NCBI GenBank assembly: GCA_043826475.1
Contig: JBDRQG010000045.1
Coordinates: 1-37,872 of the forward strand
Length of the DNA: 37,872 nt
Direction: 5' to 3'
DNA from: a bacterium
Lineage (GTDB): Bacteria; Zixibacteria; MSB-5A5; GN15; FEB-12
The notes below the pieces were generated by a model. That model was not told the origin of the DNA. It did not search any database and saw only the letters and a program-made list of their open reading frames with translations. Positions within the stretch are counted from its first letter, which is position 1; each line of letters begins with the position of its first letter. This document shows positions 1-37,872 of this stretch, one piece after another. Made by a program: the position numbers and the translations under genes.

Positions 1-1
1 T

Positions 2-172
2 CTATCTACAAATGATTGGGCTGATTCTATTTATACTGAACGTTACGAAGGGAATTATTGGACATTACCAAGCACTATATCGAGTAATAATGTCAGGATG
101 CGTATATGGGGAGTTGGGTTATACTATGACGAATCCGATGCTCCCTTCACAATAACCCCGGGGACAAAGTAA
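2..172 (+). CDS. 3' end of an upstream gene (partial, 56 codons plus TAA). Probably the small beta-sandwich C-terminal domain of a secreted protein.
   Basis: Frame 2 is open from the window edge to TAA at 170-172 (...YWTLPSTISSNNVRMRIWGVGLYYDESDAPFTITPGTK*). A hairpin terminator follows. It is absent from the ORF track because it has no start in the window. The domain guess rests only on the residue pattern. Confidence 0.45.
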   Translation, partial: LSTNDWADSIYTERYEGNYWTLPSTISSNNVRMRIWGVGLYYDESDAPFTITPGTK

Positions 173-190
173 AGTCTGCTAACATAAACA

Positions 191-222
191 AAAAAGCCAG
201 GTATCAAAACCTGGCTTTTTTA
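191..222. terminator. Bidirectional intrinsic terminator between convergent genes
   Basis: Stem GCCAGGT (196-202) pairs with ACCTGGC (209-215) around a 6-nt loop. An A-run (191-195) and a T-run (216-222) flank it. Confidence 0.8.
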
Positions 223-242
223 TTTAATAAATATCATAAGGA

Positions 243-2468
243 TCAACAAGGAGATGGTGCTGAGCTGCCTTTGAAGATGTAATTGACGAGGTAAATCAGA
301 TCATTTACAAGAATGTTTCCATCTAGAGGGACAGCGCAATCCCCCTCATCCAAACAACCCGGAGCAGAACCACCCTTAAATAAATAATCAACCAGATAAA
401 CCAGATCAGCGACATCAACCGGACCACCGGGACCGATTATACCATCAGCATTCCCTCGGTTCATACAGCAACCGCTGGAATGAAGAACACCCGGTAATGA
501 TTTGATTTGATAATTAATCATAGATCCGTAATAAGTAGGCGTATAAGAGCTGTATCCATCTGTGATGATAAAGTTCGTATCATTAAGAGGAACACTGCTG
601 CTGACAGTAAAAAATACTTTTAACAGCGATCCATAACCATTGGAAAGTTCCGGCTGGCTTCCATCATTAGAACTGATCAGGGCATAGGTTTTGCGTTTTA
701 CCCAGATATCGGAATGAATAGCTTTTACACTATCAAAATAATCCGTCCGGCATCCTACGGTTGAAACCGAGTCGAGATAAAGATTAAAAGGTCCACCATA
801 TTCTATCGGAATCGTAATATACCGAGTAGGACAAGTATTATAAGCAGAAATTGTAACACAAACTTTTGATCCTGCAGAACAGAATGATGTATCACCAATG
901 AGGGTATCCCCGATCGAAGCTATATAATTATGTTTGGTATTTTGTAAGATATCTCCGGCAGCATCAATTTCAAGCTTCACATCGAATAATCCCCGTTCAT
1001 TAAATGTATGCGATGGAGATTGTATAAAGGCAGAATCACCGTCACCAAAATCCCATGTCCAGGAATCGGGGATTAGCTTTGAAGTGGCAGTGAAATTAAT
1101 ATCAATCGGCGTCCAACCAAAACAGGTGTCTGCTTCAAATTCTACTCCCTGCATAGCCAGAGCTTTTAAACAGAAATTGGCGGTGTTATTAAAGTAATAT
1201 AAATCATGCCACTCACCGTTTTGAAAATAAAAACTCTCGCCTGGATTTGAAGCCGAGACTACCTCAGATCGGTACTTAGCTCCCAGCAGCACAGGAACAT
1301 CAGAGGTACGATCGTAAGGCTGACCACCATGCGAAAGTGATAGATAGACATAAAAGGTATCATCACTATCAACATTAAACTGATTATCCAGATCAATGGT
1401 ATGAAACCCAGAATGTTCTATAGTTCCTGACATTGATGATAGCGGTTCAGAGAGATCACCATTACTGAATTTATCATAAATAATAACATTATAATTTACA
1501 TTTTCTGCTGCAGTAAAAAAACTGACGGCTTGTATCTTTTGTCCACCTTTCCCGATAAAGGTATTAAATGCTTCGCTTACATCGGTTTTAGTATCACGCC
1601 AACCATGGTAGTCATGATAATAGACGTAATCATAAGGCATTGGCCCCACACCCTGAAAAGAAATTGCTCCCATCTCGGGATGCTGACCGCAGTGTTTGTC
1701 ATAGTATGAGATCCAGAAATATCCTTGATATCCCCAGCCTGTCCCCCAGCTGTTTTTAACCAGCCAGGCTCCATTTAACGGGGCTTGTGTATCCCGGTTA
1801 TCATCCCAACCGATAATAGCCACCGCATGGTTGGGATCATTGTAATCTGATGGTGGTTGATAATGGTTATAATATCCATCCAAAAATGATCCACTGGAAT
1901 ATAAACAGGTTCCAATGACACCATTTGACATTATTTTTTCTTTGATAGTATTAATATTACTCAAATTCGATCCGGCTACATACCACTCTATATCTTTAGC
2001 ATAGTAATGATGATAACTTTCCAGATTTCTTTCCGGTGGATCATCAAATGATTGGCCATCGATTTCACGCACTGCTCCTTCACCTCGTGAGAGATAGGCT
2101 GCTGTAACCAGATAGTCTCCTCCCTCATGGACAACCAGTCCGCTTCCGGTCGGTGGTGAGGCATCATCATTGTTGTTTTCATTAAACCCGTTCCACCAAT
2201 CCAGATGATACTCAGCCAAAGCCGGCTCTCCCTCTTCACCGGCAGCAGCCCAGGTTCCGGTCATCAGCATATTCCCTTCCATGGCAGCCATAGCGCCATG
2301 TGTCCAGCAGGTTCCTCCCTGCTGAGATTTTACCGTAGTGACGTAGTTCACTCCGCCAACATTTCTTAGATCAAAAGAACTTGGGAGTTGAGCTTTAGCA
2401 GTACTGACATTTAAAAAAAAGGCTAATAAACATAAAAAAACAATACGATATAGCTTTAGATTAATCAT
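243..2468 (-). CDS. Secreted papain-like (C1 family) cysteine peptidase with a C-terminal PKD + cohesin-like + dockerin-like cassette
   Basis: Signal peptide [26 protein letters not shown]. Papain-type catalytic motifs: [10 protein letters not shown] (Cys), [11 protein letters not shown] (His), [10 protein letters not shown] (Asn-Ser-Trp). PKD motif [10 protein letters not shown]...HTF. The tail carries [17 protein letters not shown] and [23 protein letters not shown] lies upstream of the ATG at 2468. Confidence 0.85.
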
Positions 2469-2650
2469 AATACCTCCACCCGCTAAGCACAGTTTAAATT
2501 ATGTGTCCTGATAAGACATAATTTATATTATATAGACAATAATTGCAGTATCTTATATATCAATATATGCAAATTATAATATTGGTCAAGTTGATATAAA
2601 TGATTGAGTTAAACAATTTCCAGTTATTATTCAAAACTGGCAGAGATTAC

Positions 2651-2679
2651 TTGAAATAAAAAAACATTATTGTTATTTA
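2651..2679 (+). promoter_or_regulatory. Candidate sigma70-type promoter placing the transcription start at or next to the ATG of the Crp/Fnr gene (leaderless)
   Basis: TTGAAA (2651-2656), a 17-nt spacer, then TATTTA (2674-2679). The ATG at 2686 is 7 nt downstream of the -10 element, and no SD-like purine run precedes it. Confidence 0.3.
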
Positions 2680-2685
2680 TAGGCC

Positions 2686-3363
2686 ATGAATTCAAAAGAG
2701 TTATTAAATAAGTGTACTCTCTTTGCTGAATTAGACAATAAAGAAATAACAGACCTGTCCAACATTGCTCAAATCAGAAATATCAAGAAAAAGACGGTTC
2801 TCTTCTGGGAGGGAGATCAGGCAACCGGGTTCTTTTTATTGTTATCAGGAGGGATGAGAATTTACAAATCCTCATCCGAAGGTAAAGAGTATACTTTGCA
2901 TATCGTTCGCGCCGGACATGTTTTCGCAGAAGCGGCAATTTTCAAAGGAAAAGGTTACCCGGCCAATTGTGTTGCCCTTGAGGATTCGGTTGTTGCCTTT
3001 TTCCCTAAAAATGAATTTATCCAGCTTCTTCAAATCTCGCCGCATATTGCCTTAAAAATAATCGGCGCTCTTTCGTCATGGCTTAGGGATTTTAATCGTA
3101 TGATAGAAGAACTCTCCCTTAAAGAGGTTCCATCCAGATTAGCTTCCTATCTGATTTCCGAATCTGAAAAAATAAATAGCCGCAACTTTACCCTTACCAT
3201 CAGCAAAACCCAATTAGCCACCCGTATAGGGACAATCAGCGAGACCCTATCTCGCACTTTTCGTAAATTCAGGGATGCGGAGATTATTATCGTAAACGGC
3301 AATAAAATCGAAATACTTAATTACGAAGCTCTGGAAGCAATTGCCGATGGAGAAAAAATCTGA
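2686..3363 (+). CDS. Crp/Fnr family transcriptional regulator
   Basis: N-terminal cNMP-binding-type beta-roll (LFAELDNKEI...FWEGDQATGFFLLLSGGMRIY...GHVFAEAAIF). C-terminal HTH (SKTQLATRIGTISETLSRTFRKFRDAEII). It lacks the N-terminal Cys cluster of true FNR. Confidence 0.85.
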   Translation: MNSKELLNKCTLFAELDNKEITDLSNIAQIRNIKKKTVLFWEGDQATGFFLLLSGGMRIYKSSSEGKEYTLHIVRAGHVFAEAAIFKGKGYPANCVALEDSVVAFFPKNEFIQLLQISPHIALKIIGALSSWLRDFNRMIEELSLKEVPSRLASYLISESEKINSRNFTLTISKTQLATRIGTISETLSRTFRKFRDAEIIIVNGNKIEILNYEALEAIADGEKI

Positions 3364-3368
3364 TTATC

Positions 3369-3382
3369 TTGACTTAGATCAA
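3369..3382. promoter_or_regulatory. FNR/CRP-family operator TTGAC-TTAG-ATCAA
   Basis: It matches 9 of 10 positions of the TTGAT-N4-ATCAA palindrome. It lies in the 81-bp gap between the Crp/Fnr gene and the Fe-S gene pair. Its centre (3375.5) is 41.5 bp upstream of position 3417, which sits 7 nt downstream of the -10-like hexamer GATATT (3405-3410). Confidence 0.55.
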
Positions 3383-3444
3383 GGACTAATTCAGGCCAAT
3401 ATCCGATATTCTTATCAGATAAAGAAACCAATAAGGAGCCTGAT

Positions 3445-4185
3445 ATGGCCTTGAGAAAAGTTGTTCTAATAGATGAAGATTTGTGTGATGGCTGTGGCGA
3501 ATGCGTTCCTTCCTGTGCCGAAGGAGCCATCCAGATTATAAATGGCAAAGCCAGACTGGTCGGTGATAATTTATGCGATGGTATGGGAGCCTGTCTTGGG
3601 GACTGCCCGGTGGGAGCGATTACTATTGTAGAGAGAGAAGCGGAAGAGTTTGATGAAACAGCGGTAAAAAAACACCTATCAAAAATAAATACTGACAAAA
3701 CTAAACCTCAACAGATTGCTTCTGCTCCCTCATGTCCCGGATCAATGGCGCGCCAGTTTGGAGCAACAAACAAATCAGCATCTGATGGTATCCCTGCCGG
3801 ACTTCCCTCGCAGCTCAATCACTGGCCAATCCAACTGATGCTTGTTCCTCCTCATGCCCCTTTTCTTAAAGGGGCTGATCTGCTTATTTGTGCCGATTGC
3901 GTTCCCTTTACTGTGCCTGATTTTCATACCCGCTATCTATCCAATCGGGCGATTCTGGTTGGCTGTCCCAAGCTCGATGACCTGAAATTCTATCTGGAAA
4001 AGTTAAAAAATATTTTTAGAGAGGCTCTCCCCTCTAAGATTACCGTTCTTAAAATGGAAGTCCCCTGCTGTAATGGAATCGCTCAGGTTGCACTGATGGC
4101 TCATAAGGAAATCTGCTCTGAAATACCGATTGAAGTTCATACTATTGGTGTCAGAGGGGGAATACTGGAAAAAGCTTTAAGTTGA
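3445..4185 (+). CDS. 4Fe-4S dicluster domain protein (ferredoxin-like N-terminus plus a Cys-containing C-terminal domain of unknown function)
   Basis: Two ferredoxin motifs, CDGCGECVPSCAEGAI and CDGMGACLGDCPVGAI. The C-terminal part has CADCVPF, GCPKLDD and MEVPCCNG. A strong SD (AAGGAG) lies 6 nt upstream of the ATG. Confidence 0.75.
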   Translation: MALRKVVLIDEDLCDGCGECVPSCAEGAIQIINGKARLVGDNLCDGMGACLGDCPVGAITIVEREAEEFDETAVKKHLSKINTDKTKPQQIASAPSCPGSMARQFGATNKSASDGIPAGLPSQLNHWPIQLMLVPPHAPFLKGADLLICADCVPFTVPDFHTRYLSNRAILVGCPKLDDLKFYLEKLKNIFREALPSKITVLKMEVPCCNGIAQVALMAHKEICSEIPIEVHTIGVRGGILEKALS

Positions 4186-4201
4186 ATTTAAAGATGGGGA
4201 G

Positions 4202-5317
4202 TTGGTACTTAATCAAGGTTTTCAAAATATGAGAATTTATACCAGGCCAGTCAGTAAAAACGCTCCGGTTAATCCAGCCCGGACAATTCAGAAAATCCGA
4301 CTGATAGTTCAGTCTGCTTTTGCCCTGTTGTGCATCTGGATAGGGGTAGAGTTTTATTTCTTCATAAAATATTTAGAGACTAACGGTCAATCGGCTTTTG
4401 TCAATCGCCCCCCTGGTGTCGAAGGATTTCTTCCGATCAGTTCCCTGATGAGCCTATACCAATTATTTCTGACAGGGACAATTCATCCTTATCATCCGGC
4501 GGGACTGTTTATCCTCAGTGCCATTATTCTGTTATCACTGGTTTTTGGAAAAGCTTTTTGTTCATGGTTGTGTCCGGTTGGGTTTATATCCGAAGCATTA
4601 GGGGATCTGGGGGAAAAGATTTTTGGCAGAAAAATTAGAACTCCTAATTGGTTGGATTATCCTTTGCGGAGCTTGAAATATTTACTACTCCTCTTTTTTG
4701 TCTATTCCATATTTTTTCTGATGAGCAAAGCAGCTTTGGAAGAGTTCCTGAGCTCTCCTTACAATCTCCTCTCTGATGTAAAAATGTATTATTTCTTTGC
4801 TGATATTTCCCGTTTTTCTTTAATCGTTCTCAGCATTCTATTCCTGCTATCAATTCCCATTCGGAATTTCTGGTGCCGTTATTTCTGCCCTTATGGTGCC
4901 CTATTGGGAGTGACATCGCTAATCAGCCCCAACAAAATCCAGAGAAACGAAGATTTTTGTATTAAGTGCTCCCGTTGCGCCAAAGTCTGCCCATCGTTTA
5001 TTAAAGTGGATAAAATCAAAACCGTTATTTCCGATGAATGCACCTCCTGTATGAATTGTGTTGATAGCTGCCCGGTTTCGAATACTCTGGAATTGAAATT
5101 TGTCCCAACCAAGAGAATGATTTCAACTAAATGGGTAGCTATCGCTGTCGTTGGCATATTTATGGTTGTCACCGGAATTGCCATAATAACCGGTAACTGG
5201 CAGAATAATATTCCAATCGAAGATTATATATTCTATCAGAAAAATATTCATGGCTATGGACATCCAACCAGCACCGATGATATTAAGAAATTAAACGAAG
5301 AGACTAAAAAGAATTAA
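4202..5317 (+). CDS. Polytopic membrane 4Fe-4S binding protein (NapH/MauN/NosR-C-terminal-like)
   Basis: Several TM helices. Membrane-proximal motifs CSWLCPVG and CRYFCPYG. Two ferredoxin motifs, CIKCSRCAKVCP and CTSCMNCVDSCP. The start is uncertain: the TTG at 4202 abuts GGGGAG with no spacer, and ATG at 4229 (MRIYTRP...) is an alternative. Confidence 0.75.
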   Translation: MVLNQGFQNMRIYTRPVSKNAPVNPARTIQKIRLIVQSAFALLCIWIGVEFYFFIKYLETNGQSAFVNRPPGVEGFLPISSLMSLYQLFLTGTIHPYHPAGLFILSAIILLSLVFGKAFCSWLCPVGFISEALGDLGEKIFGRKIRTPNWLDYPLRSLKYLLLLFFVYSIFFLMSKAALEEFLSSPYNLLSDVKMYYFFADISRFSLIVLSILFLLSIPIRNFWCRYFCPYGALLGVTSLISPNKIQRNEDFCIKCSRCAKVCPSFIKVDKIKTVISDECTSCMNCVDSCPVSNTLELKFVPTKRMISTKWVAIAVVGIFMVVTGIAIITGNWQNNIPIEDYIFYQKNIHGYGHPTSTDDIKKLNEETKKN

Positions 5318-5341
5318 GGAGTCACCCTTTCGGATGACTCC
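5318..5341 (+). terminator. Weak hairpin after the Fe-S operon
   Basis: GGAGTCA (5318-5324) pairs with TGACTCC (5335-5341). The downstream T tract is poor. Confidence 0.35.
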
Positions 5342-5672
5342 TATAATCCCCACCTAGTGAAAATACCATTCACCGCCATTTATATATATCTATGTACAAT
5401 AAGATATTGTATCAAGAGTTGTGCCAATTCATATAAATACACATCCTGCGCCACATAACGCATTGACAGATAACAGGATAATTATTCGGATTGATTTCTT
5501 AGAATTAACTGACTTTAAGCCTACTACGCAGATTTTGCGCTACACAAATTTACATTATGGAAACCTCAGATACTATACACATGAAAGACAACAAGATAAC
5601 ATGTGCATATACTGCAGAAGCAGAAAATGTGGTAATATAAAAGAAATAGCCGATTTTAAAGCAAATTCTAAA

Positions 5673-7070
5673 CTATTTCTTTTTTTTGGCTAAATGTACT
5701 GACATCCCATGAACATCATGAGCTGCTTCCATTATCGCTTCCGATAAAACCGGATGACCAAAAATCAACGATCCTAACTGATTAGCTGTCAATCCTCTAT
5801 TTATTGCCAGAGCAGCAGTATGAATAATTTCGGTGGCATGGTTGCCAACTATATGAACCCCAAGTAGTTTATCCGTTTTTGAGTCGGCAATAACCTTAAC
5901 TTCTCCAGCGATTTCATTTTCAGCATGGGCTTTTCCTAAAACCCGCATGGGAAATTTACCAATTGAGATTTCATGGTTTTTGGAAGCATTCTCTTCGGTC
6001 AAACCGACAGTGGCAACTTCGGGATGAGTGAAGATAACCGATGGTACTCCGGTATAATCTTTCTTCATCTTACCCCCCAGAGCATTATCAACGGCGACAT
6101 CACCATCATGAACGGCAGTATAGGCTAAAAGGATTTCTCCACGGACATCGCCGATAGCAAATATGTTTTTGATATTGGTTCGCATGGAATCATCTGTAAT
6201 AATAGAGCCGTTTTTATTTAACTTTACCCCGACTTCTTCAAGGCCGAGGTCTTCGGTATTAAAAGCTCGGCCAACCGCAACCAAAACCTGATTAGCATTG
6301 ATTTCTTTGCCATTTGAGAGAGTAGCTTTGATTCCATCCGTGCCCGGCTCAACTTTATCAACCGAGGTTTTTGTAAGAATATTTACTTTTAATTTTTTAA
6401 GTTCTCGTTCAAATTGTTTTCCGACACCCGAATCTTCAAGAGGCAGAGCCTGATCCAGTATTTCGACAACCGTAACTTTTACTTCCAATAAGGCCAGCAT
6501 ACAGGCCCATTCACAACCAATAACACCAGCTCCAATTATTAACATTGATTCTGGGAGATTCTCCGCTTCCAGTAAATGATCGGTATTGATAATTCTTTTG
6601 CCATCAATTGGGAAAATCGGAAGGTTACGGGAGCGTGATCCGGTAGCAATAATAATATTATCAGTTTTGAGCTTGATTTCCGTACCATCTTCCTGAGTGA
6701 CAGTCACTTCATTTTTACCGGTAATTCTGCCAAATCCATTAATATGCTCGACCCCATGTGATTTAAACAGCTGAGAGATCCCCCCTACAAGCATATCCAC
6801 GATTTTGTTTTTCCTCGTAAGCATATTAGGCCAATTGTAAACGGGAGGAGTGGCCAGATCTATTCCAAAACTGTCAGCCGATTTCATTTTCTGGTACTGC
6901 TCTGCAGATGCAATTAGGGCTTTGGAAGGAATACAGCCCCGATTCAGACAGACACCGCCCAATTTATCAACTTCGACAACAGCAACTTTGGCACCTTTTA
7001 TAGCAGCTTTGATTGCTGCCGTATATCCACCCGGCCCGCCGCCGATAATGACTATATTATAATTAGCTAT
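5673..7070 (-). CDS. lpd: Dihydrolipoyl dehydrogenase (E3). The N-terminus is extended beyond the ORF-track TTG to a non-canonical ATA start.
   Basis: Redox-active disulfide GGVCLNRGCIPSK, NAD fold IIGAGVIGCEWA, C-terminal HPVLSE interface motif. The FAD fold IVIIGGGPGGYTAAIKAA is encoded at 6963-7055, upstream of the first canonical start. AAGGAG (7079-7084) lies 8 nt upstream of ATA (7068-7070), and an in-frame TAA sits at 7086-7088. Confidence 0.85.
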   Translation of the reverse strand: MANYNIVIIGGGPGGYTAAIKAAIKGAKVAVVEVDKLGGVCLNRGCIPSKALIASAEQYQKMKSADSFGIDLATPPVYNWPNMLTRKNKIVDMLVGGISQLFKSHGVEHINGFGRITGKNEVTVTQEDGTEIKLKTDNIIIATGSRSRNLPIFPIDGKRIINTDHLLEAENLPESMLIIGAGVIGCEWACMLALLEVKVTVVEILDQALPLEDSGVGKQFERELKKLKVNILTKTSVDKVEPGTDGIKATLSNGKEINANQVLVAVGRAFNTEDLGLEEVGVKLNKNGSIITDDSMRTNIKNIFAIGDVRGEILLAYTAVHDGDVAVDNALGGKMKKDYTGVPSVIFTHPEVATVGLTEENASKNHEISIGKFPMRVLGKAHAENEIAGEVKVIADSKTDKLLGVHIVGNHATEIIHTAALAINRGLTANQLGSLIFGHPVLSEAIMEAAHDVHGMSVHLAKKKK

Positions 7071-7147
7071 TTTGATCTCTCCTTTTTAAAAGACAACATT
7101 GCCAATAATAAATACTAAATTGATATAATGGCAAGTAAGTTCCGCAT

Positions 7148-7181
7148 AAAAAAAGCCGATCCGCAATTTGGATCGGCTTTT
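7148..7181 (-). terminator. Intrinsic terminator of the lipoprotein/OMP operon
   Basis: AGCCGATCC (7154-7162) pairs with GGATCGGCT (7070-7078 of this block, i.e. 7170-7178). On the minus strand a run of 7 T follows (A-run 7148-7154 on plus). Confidence 0.8.
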
Positions 7182-7198
7182 GAATAGATAAAAATTGA

Positions 7199-7750
7199 TT
7201 AATAACCAGCTGTGAAAGTTATGACAATGTTAACTGAATCAATGTGGATATTGGTTGTATCAGAAATATTCGAAAAGGCGAAAAATTTCATCTCGCCAGC
7301 TTCAAGCAAATCCTTAATCTTATCAACATTTCTAACATATTCTAGTGATTGGCCGTAGCTAATAAACTGTTGTCCGCCTGATTTTAGCGGTAAAGATTCC
7401 AATACAAGGGTAGCATTTTGGGCAACCTCGCTTCTCGTTGATAAACCGCTCAGGGTAGAACCAGCGCCATCCAAATAGACATCGTATTCCTGATCAGTTG
7501 AAGTATTGTTTGTTCCCCAAACCTCAAGACCAATCATATTAATATCTTTGATATTATCAACATGGTCTTCCCAGGTTCCGTCATCACTCATATCAATTGA
7601 TCCATAATAAAAATCATCATACCAGACCAGGGTATCATTTTCGGACAACTGGTAGGTTAGAATCCAGGTACCACTAATAGTGGCGCATCCAACAATAAGG
7701 AGGATAGCGATGCTGCCGAATAAACCGATTTTATTCAATAGTTTTTTCAT
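7199..7750 (-). CDS. Lipoprotein of unknown function
   Basis: Signal peptide with lipobox MKKLLNKIGLFGSIAILLIVG|C. I recognise no family motif. Confidence 0.6.
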   Translation of the reverse strand: MKKLLNKIGLFGSIAILLIVGCATISGTWILTYQLSENDTLVWYDDFYYGSIDMSDDGTWEDHVDNIKDINMIGLEVWGTNNTSTDQEYDVYLDGAGSTLSGLSTRSEVAQNATLVLESLPLKSGGQQFISYGQSLEYVRNVDKIKDLLEAGEMKFFAFSNISDTTNIHIDSVNIVITFTAGY

Positions 7751-7761
7751 GAAGTACCTCC

Positions 7762-8310
7762 TTATATACCAGGATAAAAGTTAATGCCACCGGTGACAGC
7801 AGCAGATTTTCTAGATCCACCACCCTCGGTAGAAACCACAATGGTTCTGCCGCGGAAATCAAGACCTACTTTTGGCGTCACCCCTATCTCAATCCCAAAT
7901 CCAACTGACCATCCCAAATTGGTATTTTCTACACCAGACTGGTCATGTTTGAATTTGTAGGAACCAATCCCCAGAAGGCCATATGGTTTAATCCCTGCTC
8001 CTCCAAATCCACTACCCAGAATAGCATCGATTCCATAAGCATTTAATTTTGCCCCTTCCAGATCGGATTCCACCAAATCTTCAAGTTCGGGATCACCGAA
8101 TTTTATAAAGTACAGATTTGGTTCAATAGCCAAAGCAGGTATCAGCCCTAACTTGGCTTTAAAACCAAAGACTGTTCCCTGTTTTTGATCCTGCTGGACA
8201 ATGGGGAATTCCAAGCCGCCTGAAACGCCTACTCCCCATTTGACACTCCCGGCCTGTATTGCAGGGACAATCAAAAGGATCAGGATAACCCATATGAGAG
8301 TCTTTTTCAC
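7762..8310 (-). CDS. Small outer-membrane beta-barrel protein (OmpX/OmpW-size, about 8 strands)
   Basis: Start re-set to GTG at 8308-8310, 5 nt after GGAGG (8316-8320), giving signal peptide VKKTLIWVILILLIVPAIQA. Alternating Gly/aromatic beta-strand pattern (GVGVSGGLEF, GFKAKLGL, YGIDAILG, WSVGFGIEIG, GLDFRG). The ORF-track start at 8376 adds 22 residues unlike a signal peptide. Confidence 0.6.
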   Translation of the reverse strand: MKKTLIWVILILLIVPAIQAGSVKWGVGVSGGLEFPIVQQDQKQGTVFGFKAKLGLIPALAIEPNLYFIKFGDPELEDLVESDLEGAKLNAYGIDAILGSGFGGAGIKPYGLLGIGSYKFKHDQSGVENTNLGWSVGFGIEIGVTPKVGLDFRGRTIVVSTEGGGSRKSAAVTGGINFYPGI

Positions 8311-8511
8311 GCAATCCTCCAATTTATAAGAGATTACCATTAAATATGTTACTATACCATTCGATGTCAGGTTCATTACTTATTTTAAAATGACTACCCA
8401 CATTATCTTATATAATATAAAGACCATCTGGAGGCAATATTTAAATTTTTTCACGATTTATAAATGCTTGAAAATAAATCGTACTTTTTATAAAAACAGG
8501 CTAAAAAATAC

Positions 8512-8539
8512 TTGACATTTTTCCGATAGTAAGTATTTT
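8512..8539 (+). promoter_or_regulatory. Candidate sigma70-type promoter of the regulator/polyamine operon
   Basis: TTGACA (8512-8517), a 16-nt spacer, then TATTTT (8534-8539). Confidence 0.3.
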
Positions 8540-8599
8540 CTGTGCGGTTTATTAAACATTGATGTAGCTTTAACTGTACACAAAAATACTGGTTTGGGG

Positions 8600-9142
8600 A
8601 TGAAACAGCAAATTGGCGAGAAAATAAAAGCTTTGAGATTAGCTTCAGATTTGACCCAGGAAGAACTAGCCAATAGAGCTCGTTTAACAAGGGGTTTTAT
8701 CTCTCAAATTGAGAATGATCAAAGCTCCATTAATCTGGATTCTCTGGTTGATATCCTTGAAGCTCTCGGCACTACGCTGACTGAATTTTTCTCGGATAAT
8801 TCGTCTCCCCAGGTTGTTTTTAAACCATCGGACAGAATCGCTATTGAAGGTGAAGGAGCCAGCAGTTTTGAGATCTTAGTTCCGGGTTCAACAAATAACA
8901 TGATGAACCCAATGCTTTTGAGATTGAAACCGGGCGAAAAATTAGATGAGATGGAACCAATGCCGGGTGAACAATTCGGCTTTGTTTTAAAAGGTACGAT
9001 AACGTTAAAATTAAAAAATCAGGTGATTGACATTTCCAGTAAAAATTGCTTTTACTTTGAATCGAACCAACACAACCAGATTCTCAACATGAGCGAAAAA
9101 GCTGCTGAATTTTTATGGATAACATCACCACCGCATATGTAA
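8600..9142 (+). CDS. XRE-family HTH plus cupin-domain transcriptional regulator (PuuR-like architecture)
   Basis: HTH_3 pattern IGEKIKALRLASDLTQEELANRARLTRGFISQIENDQ. C-terminal cupin strands (GEQFGFVLKGTITLKL...CFYFESNQHNQ). ATG at 8600 is preferred over TTG at 8594. Confidence 0.8.
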   Translation: MKQQIGEKIKALRLASDLTQEELANRARLTRGFISQIENDQSSINLDSLVDILEALGTTLTEFFSDNSSPQVVFKPSDRIAIEGEGASSFEILVPGSTNNMMNPMLLRLKPGEKLDEMEPMPGEQFGFVLKGTITLKLKNQVIDISSKNCFYFESNQHNQILNMSEKAAEFLWITSPPHM

Positions 9143-9173
9143 GACTTTTCGAAGTCATGGAAAGGAGTGAGAA

Positions 9174-9581
9174 ATGAAAATACTTGGTCGGCATCTTGTG
9201 ATAGAGCTGTCAAATTGCGATAAAAACAAATTAAATAACCTGGAATTTCTTGAGAAATGTCTGGATAAATCGGTACAGCTATCAGGTGCGACTAAAGTTA
9301 AATCAGTTTTTCACCGGTATAATCCTCAGGGTGTTTCCGGAGTAGTGGTCATTGCCGAGTCACACTGTTCCATTCATACCTGGCCCGAATATGGCTACGC
9401 AGCTATTGATTATTTTACCTGCGGAGAATCGGTGGATCCATACCGTGGTCTCGATTACATAAAAGAGGCTCTTCAAGCCGAGAATGTTCAGGTGACGGAA
9501 CTCAAAAGAGGTATCCCTTCGGAAAAGGATGAAATTATCAGCCACAAACCGGTAGCTATCTCTTTACATAAAGCCATATAG
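9174..9581 (+). CDS. speD: S-adenosylmethionine decarboxylase proenzyme (small pyruvoyl type, SpeH/SpeD class 1)
   Basis: Self-processing and active-site motif VVVIAESHCSIHTWPEYGYAAIDYFTCGE. Length of 135 aa fits. SD AAAGGAG lies 6 nt upstream. Confidence 0.85.
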   Translation: MKILGRHLVIELSNCDKNKLNNLEFLEKCLDKSVQLSGATKVKSVFHRYNPQGVSGVVVIAESHCSIHTWPEYGYAAIDYFTCGESVDPYRGLDYIKEALQAENVQVTELKRGIPSEKDEIISHKPVAISLHKAI

Positions 9582-9593
9582 GAGAATTATTAA

Positions 9594-10763
9594 ATGACTC
9601 CATGCGTTGATTTTAAAATCCTTGAAGGGAGAAAGTCTCATCAGGGGGTGGATATTGCCCGGCTCAAAGATTTATTCGAAGATAAATCTTTATCAACACC
9701 TATGCTAATCCTTTCCCGATCCGGGATTTCACGCAATTACCATAGGCTCAACCGGGCTCTCCCACGCGTTAATATTCATTACGCTATGAAGCCCAACAAT
9801 CACCCGGTATTTATTGAAGAAATTGCTAATGCCGGCGGTAATTTTGATGTTTGCTCCGTTGGCGAGATTGATCTGGTCTCGAATACCAGGATCAACCCGG
9901 CTACTCTGATCCACTCCCATCCGATTAAATCGATTGAAGAATTCGATTATGCCGTGGGTGAAGGATTGGAAATATTCGTTGTGGATAATATCGATGAAGT
10001 CCGCAAACTCGCCCGATATAATCACAAAAAATTGAAAATTATGATACGCTTCCGCTGTCATATAAATAATATTGCAGTTGTGAATCTTCAGTACAAATTT
10101 GGTTGTGTTGATAATGATGTCCTCCCTCTTGCTCAGGCTATAAAAGAAACCGGGCATGAATTATATGGCTTATGCTTTCATATCGGATCACAGTGTATTC
10201 ATAATGAAAATTATGTAACGGCAATCGAAGTAGCCCATTCTTTGATAAATGAACTGGAACTAGCCGGATTCGATATCAGAGTGCTTGATATTGGGGGCGG
10301 TTTCCCGGTGGAATATATCGAACCGGTTCCTGAAATCGAAGAATTCTGTGTGCCAATAAATAATGCGCTTGAGAAACAGATCCGTCCTGGTATTAAAGTC
10401 GTCTGCGAACCGGGAAGATTCATAGCCGCTACACCCGCAACGCTGATTACTTCAATTATTGGCAAAGCCTATCGGGATGGAAAAATCTGGTACTATCTCG
10501 ACGATGGCCTTTATTCGACTTTTTCCGGTATTGTATTTGATCACTGCCAGTATTCTGTCATAAGCAATAATCGGGGCGAAAACGAACTAAGCGTCCTTTC
10601 CGGCCCTACCTGTGATTCTTTTGATGTCATGTACGATGGCATCATGCTCCCGGAACACAACGTCGGCGACCGAATTGCTTTTCTATCGATGGGAGCTTAC
10701 TGTTCGGTTTCAGGATCGAGTTTTAATTCCATGCGCCGTCCTGAATATATGGTAGTTGAATAG
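9594..10763 (+). CDS. Ornithine (Orn/Lys) decarboxylase, alanine-racemase-fold PLP enzyme
   Basis: PLP-lysine motif HYAMKPN, glycine loop DIGGGFP, CEPGRFIAA, substrate-loop GPTCDSFD. It lies between speD and speE. Confidence 0.8.
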   Translation: MTPCVDFKILEGRKSHQGVDIARLKDLFEDKSLSTPMLILSRSGISRNYHRLNRALPRVNIHYAMKPNNHPVFIEEIANAGGNFDVCSVGEIDLVSNTRINPATLIHSHPIKSIEEFDYAVGEGLEIFVVDNIDEVRKLARYNHKKLKIMIRFRCHINNIAVVNLQYKFGCVDNDVLPLAQAIKETGHELYGLCFHIGSQCIHNENYVTAIEVAHSLINELELAGFDIRVLDIGGGFPVEYIEPVPEIEEFCVPINNALEKQIRPGIKVVCEPGRFIAATPATLITSIIGKAYRDGKIWYYLDDGLYSTFSGIVFDHCQYSVISNNRGENELSVLSGPTCDSFDVMYDGIMLPEHNVGDRIAFLSMGAYCSVSGSSFNSMRRPEYMVVE

Positions 10764-10819
10764 ATTATATTTGTCGCTTAAAGGAATAGCATAAAAAAGT
10801 GTATATCAAAGAAGAGGGA

Positions 10820-11671
10820 ATGAGCGATCTCTGGAATGTCTGGTACAGCGAGCTTCACGAGGGGCATTCAGGGCTGACCATCAAAGTTGATAAAATAATC
10901 GAATCGGTCGAATCTGATTTCCAAAGAATCGATGTTCTCCAGACCAGAGATTTCGGGAAGATGCTGGTTTTGTACGGCTCCCTGATGGTCTGCGACAATG
11001 ATAACAATGCCTACAATGAAATGCTGGCTCATGTCTCTCTCTTTACTCATCCTTCACCGAAAAAAGTCTTGATTATCGGTGGTGGTGATTGCGGTACTCT
11101 GACGGAAGTTTTGAAACATCCCGAAGTTGAATCATGCACGATGTGCGAAATTGATAAAATGGTGGTTGAGGTTTCCAAAAAATATTTCCCTAATCTTACT
11201 AAAGGAATCGATGATCCCAGAGCTAAATTGATTTTTGATGATGGTAAAATATTTATTGAAACTACTAATGAGAAATTTGATATAATCCTGCTCGATCTCT
11301 CAGATCCTATTGGACCCGCCGCTGAATTATTCCAGAAAGAATTCCATCAGAAAGTTTATGACTGCTTAAACAATGACGGCATCATGATTGCCCAGTCCGA
11401 ATCTCCGTTTTACAACAAGGAAACCGTCAAAACCCTTTATAAGAATTTTAATGAAATTTTCCCCATAGCAAAAATGTACACCTGCTTTATGCCGATCTAT
11501 CCCTCGACCTATTGGTCATTTGCTTTTTGCAGAAAGAAGTATGATCCAATTGAAAGTTTCGATCAAAACCGCTATGATAAACTGAATCTTGAGACTAAGT
11601 ACTACAACGACCAAATCCACCGCGCCTCATTCGCCCTGCCCCAGTTTGTAAAAGAGATAATAGAGAAGTAG
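10820..11671 (+). CDS. speE: Spermidine synthase (aminopropyltransferase)
   Basis: Motifs IIGGGDCGTLTEVLKH and DLSDPIGPA, with the QSESPF region. ATG at 10820 is preferred. GTG at 10799 is the ORF-track alternative. Confidence 0.85.
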   Translation: MSDLWNVWYSELHEGHSGLTIKVDKIIESVESDFQRIDVLQTRDFGKMLVLYGSLMVCDNDNNAYNEMLAHVSLFTHPSPKKVLIIGGGDCGTLTEVLKHPEVESCTMCEIDKMVVEVSKKYFPNLTKGIDDPRAKLIFDDGKIFIETTNEKFDIILLDLSDPIGPAAELFQKEFHQKVYDCLNNDGIMIAQSESPFYNKETVKTLYKNFNEIFPIAKMYTCFMPIYPSTYWSFAFCRKKYDPIESFDQNRYDKLNLETKYYNDQIHRASFALPQFVKEIIEK

Positions 11672-11702
11672 GGATTATTCCGTGGCTGGCGAACGTTGGT
11701 GG

Positions 11703-11720
11703 CCCACCATTTATGGTGGG
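11703..11720. repeat. Perfect 7-bp hairpin in a hairpin-dense convergent spacer
   Basis: CCCACCA-TTTA-TGGTGGG. Confidence 0.6.
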
Positions 11721-11740
11721 GAAATTTCTTATTCGTGGGC

Positions 11741-11760
11741 GGCAGATGCCCTCATTTGCC
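11741..11760 (-). repeat. REP-like hairpin, AGGG-loop family (minus orientation)
   Basis: GGCAGATG-CCCT-CATTTGCC: an 8-bp stem with one G.T pair. The loop and stem core match the elements at 17055, 18737 and 18786. Confidence 0.6.
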
Positions 11761-11782
11761 CCAAAATGTAATTTAATATACC

Positions 11783-14092
11783 CTAATCACACCCCACTAA
11801 CGGGTCATCCCCGCCTTTGAAAAGATAATTCACCATATAAACGAGATCGGCGACATTGATATCACAGGTATGATCAACATCCCCTACAAACTCAGGATAG
11901 ATTGAAGTTCCCCCTTTGAAAATGTAATTCACCATATAAACCAGATCTGCAATATTCACATCGTGGTCATGGTTGACATCACCCAGCATCCATGTCCAGA
12001 AATCAGGGATATTAGTTGATTGGGTTGTTAGACCATCTTTATCAAATGCTGTTACTTTCCACCAGTAATGAGTACCAAAAAGGAAGGAATCAATTGGAGT
12101 ATATGAAAAGAATAATATTGAATCTATTGTATTAACATAGGTAAAATTGGAATCTAAAGCAATCCTTAGCTTATATCTGACTGTATCAAAAGGATCGGGA
12201 TCATAGGATTGACTCCACATAAAATTAGTAAGCATATCAAACACTGGCATATTGCTTGTATCTGGGGGGAACTGTGCCTGAAATGCTGCTGGAGGTTCCG
12301 GGGTTTCATTTACAAAGAATGCCGCTGAGAAAATATCTGTCCATTCGGAATATTCATATCCGTCAAAAGCCCTTACATTCCAGAAGTACCTCTTATTCTC
12401 TTCAAGCGGTATTGTCACCTGCCATCCGGTTGAATCTGTTGCTTCCGGGATATTATAACCTTCGATAGGGTAAGGCTCACCATAAGTTGTATCAACCACA
12501 CAGAAGAAATCATAGGTCAGGGGATCACCCTCGGCATCAGTGGAATTATCAATCCAGAGTGTCGGTGTAGCTGTTGTAAACAGATCGTTAATAGGTTGTA
12601 TTGGTAAAGGAACTGTGGGGATAGAGTTCATACGAAATGATGTATTATACCAGTCAGACCAGGCTGTGCCATTATGAACCCTTAACCGAAGATAATAGGT
12701 ATTACCATCCATCAGAGCGGAACCTGAATAAGTTATGAATGTATCCGAAGAAACAAAAGGTGCCGGGTTCCACATTTCTGAATATGCCCAGTCATCATCA
12801 GTTCCAACTGCAATTTCGAATTGAGTTTGAATATTTAATCCTGTTGGATCTAAAATATTCCAATTAATCTCCGGATTGTGATTTATTAAATGTAATGAAT
12901 GATTTATATTGTCAACCAATAGAATATTTATAATTGGTACAACAGCTGTATCAAAATAAACATAAGTAAAACCAGTTTGCCACCCCGAACCGCTACCACC
13001 TTGTGAGACGCCATAAGAATTAGCAGAATAATATAGTCCTAATACTTTTCTATCAATATTTTCTATCCAATATCCGGAAGATCTATAAATCATTCTGCCA
13101 TCCCAGGCATTTATATCATTTGTCCAGGATAATACTGGATTTTGATTAATCGTCCATGACTGACCATTATCTACACTTAGTGCTAAATATAGCTCAGTAG
13201 AATCACCACCATTAAGCCTGTGGTTCGGTGATTCAGTCACTAATCCCAATAGGGAATCATTCATATTCACAATTTCCAGATGCCATATTTTCATGGTGTC
13301 ATCTGAAGAAGGGAATTGACAGGTATCAAATGCTAAAATGCTGTAATCAACCGGAGAAATTACATATCTGACTACTCTTGAGCTATCGAGATATGTTTGA
13401 CCAGCGGCAAAAGGCTCAACTATGTAGAGGGAATATAATGAATCATTGCTTATAATTAATGATGGTGATATAAATGCCGAAATATTTTCCTGTTGCAATA
13501 TACTGTCAGATAATATTTTAATTGGAGGATCCCAATCAATTCCATTATTTGTATGGGTGATATAAATAGCATTAGAATCCTTACCTGCAACATTCCAGGA
13601 GACTCTAAAGACTTGAAGCAACTTATTGTTATAGTCATACAAGATATCAGGATCTGATAAATGCAAAGCTTTGAAATCCTTTAAATTATATAGTGGATTA
13701 TATAAAGTATCTACACCATTCGTAAATTCTTCCCAGTCAATTCCATTATTGCTGACGGCAATATGCGGATTCTCATCTGATTCAGAAATACATATAGGTG
13801 TGTATGCCATCCAATATTTAAATCCCCATAAGCCATCTGAAATATATAATACTGAAGGATGAAGAGCATGTGACGCACCAAGACATTGCAAACTATCTTC
13901 TAAATCCCAGCCTGAATAAAATGATGGGAATATTTGATAATCTGAGGCATGCCCTGCATGAGCATATTGAAGATTAAAACCAAGAGACTTAGTATCTTTA
14001 ATAATTGAATTTGAAGTTTGTGAATAAACAAATTCATATGGTATCACCAAAATACATAAAAATGAGAATAATACTTTTAAATACTTTTTCAT
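11783..14092 (-). CDS. Secreted multidomain protein: beta-propeller (glycosidase/BNR-like) + three FN3-like modules + dockerin-like tail
   Basis: Signal peptide MKKYLKVLFSFLCILVIPYEFVYS. Propeller-type motifs (ENPHIAVSNNGIDW, THTNNGIDW, Asp-box SVDNGQSW). Three modules of about 100 aa each end in a Y[YF]W-type strand (NTYYLRLRVHNGTAWSDW, KRYFWNVRAFDGYEYSEW, THYWWKVTAFDKDG). Tail: GDVNHDHDVNIADLVYMVNYIFKGG...GDVDHTCDINVADLVYMVNYLFKGGDDPLVGCD. Confidence 0.7.
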   Translation of the reverse strand: MKKYLKVLFSFLCILVIPYEFVYSQTSNSIIKDTKSLGFNLQYAHAGHASDYQIFPSFYSGWDLEDSLQCLGASHALHPSVLYISDGLWGFKYWMAYTPICISESDENPHIAVSNNGIDWEEFTNGVDTLYNPLYNLKDFKALHLSDPDILYDYNNKLLQVFRVSWNVAGKDSNAIYITHTNNGIDWDPPIKILSDSILQQENISAFISPSLIISNDSLYSLYIVEPFAAGQTYLDSSRVVRYVISPVDYSILAFDTCQFPSSDDTMKIWHLEIVNMNDSLLGLVTESPNHRLNGGDSTELYLALSVDNGQSWTINQNPVLSWTNDINAWDGRMIYRSSGYWIENIDRKVLGLYYSANSYGVSQGGSGSGWQTGFTYVYFDTAVVPIINILLVDNINHSLHLINHNPEINWNILDPTGLNIQTQFEIAVGTDDDWAYSEMWNPAPFVSSDTFITYSGSALMDGNTYYLRLRVHNGTAWSDWYNTSFRMNSIPTVPLPIQPINDLFTTATPTLWIDNSTDAEGDPLTYDFFCVVDTTYGEPYPIEGYNIPEATDSTGWQVTIPLEENKRYFWNVRAFDGYEYSEWTDIFSAAFFVNETPEPPAAFQAQFPPDTSNMPVFDMLTNFMWSQSYDPDPFDTVRYKLRIALDSNFTYVNTIDSILFFSYTPIDSFLFGTHYWWKVTAFDKDGLTTQSTNIPDFWTWMLGDVNHDHDVNIADLVYMVNYIFKGGTSIYPEFVGDVDHTCDINVADLVYMVNYLFKGGDDPLVGCD

Positions 14093-14197
14093 AGATCTAA
14101 CCGCTGCAAGTATTTTAATAATCTAATATAAAAGACTGATTTGTCAATGAAAGTATTTTGTATTAACTTTAAAATAACTTACCCTGTAATAACAAAC

Positions 14198-14239
14198 TCA
14201 CTCGCACCCCACTAACGGATCAGGTCCGCCTTTGAAAAG
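14198..14239 (-). pseudogene. Vestigial 3' end of a dockerin-like tail (LFKGGPDPLVGCE*), out of frame, 8 nt downstream of the live stop codon
   Basis: The minus strand reads CTT TTC AAA GGC GGA CCT GAT CCG TTA GTG GGG TGC GAG TGA. This is nearly identical to the last 14 codons of the 15536 and 11783 genes. The functional gene ends with TAA at 14248-14250. Confidence 0.75.
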
Positions 14240-14247
14240 GATCTTGT

Positions 14248-15441
14248 TTAACATTCTGGTTGAGGACCTCCCTTGAAGAGGTAGTTGACCATATAAACCA
14301 AGTCAGCAACATTAATACCGTCACCATTACCTGTTACATCAGAAAGATATATGGGATCAGGGGAAGGACCACCCTTGAAAATATAATTAACAAGAAAAAC
14401 TAAGTCTGCAACATTAGGTCCAATTCCATCACCATCAGAATCTCCACAAAACACTTCTTTGGAATCATTAAAACTGAATATACCATGATCTGTTGCCAGA
14501 TAAACTGTATTGTGATCTCCAGCACTGACAATCTCAATATCGTGCGCCCAGTTAGCACTGTAAGAATTCTCAATAGTTGAGTCCCAGGGTTGACCCGCAT
14601 CATGAGTATAAAACAGGGTTAGCATGTGACCAGTACTTACACCACCAGTAGAATACAGATAGTTGGATCTTACGGGATCGACTTCAATACTATACAAATA
14701 GAAGTTGTTCACAAGCTGGGGCATCCATGATAAACCGCCATTGTTGGAGAATTGAATGATTCCCTCCATAGCAACCCATATTTGCTCTGATTGAGAAGGC
14801 CTGATGGCAACATCATAACAGGCATTGTCTCCACCGCCATTGATCGGTATAGAATACCAGTCCTCACCCAGATTAGGGGAAGTAAGCAGAAGCGGCTGAA
14901 AAATTATGTTCTCTCCACCACACCAGATGGAGTGATTATTGTTGGGATCAATCTCGACAAAAGCTGAGGCTCCATCGGCTGCATGGACTGTTGTCCAGGT
15001 GTAGCCACCGTCTACAGATCGAGCAATACCTACCCCGGCTGCAAAAATTGTGTCGGGCTGATAATCAGCCATGTCGATCTCATTTATTATTGATACATGA
15101 AACCCACTATCCGATGGAAGCCATGTTGCGCCAGCGTCGCTAGTGCGCCAGATAGCATGATCTCCAAATCTTAGTCCAATGACCATATTATAATTATCAA
15201 TAATCAATAATGCTGAAACCGCCTGCCCCTGCATTCCTACCGCTGTCCAGGCAGAAGGAGGATCCCCTTGAAGCTTATGCCAAACGCCGTCGACTGTTGC
15301 TGCATACATATGATCTCCGTTGACTTTGATTTCATATGCCTTTATATCATTAAGACCATGATTGAGCCACTGACCGAATGAAATCGAAACCAACGTAATT
15401 AAGATCATTAAAACCATCGACAATATAGATATGTACTTCAT
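14248..15441 (-). CDS. Secreted BNR/Asp-box beta-propeller protein (Ycf48/sialidase-like fold) with dockerin-like tail
   Basis: Start set to ATG at 15439-15441, 7 nt after GGAGG (15449-15453), giving signal peptide MKYISILSMVLMILITLVSISFG. Repeated Asp-boxes: SDAGATW, SVDGGYTW, NLGEDW, SNNGGLSW, HDAGQPW. Tail: [26 protein letters not shown]...GNGDGINVADLVYMVNYLFKGGPQPEC. Confidence 0.75.
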   Translation of the reverse strand: MKYISILSMVLMILITLVSISFGQWLNHGLNDIKAYEIKVNGDHMYAATVDGVWHKLQGDPPSAWTAVGMQGQAVSALLIIDNYNMVIGLRFGDHAIWRTSDAGATWLPSDSGFHVSIINEIDMADYQPDTIFAAGVGIARSVDGGYTWTTVHAADGASAFVEIDPNNNHSIWCGGENIIFQPLLLTSPNLGEDWYSIPINGGGDNACYDVAIRPSQSEQIWVAMEGIIQFSNNGGLSWMPQLVNNFYLYSIEVDPVRSNYLYSTGGVSTGHMLTLFYTHDAGQPWDSTIENSYSANWAHDIEIVSAGDHNTVYLATDHGIFSFNDSKEVFCGDSDGDGIGPNVADLVFLVNYIFKGGPSPDPIYLSDVTGNGDGINVADLVYMVNYLFKGGPQPEC

Positions 15442-15535
15442 ATTTAAACCTCCACGAGATATTATGGAGATAGACATTATTATTTATGTGCAACCCTGTT
15501 GTATATATCTATCAATAATAAAAGATATTATTTCA

Positions 15536-16981
15536 TCACTCGCACCCTATCAGTGGATCAGGTCCGCCTTTGAAGAGATAATTCACCATATAAACCAGAT
15601 CAGCGACATTGATATCACAGGTATGATCGACATCTCCGATATATTCAGGGAAGATTGTTGCCCCCCCTTTAAAAATATAATTCACCATATAAACCAGATC
15701 GGCGACATTAATATCATCATCCAAGTTGACATCACCGGGGAGAAGCAGAGCCGCATCTTTGATAACTTTCATGTCCACGTTTGAAGTGTACCAGCCAATA
15801 GAATCACCCTGATTTATGTTTTTACCCCTCCCGGAAATAAGGAGATGCAACTGCCAATAATTTGCCTTTTCTTCGATAAGCGGATGGACCGTATATATCC
15901 ATTGATCCAGCCAGCCCGATCCGGTCAATAATGGTTCATTAAGATTATACCAGTTTTCGAAATCATAGCTGTATCCAAACCAGCAGGTATCCTTGTCCAG
16001 CATCGGGGTTGCAAATCCGACATACAGGCTGTCTGATAATTTGGAAATTTGGGTATGGCGATGATAATTATTACCGGGCAGGGTCCAGTTTAAAATTCCG
16101 ATAGAATAATGATTATCATCGAGGCTACTCCCTTCTAAAATTGTATTTCCCAACGTATTTACCGTATGAAAAGCAGAATCAAGGGTTGATCCCTCCCATA
16201 CGGCCAGGGCGGTTCTGTTGGCTGAAGTATCCTCGTTTACGATTATTATGTACTTATCGTTGTCAATAAATATCGAAGGCGCCATTAATAGCATACTGCC
16301 ATGTTCAGGATAAATATCCGATCCGTTATTAACATAACCATCTATTAATAGAGTGGTATCATCCCAATTTGAACCATTAAATTTGTGGGCATAAATGGAG
16401 TGGATTGAGAGGCTTGATCTTTCAAAACCAGAAGTGTACACAACATTCCGGGTTATTCTGGTTATCATTACCGGGGAGTTGTCCTTGTCAAGCAGCAGAA
16501 CAGGATCTGACATATATGTGCCATAAGCACTTGTAGCCCAGGAATAACTGTGGCCTTCAGGATCATCAAAAAAAGAGGCCGAACATAAGGGATTATGTAT
16601 CTCAGCACCTGAAGTATCAACCAACTCATGCCAGACATTGAGGTCATATAAATTTTCCGTGAAATTCAGGCTGTCATCCATAACATATATACAGGGGTCC
16701 TCACAAAGACTGCTTCCATCAACTAAAGGAGTACCCACAATCCACATGGATGGGTTGTTCATATATCCGCCAGGTATAAAAAGAGGGAAGGTGTGCATTA
16801 CCTGAAAGCTGTCATCAGGCTCGGATATACAGGAATTTGGCACATGGAGGCGGATAAAGGCATTACCGATTGTATCAATCTGGAATAATGGCTGTACCGA
16901 CGGCATAATTGTCGTTTCAGCATTAATACCGGCAGACACTAACAACAAGAGTATTGCTCTAATCAGTACATTCATAACCAT
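15536..16981 (-). CDS. Secreted protein of unknown catalytic type (possibly propeller-like) with dockerin-like tail
   Basis: Signal peptide MVMNVLIRAILLLLVSAGINA. Tail: GDVNLDDDINVADLVYMVNYIFKGG...GDVDHTCDINVADLVYMVNYLFKGGPDPLIGCE, nearly identical to the tail of the 11783 gene. Confidence 0.65.
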   Translation of the reverse strand: MVMNVLIRAILLLLVSAGINAETTIMPSVQPLFQIDTIGNAFIRLHVPNSCISEPDDSFQVMHTFPLFIPGGYMNNPSMWIVGTPLVDGSSLCEDPCIYVMDDSLNFTENLYDLNVWHELVDTSGAEIHNPLCSASFFDDPEGHSYSWATSAYGTYMSDPVLLLDKDNSPVMITRITRNVVYTSGFERSSLSIHSIYAHKFNGSNWDDTTLLIDGYVNNGSDIYPEHGSMLLMAPSIFIDNDKYIIIVNEDTSANRTALAVWEGSTLDSAFHTVNTLGNTILEGSSLDDNHYSIGILNWTLPGNNYHRHTQISKLSDSLYVGFATPMLDKDTCWFGYSYDFENWYNLNEPLLTGSGWLDQWIYTVHPLIEEKANYWQLHLLISGRGKNINQGDSIGWYTSNVDMKVIKDAALLLPGDVNLDDDINVADLVYMVNYIFKGGATIFPEYIGDVDHTCDINVADLVYMVNYLFKGGPDPLIGCE

Positions 16982-17054
16982 AATCCTATGATGCAGAAGA
17001 TATACATAATATAATTAATATCGGCTTTTTGTCAATGTAAGAAGACGGTTCTGA

Positions 17055-17078
17055 CCAGCAGACGAGGGCGTCTGCTGG
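17055..17078 (+). repeat. REP-like hairpin, AGGG-loop family (perfect 10-bp stem)
   Basis: CCAGCAGACG-AGGG-CGTCTGCTGG. Its reverse complement recurs at 18737-18760 with two changes. Confidence 0.75.
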
Positions 17079-17184
17079 TAGAACCTTTGTCGAAACCGCA
17101 GGGGTTTTGAACTTCTAAGATAGTTATAGTTGAAATTTTATCGGTCGATAATTATATAATAGGCATGATTTATGAGATAACTAT

Positions 17185-17826
17185 ATGAGTATTATAAAAA
17201 AACTGAAAAAAGCCCTCAAGGGGATAAATTATGATCTGTTCAAAACCGAGGTAATTACCCCCCCGGCGCCGGCTACAATTGATCATAAAATCAGGCTGGC
17301 CACCGAAGAATACCTGACCCGCGCTGTTGAAGCAGTTAAATCAATACCTAAAAGTAAACTCCCTACTGTTTTAGAACTCTACCAAATGTTTGACCGGTTT
17401 AATCTCCTTTATTTTGAAGGGAAATTACCAAGAGTAACTATAGAATACTCAAACCGGATGACCTCGGCCGGATCTTACACTCCCAAACTGAAACTTATCA
17501 AAATCAGCCATAAGTATCATCATATTTTCCCGGAGGATATTGGTGATACACTTAAGCATGAGATGATCCATATCATTTATCTCAATCACAACAAAGCCTT
17601 CAAAGATTTCGCTAAAAAAATAGGAGCCTCAGTCAAAGCCAAATCTCACCCCTCACTTAGAAGACATCCCCGCTATATCTATGCCTGTCCGAACTGCAAA
17701 ATGGAATACCCCCGCCAGAAACGATTAGTTATGGCTTCCTGCGGGAAATGCTCCAAAGGCAGGCGTTTTGACAAGCGTTACAAGCTGCAACTGGTTAAAT
17801 CGCAGGCTTTATCAAAGAAGCCATAA
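17185..17826 (+). CDS. SprT-like zinc metalloprotease domain protein with a C-terminal zinc ribbon
   Basis: SprT-type N-terminal region (FNLLYFEGKLPRVTIEYSNRMTSAGSY). HExxH motif LKHEMIHI. Cys pairs CPNC...CGKC. Confidence 0.65.
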   Translation: MSIIKKLKKALKGINYDLFKTEVITPPAPATIDHKIRLATEEYLTRAVEAVKSIPKSKLPTVLELYQMFDRFNLLYFEGKLPRVTIEYSNRMTSAGSYTPKLKLIKISHKYHHIFPEDIGDTLKHEMIHIIYLNHNKAFKDFAKKIGASVKAKSHPSLRRHPRYIYACPNCKMEYPRQKRLVMASCGKCSKGRRFDKRYKLQLVKSQALSKKP

Positions 17827-18051
17827 ATGGCAGAACCGATAAATTGTTAATGGTTCTTCCCTACTGCCATACAAGACCCGATAATTCATAAATTTATTAC
17901 TATAATTTTTAATGATTTTTACGATTTTGGAAACTTTCCATTTTTACTGTTGTTAATACCAGGAAAGATAAGCTGATAAAAATAATTTCTGAATAGTAAT
18001 GAAGACTTAAACTTATGAGAATGAAAATATAACTTTTATAATTGCTAATTT

Positions 18052-18067
18052 CCTGTTTTTAAACAGG
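18052..18067. promoter_or_regulatory. Perfect 7-2-7 palindrome just upstream of the ahpC ribosome-binding site (candidate operator)
   Basis: CCTGTTT-TT-AAACAGG. It ends 16 nt before the ATG at 18084. A 2-nt loop makes an RNA hairpin unlikely. Confidence 0.25.
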
Positions 18068-18083
18068 GGAAGGAAAACATAAA

Positions 18084-18644
18084 ATGGTAAAAATCAATGC
18101 TCCCGCTCCGGAATTTACTCTGGATGCATACCACAATGACGAAGTTGTCAAAATCAGCCTTTCCGATTACAAAGGTAAATGGGTTGTTCTCTTTTTCTAT
18201 CCGGCCGATTTCACTTTTGTTTGTCCGACCGAACTGGGTGAACTGGCTGATTATCATGACAAGTTCAAAAAACTAAACTGCGAAATTCTCTCTGCCTCGA
18301 CGGACACTTACTTTGTCCATAAAGCCTGGCATGATGAATCCCCTACTATCAAAAAAATCAAGTATCCAATGTTAGCTGACCCGACCGGTTCCCTTTCCCG
18401 CGACTATGGCGTCATGATCGAAGAAGCTGGTCTTGCCTTACGTGGGACTTTCCTTATCGATCCTGATGGTAAACTGAAGCTTTATGAAGTAAACGACACT
18501 GGCATAGGCCGTAGTTCCGAGGAACTGCTTCGCAAATTGCAGGCGGCTCAGTTCGTAAGAGAGCATGGCGAAGTCTGCCCAGCCAGTTGGAAACCGGGGG
18601 GTAATACTTTGAAACCAGGTCTTGATCTGGTAGGCAAGATATAA
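18084..18644 (+). CDS. ahpC: Typical 2-Cys peroxiredoxin (AhpC/Prx1)
   Basis: Peroxidatic motif FYPADFTFVCPTE and resolving motif GEVCPASW. Confidence 0.9.
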   Translation: MVKINAPAPEFTLDAYHNDEVVKISLSDYKGKWVVLFFYPADFTFVCPTELGELADYHDKFKKLNCEILSASTDTYFVHKAWHDESPTIKKIKYPMLADPTGSLSRDYGVMIEEAGLALRGTFLIDPDGKLKLYEVNDTGIGRSSEELLRKLQAAQFVREHGEVCPASWKPGGNTLKPGLDLVGKI

Positions 18645-18665
18645 GGCACCTTGTGCCTTTTATTT
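18643..18665 (+). terminator. Intrinsic terminator of ahpC (first of two)
   Basis: AAGGCAC-CTT-GTGCCTT followed by TTATTT. The stem overlaps the stop codon. Confidence 0.65.
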
Positions 18666-18676
18666 AAGAAATTTAA

Positions 18677-18710
18677 GCTCCACTATTTAGGATAGTGGGG
18701 CTTTTATTTT
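18677..18710 (+). terminator. Second intrinsic terminator after ahpC
   Basis: GCTCCACTAT-TTAGG-ATAGTGGGGC (10 bp, one G.T pair) followed by TTTTATTTT. Confidence 0.7.
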
Positions 18711-18736
18711 GCTCTACCCTATATTTATCAAGGTGC

Positions 18737-18760
18737 CTGGCAGACGCCCTCGTCTGCTGG
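18737..18760 (-). repeat. REP-like hairpin, AGGG-loop family (minus orientation)
   Basis: CTGGCAGACG-CCCT-CGTCTGCTGG, the reverse complement of the 17055 element with two changes. Confidence 0.75.
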
Positions 18761-18785
18761 AGATAATTGCTTTTATTTTTTAGAA

Positions 18786-18801
18786 CACACGAGGGCGTGT
18801 G
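18786..18801 (+). repeat. REP-like hairpin, AGGG-loop family (short variant)
   Basis: CACACG-AGGG-CGTGTG, sharing the ACG-AGGG-CGT core. Confidence 0.6.
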
Positions 18802-18821
18802 CCGCTCACATTACAATCATT

Positions 18822-19826
18822 TTATTTTGTTCTTCCGCCCGGTTTAATTTCTTTATCGGTGATATAATACGAGACCAATTCAAACGGTGTAATATCAAAA
18901 GCGGGTGAATAAACTTTTACATTTTCAGGAGCTGTTCTTTTTCCGAATCCTTCGGTAACTTCAATTGGATCCCTCTCCTCAATTGGAATATCATCACCAG
19001 TTTCAAGAACAGTGTCAAAAGTTGAATATGGGGCTGCAATATAAAAGGGAACACCATGTTTCTCGGCATTCACTGCCACAGAATAGGTGCCGATCTTATT
19101 GGCGAAATCACCATTTTTGGCAACCCTGTCAGCCCCGACAATTACGTGGTCAATCTTTCCCTGACGCATAAGCATAGCCGCCATGTTATCACAGATAAGA
19201 GTAACATCGATATTCTCCTGCATCAGTTCCCAAGTCGTAAGACGGGCTCCCTGAAGCAACGGACGGGTTTCATCGGCGTAGACACGCAAATTTTTACCCT
19301 GATCCCGACAGGCATATATAACACCCAGAGCTGTCCCTATCCCCCCGGTAGCTAATGCCCCGGCATTGCAATGTGTTAAAACCGAATCCCCATCTTTAAA
19401 AAGTTTTGCTCCATTCATGCCGATGTTATCACAGAGAATTCGATCCTCATCATGTATTTTCTCAGCCTCATCCCATAAAAGGGCTAAAGTCTGCTTTAAT
19501 CCATTTGGATTTTCTCTATTAAGTCGAGCAAGCACCCTATCCACTGCCCAGACAAGATTTACTGCCGTCGGACGAGCATTTTTAATATCATTTGAAATTT
19601 TATCAATAAACTCCGGACTGCAATCCTGAGCAAAGTTAACAGCGAGTGCTAATCCATAGGCAGCAGCAATACCGATGGCTGGAGCCCCGCGAACATCGAG
19701 CCTTTTGATCGCTCCGATAATTTCCGGGTAGTTATCAATATCCAGATATGTCAGTTCATTGGGTAGTTTTGTCTGTGCAATCATTTTTATTTTGTCATTG
19801 ATTCGTTCGATAGTTTTAAAATTCAT
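18822..19826 (-). CDS. mtnA: S-methyl-5-thioribose-1-phosphate isomerase (eIF-2B alpha/beta/delta-related)
   Basis: Motifs VRGAPAIGIAAAYG, ADETRPLLQGARLTTWEL, GADRVAKNGDFANKIGTY. Confidence 0.85.
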   Translation of the reverse strand: MNFKTIERINDKIKMIAQTKLPNELTYLDIDNYPEIIGAIKRLDVRGAPAIGIAAAYGLALAVNFAQDCSPEFIDKISNDIKNARPTAVNLVWAVDRVLARLNRENPNGLKQTLALLWDEAEKIHDEDRILCDNIGMNGAKLFKDGDSVLTHCNAGALATGGIGTALGVIYACRDQGKNLRVYADETRPLLQGARLTTWELMQENIDVTLICDNMAAMLMRQGKIDHVIVGADRVAKNGDFANKIGTYSVAVNAEKHGVPFYIAAPYSTFDTVLETGDDIPIEERDPIEVTEGFGKRTAPENVKVYSPAFDITPFELVSYYITDKEIKPGGRTK

Positions 19827-19831
19827 AGATG

Positions 19832-20248
19832 CTAATCTCCCATCACCTGTAATACCAGATTTCGGCGGCGTGATTTATTGTCAAAATTCAAAAAAACAAC
19901 CTGCTGCCATGTCCCAAGCGTTAATTTGCCCGAAACAAAAGGAACGGTAATATCCGGTTTTATAAGAGCCGCTCTTAAATGGGAAAAGCCGTTGCCGTCA
20001 TGCCAGGTTTCATCGTGATGATAACTCTTATCTGATGGAATAAGCTTCTCAAAAAACTCCGGAAGATCTTTTAGTAATCCCGGTTCATATTCGATGGTCG
20101 TAATTCCTCCGGTCGACCCGGGACAAAAGGCTGTAATGGTGCCGCTGTTAATTCCGGAGTTTCTCACTGCCTGGTGCATATTATCAGTTATATCTACAAT
20201 ATCACAATATCCTTTGACGCTGACTTCTATTTGCTCGGTATGGACCAT
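19832..20248 (-). CDS. yjbQ: YjbQ/UPF0047 family protein (secondary thiamine-phosphate synthase-like)
   Basis: Family pattern TEQIEVSVKG..DITD..., SYHHDETWHDGNGFSHLRAALI, LTLGTWQQVVFLNFD. Confidence 0.75.
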   Translation of the reverse strand: MVHTEQIEVSVKGYCDIVDITDNMHQAVRNSGINSGTITAFCPGSTGGITTIEYEPGLLKDLPEFFEKLIPSDKSYHHDETWHDGNGFSHLRAALIKPDITVPFVSGKLTLGTWQQVVFLNFDNKSRRRNLVLQVMGD

Positions 20249-20269
20249 ATTAATCTTTCATTAATTAAA

Positions 20270-21955
20270 TTACTTATATAAAAATCGTCTGATACTTTTT
20301 TTGGATGTTTTTTCCAGTTCCTCAAATTGCACATCAAAAGCACTGATCCGTTTGTAAGCGGCAACCTGCGAGTTGATGCTGTCAATTACTGTTTTAATTA
20401 CACTTCTAATTTTAATCATGTCAGGATTTGTTTTTGATATAGCATGTTCTGATACCATCACCTCCATATCAGGAACAATCAAAGCTCTTACCTCTTCCCC
20501 CTGCTTTCCCTCTTTTATACGGCCAAAAACTACGGTCTCCATAACCAGGATATCTTCGAGAAGTTTTTCTTCCAGTTCCTCGGGGTAGATATTTTTACCT
20601 GCTGCCGAGATGATCAGGCTTTTACTTCTCCCGGTTATCCAGAGATGTCCGTCTTTTAAGCAGCCAAGATCCCCGGTTTTCATCCATTCGCCAGAGAATA
20701 ATTCAGCCGTCGCTTTAGGATTGTTCCTGTAACCGGGAGTGATATTATCACCCTTGACAAATATTTCACCAATCCCTGTATCATCTGGGTTCTCAATTTT
20801 TACTTCTACCCCTTCAACAAGAGGGCCGACTGATCCGAATCTTAGATCTTCAATTCTGTTAACCGAAATTACCGGCGAAGCCTCGGTCATACCATAACCC
20901 TGCAAAAAACTGATTCCGATTATATTAAAGAATTTTACTATGGAAGGCGGGATAGCTGCTCCCCCGGATACAAACATTCTGATCGACCCCAGACCTCCTT
21001 TGTCACGCATACTTTTAAATAATAATCCCCCCACTTTGATGTTCATTTTCCAGAGATTCGAACTGATAAAATATAGTATATGAAATAATGCCCTCTTAAT
21101 AATTGAGGTCGATAAAATCCGTTTCCTGATAGTGTGGTAGAATTTTTCATAAAGAAGGGGGACTCCTGTCATAACGGTCGCCCGGTTATATTTCAGATCT
21201 TCACGGATTTCATTTGATTTATATGAACGGGCATAAACTATCTTTGCTCCACTCATAATGGGAGTAAGGAAGCCGCAGGTAGCCTCAAAGGTATGGTGAA
21301 GAGGAAGGATTGATAGAAAAGTATCGTTATGATCAAAATATATCGACTTGCTTATAGCTTCTAAATTTGCCAGCAGATTTTTATGGGTAAGCTCCACTGC
21401 CTTGGGGATTCCGGTAGTTCCGGAAGTATAAATCAGAACCGCTGTTTGATTGAGATTGAGATTGAGATTGAGATTCAGACTTAGCTCCTGATTTCCGACT
21501 ACCAGCATTTTCATCCAACTATCAGGGGAACTCTCCTCCAAAGATATTACAATCAGATCACAGGAAATCTCTTTAAGGAGCAATTCAAATTTCTGAGATG
21601 CAAAAATGATCGAAAGTTTAGAATTTTCAATGATAAATTTTATTTCTGTCCTGGTAAGGTTTGCATCAATCGGAATAACCGTTTTTCCTGCAGCAAGGAT
21701 CGCCAGATATGCAATCCCCCATTCCGGCCTGTTTTCAGAGATTAATCCAATTTCAGCTGCACCATCACCGTATTTTTGTCTAATTCCTGCTGATAGGTCC
21801 TGAACATAATTTGATACCTCAGCATAAGTATAATGCTTCCCTTTCCCTCCTTTATCGCCGAATAAAATTTTATCCCCGAAGAATTCTGCTGATTTGAAAA
21901 AGGCCGTATGGATAAATTGTTCTTTATAAATATCTTTTAATTCAATTGAACTCAT
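20270..21955 (-). CDS. AMP-dependent synthetase/ligase (long-chain-fatty-acid-CoA ligase-like)
   Basis: AMP-binding motif LIYTSGTTGIPKAVELTHKNL. Also QGYGMTE, the TGD motif WMKTGDLG, and GRSKSLII...GKNIYPEE. Confidence 0.85.
   Translation of the reverse strand: MSSIELKDIYKEQFIHTAFFKSAEFFGDKILFGDKGGKGKHYTYAEVSNYVQDLSAGIRQKYGDGAAEIGLISENRPEWGIAYLAILAAGKTVIPIDANLTRTEIKFIIENSKLSIIFASQKFELLLKEISCDLIVISLEESSPDSWMKMLVVGNQELSLNLNLNLNLNQTAVLIYTSGTTGIPKAVELTHKNLLANLEAISKSIYFDHNDTFLSILPLHHTFEATCGFLTPIMSGAKIVYARSYKSNEIREDLKYNRATVMTGVPLLYEKFYHTIRKRILSTSIIKRALFHILYFISSNLWKMNIKVGGLLFKSMRDKGGLGSIRMFVSGGAAIPPSIVKFFNIIGISFLQGYGMTEASPVISVNRIEDLRFGSVGPLVEGVEVKIENPDDTGIGEIFVKGDNITPGYRNNPKATAELFSGEWMKTGDLGCLKDGHLWITGRSKSLIISAAGKNIYPEELEEKLLEDILVMETVVFGRIKEGKQGEEVRALIVPDMEVMVSEHAISKTNPDMIKIRSVIKTVIDSINSQVAAYKRISAFDVQFEELEKTSKKSIRRFLYK
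21448..21486. repeat. In-frame hexanucleotide microsatellite inside the ligase CDS
   Basis: TGAGAT occurs 4 times (21451-21474) with degenerate flanking units. It encodes LSLNLNLNLNLNQ directly N-terminal to the AMP-binding P-loop. Confidence 0.9.
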
Positions 21956-22013
21956 AATTACAATTTAGAATATGGCCGGGCATTAATAAAGCGAAAAAAT
22001 TTGTAATATAAGC

Positions 22014-22044
22014 TAAAAAAAACCGCCGGAAAACCGGCGGTTTT
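22014..22044 (-). terminator. Intrinsic terminator ending the pilus-associated gene block
   Basis: ACCGCCGG-AAAA-CCGGCGGT. On the minus strand a run of 7 T follows. Confidence 0.85.
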
Positions 22045-22069
22045 TAATACTAATCAATGATTTTATATC

Positions 22070-23812
22070 TTACGGGCTGACTGTAATACTAGTTGAGAGG
22101 CTTACTCCACCTCTGGGATCAGTATCAACAACGGTAATTAAGAATTTACCTGTGTCACTAGGGCCCGGTATCCAGGTAAAGCCGTAAGCTTCTCCAAATT
22201 TATTGGTTTCTTTAGTTCCAGGACCGGGAGTTCCGGTAGCTGGATAATATGCAACTATTGTATGATCGCCAAGTGGATTACTCCAACGATCCTTAATAGT
22301 CACATCAATAAAAGCTCTCTCACCTGTTCTGATATCGGTCGTAGCTATAATATTACACTGTGATTTGTATGCATCACCAGTCAGCAAACTAACAGATTTT
22401 GAATATACTGATCCAATGCTTACTCTATCAACATAACCAATACCATCATCATCACCACCCGGCATTGATTCATCCAATTCTAACTTGGACGAACCAATTT
22501 TTATTTCAGCTACCGAAAATAGGTTGCCACAAAGATATTCAAATGATCCTGATCCAACCGTGAGCTTTGAGGCACTACTTCTAAATGCCGTTCCATTAGC
22601 TACGGGATTTACATTTAGATCCCAACCATATAATAGTATGGCTGCTTCTGAAGTCCCATCCGCCCACATTGCATCAGGGATTTCATAAGAGGAATTAAAT
22701 GTAATAGTATTCAGACCGCCGGTATTAAAGAACATGGTAGAATCTTTAACTGTTCCACCATAAGTTTCAGCATAAATCCAAACATCTCCGTCAGGAGTAG
22801 GATTTGCATTCGAGGCATAACCAGAAATCCAGATTGAATTGGCAACACCCTGAAGATCGCGGGTTCTTTCCAGATGTGAAACCATAGTACCTTCATCGGC
22901 AGTAAAGTAAACAACGGTTGAATCATTTACCGGATTATGGAATGTATCAGAGACGACAGCAATCACCCCAATATATTCACCAACGACACTCCAAAGAGGA
23001 GCATTGCATTCTTCTGCGGCTACAACAATATATTTAGGAGGACCGGCAGATACCATAATCTGGGTTGAGTTAGAAAGAACTGAGTCATTTGCCTGAGCAC
23101 GGATTCTGACTGTACCTGATTTTGTACCGGAATGTAAAACAATAGTTGCCATTCCAAATCCGTCAGTTTCCACTTCCACAGGACCATTACCTAAAGTATC
23201 TAAATGCTCACCACCACCAGGACCTGCAGTTATTAAGACACTGATTGGGGTTCCTTCAGGGACAGTGTTGCCATCTATATCCAAAACAACCGCTCTTTAC
23301 GTAGCTGACTCAATACCACCGGTGCTTTTTACAACCAGATTCATAGAATCAGCAGACATATATATTGAATTAATAATACCGCTGGTGCCAATACCTGGGC
23401 CACCGCCCGAAGTAATTCTAACTTCAGTGCTGGCGTTAGAGGTCGACAATCCGGCAGTTGTGTTTGCTGTAATTGTAACATCACCTTCAATTGAGGGATA
23501 GAATATAGTTGCCGCCAAACCGTTCTCATCGGTCATAACAGTATCATCACTGAAAGATCCTGCAACTGATGGAGAGACAGTAAATCTGACCTCTTTATTG
23601 GCAACAGGTGTTGTGCCGTCAAGCACTTCCGCTTCAACCACAACACTGGAATAAACATCAACTTGTGATGGGGTGGCGGAAACACTAACTGCTATATTTT
23701 CCTCCCCCGATGTAGTACTGGGGCTTTTCGAATCACAACCTGTCAGTAATACAACTGATGAAATTAACAGTATAGCAATACAGTTAAATATCAGTGAATT
23801 TCTGGTCTTCAT
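22070..23812 (-). pseudogene. Ig-like (Big/invasin-type) repeat lipoprotein interrupted by a single in-frame TAA (23297-23299). Alternatively two genes: 23297-23812 and 22070-23284.
   Basis: Start ATG at 23810-23812, 5 nt after AGGAG. Lipobox LISSVVLLTG|C. Repeated Big-like units (TV...D..G.PV...V.F...). The two ORFs share one frame, and the sequence reads ...VVKSTGGIESAT*RAVVLDIDGNTVPEGTPISV across the stop, in the middle of one unit. The downstream ORF has only a TTG start and no SD. Confidence 0.55.
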
Positions 23813-23878
23813 AAACACTCCTATCAACTCTAATTTCTCTTTTTTCATTCTAAAATTTTTATACTTATATTTTTTATG

Positions 23879-23908
23879 AAAAGACCCCAACAGTTAATGC
23901 TTGGGGTC
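23879..23908 (-). terminator. Hairpin between pilQ and the Ig-like lipoprotein gene (weak terminator or attenuator)
   Basis: GACCCCAA (23883-23890) pairs with TTGGGGTC (23901-23908) around a 10-nt loop. On the minus strand TTTC ATAAAAAA follows. Confidence 0.45.
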
Positions 23909-23934
23909 ATTTCATCAGAGTTCATCATCAGAAC

Positions 23935-25218
23935 TTATTTCCCCATAGCCAGATCTTGTTCGACTATTGAAGGAGTGACAAAAATCACCAGGTCACGAAC
24001 TTCGGAGCGCTTGTTGGTATATTTGAAAAGATGACCTAATAACGGTATATCTTTTAAAATAGGTACGCCAACTTCAGTTTCAACTTCGTCCTCAGTGGTA
24101 AGCCCACCGATAACCGAAGTCTGTCCATTAGCGACAATAACATGAGTCTCAGCATTATTTGTATTTATAATGACACCATTCGGATCAAACTGGTAAGTTG
24201 AACGTTCCGGTATAAGATGCATAAGGATCTGGTTTTCAGCAGTGATATGCGGTGTAACAGTTAATATGGTACCTACTTCTTCAAATTTAATAACCACATT
24301 GCCGGATTCATCAAATTGCTTAACCGGAATCTTCTGACCCATCTGAATCTTAGCTTCTTTATTATCGATGGTTGTGATTTCAGGATGGGCAATAATTTTG
24401 CCTTTACCGCTGTTTACAATAGCTTCTACGATAGCGGTTGCATCCCAGCCATGCTGGAGAGCTGTGATGGAATATCTACCTACTATATCAGCGCTCCGAT
24501 TAGCGTCAACACTACCAGTCTGTTGATAACTTCTTCCGGATTCAGTATTATAGGTTCCGGAGACAGTCCAGTCAATACCCAGTTCTTCAAGATCATTAGT
24601 GTAGATTTCCACAAGCTGAGCTGATATTTTTATCTGCTTGGCCGGCTTGTCTAATTCATCAATATAGGAAATAACTCTATCCATATTGCTGGGGACTTCC
24701 TGAATTATTATGGAGTTAGACCTCGAATCACTGGTAGCTTTACCTCTATCAGTCATCAAAGATTTAACCGCTTCCACAATATCATCAGATGTTGAATTTG
24801 AGATACTAACGATTTGGGTATTAAGCTCAACTAACTGCTGAGTCTCCTGCAAATGCTTATTCTGCTCTTTGACTTCAGTACGATAGTCATCAGATCTTAA
24901 AACTCTGATATAACCATCAGATTCATCAATGACAGTCAAATTATATGTCCGTCCGATAATATCCAGGGCAACGCGCCATTGAATATCACGAAGCTTAATA
25001 GTTACTGTTCCCTGTACATCGGGAGCAACAACGACATTGACATTGCCGTAATCAGCCAGGAAGGTAATGACCGAACGTACTTCCGCAGACTGGAACTGTA
25101 AGTTCTTGATAGGTTGTTCCGGATCATTAGCCTCGTCCGCTGTTGCCGGCAGACCGAATGATACCGCAAAAAGCAGTATAGCCATAAATTTAAAACTTTT
25201 AGGTAATTTCCAAGGCAT
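23935..25218 (-). CDS. pilQ: Type IV pilus secretin PilQ (short form, no AMIN domains)
   Basis: Signal peptide, then an N0/STN-like domain (IKNLQFQSAEVRSVITFLADYGNVNVVV), N1-type domains, and a secretin C-domain (VIGGLTTEDEVETEVGVPILKDIPLLGHLFKYTNKRSEVRDLVIFVTP). Confidence 0.85.
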   Translation of the reverse strand: MPWKLPKSFKFMAILLFAVSFGLPATADEANDPEQPIKNLQFQSAEVRSVITFLADYGNVNVVVAPDVQGTVTIKLRDIQWRVALDIIGRTYNLTVIDESDGYIRVLRSDDYRTEVKEQNKHLQETQQLVELNTQIVSISNSTSDDIVEAVKSLMTDRGKATSDSRSNSIIIQEVPSNMDRVISYIDELDKPAKQIKISAQLVEIYTNDLEELGIDWTVSGTYNTESGRSYQQTGSVDANRSADIVGRYSITALQHGWDATAIVEAIVNSGKGKIIAHPEITTIDNKEAKIQMGQKIPVKQFDESGNVVIKFEEVGTILTVTPHITAENQILMHLIPERSTYQFDPNGVIINTNNAETHVIVANGQTSVIGGLTTEDEVETEVGVPILKDIPLLGHLFKYTNKRSEVRDLVIFVTPSIVEQDLAMGK

Positions 25219-25237
25219 TATCTTATCCTACCTTTCC

Positions 25238-26905
25238 TTACTGATTTTCCATTTTCAGGGATAGAGTACGACTCCAGCCATACTCAAATAATTGAAAATA
25301 TACTTCTTCGGGTTCAATTCTCAGCACATAACCGTTGCGGACTTTATCCCCTTCTTTAAGGATATAACCGTAACTGTCTTTATCTTCAAAAAGTGCACTA
25401 TTGATTTTATTATCAGATTCAATGACACCAACCAGACGCAATCCTTCAACATTTGCAATACGCTGTTCAATCGGATTGTCATTGACTCTGGATTCATTGA
25501 TCAGAGTTTCAAACGGGTCCCTTCCAAAAGGTTGGTACTTAATTACCAGACGCTGTGGGAATTCAGCTACCAAAGTCCCTTTGATTTTTGTCGGCGTTGA
25601 GGGTGAACGGCGGAAGCGGGAAGTTGACTTCTTATCAACATCCTTATCAATAGCTTCAGCTTCAGCTTCAGCTTCAGTTTCATTTTCCTCATTTTTAGTA
25701 TCATCGCTTCCAGAAACATCACTATTGGTCTCTGTATTTTTGACAGCCGGCTTGGCTTCTGTTATAACCTGAGGTTTATCCTCGGTTGTGGAAACAAGCT
25801 GAACCGGTTGAGTACTTTTATCAAAAGCTGATTTAGTCTCTTTATTATTTGGTTGAGCTTTAGGCTCTTCCTTTTTCATAAGTGGTACATTGTTATGTTC
25901 AACAGTCGGTTCGATCTTGGCGACAGTGGTAGTAGGTTTTTCTGATATAGCCTTGACCGGTTCGGTTTTGACAATAGTAGTAACAGGTGTTTCAGACTTA
26001 GCCTTGGCCGGTTCGGTTTTAACATCAGTAGTAGCAGGCTTATCTGATTTTACTGGAGTTGGATCTGTTGGTTCTGTTGATTTTTTAGTTTCAACTTTAG
26101 CAACTGCTATCTTTTCTTCTTTCTTAACTGCAGGCTTATCTATAGTAGCCTGTTTCTTTTCTTCAGCTTTGGTATTCAAACTTAATGCTTGATTCTGAAC
26201 CAGGGGTGGAAGATTGTTTTCATCAAATATTGGCTGTTTGGGAACATCCTTGTTTACATCTTCCGGTTTGGTAACCTTTGGCTCAGGTACTGCAGACTTT
26301 TTTGTCTCTGGTTCTGAACCTTTCAGGCTTAATTGACGATCCTGATCCATCGAAGAATTCTTATCTACCCAGGTTTTTTCCCTGGCAGGAGTTTCCTTTG
26401 CCGGGGCAGGTTCGGTTTTTACAGCCACAGCCGGTTTTTCCTGAGTTTGTGATTTCTTCAACTCAGAAACGACATGTGTAGTTGACCAGACCTGGAAAAC
26501 CTTTGAATTTTTATCAGGGAATGAAATCGTAATCGATTTTTCATCCGAACTGACCTGATAAAAAGTCTCCTTTTTCATATCAAAAACCAGTCTGGTAACT
26601 TTTTCCGGCTTAACGGAGTACTGGCTGGTTCGCAAACCTTGTATAGGACATTCGGGCAGTGCCAGGAAATTATTGGCGCCTAAATCATGGGTTGCGGAGA
26701 GTACATCCAGGATAATCCGGAATGGTTTACCATCTTTAGCGATTTCAGTCTGATGAGAAAACCTTACCGTCCCCTGGACATCAATCCGAGCTTGAGTAAA
26801 ACCATTATTATAGTTCAACTCGACATTTGTCACCTGGGAGGCGAAGGCGCCACCGACAGTTAAAAATACGCTAAATATTATTAGTAGGGCAAAAGCCTTT
26901 TTCAT
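25238..26905 (-). CDS. pilP: AMIN domain + long K/P/E/T-rich linker + PilP-like HR domain (PilP fusion)
   Basis: Type I signal peptide (GGAFA|SQ, no lipobox). AMIN-like N-terminus (VTNVELNYNNGFTQARIDVQG...KPFRIILDVLSA...VTRLVFDMKK...ITISF). A low-complexity linker of about 330 aa. C-terminus RDPFETL...EGLRLVGVIESDNKINSALFEDKDSYGYILKEGDKVRNGYVLRIEPEEVYFQ, typical of PilP. It occupies the pilP position between pilO and pilQ. Confidence 0.7.
   Translation of the reverse strand: MKKAFALLIIFSVFLTVGGAFASQVTNVELNYNNGFTQARIDVQGTVRFSHQTEIAKDGKPFRIILDVLSATHDLGANNFLALPECPIQGLRTSQYSVKPEKVTRLVFDMKKETFYQVSSDEKSITISFPDKNSKVFQVWSTTHVVSELKKSQTQEKPAVAVKTEPAPAKETPAREKTWVDKNSSMDQDRQLSLKGSEPETKKSAVPEPKVTKPEDVNKDVPKQPIFDENNLPPLVQNQALSLNTKAEEKKQATIDKPAVKKEEKIAVAKVETKKSTEPTDPTPVKSDKPATTDVKTEPAKAKSETPVTTIVKTEPVKAISEKPTTTVAKIEPTVEHNNVPLMKKEEPKAQPNNKETKSAFDKSTQPVQLVSTTEDKPQVITEAKPAVKNTETNSDVSGSDDTKNEENETEAEAEAEAIDKDVDKKSTSRFRRSPSTPTKIKGTLVAEFPQRLVIKYQPFGRDPFETLINESRVNDNPIEQRIANVEGLRLVGVIESDNKINSALFEDKDSYGYILKEGDKVRNGYVLRIEPEEVYFQLFEYGWSRTLSLKMENQ
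25652..25677. repeat. In-frame hexanucleotide repeat (AGCTTC x4) encoding (EA)n
   Basis: It encodes ETEAEAEAEAID within the linker of the AMIN-PilP protein. Confidence 0.9.
25907..26059. repeat. Three tandem 51-nt (17-codon) repeats in the AMIN-PilP linker
   Basis: Units at 25907-25957, 25958-26008 and 26009-26059 each begin GGTTCG[AG]T[CT]TT. They encode the variants PVKSDKPATTDVKTE, PAKAKSETPVTTIVKTE and PVKAISEKPTTTVAKIE. Confidence 0.85.
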
Positions 26906-26919
26906 TACTACCTGACCTC

Positions 26920-27525
26920 CTAAAGAGCAAGCTCTGAGAGCCGTTCATCTTCTTTGACGAAGTATGTCAAAAGAACAAATTTTGCCGTTAGAGTTTCATG
27001 ATTAGAATCATCATCCTGACTATCATTTTCTGATATGGCCAATTTTTGAGAAACCAGTTCCATATTAGTCAGGTTGGCTATAAAGGGAAAATTAGCCACA
27101 TAACTTACAAATTTCCCGAAATCATGATACGTTCCTGTCATTTCTATCTCAAACGAAGCGATGTTATAAAATTGCTGAGATTCAATCGGGCGCGGGTTAA
27201 GCTTGGTAATCCTGGTACCGGTAATTGAAGAAGCAGTATGCAGCTGTACCAGCAGGGATGGAATCTGTTTCACTTCGGGAAGCAATGCTTCGATTTCATG
27301 GTAACGATCAATCAAATCACTATACTCTAATTTGAGCGCATCAAGCGATTTAGCTTTCATCTCTACATTGCGCAGATTGGTCGTAATGGACTCAAATTCC
27401 TGGCTTTTGTTCGCAATTTGAGAATCATATTTCACATAAAGACGAGTGTACCAGAAATAGCCTACTATAAAGAGGGCCATTACACCCAATAATATCTTTT
27501 GTGTTTTGGGATCTTTCAGGTCCAT
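26920..27525 (-). CDS. pilO: Type IV pilus assembly protein PilO
   Basis: One N-terminal TM helix (ILLGVMALFIVGYFWY), a coiled coil, then a ferredoxin-like core (IPSLLVQLHTASSITGTRITKLNP...FEIEMTGTYHDFGKFVSYVANFPFI). Confidence 0.8.
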   Translation of the reverse strand: MDLKDPKTQKILLGVMALFIVGYFWYTRLYVKYDSQIANKSQEFESITTNLRNVEMKAKSLDALKLEYSDLIDRYHEIEALLPEVKQIPSLLVQLHTASSITGTRITKLNPRPIESQQFYNIASFEIEMTGTYHDFGKFVSYVANFPFIANLTNMELVSQKLAISENDSQDDDSNHETLTAKFVLLTYFVKEDERLSELAL

Positions 27526-27535
27526 AGCAGCATCC

Positions 27536-28243
27536 TCAGTTTAGGCTCTTGTGACTGGTTTTATTATTATCTTCATTATTATTATTAGCCTGAGCTATCA
27601 GATTTTGAAGTTCCTCATCAGATAAATAATGGACATTGCAGGAGAAGACAAAATTGTATGCCTTCTGTTCGCCGAAGACTTTTTCCGAAGAAGTAGTCAG
27701 TTCCACATTATCGAAATAATCTGAGCGCATCATATTTATCATAAAGGAAGCCAAGGCATTCAGGGTAAAGGCATACCCCTCGATTTCAGCCTCATGTACT
27801 CTGGGCTGATTATCAATAACCGGAGGAGCCTGTTGTCCCTTTTCCGTCTCAGCATTTTTAACTGCAGGAGCATCCTTCTCTGAAAGTCTGGCCAGCCAGA
27901 TAAACTCGGGGACATTGCTTGAAATGTTTTCAAGAACTCTGACCCATGCGGTCCGGTGGCTATCCAGTCTTTCGACAGCGCTCATCCTTTCGCCAATCTT
28001 CTGTTTGACATCAATGAGGGCATCAACAAGCCTGATATCATTCTGAAGCATGGCAGCACGCTGTTTGGCTTTACCGATATTTTCATCAAGCTTGCTTATT
28101 TGATGGGCTTGATAGAAGGAAATAAAAGCCAGCATGATAATAATACCTACCACACCGCCGAGAGTATAAAATCCAGCTTTGCCAAAAGACAGATTGACTG
28201 CTTTTTTGTGATATTGCTTGGGAAGTAAATTTATTTCTATCAT
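27536..28243 (-). CDS. pilN: Type IV pilus assembly protein PilN
   Basis: Canonical N-terminus MIEINLLPKQ, a TM helix and a coiled coil. It lies between pilM and pilO. Confidence 0.8.
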   Translation of the reverse strand: MIEINLLPKQYHKKAVNLSFGKAGFYTLGGVVGIIIMLAFISFYQAHQISKLDENIGKAKQRAAMLQNDIRLVDALIDVKQKIGERMSAVERLDSHRTAWVRVLENISSNVPEFIWLARLSEKDAPAVKNAETEKGQQAPPVIDNQPRVHEAEIEGYAFTLNALASFMINMMRSDYFDNVELTTSSEKVFGEQKAYNFVFSCNVHYLSDEELQNLIAQANNNNEDNNKTSHKSLN

Positions 28244-28250
28244 CAGTCTG

Positions 28251-29303
28251 TTACCTCGCCTTCCTCATTGCCAAACCGACTGAAACTGTCAGTAATGGAG
28301 CAATTTTTTCCGGCTGTAAATATTGGAACAAATCCGGATCGTAATCCACTTTTCGCAGCGGATTAGCAATCTCTAATGGAATGTTCAACTTGGACTGTAA
28401 AAGTTCCGGCAAGTAGGGGATCAAAGACCCGCCGCCCGAAAGAACAATCCAATCCACACCATCTACTTTTGTTTGTGATTTGAAATATGAAAAAGCCAGC
28501 TCCACACCTGAAAGCAACTCATCCGTAGCTGATATGATAGTGGCTTTGAGCATATCCTGGTCAATTGAATCATCCATCTCACCTTTAATAGCTTTAGAAG
28601 TCAGCTCCGGATTAAGGCGGAATTCCTTCTGAATAGCATTATAAATTTCTCTGGTTCCCGAGGAGACATCACGGGTAGAATGGTATCTGCCTTCCAGCAA
28701 ATAGGTGATATTGGTGACATCATGGCCGATATTCAAGAGAGCTGTTATTCTGGTCGGGTCAATATCATAGTTGTTTTCATAGGCATTGTAAATAGCCAGA
28801 GCATCATCATCAACAATCACCGGTCTTAACCCGCAATCGGCTACAAGTTCTAATTGCGTTTGGAGATATTCCTTACGCGCTGCCACCAGAAGGACGTCCA
28901 TCTTTTTGACGCTTTCATCTACATTAATGATATGATAGTCAAGCGAGACATCATCAACATCGAATGGCGCTCTTTGTTCGGTTTCAAACAGGATAGCCTG
29001 TTCAGCTTCGCTGCCGGTTTTGTGATCGATGGTGAATCGATCGGTCATAACCCCGTGACCGGATATTGATATAACAACATCTTTGATCTTGGGATCGGTT
29101 TGATCAATAAGAGATTGAACGTTAAAAATAACTGCTTCACGATCTCTTATCTCATCAGCAACGATGGCATCGGGTGGAAGCTCTCTCACGCCTATGGCAG
29201 CTATTGAATAACCGTCATTAGTATGGTCAAGCTTAACCAATTTTATAGAACTCGAACCAATGTCAAGTCCTACGGTACTTTTACTTTTTTGCGAAAACAA
29301 CAT
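28251..29303 (-). CDS. pilM: Type IV pilus assembly protein PilM (actin-like ATPase fold)
   Basis: Phosphate-1 motif VGLDIGSSSIKLVKL. Also LNIGHDVTNITYL and LSGGGSLIPYLPELL. Confidence 0.85.
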   Translation of the reverse strand: MLFSQKSKSTVGLDIGSSSIKLVKLDHTNDGYSIAAIGVRELPPDAIVADEIRDREAVIFNVQSLIDQTDPKIKDVVISISGHGVMTDRFTIDHKTGSEAEQAILFETEQRAPFDVDDVSLDYHIINVDESVKKMDVLLVAARKEYLQTQLELVADCGLRPVIVDDDALAIYNAYENNYDIDPTRITALLNIGHDVTNITYLLEGRYHSTRDVSSGTREIYNAIQKEFRLNPELTSKAIKGEMDDSIDQDMLKATIISATDELLSGVELAFSYFKSQTKVDGVDWIVLSGGGSLIPYLPELLQSKLNIPLEIANPLRKVDYDPDLFQYLQPEKIAPLLTVSVGLAMRKAR

Positions 29304-29513
29304 AGATTACTCTGTAGTTAAAGCTTTCAAGTTCTTTTATAAATTTCTTATCGGCATGTATTTAATTCGATTTATGTCATTTTTCCAAAAATCGAATAAA
29401 AATCTTTTTAGTCCGATAATTTATCATTGTACCGGATTTATCGGTTCACCCTGCCTGGTACTTAACCTCATTTTATCATTAATAAGGGATTTTAAAAAAC
29501 CTGTTAAATCAAT

Positions 29514-29539
29514 AAAAAAACCCCTCCGGAAAGGAGGGG
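29514..29539 (-). terminator. Intrinsic terminator of the pilin-like gene
   Basis: CCCCTCC-GGAAA-GGAGGGG. On the minus strand 7 T follow. Confidence 0.8.
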
Positions 29540-29570
29540 TTGCCAAAAAGGAGAAGAAGGAGTAAGTATT

Positions 29571-30089
29571 TTAGTAATAATTTGCTACAGTTTTAATCCT
29601 ACCAGTAGATGCAAGAATATTGTGAGTCTGAGTACCAACTAGTAATTCAGAGTATTTTAATGTATAAATATCCGCTCCAGTGGTCATAGCGGTTATAAAA
29701 CGAGCTGAACCGTTGGGCATAAATATTATAGCGTCAGTATCAAGATTGGTATCCATAAATTCCAAATCGCTGGCCAAAGTATCAGTTCGAACAACCTCAT
29801 CACCATCTTCAAATTCATAATTCTCAGGATTCACGACATCTTTAAATAAAGTAATGGTCAGATGGCTTTGATCAATATAAACACCATATGGAGCTTTATC
29901 TGATATGGCTTTAGATCTGGCTAATTTAATTGTTGATATAATATCCCGGTTAGCTTTTTTATAATTGATCTTTTCAAATGTTCCTTCAAACCGGGGAACC
30001 GCCATCGCAGCCACAATCCCGATGATGACAACTGTAGTCATTAACTCTATGAGGGTCATACCTTTTTGTAATTTTAATCTGTTTTTCAT
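29571..30089 (-). CDS. Prepilin-type N-terminal cleavage/methylation protein (type IV pilin, GspH/FimT-like)
   Basis: Class III signal LQKG|MTLIELMTTVVIIGIVAAMAVPRF with Glu5. FimT/GspH-like helix region (IISTIKLARSKAISDKAPYGVYI). The mature protein has no Cys. Confidence 0.8.
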   Translation of the reverse strand: MKNRLKLQKGMTLIELMTTVVIIGIVAAMAVPRFEGTFEKINYKKANRDIISTIKLARSKAISDKAPYGVYIDQSHLTITLFKDVVNPENYEFEDGDEVVRTDTLASDLEFMDTNLDTDAIIFMPNGSARFITAMTTGADIYTLKYSELLVGTQTHNILASTGRIKTVANYY

Positions 30090-30345
30090 TTATAATATCT
30101 CCGTCATTAAAAAATCAGGGTTTTGACAAATAACTGAAATTGATATAAGCATGATATATGCCTGTTTTTTGATATAATAACTGTTTCAATATCTATTATT
30201 GAACATTATGTCAGATAAGGGATTGCAGGCTTTCAATTTCTTATAATTTTGGCCGAAGGAACAATTATATATTGAATTGCATTTAAATATATAGGAGAGT
30301 TCCAATAGTAGTAGGCATAGTTCTACTTAAAAATGTTGACAAATT

Positions 30346-30373
30346 TTGAAAGTACCTTAAGTTTGTATATAAC
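30346..30373 (+). promoter_or_regulatory. Candidate sigma70-type promoter of the S8 protease gene
   Basis: TTGAAA (30346-30351), a 16-nt spacer, then TATAAC (30368-30373), about 48 nt upstream of the ATG. Confidence 0.3.
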
Positions 30374-30421
30374 TGGTCTTATATTAGCTTGCTTCTTAAA
30401 CCGTAAGAAAGGATCCCCGAT

Positions 30422-32794
30422 ATGAAAAGAGCTTTCTCTTTGCTTATTTTACCTCTTTTTATAATAACTGCTTTAATGATAACGACTGTATTTGCACAAG
30501 GTACAGTTCCGGGACATGAATGTCTTGTCGATGGCCCGGTTGTTATACAAAAATCAAAAAATCTAATAAAAAGTACTGCCCTCGAATATCTTACATCCCA
30601 GAATGACGAAGATGTAAGTATCTGGGTCTTTTTCACAGATAAAGGGGTCTTTACAAAAGAAGATTTTAACAATAAAGCTGCATCTTTGTCGGTCTCGGAA
30701 AAATCAATGAATAGGCGTTCTAAGGTCAACAAAGACAAGGTTTTATTTGCTGATCTGCCGGTCGTTCAGGATTATATTGATAATGTTATTAATAGTGGCG
30801 GTAAGCTCAGGCGAATCTCTCGATGGTTAAATGCTGCCAGTTTTGATATCCCACTTGCAAATATTGTACAATTAGAATCTCTTCCATTTGTAGCCGAAGT
30901 CAAACCTTTGGCTAAATTTAATCGCCGTGATCAATCAGAAATTACGGACATCAGAATTGATGACATTCAAAATCAGGCCTTATCCCCTGATGTATTAAAT
31001 TATGGTATAGCCCAGGACCAATTAGAACAGATCCATGTCCCACCTCTTCATAATATGGGTTATGATGGTTCAGGGGTAACTCTGGCTGTTTTTGATACAG
31101 GATTCCGCAAATCTCATGAAGCTTTTGCTCAGCATTATGCCGAGGGTAGAGTTTTAGCCGAATGGGATTTTATTTTTAATGACAGCAACACAGCCAATGA
31201 ATCCGAAGATATAAGCACTCAATGGAATCATGGGACCCTTACCTGGTCAACAGCCGGTGGGTTAAAAGATGGTTCGCTGTACGGCCCGGCATATAAAGCA
31301 AATTTTATCTTATGTAAAACCGAGGATGTTCGTTCTGAGACACCGGTTGAAGAGGATAACTGGGTGGCTGCACTGGAATGGGTTGATCCCCTTGGAGCTG
31401 ATGTTATTACTTCGTCACTAACTTACACCGATTGGTATACATATTCCGATTTTGACGGCCAGACAGCAACAATAACACTAGCAGCCAATACCGCCGCAGG
31501 ACTTGGGATTGTCGTTTGTAATTCAATGGGTAACAGCGGTCCAAGTGCTGGAACTTTAGGTCCTCCCTGTGATGGTTACGATATTGTAGCTTGTGCGGCT
31601 ATGGATGCAAGCGGCAACATTGCCAGCTTCTCATCAAGAGGCCCAACTTATGATGGCCGCATGAAACCCGAAGTCGGAGCTCGCGGCGTCAACACTGCAT
31701 GCGCATCATCCAGCGGGGATTATTCTTATACCACTGCCAGCGGAACATCCCTCTCAACACCGTTGGTTGCCGGAGCGGTTTGTTTGCTTATTCAGGCTCA
31801 TCCCAACTATACTCCCCAGATGATTATTCAATCATTAAAAGACTTTGGTGATCATGCTGAGAACCCTGATAATAATTACGGTTGGGGAATTATTAATACT
31901 GAGGAATCTTTTGGATGGGGAGCTAATTTTGATGCTGACATAACTATCGGCGATGCTCCGCAGACGGTACAATTTACCAATACTTCATCTCTGGCTTCTG
32001 ATTCCTATGTCTGGTCATTTGGTGATGGGAGTTCTTCATATGTCGAGAATCCTTCACATTATTATGGAGAATCTGGTGTTTACGATGTATCCCTTAATAT
32101 CGATACCGAGTATGGAATAATATCACGAGTAAAACATGCTTTTGTTATTTTATTAGGTGATACTCTTACATTTACATCTGACTCTGTTTTTGCCGGTGAA
32201 AAAGCTTATATCTCCGTAAATTTAAAAAATTCCCAGCCTATAGATAAAATAACAATTCCCTTTACATATGGGGGATCAGGTTTGATTGATTATGATTCGG
32301 TCACATTCGGCGACAGAACATCATACTTCGATGAAATAAAATTTGTCCATCAGGATTCCTGGGTTAGAAAATACACGATTGAATTATCGATTAATGTTGC
32401 TGGACCAAATCCGCCTCTTGAACCGGGATACGGAGAAGTTATGAGAATTTATTTCTCAACTGATCCTTATGCTCTGGGGGGATCAAATGATTTTGTTGAT
32501 ACAACAAATGCAACTTACAAGTTAGCTTTACGATCAGAATATATGACATATAATCCTCGTTTTTATGATGGTAATATTGTTATGAAGCCGGTAATCAGAG
32601 GCAACGCCGACAATATAGGTTCAATCAATGTTGCCGACCTTGTTTACCTTGTCAATTATCTTTTTAAAGGCGGATCAGCCCCAGTGACAATTCAGTCCGG
32701 TGATGTCAACAGCGATTTGGCTGTGTTAGTTTCAGATTTAACATATTTAGTTGAATACATTTTTAAAGGCGGCCCGCCACCAATAACTCCGTAA
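30422..32794 (+). CDS. Secreted subtilisin-like (S8) serine protease with propeptide and a C-terminal PKD + cohesin-like + dockerin-like cassette
   Basis: Signal peptide MKRAFSLLILPLFIITALMITTVFA. Catalytic triad motifs LAVFDTGF (Asp), WNHGTLTWS (His), SGTSLSTPLVAGA (Ser). PKD motif VWSFGDGSSS...HYY. Tail: [26 protein letters not shown]...GDVNSDLAVLVSDLTYLVEYIFKGGPPPITP. Confidence 0.9.
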   Translation: MKRAFSLLILPLFIITALMITTVFAQGTVPGHECLVDGPVVIQKSKNLIKSTALEYLTSQNDEDVSIWVFFTDKGVFTKEDFNNKAASLSVSEKSMNRRSKVNKDKVLFADLPVVQDYIDNVINSGGKLRRISRWLNAASFDIPLANIVQLESLPFVAEVKPLAKFNRRDQSEITDIRIDDIQNQALSPDVLNYGIAQDQLEQIHVPPLHNMGYDGSGVTLAVFDTGFRKSHEAFAQHYAEGRVLAEWDFIFNDSNTANESEDISTQWNHGTLTWSTAGGLKDGSLYGPAYKANFILCKTEDVRSETPVEEDNWVAALEWVDPLGADVITSSLTYTDWYTYSDFDGQTATITLAANTAAGLGIVVCNSMGNSGPSAGTLGPPCDGYDIVACAAMDASGNIASFSSRGPTYDGRMKPEVGARGVNTACASSSGDYSYTTASGTSLSTPLVAGAVCLLIQAHPNYTPQMIIQSLKDFGDHAENPDNNYGWGIINTEESFGWGANFDADITIGDAPQTVQFTNTSSLASDSYVWSFGDGSSSYVENPSHYYGESGVYDVSLNIDTEYGIISRVKHAFVILLGDTLTFTSDSVFAGEKAYISVNLKNSQPIDKITIPFTYGGSGLIDYDSVTFGDRTSYFDEIKFVHQDSWVRKYTIELSINVAGPNPPLEPGYGEVMRIYFSTDPYALGGSNDFVDTTNATYKLALRSEYMTYNPRFYDGNIVMKPVIRGNADNIGSINVADLVYLVNYLFKGGSAPVTIQSGDVNSDLAVLVSDLTYLVEYIFKGGPPPITP

Positions 32795-32801
32795 TTGATA
32801 A

Positions 32802-32831
32802 AATCATTAAGAAAAGGCTGACTAAATGTCA
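32802..32831. terminator. Bidirectional intrinsic terminator between convergent genes
   Basis: AGGCTGAC-TAAAT-GTCAGCCT, flanked by an A-run and a 6-T run. Confidence 0.85.
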
Positions 32832-32855
32832 GCCTTTTTTTGGAATTATAATAAA

Positions 32856-33953
32856 TTAGATAACAAACTTACCATTGCGGTAAATTACCTTGCCATCAGC
32901 AGTAATTTGGCCCTTATGCATATCACATATCATATCCCAGTGAAGGGAGCTGATATTCTTACCACCCGATTCATCTATTGATTTGCCAACCGCAAGATGA
33001 CAGGTTCCGCCGATTTTTTCATCGAATAGGATGTTTTTTGAAAAATGATTGATATCATAATTAGTGCCGACAGCAATCTCTCCTACAAATCGCGCACCCT
33101 TATCCATATTAAGCATACTCGTGAGGAAATCTTGATTTTTACCGGCTGATTCTTTAACCACTTTACCTTTCTTAAATTCCAACTTAACATTTTCAACCAC
33201 TCGCCCCATATATACGGCTGGATAACTGAACTGGATATGACCCTCGACAGTATCTTCAATCGGCCCGGTAAATATTTCGCCATCGGGGAAATTGACCCGA
33301 CCGGAACATTCAATCCATTTGCGTCCCTTGACTCTCATTTTCAAATCAGTCCCCTCTGATTGAAAATGAAGATGGTCTATCCGGTTAAGGATCTTCACCA
33401 GACGCTGTTGTTCACTGGAAATTTTCTTCCAGTGTTTTGCCGGGTCGGCAGCGTTCATATGGCCGGCATTATATACAAAATCTTCCCAATCTTTTAAAGA
33501 CATCTCAGCTTCCTGAGCATCGGCGCTAACCGGAAAGAGCGTCCCACACCATCTGAGAGAATTATCACCCATACGCTTGAACATCTTTTTGATCAAGGCC
33601 GATCGAGAGCTGCGCATCAACGCCTGTCTTTGGGGATCTACTCCCGAGAGATAGCGCGTGTTAGAGCTTCCCCAGATAACTATTAAGGTCTCCATCTTAT
33701 CGACTTCAAACTTTTCCATTGGTGAAATAAATTTCAACTGGTCATCTTTGGCGTGCTTCAAAAAACTCTCTTCATTATCAGGGACTACTATCCTGGTGTA
33801 AGGATAAGCGCCGGCTATGACAGCCTCTTTATACACAGCTTTGATAAGCGGCAGGGTACAAACTTCCCCCTGAATTTTGAGCATCTCCCCTTTTTTTAAT
33901 CTAATCGAATAATGAACCAGCAGTTGGGCAAGTTTTTCAATTCTTTGATCCAT
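32856..33953 (-). CDS. M29 family aminopeptidase (AmpS/PepS-like)
   Basis: N-terminus MDQRIEKLAQLLVHYSIRLKKGEMLKIQGE and length of 365 aa fit. The C-terminal metal-site region is GTNYD...FDEKIGGTCHLAVG...HWDM. Confidence 0.7.
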   Translation of the reverse strand: MDQRIEKLAQLLVHYSIRLKKGEMLKIQGEVCTLPLIKAVYKEAVIAGAYPYTRIVVPDNEESFLKHAKDDQLKFISPMEKFEVDKMETLIVIWGSSNTRYLSGVDPQRQALMRSSRSALIKKMFKRMGDNSLRWCGTLFPVSADAQEAEMSLKDWEDFVYNAGHMNAADPAKHWKKISSEQQRLVKILNRIDHLHFQSEGTDLKMRVKGRKWIECSGRVNFPDGEIFTGPIEDTVEGHIQFSYPAVYMGRVVENVKLEFKKGKVVKESAGKNQDFLTSMLNMDKGARFVGEIAVGTNYDINHFSKNILFDEKIGGTCHLAVGKSIDESGGKNISSLHWDMICDMHKGQITADGKVIYRNGKFVI

Positions 33954-34020
33954 CGGTTAAATCTCCATTTTATGGTTTGACTCGCTGATTATTTCCATTT
34001 TATATCATTATAATGTACGG

Positions 34021-34527
34021 TTAAAAAACCTCAAGGTTCATTTCCAGATTTAGAAGTTTCTTTTTTAAATCTAACCCGCCACCATAGCCGCCCAATCCAT
34101 TTGATGCCACCACCCGGTGGCAAGGAATGATTATCGGGATTTTGTTTTGAGCATTTGCTGTTCCCACCGCTCTGAAGGCTTTTGGATTATTTATTGATTT
34201 TGCAATATCACCGTATGTTTTTGTTTTTCCATATGGTATACGGGCAACCTCGTTGAGTACTTTTATTTGAAATGTGGTAGCCTGCAGGTCAAGGCTGACA
34301 TCGAATTTTTTAAGTTTCCCGGACAAATAGGCTTTGATTTCCTTTTCAGCCTGCTTGTTTATTTTACCCCCTTCACCGATTTCATAATCAGGATATAACT
34401 CTTTAATTTTCTTGTCAAAATAACTTTTGGTTTCACCGGGAAGCGTCAGTAGGGCCAATCCTTTTTCTGTAGAGGCAGTATTAATTTTACCTATATTTGT
34501 ATCAAATGAGTGAATATAGATTTTCAT
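34021..34527 (-). CDS. ogt: Methylated-DNA--protein-cysteine methyltransferase
   Basis: Active-site motif IPCHRVV. Preceding helix-turn-helix region YGKTKTYGDIAKSI..PKAFRAVGTANAQN. Confidence 0.9.
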   Translation of the reverse strand: MKIYIHSFDTNIGKINTASTEKGLALLTLPGETKSYFDKKIKELYPDYEIGEGGKINKQAEKEIKAYLSGKLKKFDVSLDLQATTFQIKVLNEVARIPYGKTKTYGDIAKSINNPKAFRAVGTANAQNKIPIIIPCHRVVASNGLGGYGGGLDLKKKLLNLEMNLEVF

Positions 34528-34538
34528 AGTTGTCCCCT

Positions 34539-35186
34539 CTATTTAATTCCTCTCAGTAATTCTGGCAATCTGGAAATGGCATCCAGATAATAATCAGGTT
34601 TGGCCTTTTTCAAATCATCGTTTTCACTGTATGGAGATTTTACCGCAATGACTCTCATCGGAACAGCTTTTGCAGCCAGGACATCATTGATAGTATCCCC
34701 GACAACTATGGTTTCGCCAGCCTCGGCATGCATGCGATCCAACGTCATTATAAAAATCGATGGATCCGGTTTAACCTTTTCAACTTCATTGCCGCCGGAA
34801 TATGTTTTAAAAATATTCTCCCAGTCGAATTTTCTAATTATTCCTTCGATATGAGGCCGTATTTTTGTAGATGCAATTGCTAAATTAAATCCCTGATTTA
34901 CTAACTGGTCTATTGTTTCAGTGACACCTGGTAATACCACAGTCGATGAAACAACTGTCTCAGCCGCTTTAACCTGAAAGTGTTTGTATAATTCTTTGAG
35001 GGGAACATCGGTAAAATGAGGATACATCGTACTGAGAGGAAAACCGATAAAGGATTTAATTGTTTCCGGCGGCTGGGGTGGTTCTCCCATCTTAATCAGC
35101 GAATAATTGACAGCCTCCACAACCCCTTCAGAAGAATCAATCAGGGTTCCATCCAGATCAAAAATTATATTTGCCGGTCGGCTCAA
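34539..35186 (-). CDS. HAD-superfamily hydrolase (phosphoglycolate phosphatase-like)
   Basis: Motif I IIFDLDGTLIDS, motif II IASTK, motif III/IV KP...VVGDTINDVLAAKA. A 4-nt overlap with the upstream gene suggests translational coupling. Confidence 0.8.
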   Translation of the reverse strand: MSRPANIIFDLDGTLIDSSEGVVEAVNYSLIKMGEPPQPPETIKSFIGFPLSTMYPHFTDVPLKELYKHFQVKAAETVVSSTVVLPGVTETIDQLVNQGFNLAIASTKIRPHIEGIIRKFDWENIFKTYSGGNEVEKVKPDPSIFIMTLDRMHAEAGETIVVGDTINDVLAAKAVPMRVIAVKSPYSENDDLKKAKPDYYLDAISRLPELLRGIK

Positions 35187-35971
35187 AACAGCTTCTCCAC
35201 TTTTCCAACTAATTGGATTAAAGGAACATCATAAGTTTTATCAATTTTCCCCAGATTAATAGTCACAACCATAACTGAAAAAGATTCCACCGAAAATAAG
35301 GGAATGTCGCCATAAAGGTTTAATGCATCCGGCAAAAAGAGGGGACTGTTATTGACCACCAGAACTCCTTCCAGCATCTCCACTTCTTCCCCAGGCAAAC
35401 CAAGGACAAAACCGCAAACTTCCTTTTGATCTTCTGTTATAAATTTAACTATTTCAAAACGATCAGGAAGAGAATGCAATACCGGCTGCTCGATAAACCA
35501 TATATCCAGAAAATATTCAAGGCTGCTCGCTTTTAGAATATCATCTTTACTGAAAAATGGTTCGAGGCTGTTATCCTTCTGTACAAATACCTCAGGACAA
35601 TTTCTCAACCCAAAATTGACAGGAGCCAGAGGCCATAATAACTGAAAGATGAAACCAACCATGAAAAAAATAATTAGTTTATTTCGAGTGGACAGTTTCT
35701 TTTTAGTATTTGTATCAATTGATTTATTAAGATCAATAAATGAGAAAAAATAAAACAAGAGAGGTAAACCGTACATCAATAACCTTCCTGCCAATGGAAT
35801 AGAAATAAACAAAGAAACTACGAACAGAACCGAGGCGGTAAGTGTTATAAGAAATATGAAAATACCAAAAAGGTATTCTCTGATGTAAATGTGCCCCAAA
35901 CCGGGAACAAGTAAATGTAGAATAAAAATGAGAAATTTAGAATTAGGGTTTTTGAAGAGTTTTGTTTTCAT
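35183..35971 (-). CDS. Membrane protein with a signal-peptidase-I-like (S26) C-terminal domain, possibly catalytically degenerate
   Basis: Three to four N-terminal TM helices (PGLGHIY motif). The C-terminal region resembles SPase I boxes: NSLEPFF (box B-like), RFEIVKF, and VCGFVLGLPGEEVEM (box D-like, but no Lys where KR is expected). No GDNR box. Confidence 0.4.
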   Translation of the reverse strand: MKTKLFKNPNSKFLIFILHLLVPGLGHIYIREYLFGIFIFLITLTASVLFVVSLFISIPLAGRLLMYGLPLLFYFFSFIDLNKSIDTNTKKKLSTRNKLIIFFMVGFIFQLLWPLAPVNFGLRNCPEVFVQKDNSLEPFFSKDDILKASSLEYFLDIWFIEQPVLHSLPDRFEIVKFITEDQKEVCGFVLGLPGEEVEMLEGVLVVNNSPLFLPDALNLYGDIPLFSVESFSVMVVTINLGKIDKTYDVPLIQLVGKVEKLF

Positions 35972-36247
35972 AGTTATTGTGCAGAAATATTACATTCTTC
36001 CTCAGTCCAGTTTTGGTAATTGCACTCAAGCCGATAATTTATAACAGCTTATGGAAATGAGACAACTACTCATACTAAAACAGCCAGATATATGTGATCT
36101 GACAGCTTCTAATTAAAGGAGTAACTTGTAAAATAACAAGCAGTTAGTTAATAATTACCAGAATAAATGATTTTCATTGGCAACGATAATGTAGTATAAC
36201 CGTATAATGTGCATAAGGATAGATTCACGATCCCTTAATTGCTAAAC

Positions 36248-36275
36248 TTGACAAGAAGCGGTTTGTGAGTAGATT
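36248..36275 (+). promoter_or_regulatory. Candidate sigma70-type promoter of the S41 protease gene
   Basis: TTGACA (36248-36253), a 16-nt spacer, then TAGATT (36270-36275). Confidence 0.3.
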
Positions 36276-36309
36276 GTAAAAAGATAAACATCATGAATTG
36301 GAGGCCTTA

Positions 36310-37872
36310 ATGGTCCGATATAGTGTGCAGTTGGTCAGTCTGACAATTTTTGCTTTGGCTCTAATTTGGTTTGCCGGATCCGGTGAAGCTTTTCAGGGAG
36401 AAGATACACCGAGAATCAATCCAATTCTTTTAGCTGATACTTTCCATATTGATCTTGAAGAAAAAAACGACTCCCCTATCAATGAAGTATCCCCTGAAGA
36501 AAAAAGAGAAACATTTCTCAAGGATGTCAAGAAACTGACCCAAACAGCTTTTGAAATCCGTAATAAATATATGGAAGAGGTCGATACCGATGAAATAATT
36601 AAATCAGGTATTGAAGGGATGCTCTCGCATCTGGACCGTTATTCCAATCTGCTTGAAAAATCATCTTATGAATCTCTGATGGAATCGACTCATGGCAAAT
36701 ACGAAGGACTGGGAATGCAGATTGATTCCCGCGAGGAACGGATAAGAATCATTTCTCCGATTGAAGGAACACCGGCCTACCGCAAAGGCTTACGAGCCGG
36801 AGATATTATATGGGAGATTGAAGGACAATCAACCAAAGGAATGACTGCTTCCGATGCTTCAAAACTGATGCGGGGTAAAGCCGGTACATCGATTACCATG
36901 TCGATCAAACGAGCCGGTTTGGAGAATCCGATTGAATTTGAAATCGAAAGAGCAATAATTGAACTAAAATCAGTAAACTATTATGGTGTTGTTCCGGGAA
37001 CGAATGTCGGCTATGTCCGCCTGTCCCGTTTTGCCGAAGAGACCAGCCATGAATTGCGCGAAGCTATCAGCGCTCTTAATGAACAGAATGTAACAAGCCT
37101 TATTTTTGATCTGCGCAACAATGGCGGTGGTCTTCTGGATCAGGCTATTGAAACTTCAGAGCTCTTTTTAAATCAGGGTAATGAAATTGTTTACACTCGC
37201 GGCAGATTTGAAAACAGCGAACGTCATTATCAATCCCAGCGCCCCCCTCTCTTCCCGGATAAACCGGTGGTTGTACTTGTAGATGAAGGAACCGCTTCGG
37301 CATCGGAAATCGTCTCCGGCGCAATACAGGATTGGGACCGAGGATTAATTGTCGGAAGCACCACTTACGGTAAAGGTCTGGTTCAGCAGGTCTTCCCTAT
37401 TTCTGCTGACGGCGATATGAATCTTAAGCTTACCACCGCAAAATATTATGTTCCCTCGGGCCGCTGCATCCAGAAACCTGAAAAGCAGGGTAAGTACCAT
37501 CCGGAAGATGTTGTTGATACAGAAGAGGATGTTGACACCCTGACAATTGCTGAAGAAAAAGAGATTTTCTATACGAACGGCGGACGGATTGTTTATGGCG
37601 GCGGCGGTATCGTTCCGGATATCGAAATTCCAGCCGAAACATGGAGACCGATTGAGCTAAACCTCTATCGCAATTCGATGTTCTTTAATTTTGCTGTTGA
37701 TTATGTTGCCAAACATCCGGATGTAAAACCTGATCTTGTAATCACCGATGAAATTCTGGATCAATTCAAAGCTTTCTTAAAGGAAAAAGAATTCGATTAT
37801 GTTTCATCATTGGAAGCATCGATAGAGAGTCTTGAAAAGACAATCAACAAAGAAGAAAAATATGATCTCTTT
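36310..37872 (+). CDS. ctpA: Carboxyl-terminal processing (tail-specific) protease, S41 family; 3'-partial, runs off the window
   Basis: I hand-translated 521 codons with no stop from ATG at 36310 (GGAGG lies 5 nt upstream). It is not in the ORF track because it has no stop. Signal/TM MVRYSVQLVSLTIFALALIWFAGSGEA. PDZ region GLGMQID...ISPIEGTPAYRKGLRAGDIIWEIEG. S41 motifs FDLRNNGGG, DEGTASASEIVSGA, TYGKGLVQQ. Confidence 0.85.
   Translation, partial: MVRYSVQLVSLTIFALALIWFAGSGEAFQGEDTPRINPILLADTFHIDLEEKNDSPINEVSPEEKRETFLKDVKKLTQTAFEIRNKYMEEVDTDEIIKSGIEGMLSHLDRYSNLLEKSSYESLMESTHGKYEGLGMQIDSREERIRIISPIEGTPAYRKGLRAGDIIWEIEGQSTKGMTASDASKLMRGKAGTSITMSIKRAGLENPIEFEIERAIIELKSVNYYGVVPGTNVGYVRLSRFAEETSHELREAISALNEQNVTSLIFDLRNNGGGLLDQAIETSELFLNQGNEIVYTRGRFENSERHYQSQRPPLFPDKPVVVLVDEGTASASEIVSGAIQDWDRGLIVGSTTYGKGLVQQVFPISADGDMNLKLTTAKYYVPSGRCIQKPEKQGKYHPEDVVDTEEDVDTLTIAEEKEIFYTNGGRIVYGGGGIVPDIEIPAETWRPIELNLYRNSMFFNFAVDYVAKHPDVKPDLVITDEILDQFKAFLKEKEFDYVSSLEASIESLEKTINKEEKYDLF

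Follow-up and report, generated by a model that had tools for sequence, protein, structure and literature searches.

A putative non-cellulosomal cohesin-dockerin assembly built around secreted proteases in a Zixibacteria-like bacterium

The 37,872-nucleotide stretch of DNA analysed here (the window), from a diderm, Zixibacteria-like bacterium, probably encodes a non-cellulosomal cohesin-dockerin assembly, in which two proteases would each act as enzyme and mini-scaffold and free dockerins would be held by T9SS-anchored cohesins. Five proteins in the window share a C-terminal tail that appears to be a genuine dockerin, and both proteases also carry a cohesin-like module, so that the window would hold both halves of a cellulosome-style docking system (Table 1). 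By analogy, the best reading is an assembly of the ordinary non-cellulosomal cohesin-dockerin type, resembling Amy4 of Ruminococcus bromii.

Table 1. Predicted genes of the window that encode the shared tail, with their modules
Feature	Position (strand)	Extent	Composition or evidence
C1 protease	243..2468 (-)	741 aa	signal peptide, Peptidase_C1, Lectin_like, PKD, cohesin-like module, dockerin
Cohesin-fold module, C1 protease	465..941 (-)	aa ~510-668	family HMM E 6e-61
Dockerin, C1 protease	246..464 (-)	aa 669-741	family dockerin HMM 2.7e-26
Secreted 769-aa protein	11783..14092 (-)	769 aa	uncharacterised N-terminal domain, Ig_Rha78A_N-like and further Ig/FN3-like domains, C-terminal dockerin
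Dockerin, 769-aa protein	11786..11986 (-)		Dockerin_1 27.2 bits, 4.4e-6
Secreted beta-propeller-like protein	14248..15441 (-)	397 aa	Sortilin-Vps10/BNR-like repeats, C-terminal dockerin (14251-14448)
Secreted 481-aa protein	15536..16981 (-)	481 aa	uncharacterised N-terminal domain, C-terminal dockerin (15539-15736)
S8 protease	30422..32794 (+)	790 aa	signal peptide, propeptide-like region, Peptidase_S8, PKD, cohesin-like module, dockerin
Cohesin-fold module, S8 protease	32126..32596 (+)	aa ~569-725	AF2 model, Foldseek, hhalign
Dockerin, S8 protease	32597..32791 (+)	aa ~726-790	Dockerin_1 2.4e-4; family dockerin HMM 7e-30

An earlier sequence-only reading had described five open reading frames with a shared tail, and all five exist as described, with tail coordinates that translate to exactly these tails; the frame of the 397-aa protein can be extended to an upstream ATG at 15477. 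Each protein combines a signal-peptide-like N-terminus with a duplicated loop-helix tail of about 70 aa at its C-terminus, and alignment of all five tails shows two loop-plus-helix copies with the core [NV][VI]ADLVY[LM]VNY[LI]FKGG. A six-frame HMM search of the window recovered exactly five tails at E values of 7e-30 to 2e-20, with the next best match at 0.28, which places them far beyond chance. DNA identity among the tails (54-80%) tracks their protein identity, indicating that their likeness reflects selection on the protein and not an assembly artefact or recent duplication. The tail motif occurs widely: in GTDB representative genomes, at least 465 stretches that encode it were confirmed.

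The N-termini of all five proteins resemble Sec-type signal peptides (e.g., MKRAFSLLILPLFIITALMITTVFA|QG), as called by eye and with a crude hydrophobicity rule. Across related loci the tail shows enrichment on proteins with signal-peptide-like N-termini (96/135 vs 156/623) and is strictly C-terminal, 107 of 135 ending no more than 3 residues from the C-terminus. Four of the five window proteins have, as had been read, a Cys within their last three residues (SPC, GCD, PEC, GCE), while the S8 protease tail contains none, and the number of Cys is even in 209 of 262 family tails, with recurrent positional patterns. The even Cys counts and the signal-peptide enrichment look like an extracytoplasmic signature.

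All five tails consist of two tandem loop-helix repeats, as in type I dockerins. Pfam Dockerin_1 (PF00404) matches four of the five isolated tails over nearly the whole model (27.2, 21.7, 21.1 and 16.7 bits), one of them above the curated cutoff of 22.9 bits; the isolated C1 protease tail is not matched by this model. The full-length 769-aa protein also scores above the cutoff (23.9 bits, 4.8e-5). The E values are 3.6e-4 for the dockerin of the 481-aa protein and 8.3e-3 for that of the 397-aa protein, with family dockerin HMM values of 9e-22 and 2e-20, respectively, and Dockerin_1 matches 21 of 33 family members (best 2.2e-12). In the PDB, essentially all matches to a profile built from the five tails are type I dockerins (best 7.5e-6). 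The 769-aa and 481-aa proteins show the canonical EF-hand-like pattern of D/N at loop positions 1, 3, 5, 9 and 12 in each of their two repeats (GDVNHDHDVNIAD, GDVDHTCDINVAD); the loops of the 769-aa protein read D1-N3-D5-N9-D12, with Cys residues in loop 2 and in the C-terminal GCD. In the 397-aa protein and both proteases, the loops contain insertions of 1-5 residues or substitutions; for instance, the C1 protease dockerin has inserted loops and five Cys, and ends in SPC. An AlphaFold2 (AF2) model of the C-terminal part of the S8 protease places dockerin helices at model residues 165-177, 185-188 and 198-210 (block pLDDT 85-97), a three-helix topology according to the secondary structure of the model. 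The five tails appear to be real, if divergent, dockerin modules of a type-I-like kind, in agreement with the dockerin likeness that had been proposed. Across the three dockerin-only tails, both helices have the sequence ADLVY[LM]VNY[IL]FKGG, the sole exception being F in place of Y in the first repeat of the 397-aa protein, and their dockerin specificity surface seems to be uniform.

The cargo of these dockerins comprises C1 and S8 peptidases, a propeller, Ig-like domains and uncharacterised domains, and domain searches bear out the earlier observation that it consists of proteases and propeller proteins as opposed to cellulases. The secreted, papain-family C1 protease (Peptidase_C1 1.3e-18, Lectin_like 9.7e-30, PKD_4 2.4e-9) has a 59% identical orthologue of the same architecture at locus L026, and the secreted, subtilisin-family S8 protease (Peptidase_S8 2e-35, PKD_4 1.9e-11) has a syntenic, 53% identical orthologue in L036. 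The 769-aa protein matches Ig_Rha78A_N (1.5e-13), with no relative of its cargo part found by a PDB sequence search. Matches of the 397-aa protein to Sortilin-Vps10 (6.7e-8) and the F510_1955 family (3.1e-14) are below and far below cutoff, respectively. The N-terminal part of the 481-aa protein has no family match in a Pfam-type search and no PDB relative; this protein has a 71% identical orthologue at a Zixibacteria MAG locus (L001). No glycoside hydrolase (GH) family was detected in the five window proteins, among the listed families of 73 proteins carrying a cohesin-dockerin dyad, or in the 25 commonest of the 52 families of 75 tail-only proteins, and an HMM search of the window found no scaffoldin with tandem cohesins and a CBM. 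A cellulosome proper was rejected, as the window has neither cellulase or plant-cell-wall GH cargo nor such a scaffoldin.

Both proteases contain a previously unannotated module of about 155 aa between the PKD domain and the dockerin, and the two modules are 31% identical (E 2e-23). The AF2 model of S8 protease residues 573-790 has a pLDDT of 93.7 and a pTM of 0.85. When the model was compared with the PDB using Foldseek, the top 50 matches were all cohesins (E 4.6e-10 to 9.4e-6, about 150 aligned columns), with target-normalised TM scores of the S8 module up to 0.82; the fifth-best match is 2xdh (E 9.1e-10), the Archaeoglobus fulgidus cohesin. A search with Pfam Cohesin (PF00963), suggested along with the dockerin idea, matches neither module of the window, even with a limit of E<=10, and only weakly matches 4 of 33 family members (best 1.6e-3), whereas Foldseek and hhalign point to a cohesin in both proteases. 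In particular, hhalign aligns the family profile with the cohesin of a related locus, L080, at 97.2% probability (E 4.4e-11), and the L080 cohesin is itself over the Pfam cutoff (50.7 vs 24.1 bits). The protease module is thus predicted to be a sequence-divergent cohesin with a nine-stranded beta-sandwich (jelly-roll) fold, and a cohesin-like partner for the tails lies within the window itself. The tail had been taken for an address tag of an uncharacterised pathway; that inference is not supported, because the canonical partner occurs in the same window, directly upstream of the dockerin in both proteases, and because cohesin-T9SS fusions occur in relatives. The findings that had been named as refuting the earlier reading did not appear.

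The PKD-cohesin-dockerin cassette forms a conserved family, with 421 cluster representatives at E<=1e-3, hosted chiefly by Zixibacteria-like MAGs. Among the best 150 of the 421 representatives, 141 have the dockerin directly after the cohesin (median HMM-boundary gap -3 residues) and ending at the C-terminus. None of these 150 is a multi-cohesin scaffoldin built from this cohesin family, the maximum being two modules. The cassette is carried mainly by peptidases of at least eight families (C1, C10, S8, C25, M43, M4, M28 and trypsin-like), and PKD is present in 70 of 73 dyad proteins examined. Dyad proteins adjoin dockerin-only proteins in L016, L026 and L067. Public records annotate cassette proteins only as "PKD" or "hypothetical", and a search of a library of papers found none pairing Zixibacteria with dockerin or cohesin; to our knowledge, neither a fixed PKD-cohesin-dockerin cassette on peptidases nor Cys-braced dockerins of this kind have been described before.

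The near-obligate co-occurrence of the two modules argues against a role independent of cohesin, in which the tails would be Ca2+-dependent stabilising or glycan/envelope-binding modules that merely resemble dockerins, and the cohesin-fold module a beta-sandwich spacer or carbohydrate-binding module. Most window tails do score below the Dockerin_1 curated cutoff, and the functions of non-cellulosomal dockerins are reportedly largely uncharacterised, as Peer and colleagues are said to have noted in 2009. We nevertheless consider this role very unlikely, as the fold matches are exclusively cohesins and not CBMs, a sequence-profile link joins the module family to Pfam Cohesin, and the helix faces that recognise cohesin in known dockerins are strongly conserved.

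The same pairing could also mean that the protease cohesin binds or braces its own dockerin, in a self-capped or X-module-like manner, and recruits nothing, with all five dockerins binding nothing but cohesins from other loci (e.g., T9SS-anchored ones). A nearly obligate dyad (141/150) is as expected for co-folding partners. The linker between cohesin and dockerin is about 6 residues or fewer (about 5 in the model, counted from the last strand to loop 1), the pTM of the two-domain model implies that cohesin and dockerin would be packed in a fixed orientation, and the modules could be joined through a conserved cohesin Cys (GCRT) and a CC pair immediately ahead of the dockerin. The canonical dockerin-binding face of a cohesin is the 8-3-6-5 sheet, however, and so short a linker probably makes face-on self-binding sterically doubtful. 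Moreover, the X-modules of known dyads do not have cohesin folds; the position of the protease module fits an X-module-dockerin dyad, but its cohesin fold and homology (Foldseek, hhalign) rule out an Ig-like X-module. The module also occurs without a dockerin, preceding a T9SS C-terminal domain (CTD) in P0147, and related modules form stand-alone cohesins (L080, L021). On balance, we judge a purely intramolecular dyad unlikely.

T9SS sorting domains were found only on cohesin-bearing proteins of related genomes. L080 encodes a signal peptide, two cohesins and a T9SS CTD, L021 a signal peptide, one cohesin and a T9SS CTD, and P0147 is a Peptidase_C10-PKD-cohesin-T9SS CTD protein in which the CTD takes the position of the dockerin; in L059, L076 and L062, dockerins and a CTD lie on the same protein. 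It is plausible that the cohesin proteins with a sorting domain are surface anchors. Por_Secre_tail, FlgD_ig and CHU_C have no match in the window's five proteins, and T9SS cargo status (Por_Secre_tail/TIGR04183-type) was rejected for these as they contain no C-terminal sorting domain of about 75 aa. Neither a cohesin-only anchor nor a T9SS component is encoded in the window.

These arrangements bear on the possibility that the tail is itself an export or sorting tag, with dockerin proteins crossing the outer membrane together with cohesin-CTD carriers via T9SS, or with another machine (secretin/pseudopilin) reading the tail. Like other sorting domains, the tail is strictly C-terminal, a CTD stands in its place in P0147, cohesin-CTD proteins exist in relatives, and domain searches reveal no recognisable outer-membrane export signal on the dockerin proteins themselves. 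The S8 protease also adjoins a pseudopilin-pilMNOPQ cluster, a synteny kept in L036 and L027, but the pil genes are a standard type IV pilus assembly set (PilM, PilN, PilO, secretin). We know of no precedent for piggyback transport through T9SS, and the combination of dockerins with a CTD in L059, L076 and L062 is not predicted if the two are purely alternative tags. Hence, we give a sorting tag little chance.

Under the preferred reading of a protease-centred cohesin-dockerin assembly, Sec would export all five proteins, as their N-termini suggest, and the type-I-like dockerin of each would bind Ca2+, usually braced by disulfides. In the proteases, the cohesin would sit immediately N-terminal to the protein's own dockerin, and binding would most likely occur in trans: the protease cohesins may capture dockerins, which are near-identical and internally symmetric, from the three neighbours, from each other or from further copies of the same protease, yielding protease-centred hetero-oligomers or head-to-tail chains, as for Amy4, where such binding has been shown experimentally. 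Free dockerins would plug into proteins that combine cohesin with a T9SS sorting domain and are encoded elsewhere in the genome, holding the assembly on the cell surface.

In array, ELISA and pull-down experiments, the Amy4 cohesin of R. bromii recognised both the Amy4 dockerin and dockerins of other enzymes, making multimers and mini-complexes possible (PMC4611034). Both window proteases follow the Amy4 pattern, with catalytic module, cohesin and C-terminal dockerin joined in a single secreted chain, and in both cases other secreted proteins of the same organism carry a dockerin only. Amy4 belongs to the amylosome of a Gram-positive bacterium and is a GH13 amylase with a sortase-attached scaffoldin, whereas the present enzymes are peptidases of a diderm; here cohesin and dockerin are directly fused, usually with PKD ahead of the cohesin (70/73), a large conserved family takes the place of one protein, and binding is predicted. 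Non-cellulosomal cohesin and dockerin modules reportedly occur outside cellulolytic organisms, according to what Peer and colleagues are said to have found. These modules are similar in sometimes occurring together in one protein and often on peptidases, but the cohesins described here are unmatched by Pfam Cohesin and unannotated in public records.

A close parallel in a diderm candidate phylum is the cloacimonadotal 'Ca. Stygibacter', with signal-peptide enzymes that end in dockerins, among them S8 and C25 peptidases, and an inferred T9SS-anchored scaffoldin (Williams et al. 2021; PMC8542988). Its cohesin protein uses a T9SS C-terminal domain as anchor, the same logic as in L080 and L021. 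There, a single giant scaffoldin combines CBMs with tandem cohesins that Pfam can detect, and the cargo includes GH18 and GH57 (PMC8542988), whereas here each protease brings a single cohesin of its own and no GH cargo was seen. Adaptor scaffoldins such as R. flavefaciens ScaC likewise combine one cohesin with one dockerin and can both bind and be bound, but they are non-catalytic and have flexible linkers, while the present pair sits on an enzyme with almost no linker. X-module-dockerin dyads (type II/III) are comparable in that the dockerin is directly preceded by a beta-sandwich module, with rigid packing predicted here; they differ in that the present module is a cohesin by fold and homology, and type I entries are the best matches of the dockerin profile. 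Clostridial type I dockerins have a dual binding mode (1ohz/2ccl), with which the two near-identical repeats of the present dockerins are compatible; the S8 module shares only 9-19% sequence identity with clostridial cohesins.

The five tail-bearing genes were recovered as the sequence-only reading had described them, with signal-peptide-like N-termini (called by eye and by a crude rule), and translation of the intervals it had assigned to the tails gives exactly those five tails. Each consists of two repeats, an acidic loop followed by a helix of the form ADLVY[LM]VNY[LI]FKGG, and their alignment (A1) has 22 invariant columns. A family HMM run against the six-frame translation of the window retrieves exactly the five tails (E 7e-30 to 2e-20), the next best match having an E-value of 0.28. 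DNA identity among the tails (54-80%) tracks protein identity, so the motif is maintained by selection at the protein level; recent DNA repeats or gene-conversion tracts were rejected for this reason.

When the isolated tails were scanned with the Pfam Dockerin_1 model, four of the five aligned across nearly all of its 57 positions (27.2, 21.7, 21.1 and 16.7 bits against a cutoff of 22.9). One tail (27.2 bits) is above the cutoff, and the tail of the C1 protease, which contains inserted loops, gave no match when scanned alone. A profile of the five tails searched against the PDB finds essentially type I dockerins only; the best 19 matches are cellulosomal proteins or named dockerins, headed by CelS, which aligns end to end (E 7.5e-6). 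Canonical D1-N/D3-D5-N9-D12 loops are present in both repeats of the 769- and 481-aa proteins, and short loop insertions occur in the tails of the 397-aa protein and the two proteases. In the AlphaFold2 model of the S8 protease the tail helices (165-177, 185-188 and 198-210) follow dockerin topology. Together, these alignments, profile matches, loops and helices place the tails in the type I dockerin family, as divergent members. PDB entries 8x39 and 8x3a, whose 151-aa chain is named 'Serine protease', give two matches to the dockerin profile (E about 1e-5 with A3, a 33-sequence alignment of the cohesin-dockerin family), and this chain may be a solved dockerin of a protease; a literature search on 8x39 brought up unrelated papers only.

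Table. Coordinates of features in the window and in related loci (L-numbers) from GTDB representative genomes and MAGs; P0147 is a representative protein.
Source	Position	Strand	Length (aa)	Description
Window	243-2468	-		C1 protease with PKD, cohesin and dockerin
Window	7199-7750	-	183	Lipoprotein-like ORF (LLIVGCATISG), no Pfam family; adjoins the beta-barrel gene
Window	7762-8376			Outer-membrane beta-barrel protein
Window	11783-14092	-	769	Dockerin-only protein
Window	14248-15441	-	397	Dockerin-only protein
Window	15536-16981	-	481	Dockerin-only protein
Window	22070-23284	-		Big_1/invasin-like ORF
Window	23297-23890	-		Big_1/invasin-like ORF, lipoprotein-like LTGC signal
Window	23935-30089	-		GspH-like pseudopilin, pilM, pilN, pilO, AMIN-domain protein (long K/E/P/T-rich low-complexity region), pilQ secretin; adjoins the S8 protease
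Window	30422-32794	+		S8 protease with PKD, cohesin and dockerin
Window	32856-33953			M29 aminopeptidase
Window	36280-37872	+		C-terminal processing protease of the S41/PDZ type (Peptidase_S41 1.7e-50); ORF continues past the right edge
L004	14337-16865			C1 protease orthologue (61% identity over the catalytic part); dockerin, no PKD-cohesin insert
L027	2606-4336			S8 protease orthologue (47% identity over the catalytic part); dockerin, no PKD-cohesin insert
L080	10832-13282		817	Signal peptide, two cohesins, Big_9, degenerate dockerin-like stretch, T9SS sorting domain
L021	2626-3543		306	Signal peptide, single cohesin-like module and T9SS domain (31 bits with Por_Secre_tail)
L059	325-2904			N-terminal dockerin, internal weak cohesin-like region, second internal dockerin, T9SS sorting domain
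L076	1523-4984			As L059
L062	30-1529			As L059
P0147			722	Peptidase_C10-PKD-cohesin-like module, then T9SS-type C-terminal domain (FlgD_ig/Por_Secre_tail, just below cutoffs) in the dockerin's place

Both proteases also contain, between PKD domain and dockerin, a stretch of about 155 aa that the earlier reading had passed over. These regions share 31% identity (E 2e-23) and have no match in a Pfam scan. A PDB sequence search returned no meaningful match, only a spurious SpoIID (E 0.011) and dockerin matches to the tail part, so searching PDB sequences directly does not reveal the relationship described below. The isolated 156-aa module likewise found no homologue in a word-indexed search, and an exhaustive search of 1.84 billion cluster representatives recovered 421 relatives at E<=1e-3 (212 at E<=1e-10). 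For the C-terminal region of the S8 protease, AlphaFold2 reached a pLDDT of 33 from the single sequence, and a confident model required alignment A3; with it, residues 573-790 were predicted as a beta-sandwich followed by the dockerin (pLDDT 93.7, pTM 0.85). The top 50 Foldseek matches of this model in the PDB are all cohesins (E 4.6e-10 to 9.4e-6; target-normalised TM up to 0.82 over about 150 aligned columns), including clostridial type I cohesins, R. flavefaciens cohesins and the non-cellulosomal A. fulgidus cohesin 2xdh. Pfam Cohesin gives weak matches in four of 33 family members. The family profile aligns by hhalign to a cohesin of the related locus L080 (97.2% probability, E 4.4e-11, 137 columns), which itself scores 50.7 bits against Pfam Cohesin (cutoff 24.1). 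Judged by predicted fold and transitive profile similarity, the protease modules are cohesins. The window contains exactly two (E 3e-62 and 1.5e-52; next best 0.3). Both putative partners thus lie within 38 kb, so that two cohesins can be tested directly against five dockerins.

The order of modules is conserved. Among the 150 best representatives of the 421, 141 have the dockerin directly after the cohesin (median gap between HMM envelopes -3 residues) and as the C-terminal end of the protein (median 1 residue remaining), and 70 of 73 full-length representatives have a PKD domain upstream. Peptidase domains in these 73 span at least eight unrelated families, namely C1 (9), C10 (9), S8 (9), C25 (4), M43 (4), M4 (2), M28 (2) and trypsin-like (2), and no glycoside hydrolase is among the families listed for them. 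Some orthologues of the window proteases have the insert (L026, 59% identical; L036, 53%), and others lack PKD and cohesin and keep the dockerin (L027 and L004), so the PKD-cohesin insert is gained or lost as a unit. Public records, mostly from Candidatus Zixiibacteriota, name these proteins "hypothetical" or "PKD domain-containing protein", and their precomputed Pfam annotation shows PKD, sometimes Dockerin_1 and never Cohesin.

The most likely reading, and one we consider probable, is standard cohesin-dockerin assembly in trans. The proteases would then be cargo and mini-scaffold at once: their cohesins would capture other dockerins or one another's, and their own dockerins would bind additional cohesins, among them T9SS-anchored ones encoded elsewhere in the genome. 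In the three dockerin-only proteins the recognition helices of both repeats are almost the same, which implies a single cohesin specificity and, if clostridial type I dockerins are a guide, possibly a dual binding mode. The R. bromii Amy4 cohesin has been shown experimentally to bind its own dockerin as well as those of other enzymes (PMC4611034). The main rival is that each protease cohesin serves to brace or cap the dockerin of its own chain, without recruiting anything; the very short cohesin-dockerin linker and the confident inter-domain packing of the model (pTM 0.85) would point this way, and we regard it as rather unlikely. A role of the tail independent of cohesins is a lesser rival and seems to us improbable. 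With no glycoside hydrolase cargo, tandem-cohesin scaffoldin or carbohydrate-binding module (CBM), the window system differs from a cellulosome and is not one.

Candidate anchors were found by a permissive search of related loci for cohesin proteins without a terminal dockerin (table); no cohesin/T9SS anchor of this type lies within the window. The T9SS domain of the L080 protein exceeds the FlgD_ig cutoff (38.8 bits) and scores 26.7 bits with Por_Secre_tail against a cutoff of 27. These proteins are plausible cell-surface anchors, and at the position seen in P0147 dockerin and T9SS C-terminal domain (CTD) appear interchangeable. The architecture shared by L059, L076 and L062 is unusual, since dockerins are normally C-terminal. 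For Cloacimonadota, S8 and C25 peptidases that carry dockerins have been inferred together with a scaffoldin anchored through the T9SS (PMC8542988), and this was the only study found in a literature search for cohesin-dockerin systems with a T9SS anchor. Dockerin-tailed proteins have no recognisable outer-membrane secretion signal of their own, and an export-tag role of the dockerin is improbable in our judgement. In its specific form the dockerin would double as an export address: proteins would dock in the periplasm onto cohesin-T9SS CTD proteins, pass through the T9SS and be displayed as pre-assembled complexes, which the rigid protease dyads (cohesin fused to dockerin) would extend into chains. 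This is a long shot; if true, uncultured sediment bacteria would have a piggyback T9SS route and an equivalent of the cellulosome built on proteases.

The tail itself is widespread. When the tail alignment was scanned against GTDB representative genomes, at least 465 stretches were confirmed, and the best 80 loci belong mainly to Zixibacteria, MAGs labelled Ignavibacteriales, Calditrichota and GN15, with a few labelled archaeal (labels are those of the MAG records). In mechanically called ORFs of these 80 loci and the window, 107 of 135 tails end within three residues of the C-terminus. A signal-peptide-like N-terminus is present in 96/135 tail-bearing ORFs against 156/623 other long ORFs. Cargo of the 75 tail-only proteins includes S8, M28, M1, C25 and M14 peptidases, LVIVD, FG-GAP and BNR propellers, beta-helices and BACON domains, and a Pfam-detectable cohesin occurs in two of them. 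Cargo domains of the dockerin-only trio have no PDB sequence relatives, and their Pfam/NCBIfam matches are all sub-threshold. The dockerin variant also occurs at loci (L008, L037, L042, L047, L050 and L068) of MAGs labelled Woesearchaeota, Thermoplasmatota and Micrarchaeota, reflecting either mis-binning or lateral transfer into archaea.

The terminal cysteines reported for four window tails (endings SPC, GCD, PEC and GCE) are present, and the S8 protease tail contains no Cys. More broadly, 115 of the 135 tail-bearing ORFs have a Cys within the last eight residues. Three patterns recur among 262 distinct tails: a CC before repeat 1 with the inter-repeat linker and C-terminus (63), loop 2 with the C-terminus (31, including the 769- and 481-aa proteins), and the N-flank with the C-terminus (29, including the 397-aa protein). 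From these positions we infer disulfide braces joining the tail termini, which would fit an extracytoplasmic location. A lipidation or sorting motif was rejected in favour of disulfides, given that no hydrophobic segment follows, Cys counts are even in 209/262 tails and positional pairs recur.

Both modules belong to known families, the dockerin by sequence and the cohesin by predicted fold and transitive profile similarity, and the window system offers no new principle unless piggyback export proves true. Relative to the literature found, several features are new: standard models miss this cohesin family, its members are almost always fused directly to a dockerin and preceded by PKD, they occur with many families of peptidase in Zixibacteria-like lineages, and the dockerins are putatively Cys-braced; a search pairing Zixibacteria with dockerin or cohesin found no paper. 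Catalogues of cohesins and dockerins outside cellulosomes have existed for years, and to our knowledge what these modules assemble is almost never known. The family points to a peptidase-PKD-cohesin-dockerin design that recurs in Zixibacteria-like and related uncultured lineages, presumed degraders of detrital protein. Should the predicted binding hold, these organisms would build surface-tethered multi-protease complexes, which would be relevant to models of sediment protein turnover, and new orthogonal, disulfide-braced pairs would become available for protein engineering. The family, with its 421 cluster representatives, is an annotation gap, and an HMM built from A3 would at once improve cohesin censuses in metagenomes.

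The rest of the window holds housekeeping genes, a pseudopilin-pilMNOPQ cluster and an outer-membrane beta-barrel protein, the latter two indicating a diderm organism. Scanning the window for Rfam families and tRNAs gave no match. A promoter/terminator scan of the three-gene cluster gave 32 against 23.8 +/- 5.5 in shuffles, which is not clearly above the shuffled level. The two Big_1/invasin-like ORFs lie in one frame with a single in-frame TAA between them (...GGIESAT*RAVVLDIDG...), and could be explained by a pseudogene, an error in sequencing or a genuinely split gene. With the M29 aminopeptidase and the S41 protease the window is peptidase-rich, and the synteny M29 peptidase-HAD ... S8 protease ... 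pilMNOPQ is kept in L036 (PilM 82% identical) and partly in L027.

Follow-up and report, generated by a model that had tools for sequence, protein, structure and literature searches.

A predicted cohesin-fold module fused to a dockerin in the shared C-terminal cassette of unrelated Zixibacteria proteases

Described cohesin-dockerin systems and the Zixibacteria locus

The closest precedent for the architecture described here is Amy4 of Ruminococcus bromii, which unites catalytic, cohesin and C-terminal dockerin modules in one secreted enzyme and whose cohesin binds both its own dockerin and those of other enzymes (PMC4611034). Amy4, however, comes from a Gram-positive Firmicute, is a GH13 amylase and has a sortase-type scaffoldin anchor, whereas the enzymes at this locus are peptidases from a candidate phylum of diderm bacteria; moreover, their predicted cohesin is invisible to Pfam and is fused, with a PKD domain before it, straight to the dockerin, and the arrangement recurs in 5-15 genes of each genome. 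Adaptor scaffoldins (e.g., Acetivibrio cellulolyticus ScaA/ScaB and R. flavefaciens ScaA/ScaC) likewise join one or more cohesins to a dockerin, thereby extending the network from an anchoring scaffoldin, and some of them contribute cohesins to the top 50 fold matches of the module studied here (5lxv, 4uyp and others). Unlike the single enzyme-borne cohesin of this locus, they are non-catalytic and usually display several cohesins; the only pure adaptor of this kind that we found is a 262-aa protein of the same genome (see below).

In biological setting, Ca. Stygibacter (Cloacimonadota) is comparable: it is likewise an FCB-group bacterium with dockerin-tagged S8 and C25 peptidases, for which a cellulosome-like complex with a type IX CTD-anchored cohesin scaffoldin and the degradation of polypeptides as well as polysaccharides by that complex have been proposed (PMC8542988). 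There, the cohesins are detectable by Pfam and reside on one large scaffoldin while the enzymes bear dockerins only, whereas at this locus the hidden cohesin is predicted on the peptidases themselves. A role outside cellulose degradation is shared with the non-cellulosomal cohesin of Archaeoglobus fulgidus (PDB 2xdh), the eighth fold match of the middle module of the S8 protease (E 2e-9, TM 0.71-0.76, 11% sequence identity); that cohesin, unlike the module considered here, is archaeal and lies outside any PKD-cohesin-dockerin cassette. Finally, the XDoc dyads of type II/III dockerins (e.g., 2b59, 4iu3) also feature a beta-sandwich fused directly upstream of the dockerin, probably as a rigid pair. 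Their X module is Ig-like and has no socket function, in contrast to the cohesin fold predicted here, which is also found without a dockerin. Identity with an XDoc dyad was ruled out, as the top 50 fold matches of the upstream module are cohesins only. The literature that we searched contained no paper linking dockerins to Zixibacteria and no description of a cellulosome-type system for this phylum.

The window, i.e., the whole stretch of 37,872 nucleotides analyzed here (contig JBDRQG010000045.1 of the Zixibacteria assembly GCA_043826475.1), contains two protease genes, whose catalytic domains the initial annotation had judged to be unrelated, as the Pfam matches to Peptidase_S8 and Peptidase_C1 bear out. 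The S8 (subtilisin-like) protease begins with a signal-like hydrophobic stretch, as read from its translation, and contains a Peptidase_S8 domain (123 bits, residues 216-489) with the D/H/S motifs FDTG, NHGT and GTSLSTP legible in the sequence. The C1 (papain-like) protease has a signal-like N-terminus, a Peptidase_C1 domain (68.3 bits) and, following it, a Lectin_like domain (104.3 bits). That the proteases carry a type IX tail was ruled out, since neither shows a Pfam match to the type IX sorting domain PF18962.

Modules of the shared cassette

Both proteases end in a collinear tail, which had been placed at 31928-32794 (the C-terminal 288 aa of the S8 protease, with the stop codon) and at 243-1139 of the minus strand (the C-terminal 298 aa of the C1 protease, likewise with the stop codon); both placements are correct. 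BLASTP aligns the two tails with 117 of 295 positions identical (40%), 10 gap positions and an E-value of 3e-66, which is slightly higher than the approximately one third first estimated and far beyond chance. The motifs first stated for the cassette were confirmed: FDAD/FEAD, W.FGDG.S....PSH, RGNAD and the duplicated DLVYLVNYLFKGG tail are present, and in both proteases GDTL occupies cassette positions 77-80 and ITIP..YGG positions 108-116. By means of Pfam, AF2/Foldseek and a tail profile, the cassette resolves into a PKD domain, a cohesin-fold module and a dockerin (Table 1), such that each protease combines a catalytic module, a predicted cohesin fold and a dockerin in one polypeptide with a signal-like N-terminus. 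As otherwise unrelated proteases share this three-part tail, each of them would possess both halves of a cellulosome-type connector. The PKD domains display the WxFGDG motif in both proteases, with PKD and PKD_4 scores (PF00801/PF18911) above the Pfam cut-off.

Table 1. Protease genes, cassette modules and dockerin tails in the window
Feature	Coordinates	Strand	Details
S8 (subtilisin-like) protease gene	30422..32794	+	790 aa; ORF and translation
PKD domain, S8 cassette	31928..32149	+	residues 503-576; PKD_4 44.3 bits, PKD 28.0 bits
Cohesin-fold module (predicted), S8 cassette	32150..32596	+	residues 577-725; AF2 and Foldseek
Two-repeat dockerin, S8 cassette	32597..32794	+	residues 726-790 and stop; Dockerin_1 below cut-off, tail profile
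C1 (papain-like) protease gene	243..2468	-	741 aa; ORF and translation
PKD domain, C1 cassette	918..1139	-	residues 444-517; PKD_4 37.5 bits, PKD 28.6 bits
Cohesin-fold module (predicted), C1 cassette	459..917	-	residues 518-670; aligns with the S8 module
Two-repeat dockerin, C1 cassette	243..458	-	residues 671-741 and stop; motifs 407-375, 302-270
Dockerin tail, 769-aa secreted protein (11783-14092)	11783..11986	-	Dockerin_1 23.9-25.9 bits, above cut-off; motifs
Dockerin tail, 409-aa beta-propeller-like protein (14248-15477)	14248..14445	-	motifs 14406-14374, 14304-14272
Dockerin tail, 481-aa protein (15536-16981)	15536..15739	-	motifs 15700-15668, 15601-15569

The initial annotation had described the middle module as cohesin-like, a claim that structure prediction and fold search uphold. 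The AF2 model of the S8 copy (pLDDT 92.9, pTM 0.86) features nine main strand elements, in keeping with the nine-stranded flattened beta-sandwich (jelly-roll) of about 140-150 residues expected of cohesins, and all of its top 50 Foldseek matches in the PDB are cohesins (E 6e-10 to 6e-6, TM 0.66-0.79, probability 1.00). The C1 copy scores 182.6 bits against the HMM of the family. The predicted fold and the cohesin-only top 50 support the reading of the module as a sequence-divergent member of the cohesin fold, and a second PKD/Ig domain was ruled out on the grounds of the same 50 matches. At the sequence level, none of seven copies of the module matches any Pfam entry, the cohesin entry PF00963 included, even at E<=10, and the module profile retrieves no PDB sequence at this threshold. 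In hhalign comparisons with the PF00963-type cohesins of the same genome, a seven-sequence profile attains a probability of 2.9% and a 62-sequence profile one of 40.6% (E 2.9e-4, 117 columns), a weak but collinear match.

A jelly-roll sandwich is common to cohesins and many binding modules, and the most conserved residues of the module (N27, P30, G-C-R-T-x-Y-F and L-x-P-G-x-G) are predicted to lie in loops, off the sheet faces. Both points would also suit a sandwich that tethers the protease to its substrate or to the cell envelope, with docking left to the dockerin only. We consider such a function very unlikely: neither carbohydrate-binding modules nor any other sandwich appear among the top 50 fold matches, the seven copies have no match to any Pfam binding module at E<=10, and the cohesin-fold family co-occurs with dockerins across genomes.

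The third module, the duplicated tail, is found by motif search on exactly five proteins in the window, the number initially reported. The tail of the S8 protease reaches 15.9-20.5 bits against Dockerin_1 (PF00404; cut-off 22.9) and the C1 tail has no Dockerin_1 entry in the Pfam results, while sister cassettes score 33-43 bits; a profile of cassette tails that includes those of both window proteases matches approximately 20 solved type I dockerins (E 5e-8 to 1e-3). In both proteases the motif is duplicated in two tandem segments over approximately 65 residues, as expected of type I dockerins, whose segments of about 22 residues each comprise a Ca-binding loop and then a helix, and in the model of the S8 cohesin-dockerin dyad the tail forms three helices (161-172, 181-184 and 194-205). 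We read the cassette tail as a two-repeat, type I-like dockerin. Its loop positions 1, 3, 5, 9 and 12, read by eye in the S8 protease, are N-D-I-N-D in repeat 1 and D-N-D-L-D in repeat 2, and the C1 repeats show insertions; as read from these sequences, the Ca loops appear partly degenerate in the dockerins of both window proteases. The three non-cassette tails of the window have canonical D/N at the Ca-loop positions, a pattern that most members of the tail family retain.

Cohesin-fold module and dockerin are closely apposed: in 139 of 157 proteins (~89%), 60-79 residues separate the end of the module from the C-terminus, which places the dockerin nearly always directly after it. The C1 dockerin carries a CC junction, a linker Cys and a terminal Cys, and these three features co-vary across the family, being all present in 136 and all absent in 10 of 219 dyads. 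The AF2 model of the S8 dyad has a pLDDT of 93.3 and a pTM of 0.83; a Foldseek search with it found no PDB chain spanning both modules and is silent on their mutual orientation. Taken together, the near-zero linker, the co-varying cysteines and the pTM suggest a rigid dyad, possibly held by a disulfide clasp. A predicted rigid dyad is compatible with binding in trans, and it might be one in which the cohesin face is occupied or the cohesin is merely structural.

The last option leads to a reading in which the cohesin-fold domain receives no dockerin at all; rather, like the X module of XDoc dyads, it would stabilize its own dockerin and enlarge the contact of the latter with an external cohesin, making the cassette one large plug. 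The direct succession of the two modules, the co-varying cysteines and the fixed orientation suggested by the dyad model would all be in keeping with this. Nevertheless, we hold it to be unlikely: the predicted fold is that of a cohesin, as all top 50 matches indicate, and not that of an Ig-like X module, and dockerin-free copies of the same family occur on type IX-tailed proteins (see below) and before TSP_3 repeats in other proteins, where mere support of a dockerin would be without a role.

Cassettes and dockerin tails across the phylum, and putatively anchored cohesins of the source genome

Of 151 genomes sampled from the phylum, 147 contain the cohesin-fold module, typically with 5-15 copies each, and the family comprises at least 573 sequence clusters. 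Cassettes were sampled with a degenerate DNA pattern for DS.S..GCRT[DE]YF, which is skewed to one sub-type; on account of this bias, the tally of hosts was redone on unbiased representatives. A PKD domain is present in 74 of 76 pattern-sampled and 69 of 69 representative cassette proteins, with ~97% having it before the module, and Dockerin_1 is matched at E<=1e-4 in 21 of the 76 and 14 of the 69, respectively. The hosts are mostly peptidases of at least nine families (C10, C1, S8, C25, M28, M43, M4, trypsin-like and C39-like). On the cassette tree, 43 changes of the N-terminal family are needed as against a minimum of 14, and 20 well-supported small clades contain mixed N-terminal families. 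The repeated mixing of peptidase families points to shuffling, in support of the earlier proposal, made from the two window proteases, that the cassette spread by this means. Dockerin tails number from 19 to 150 or more per genome where the cohesin module exists; among the phylum genomes devoid of the module, three of four also lack dockerin tails.

In the source genome, the tail motif occurs on approximately 65 ORFs, in at least 49 of them at the extreme C-terminus. This placement, together with a per-genome count typical of sorting tags and the absence from the window proteases of a type IX sorting domain that would provide a route across the outer membrane, would be expected if the duplicated tail were the C-terminal export or sorting tag of the phylum and the cohesin-fold module its passenger. 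That the tail profile matches solved dockerins (best E 5e-8), with the Ca-loop D/N mostly retained, makes this highly improbable. Furthermore, classical dockerins are likewise C-terminal and numerous, and a separate type IX tail is found on other proteins of the same genome.

The latter include candidate scaffoldins. Separate proteins with cohesins, encoded on contigs C89 and C155, bear a type IX sorting domain: the 862-aa ORF of C155 combines PF00963-like cohesins (two matches, one above the cut-off) with a dockerin and a type IX tail. The cohesin family of the cassette itself is found in a dockerin-free copy on a protein of 288 aa that has a signal peptide and a Por_Secre_tail (48 bits), and on 963-aa and 1401-aa ORFs that both end in the type IX sorting motif. 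A further 262-aa protein (contig C440) consists only of a signal peptide, a cohesin and a dockerin.

The initial annotation had suggested that a protein with both modules could polymerize head to tail. As a main function, this would require the cassette cohesin to recognize the dockerin of a protein of its own type, yielding homo-polymers or daisy chains. Both modules do lie in one chain, the cohesin of Amy4 binds its own dockerin and Amy4 runs at >250 kDa (PMC4611034), and the 262-aa protein shows that the dyad can be a stand-alone linker. We nonetheless regard self-assembly as a doubtful main function. The dockerin helices are near-identical over the approximately 65 ORFs of the source genome, among which the cassette dockerins do not stand out as a private specificity group, and the anchored cohesins offer alternative partners. 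Indeed, as cohesins of the same family reside on type IX-tailed proteins, docking onto an anchored scaffoldin is at least as likely as self-polymerization.

A proposed surface assembly and what it would mean

We propose, as the probable reading, that the cassette proteases serve as cargo and adaptor alike in a cohesin-dockerin network at the cell surface, of which export, binding, the pairing of partners and any chains are inferred. In such a network, the proteases and the other tail-bearing proteins would be exported, and the PKD domain would act as a spacer. The cassette dockerin would be the plug that docks into the cohesin, or socket, of a surface-anchored type IX-tailed protein or, alternatively, into the cohesin of another cassette, while the cassette's own cohesin would provide a further socket for one of the approximately 65 tail-bearing proteins. 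The outcome would be a cellulosome-style surface complex rich in peptidases.

More broadly, and more tentatively, Zixibacteria as a phylum might build a protein-degrading counterpart of the cellulosome from cohesins fixed to the outer membrane by type IX secretion tails, between 50 and 150 secreted, dockerin-tagged proteins in each genome, and peptidases with a hidden cohesin rigidly fused to their dockerin. If true, this would be the first phylum-wide, protease-centered cohesin-dockerin machine in diderm bacteria. Its complexes could then extend into linear or branched assemblies of proteases, and the domain databases now in use would miss most of its sockets. Surveys of cohesin-dockerin systems usually rely on Pfam matches, and as Pfam does not detect this cohesin family, Zixibacteria would be scored as dockerin-rich but almost socket-free. 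Once the cohesin-fold module is recognized, what looked like a curious conserved tail becomes an assembly system that can be tested. Protein engineering might also gain a new and possibly orthogonal pair of connectors from the compact cohesin-dockerin dyad, in which the cysteines are conserved. Protein is a major substrate in the anoxic sediments where Zixibacteria are common, and a multi-protease complex bound to their surface would matter for their nutrition.

One cassette on two unrelated proteases

The S8 (subtilisin-like) and C1 (papain-like) proteases of the window end in the same arrangement of a PKD domain, a middle module and a dockerin (table). Their catalytic parts are unrelated, since Pfam assigns Peptidase_S8 to one and Peptidase_C1 followed by Lectin_like to the other. 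In BLASTP, the last 288 aa of the S8 and the last 298 aa of the C1 protein form a single collinear alignment (117/295 identities, 40%; E 3e-66), and every motif listed by the initial annotation is found in both translations at the position given there, which confirms the shared cassette that it described. The genome bin holding the window spans 3.4 Mb in 462 contigs, and the window's closest protein relatives carry the Zixibacteria label. The window is peptidase-rich, with S8, M29 and S41 peptidases and the C1 protease at the opposite end; an ornithine/arginine decarboxylase beside a spermidine synthase (9594-11671, plus strand) is a polyamine synthesis pair unrelated to the cassette.

The PKD domain exceeds the Pfam cut-off in both proteins. 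The terminal module is a dockerin: the S8 tail alone matches Dockerin_1 weakly (15.9-20.5 bits against a cut-off of 22.9), sister cassettes score 33-43 bits, a profile of 26 cassette tails, both window tails included, matches about 20 distinct solved type I dockerins (E 5e-8 to 1e-3), and the modeled dockerin part has a predicted three-helix layout. That the duplicated tail is a sorting tag is, in our view, highly improbable. A motif scan detected this tail in exactly five window proteins, namely the S8 and C1 proteases, with partly degenerate calcium loops, and the products of three minus-strand genes, with canonical ones. The second-best match of the dockerin profile (E 1e-7) is a solved 151-152-aa chain named 'Serine protease' (PDB 8x39_A / 8x3a_A); this protease-derived dockerin may serve as a structural comparator.

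Features of the window and of other contigs of the same genome (contig prefixed where not the window)
Feature	Location	Strand	Remarks
C1 protease gene	243-2468	-	741 aa; Pfam Peptidase_C1 68 bits, then Lectin_like 104 bits
Further tail gene 1	11783-14092	-	duplicated tail (motif scan)
Further tail gene 2	14248-15477	-	duplicated tail (motif scan)
Further tail gene 3	15536-16981	-	duplicated tail (motif scan)
AMIN-domain protein, probably secretin	25238-26905	-	in gene run upstream of S8
PilM	28251-29303	-	in gene run upstream of S8
GspH-like pseudopilin	29571-30089	-	N-methylation motif
S8 protease gene	30422-32794	+	790 aa; Pfam Peptidase_S8 123 bits
Middle module of S8	residues 577-725	+	cohesin by predicted fold
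Conserved loop positions of cohesin module	S8 residues 603-606, 630-636, 666-671; ~32228-32434	+	conservation and model
M29 aminopeptidase	32856-33953	-	after S8 gene
S41 (PDZ) peptidase	36298-37872	+	past M29 aminopeptidase
Dockerin-free cassette-type cohesin protein	C89:5738-6601	-	288 aa; signal peptide, one cohesin, Por_Secre_tail 48 bits
Minimal dyad protein	C440:14152-14937	-	262 aa; only signal peptide, cassette-type cohesin, CC junction, two-repeat dockerin
862-aa ORF	C155:1149-3734	-	PF00963-like cohesins, one dockerin, type IX tail
Cohesin protein	C417:1447-4335	+	terminal type IX sorting domain
Cohesin protein	C12:2-4204	+	terminal type IX sorting domain

The middle module and its fused dockerin

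By sequence, the middle module matches nothing in the PDB and, even at E<=10, nothing in Pfam. Modeled with AlphaFold2 from an alignment of 62 sequences (pLDDT 92.9, pTM 0.86), it shows nine main beta-strand elements, and every one of the best 50 Foldseek PDB matches is a cohesin; types I, II and III are represented, as is the non-cellulosomal cohesin of Archaeoglobus fulgidus (E 6e-10 to 6e-6, TM 0.66-0.79, sequence identity 9-19%). With PF00963-type cohesins from the same genome, a deep profile of the module gives a collinear but weak alignment (40.6% probability, E 2.9e-4, 117 columns). The module is thus a cohesin by predicted fold. A plain second PKD/Ig domain, the outcome that the initial annotation named as refuting its proposal, is rejected on these 50 fold matches, and a role as a substrate-binding sandwich appears very unlikely. 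Conservation in the family peaks at N27, P30, G-C-R-T-x-Y-F and L-x-P-G-x-G, positions in the 2-3, 4-5 and 6-7 loops, which the sandwich topology places at the N-terminal, PKD-facing end; these positions may contact the PKD domain or constitute a functional site.

Cohesin and dockerin are joined by a linker of about zero length, and the model of the two together (pLDDT 93.3, pTM 0.83) scores above expectation for two freely hinged domains, from which we infer that this dyad is probably a rigid unit; a fold search with it found no chain spanning both modules. Across 219 dyad proteins (representatives and loci L006-L108), four cysteine sites recur, in the GC[RK] loop, at the junction (CC in 132), between the dockerin repeats and at the terminus; all are filled in 136 and none in 10, the window S8 lineage included. 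This pattern is all-or-none, with an odd modal count of five. Perhaps a disulfide clasp ties the dockerin termini to the cohesin end.

Spread and shuffling of the cassette

The genome holds seven cassettes (the two in the window, a C10 peptidase, two further S8 peptidases, a beta-helix protein and a fragment), copy numbers being lower bounds because the bin is 89% complete and fragmented. Searching 1.84 billion representatives with the cohesin-module profile retrieved 573 clusters at E<=1e-3, 386 of them at E<=1e-10; in 139 of 157 proteins, 60-79 residues, exactly one dockerin, follow the module. In an unbiased set of 76 full-length representatives, 74 have the PKD domain and the N-terminal peptidases comprise Peptidase_C10 (13), C1 (10), S8 (6), C25 (4), M28 (3), M43 (3), M4 (2), trypsin-like (2) and C39-like (1) enzymes, with non-peptidase hosts in the minority (SGL propeller 9, beta-helix 4, FG-GAP 1). 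A second sample from named genomes (n=69) has PKD throughout, with C10 (24), C1 (22), S8 (6), trypsin-like (5) and M4 (2) peptidases. Named records are mostly from Zixibacteria, with some bins labelled Ignavibacteriales, GN15, Calditrichota or Bacteroidota. The module occurs in 147 of 151 sampled genomes of the phylum (84 of 88 genera), typically in 5-15 copies. Variant architectures in proteins P0017, P0036, P0042 and P0043, and P0015 and P0033, are peptidase-PKD-cohesin followed by thrombospondin type 3 repeats in place of the dockerin, or a tandem pair of PKD-cohesin units.

A quick maximum-likelihood tree of 133 cassettes, with limited branch support, requires 43 changes of N-terminal family, an upper bound because a single Pfam family may carry more than one label after BLAST clustering, against a minimum of 14 for 15 families and about 87 with shuffled labels. 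Twenty clades of <=8 leaves with SH-aLRT >=90 mix families, such as this genome's C10 peptidase with its beta-helix protein (SH-aLRT 100) and C1 with C10 (93). These clear cases show that the cassette has moved repeatedly among catalytic domains of unrelated kinds. Both the domain shuffling and the cohesin-like middle module proposed from the sequence are supported, the former by the tree and the latter by the fold matches.

Candidate partners and anchors, and a proposed docking network

The tail motif occurs in about 65 ORFs of the genome, at the extreme C-terminus in at least 49, and Dockerin_1 matches at 32 places. Dockerin tails are absent from three of four genomes without the cohesin family (G066, G090 and G115 lack both) and number 19 to 150 or more in genomes with it, a co-occurrence giving modest support because the three negative genomes come from only two lineages. 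Several genomes (G036, G085, G034 and others) have 50 to 150 or more tails in 3-5 Mb, rivaling the richest cellulosome producers.

Dockerin-free cassette-type cohesins are found on the 288-aa protein, on 963-aa (C417) and 1401-aa (C12) ORFs with the same terminal sorting motif and on a 195-aa protein. The 862-aa ORF has two PF00963-like matches, one over the cut-off, and a third stretch assigned by eye. Together with the proteins on C417 and C12, the 288-aa and 862-aa proteins are candidate surface anchors for dockerin proteins. The 262-aa protein, without enzyme and PKD, is a minimal adaptor. Immediately upstream of the S8 gene, a same-strand gene run (22070-30089, minus strand) is a type IV pilus or type II secretion-like cluster, which could provide the outer-membrane crossing route for dockerin proteins.

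In R. bromii Amy4, as in the cassette proteases, one enzyme carries both cohesin and dockerin, and there the cohesin binds the enzyme's own dockerin as well as others (PMC4611034). As in Amy4, the head-to-tail polymerisation suggested in the initial annotation may occur; that such putative homotypic assembly is the main function seems rather unlikely. We are similarly doubtful that the module only lends the dockerin rigid support, in the manner of XDoc dyads: its predicted fold is that of a cohesin, and dockerin-free copies exist on candidate anchor proteins and ahead of TSP_3 repeats. For a Cloacimonadota genus, S8 and C25 peptidases bearing dockerins have been proposed together with a type IX-anchored scaffoldin (PMC8542988). 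The literature searched holds no link between Zixibacteria and dockerins and describes no cellulosome-type system for them. What is new is a large family of cohesins that Pfam does not detect, with a fixed order of PKD, cohesin and dockerin, a strong preference for peptidases and a distribution throughout a phylum. We favor, with moderate confidence, a docking network of the cellulosome kind, where the proteases would be both cargo, via the dockerin, and adaptor, via their own cohesin, the cassette proteins being finally attached to cohesins that type IX anchors would hold at the surface.
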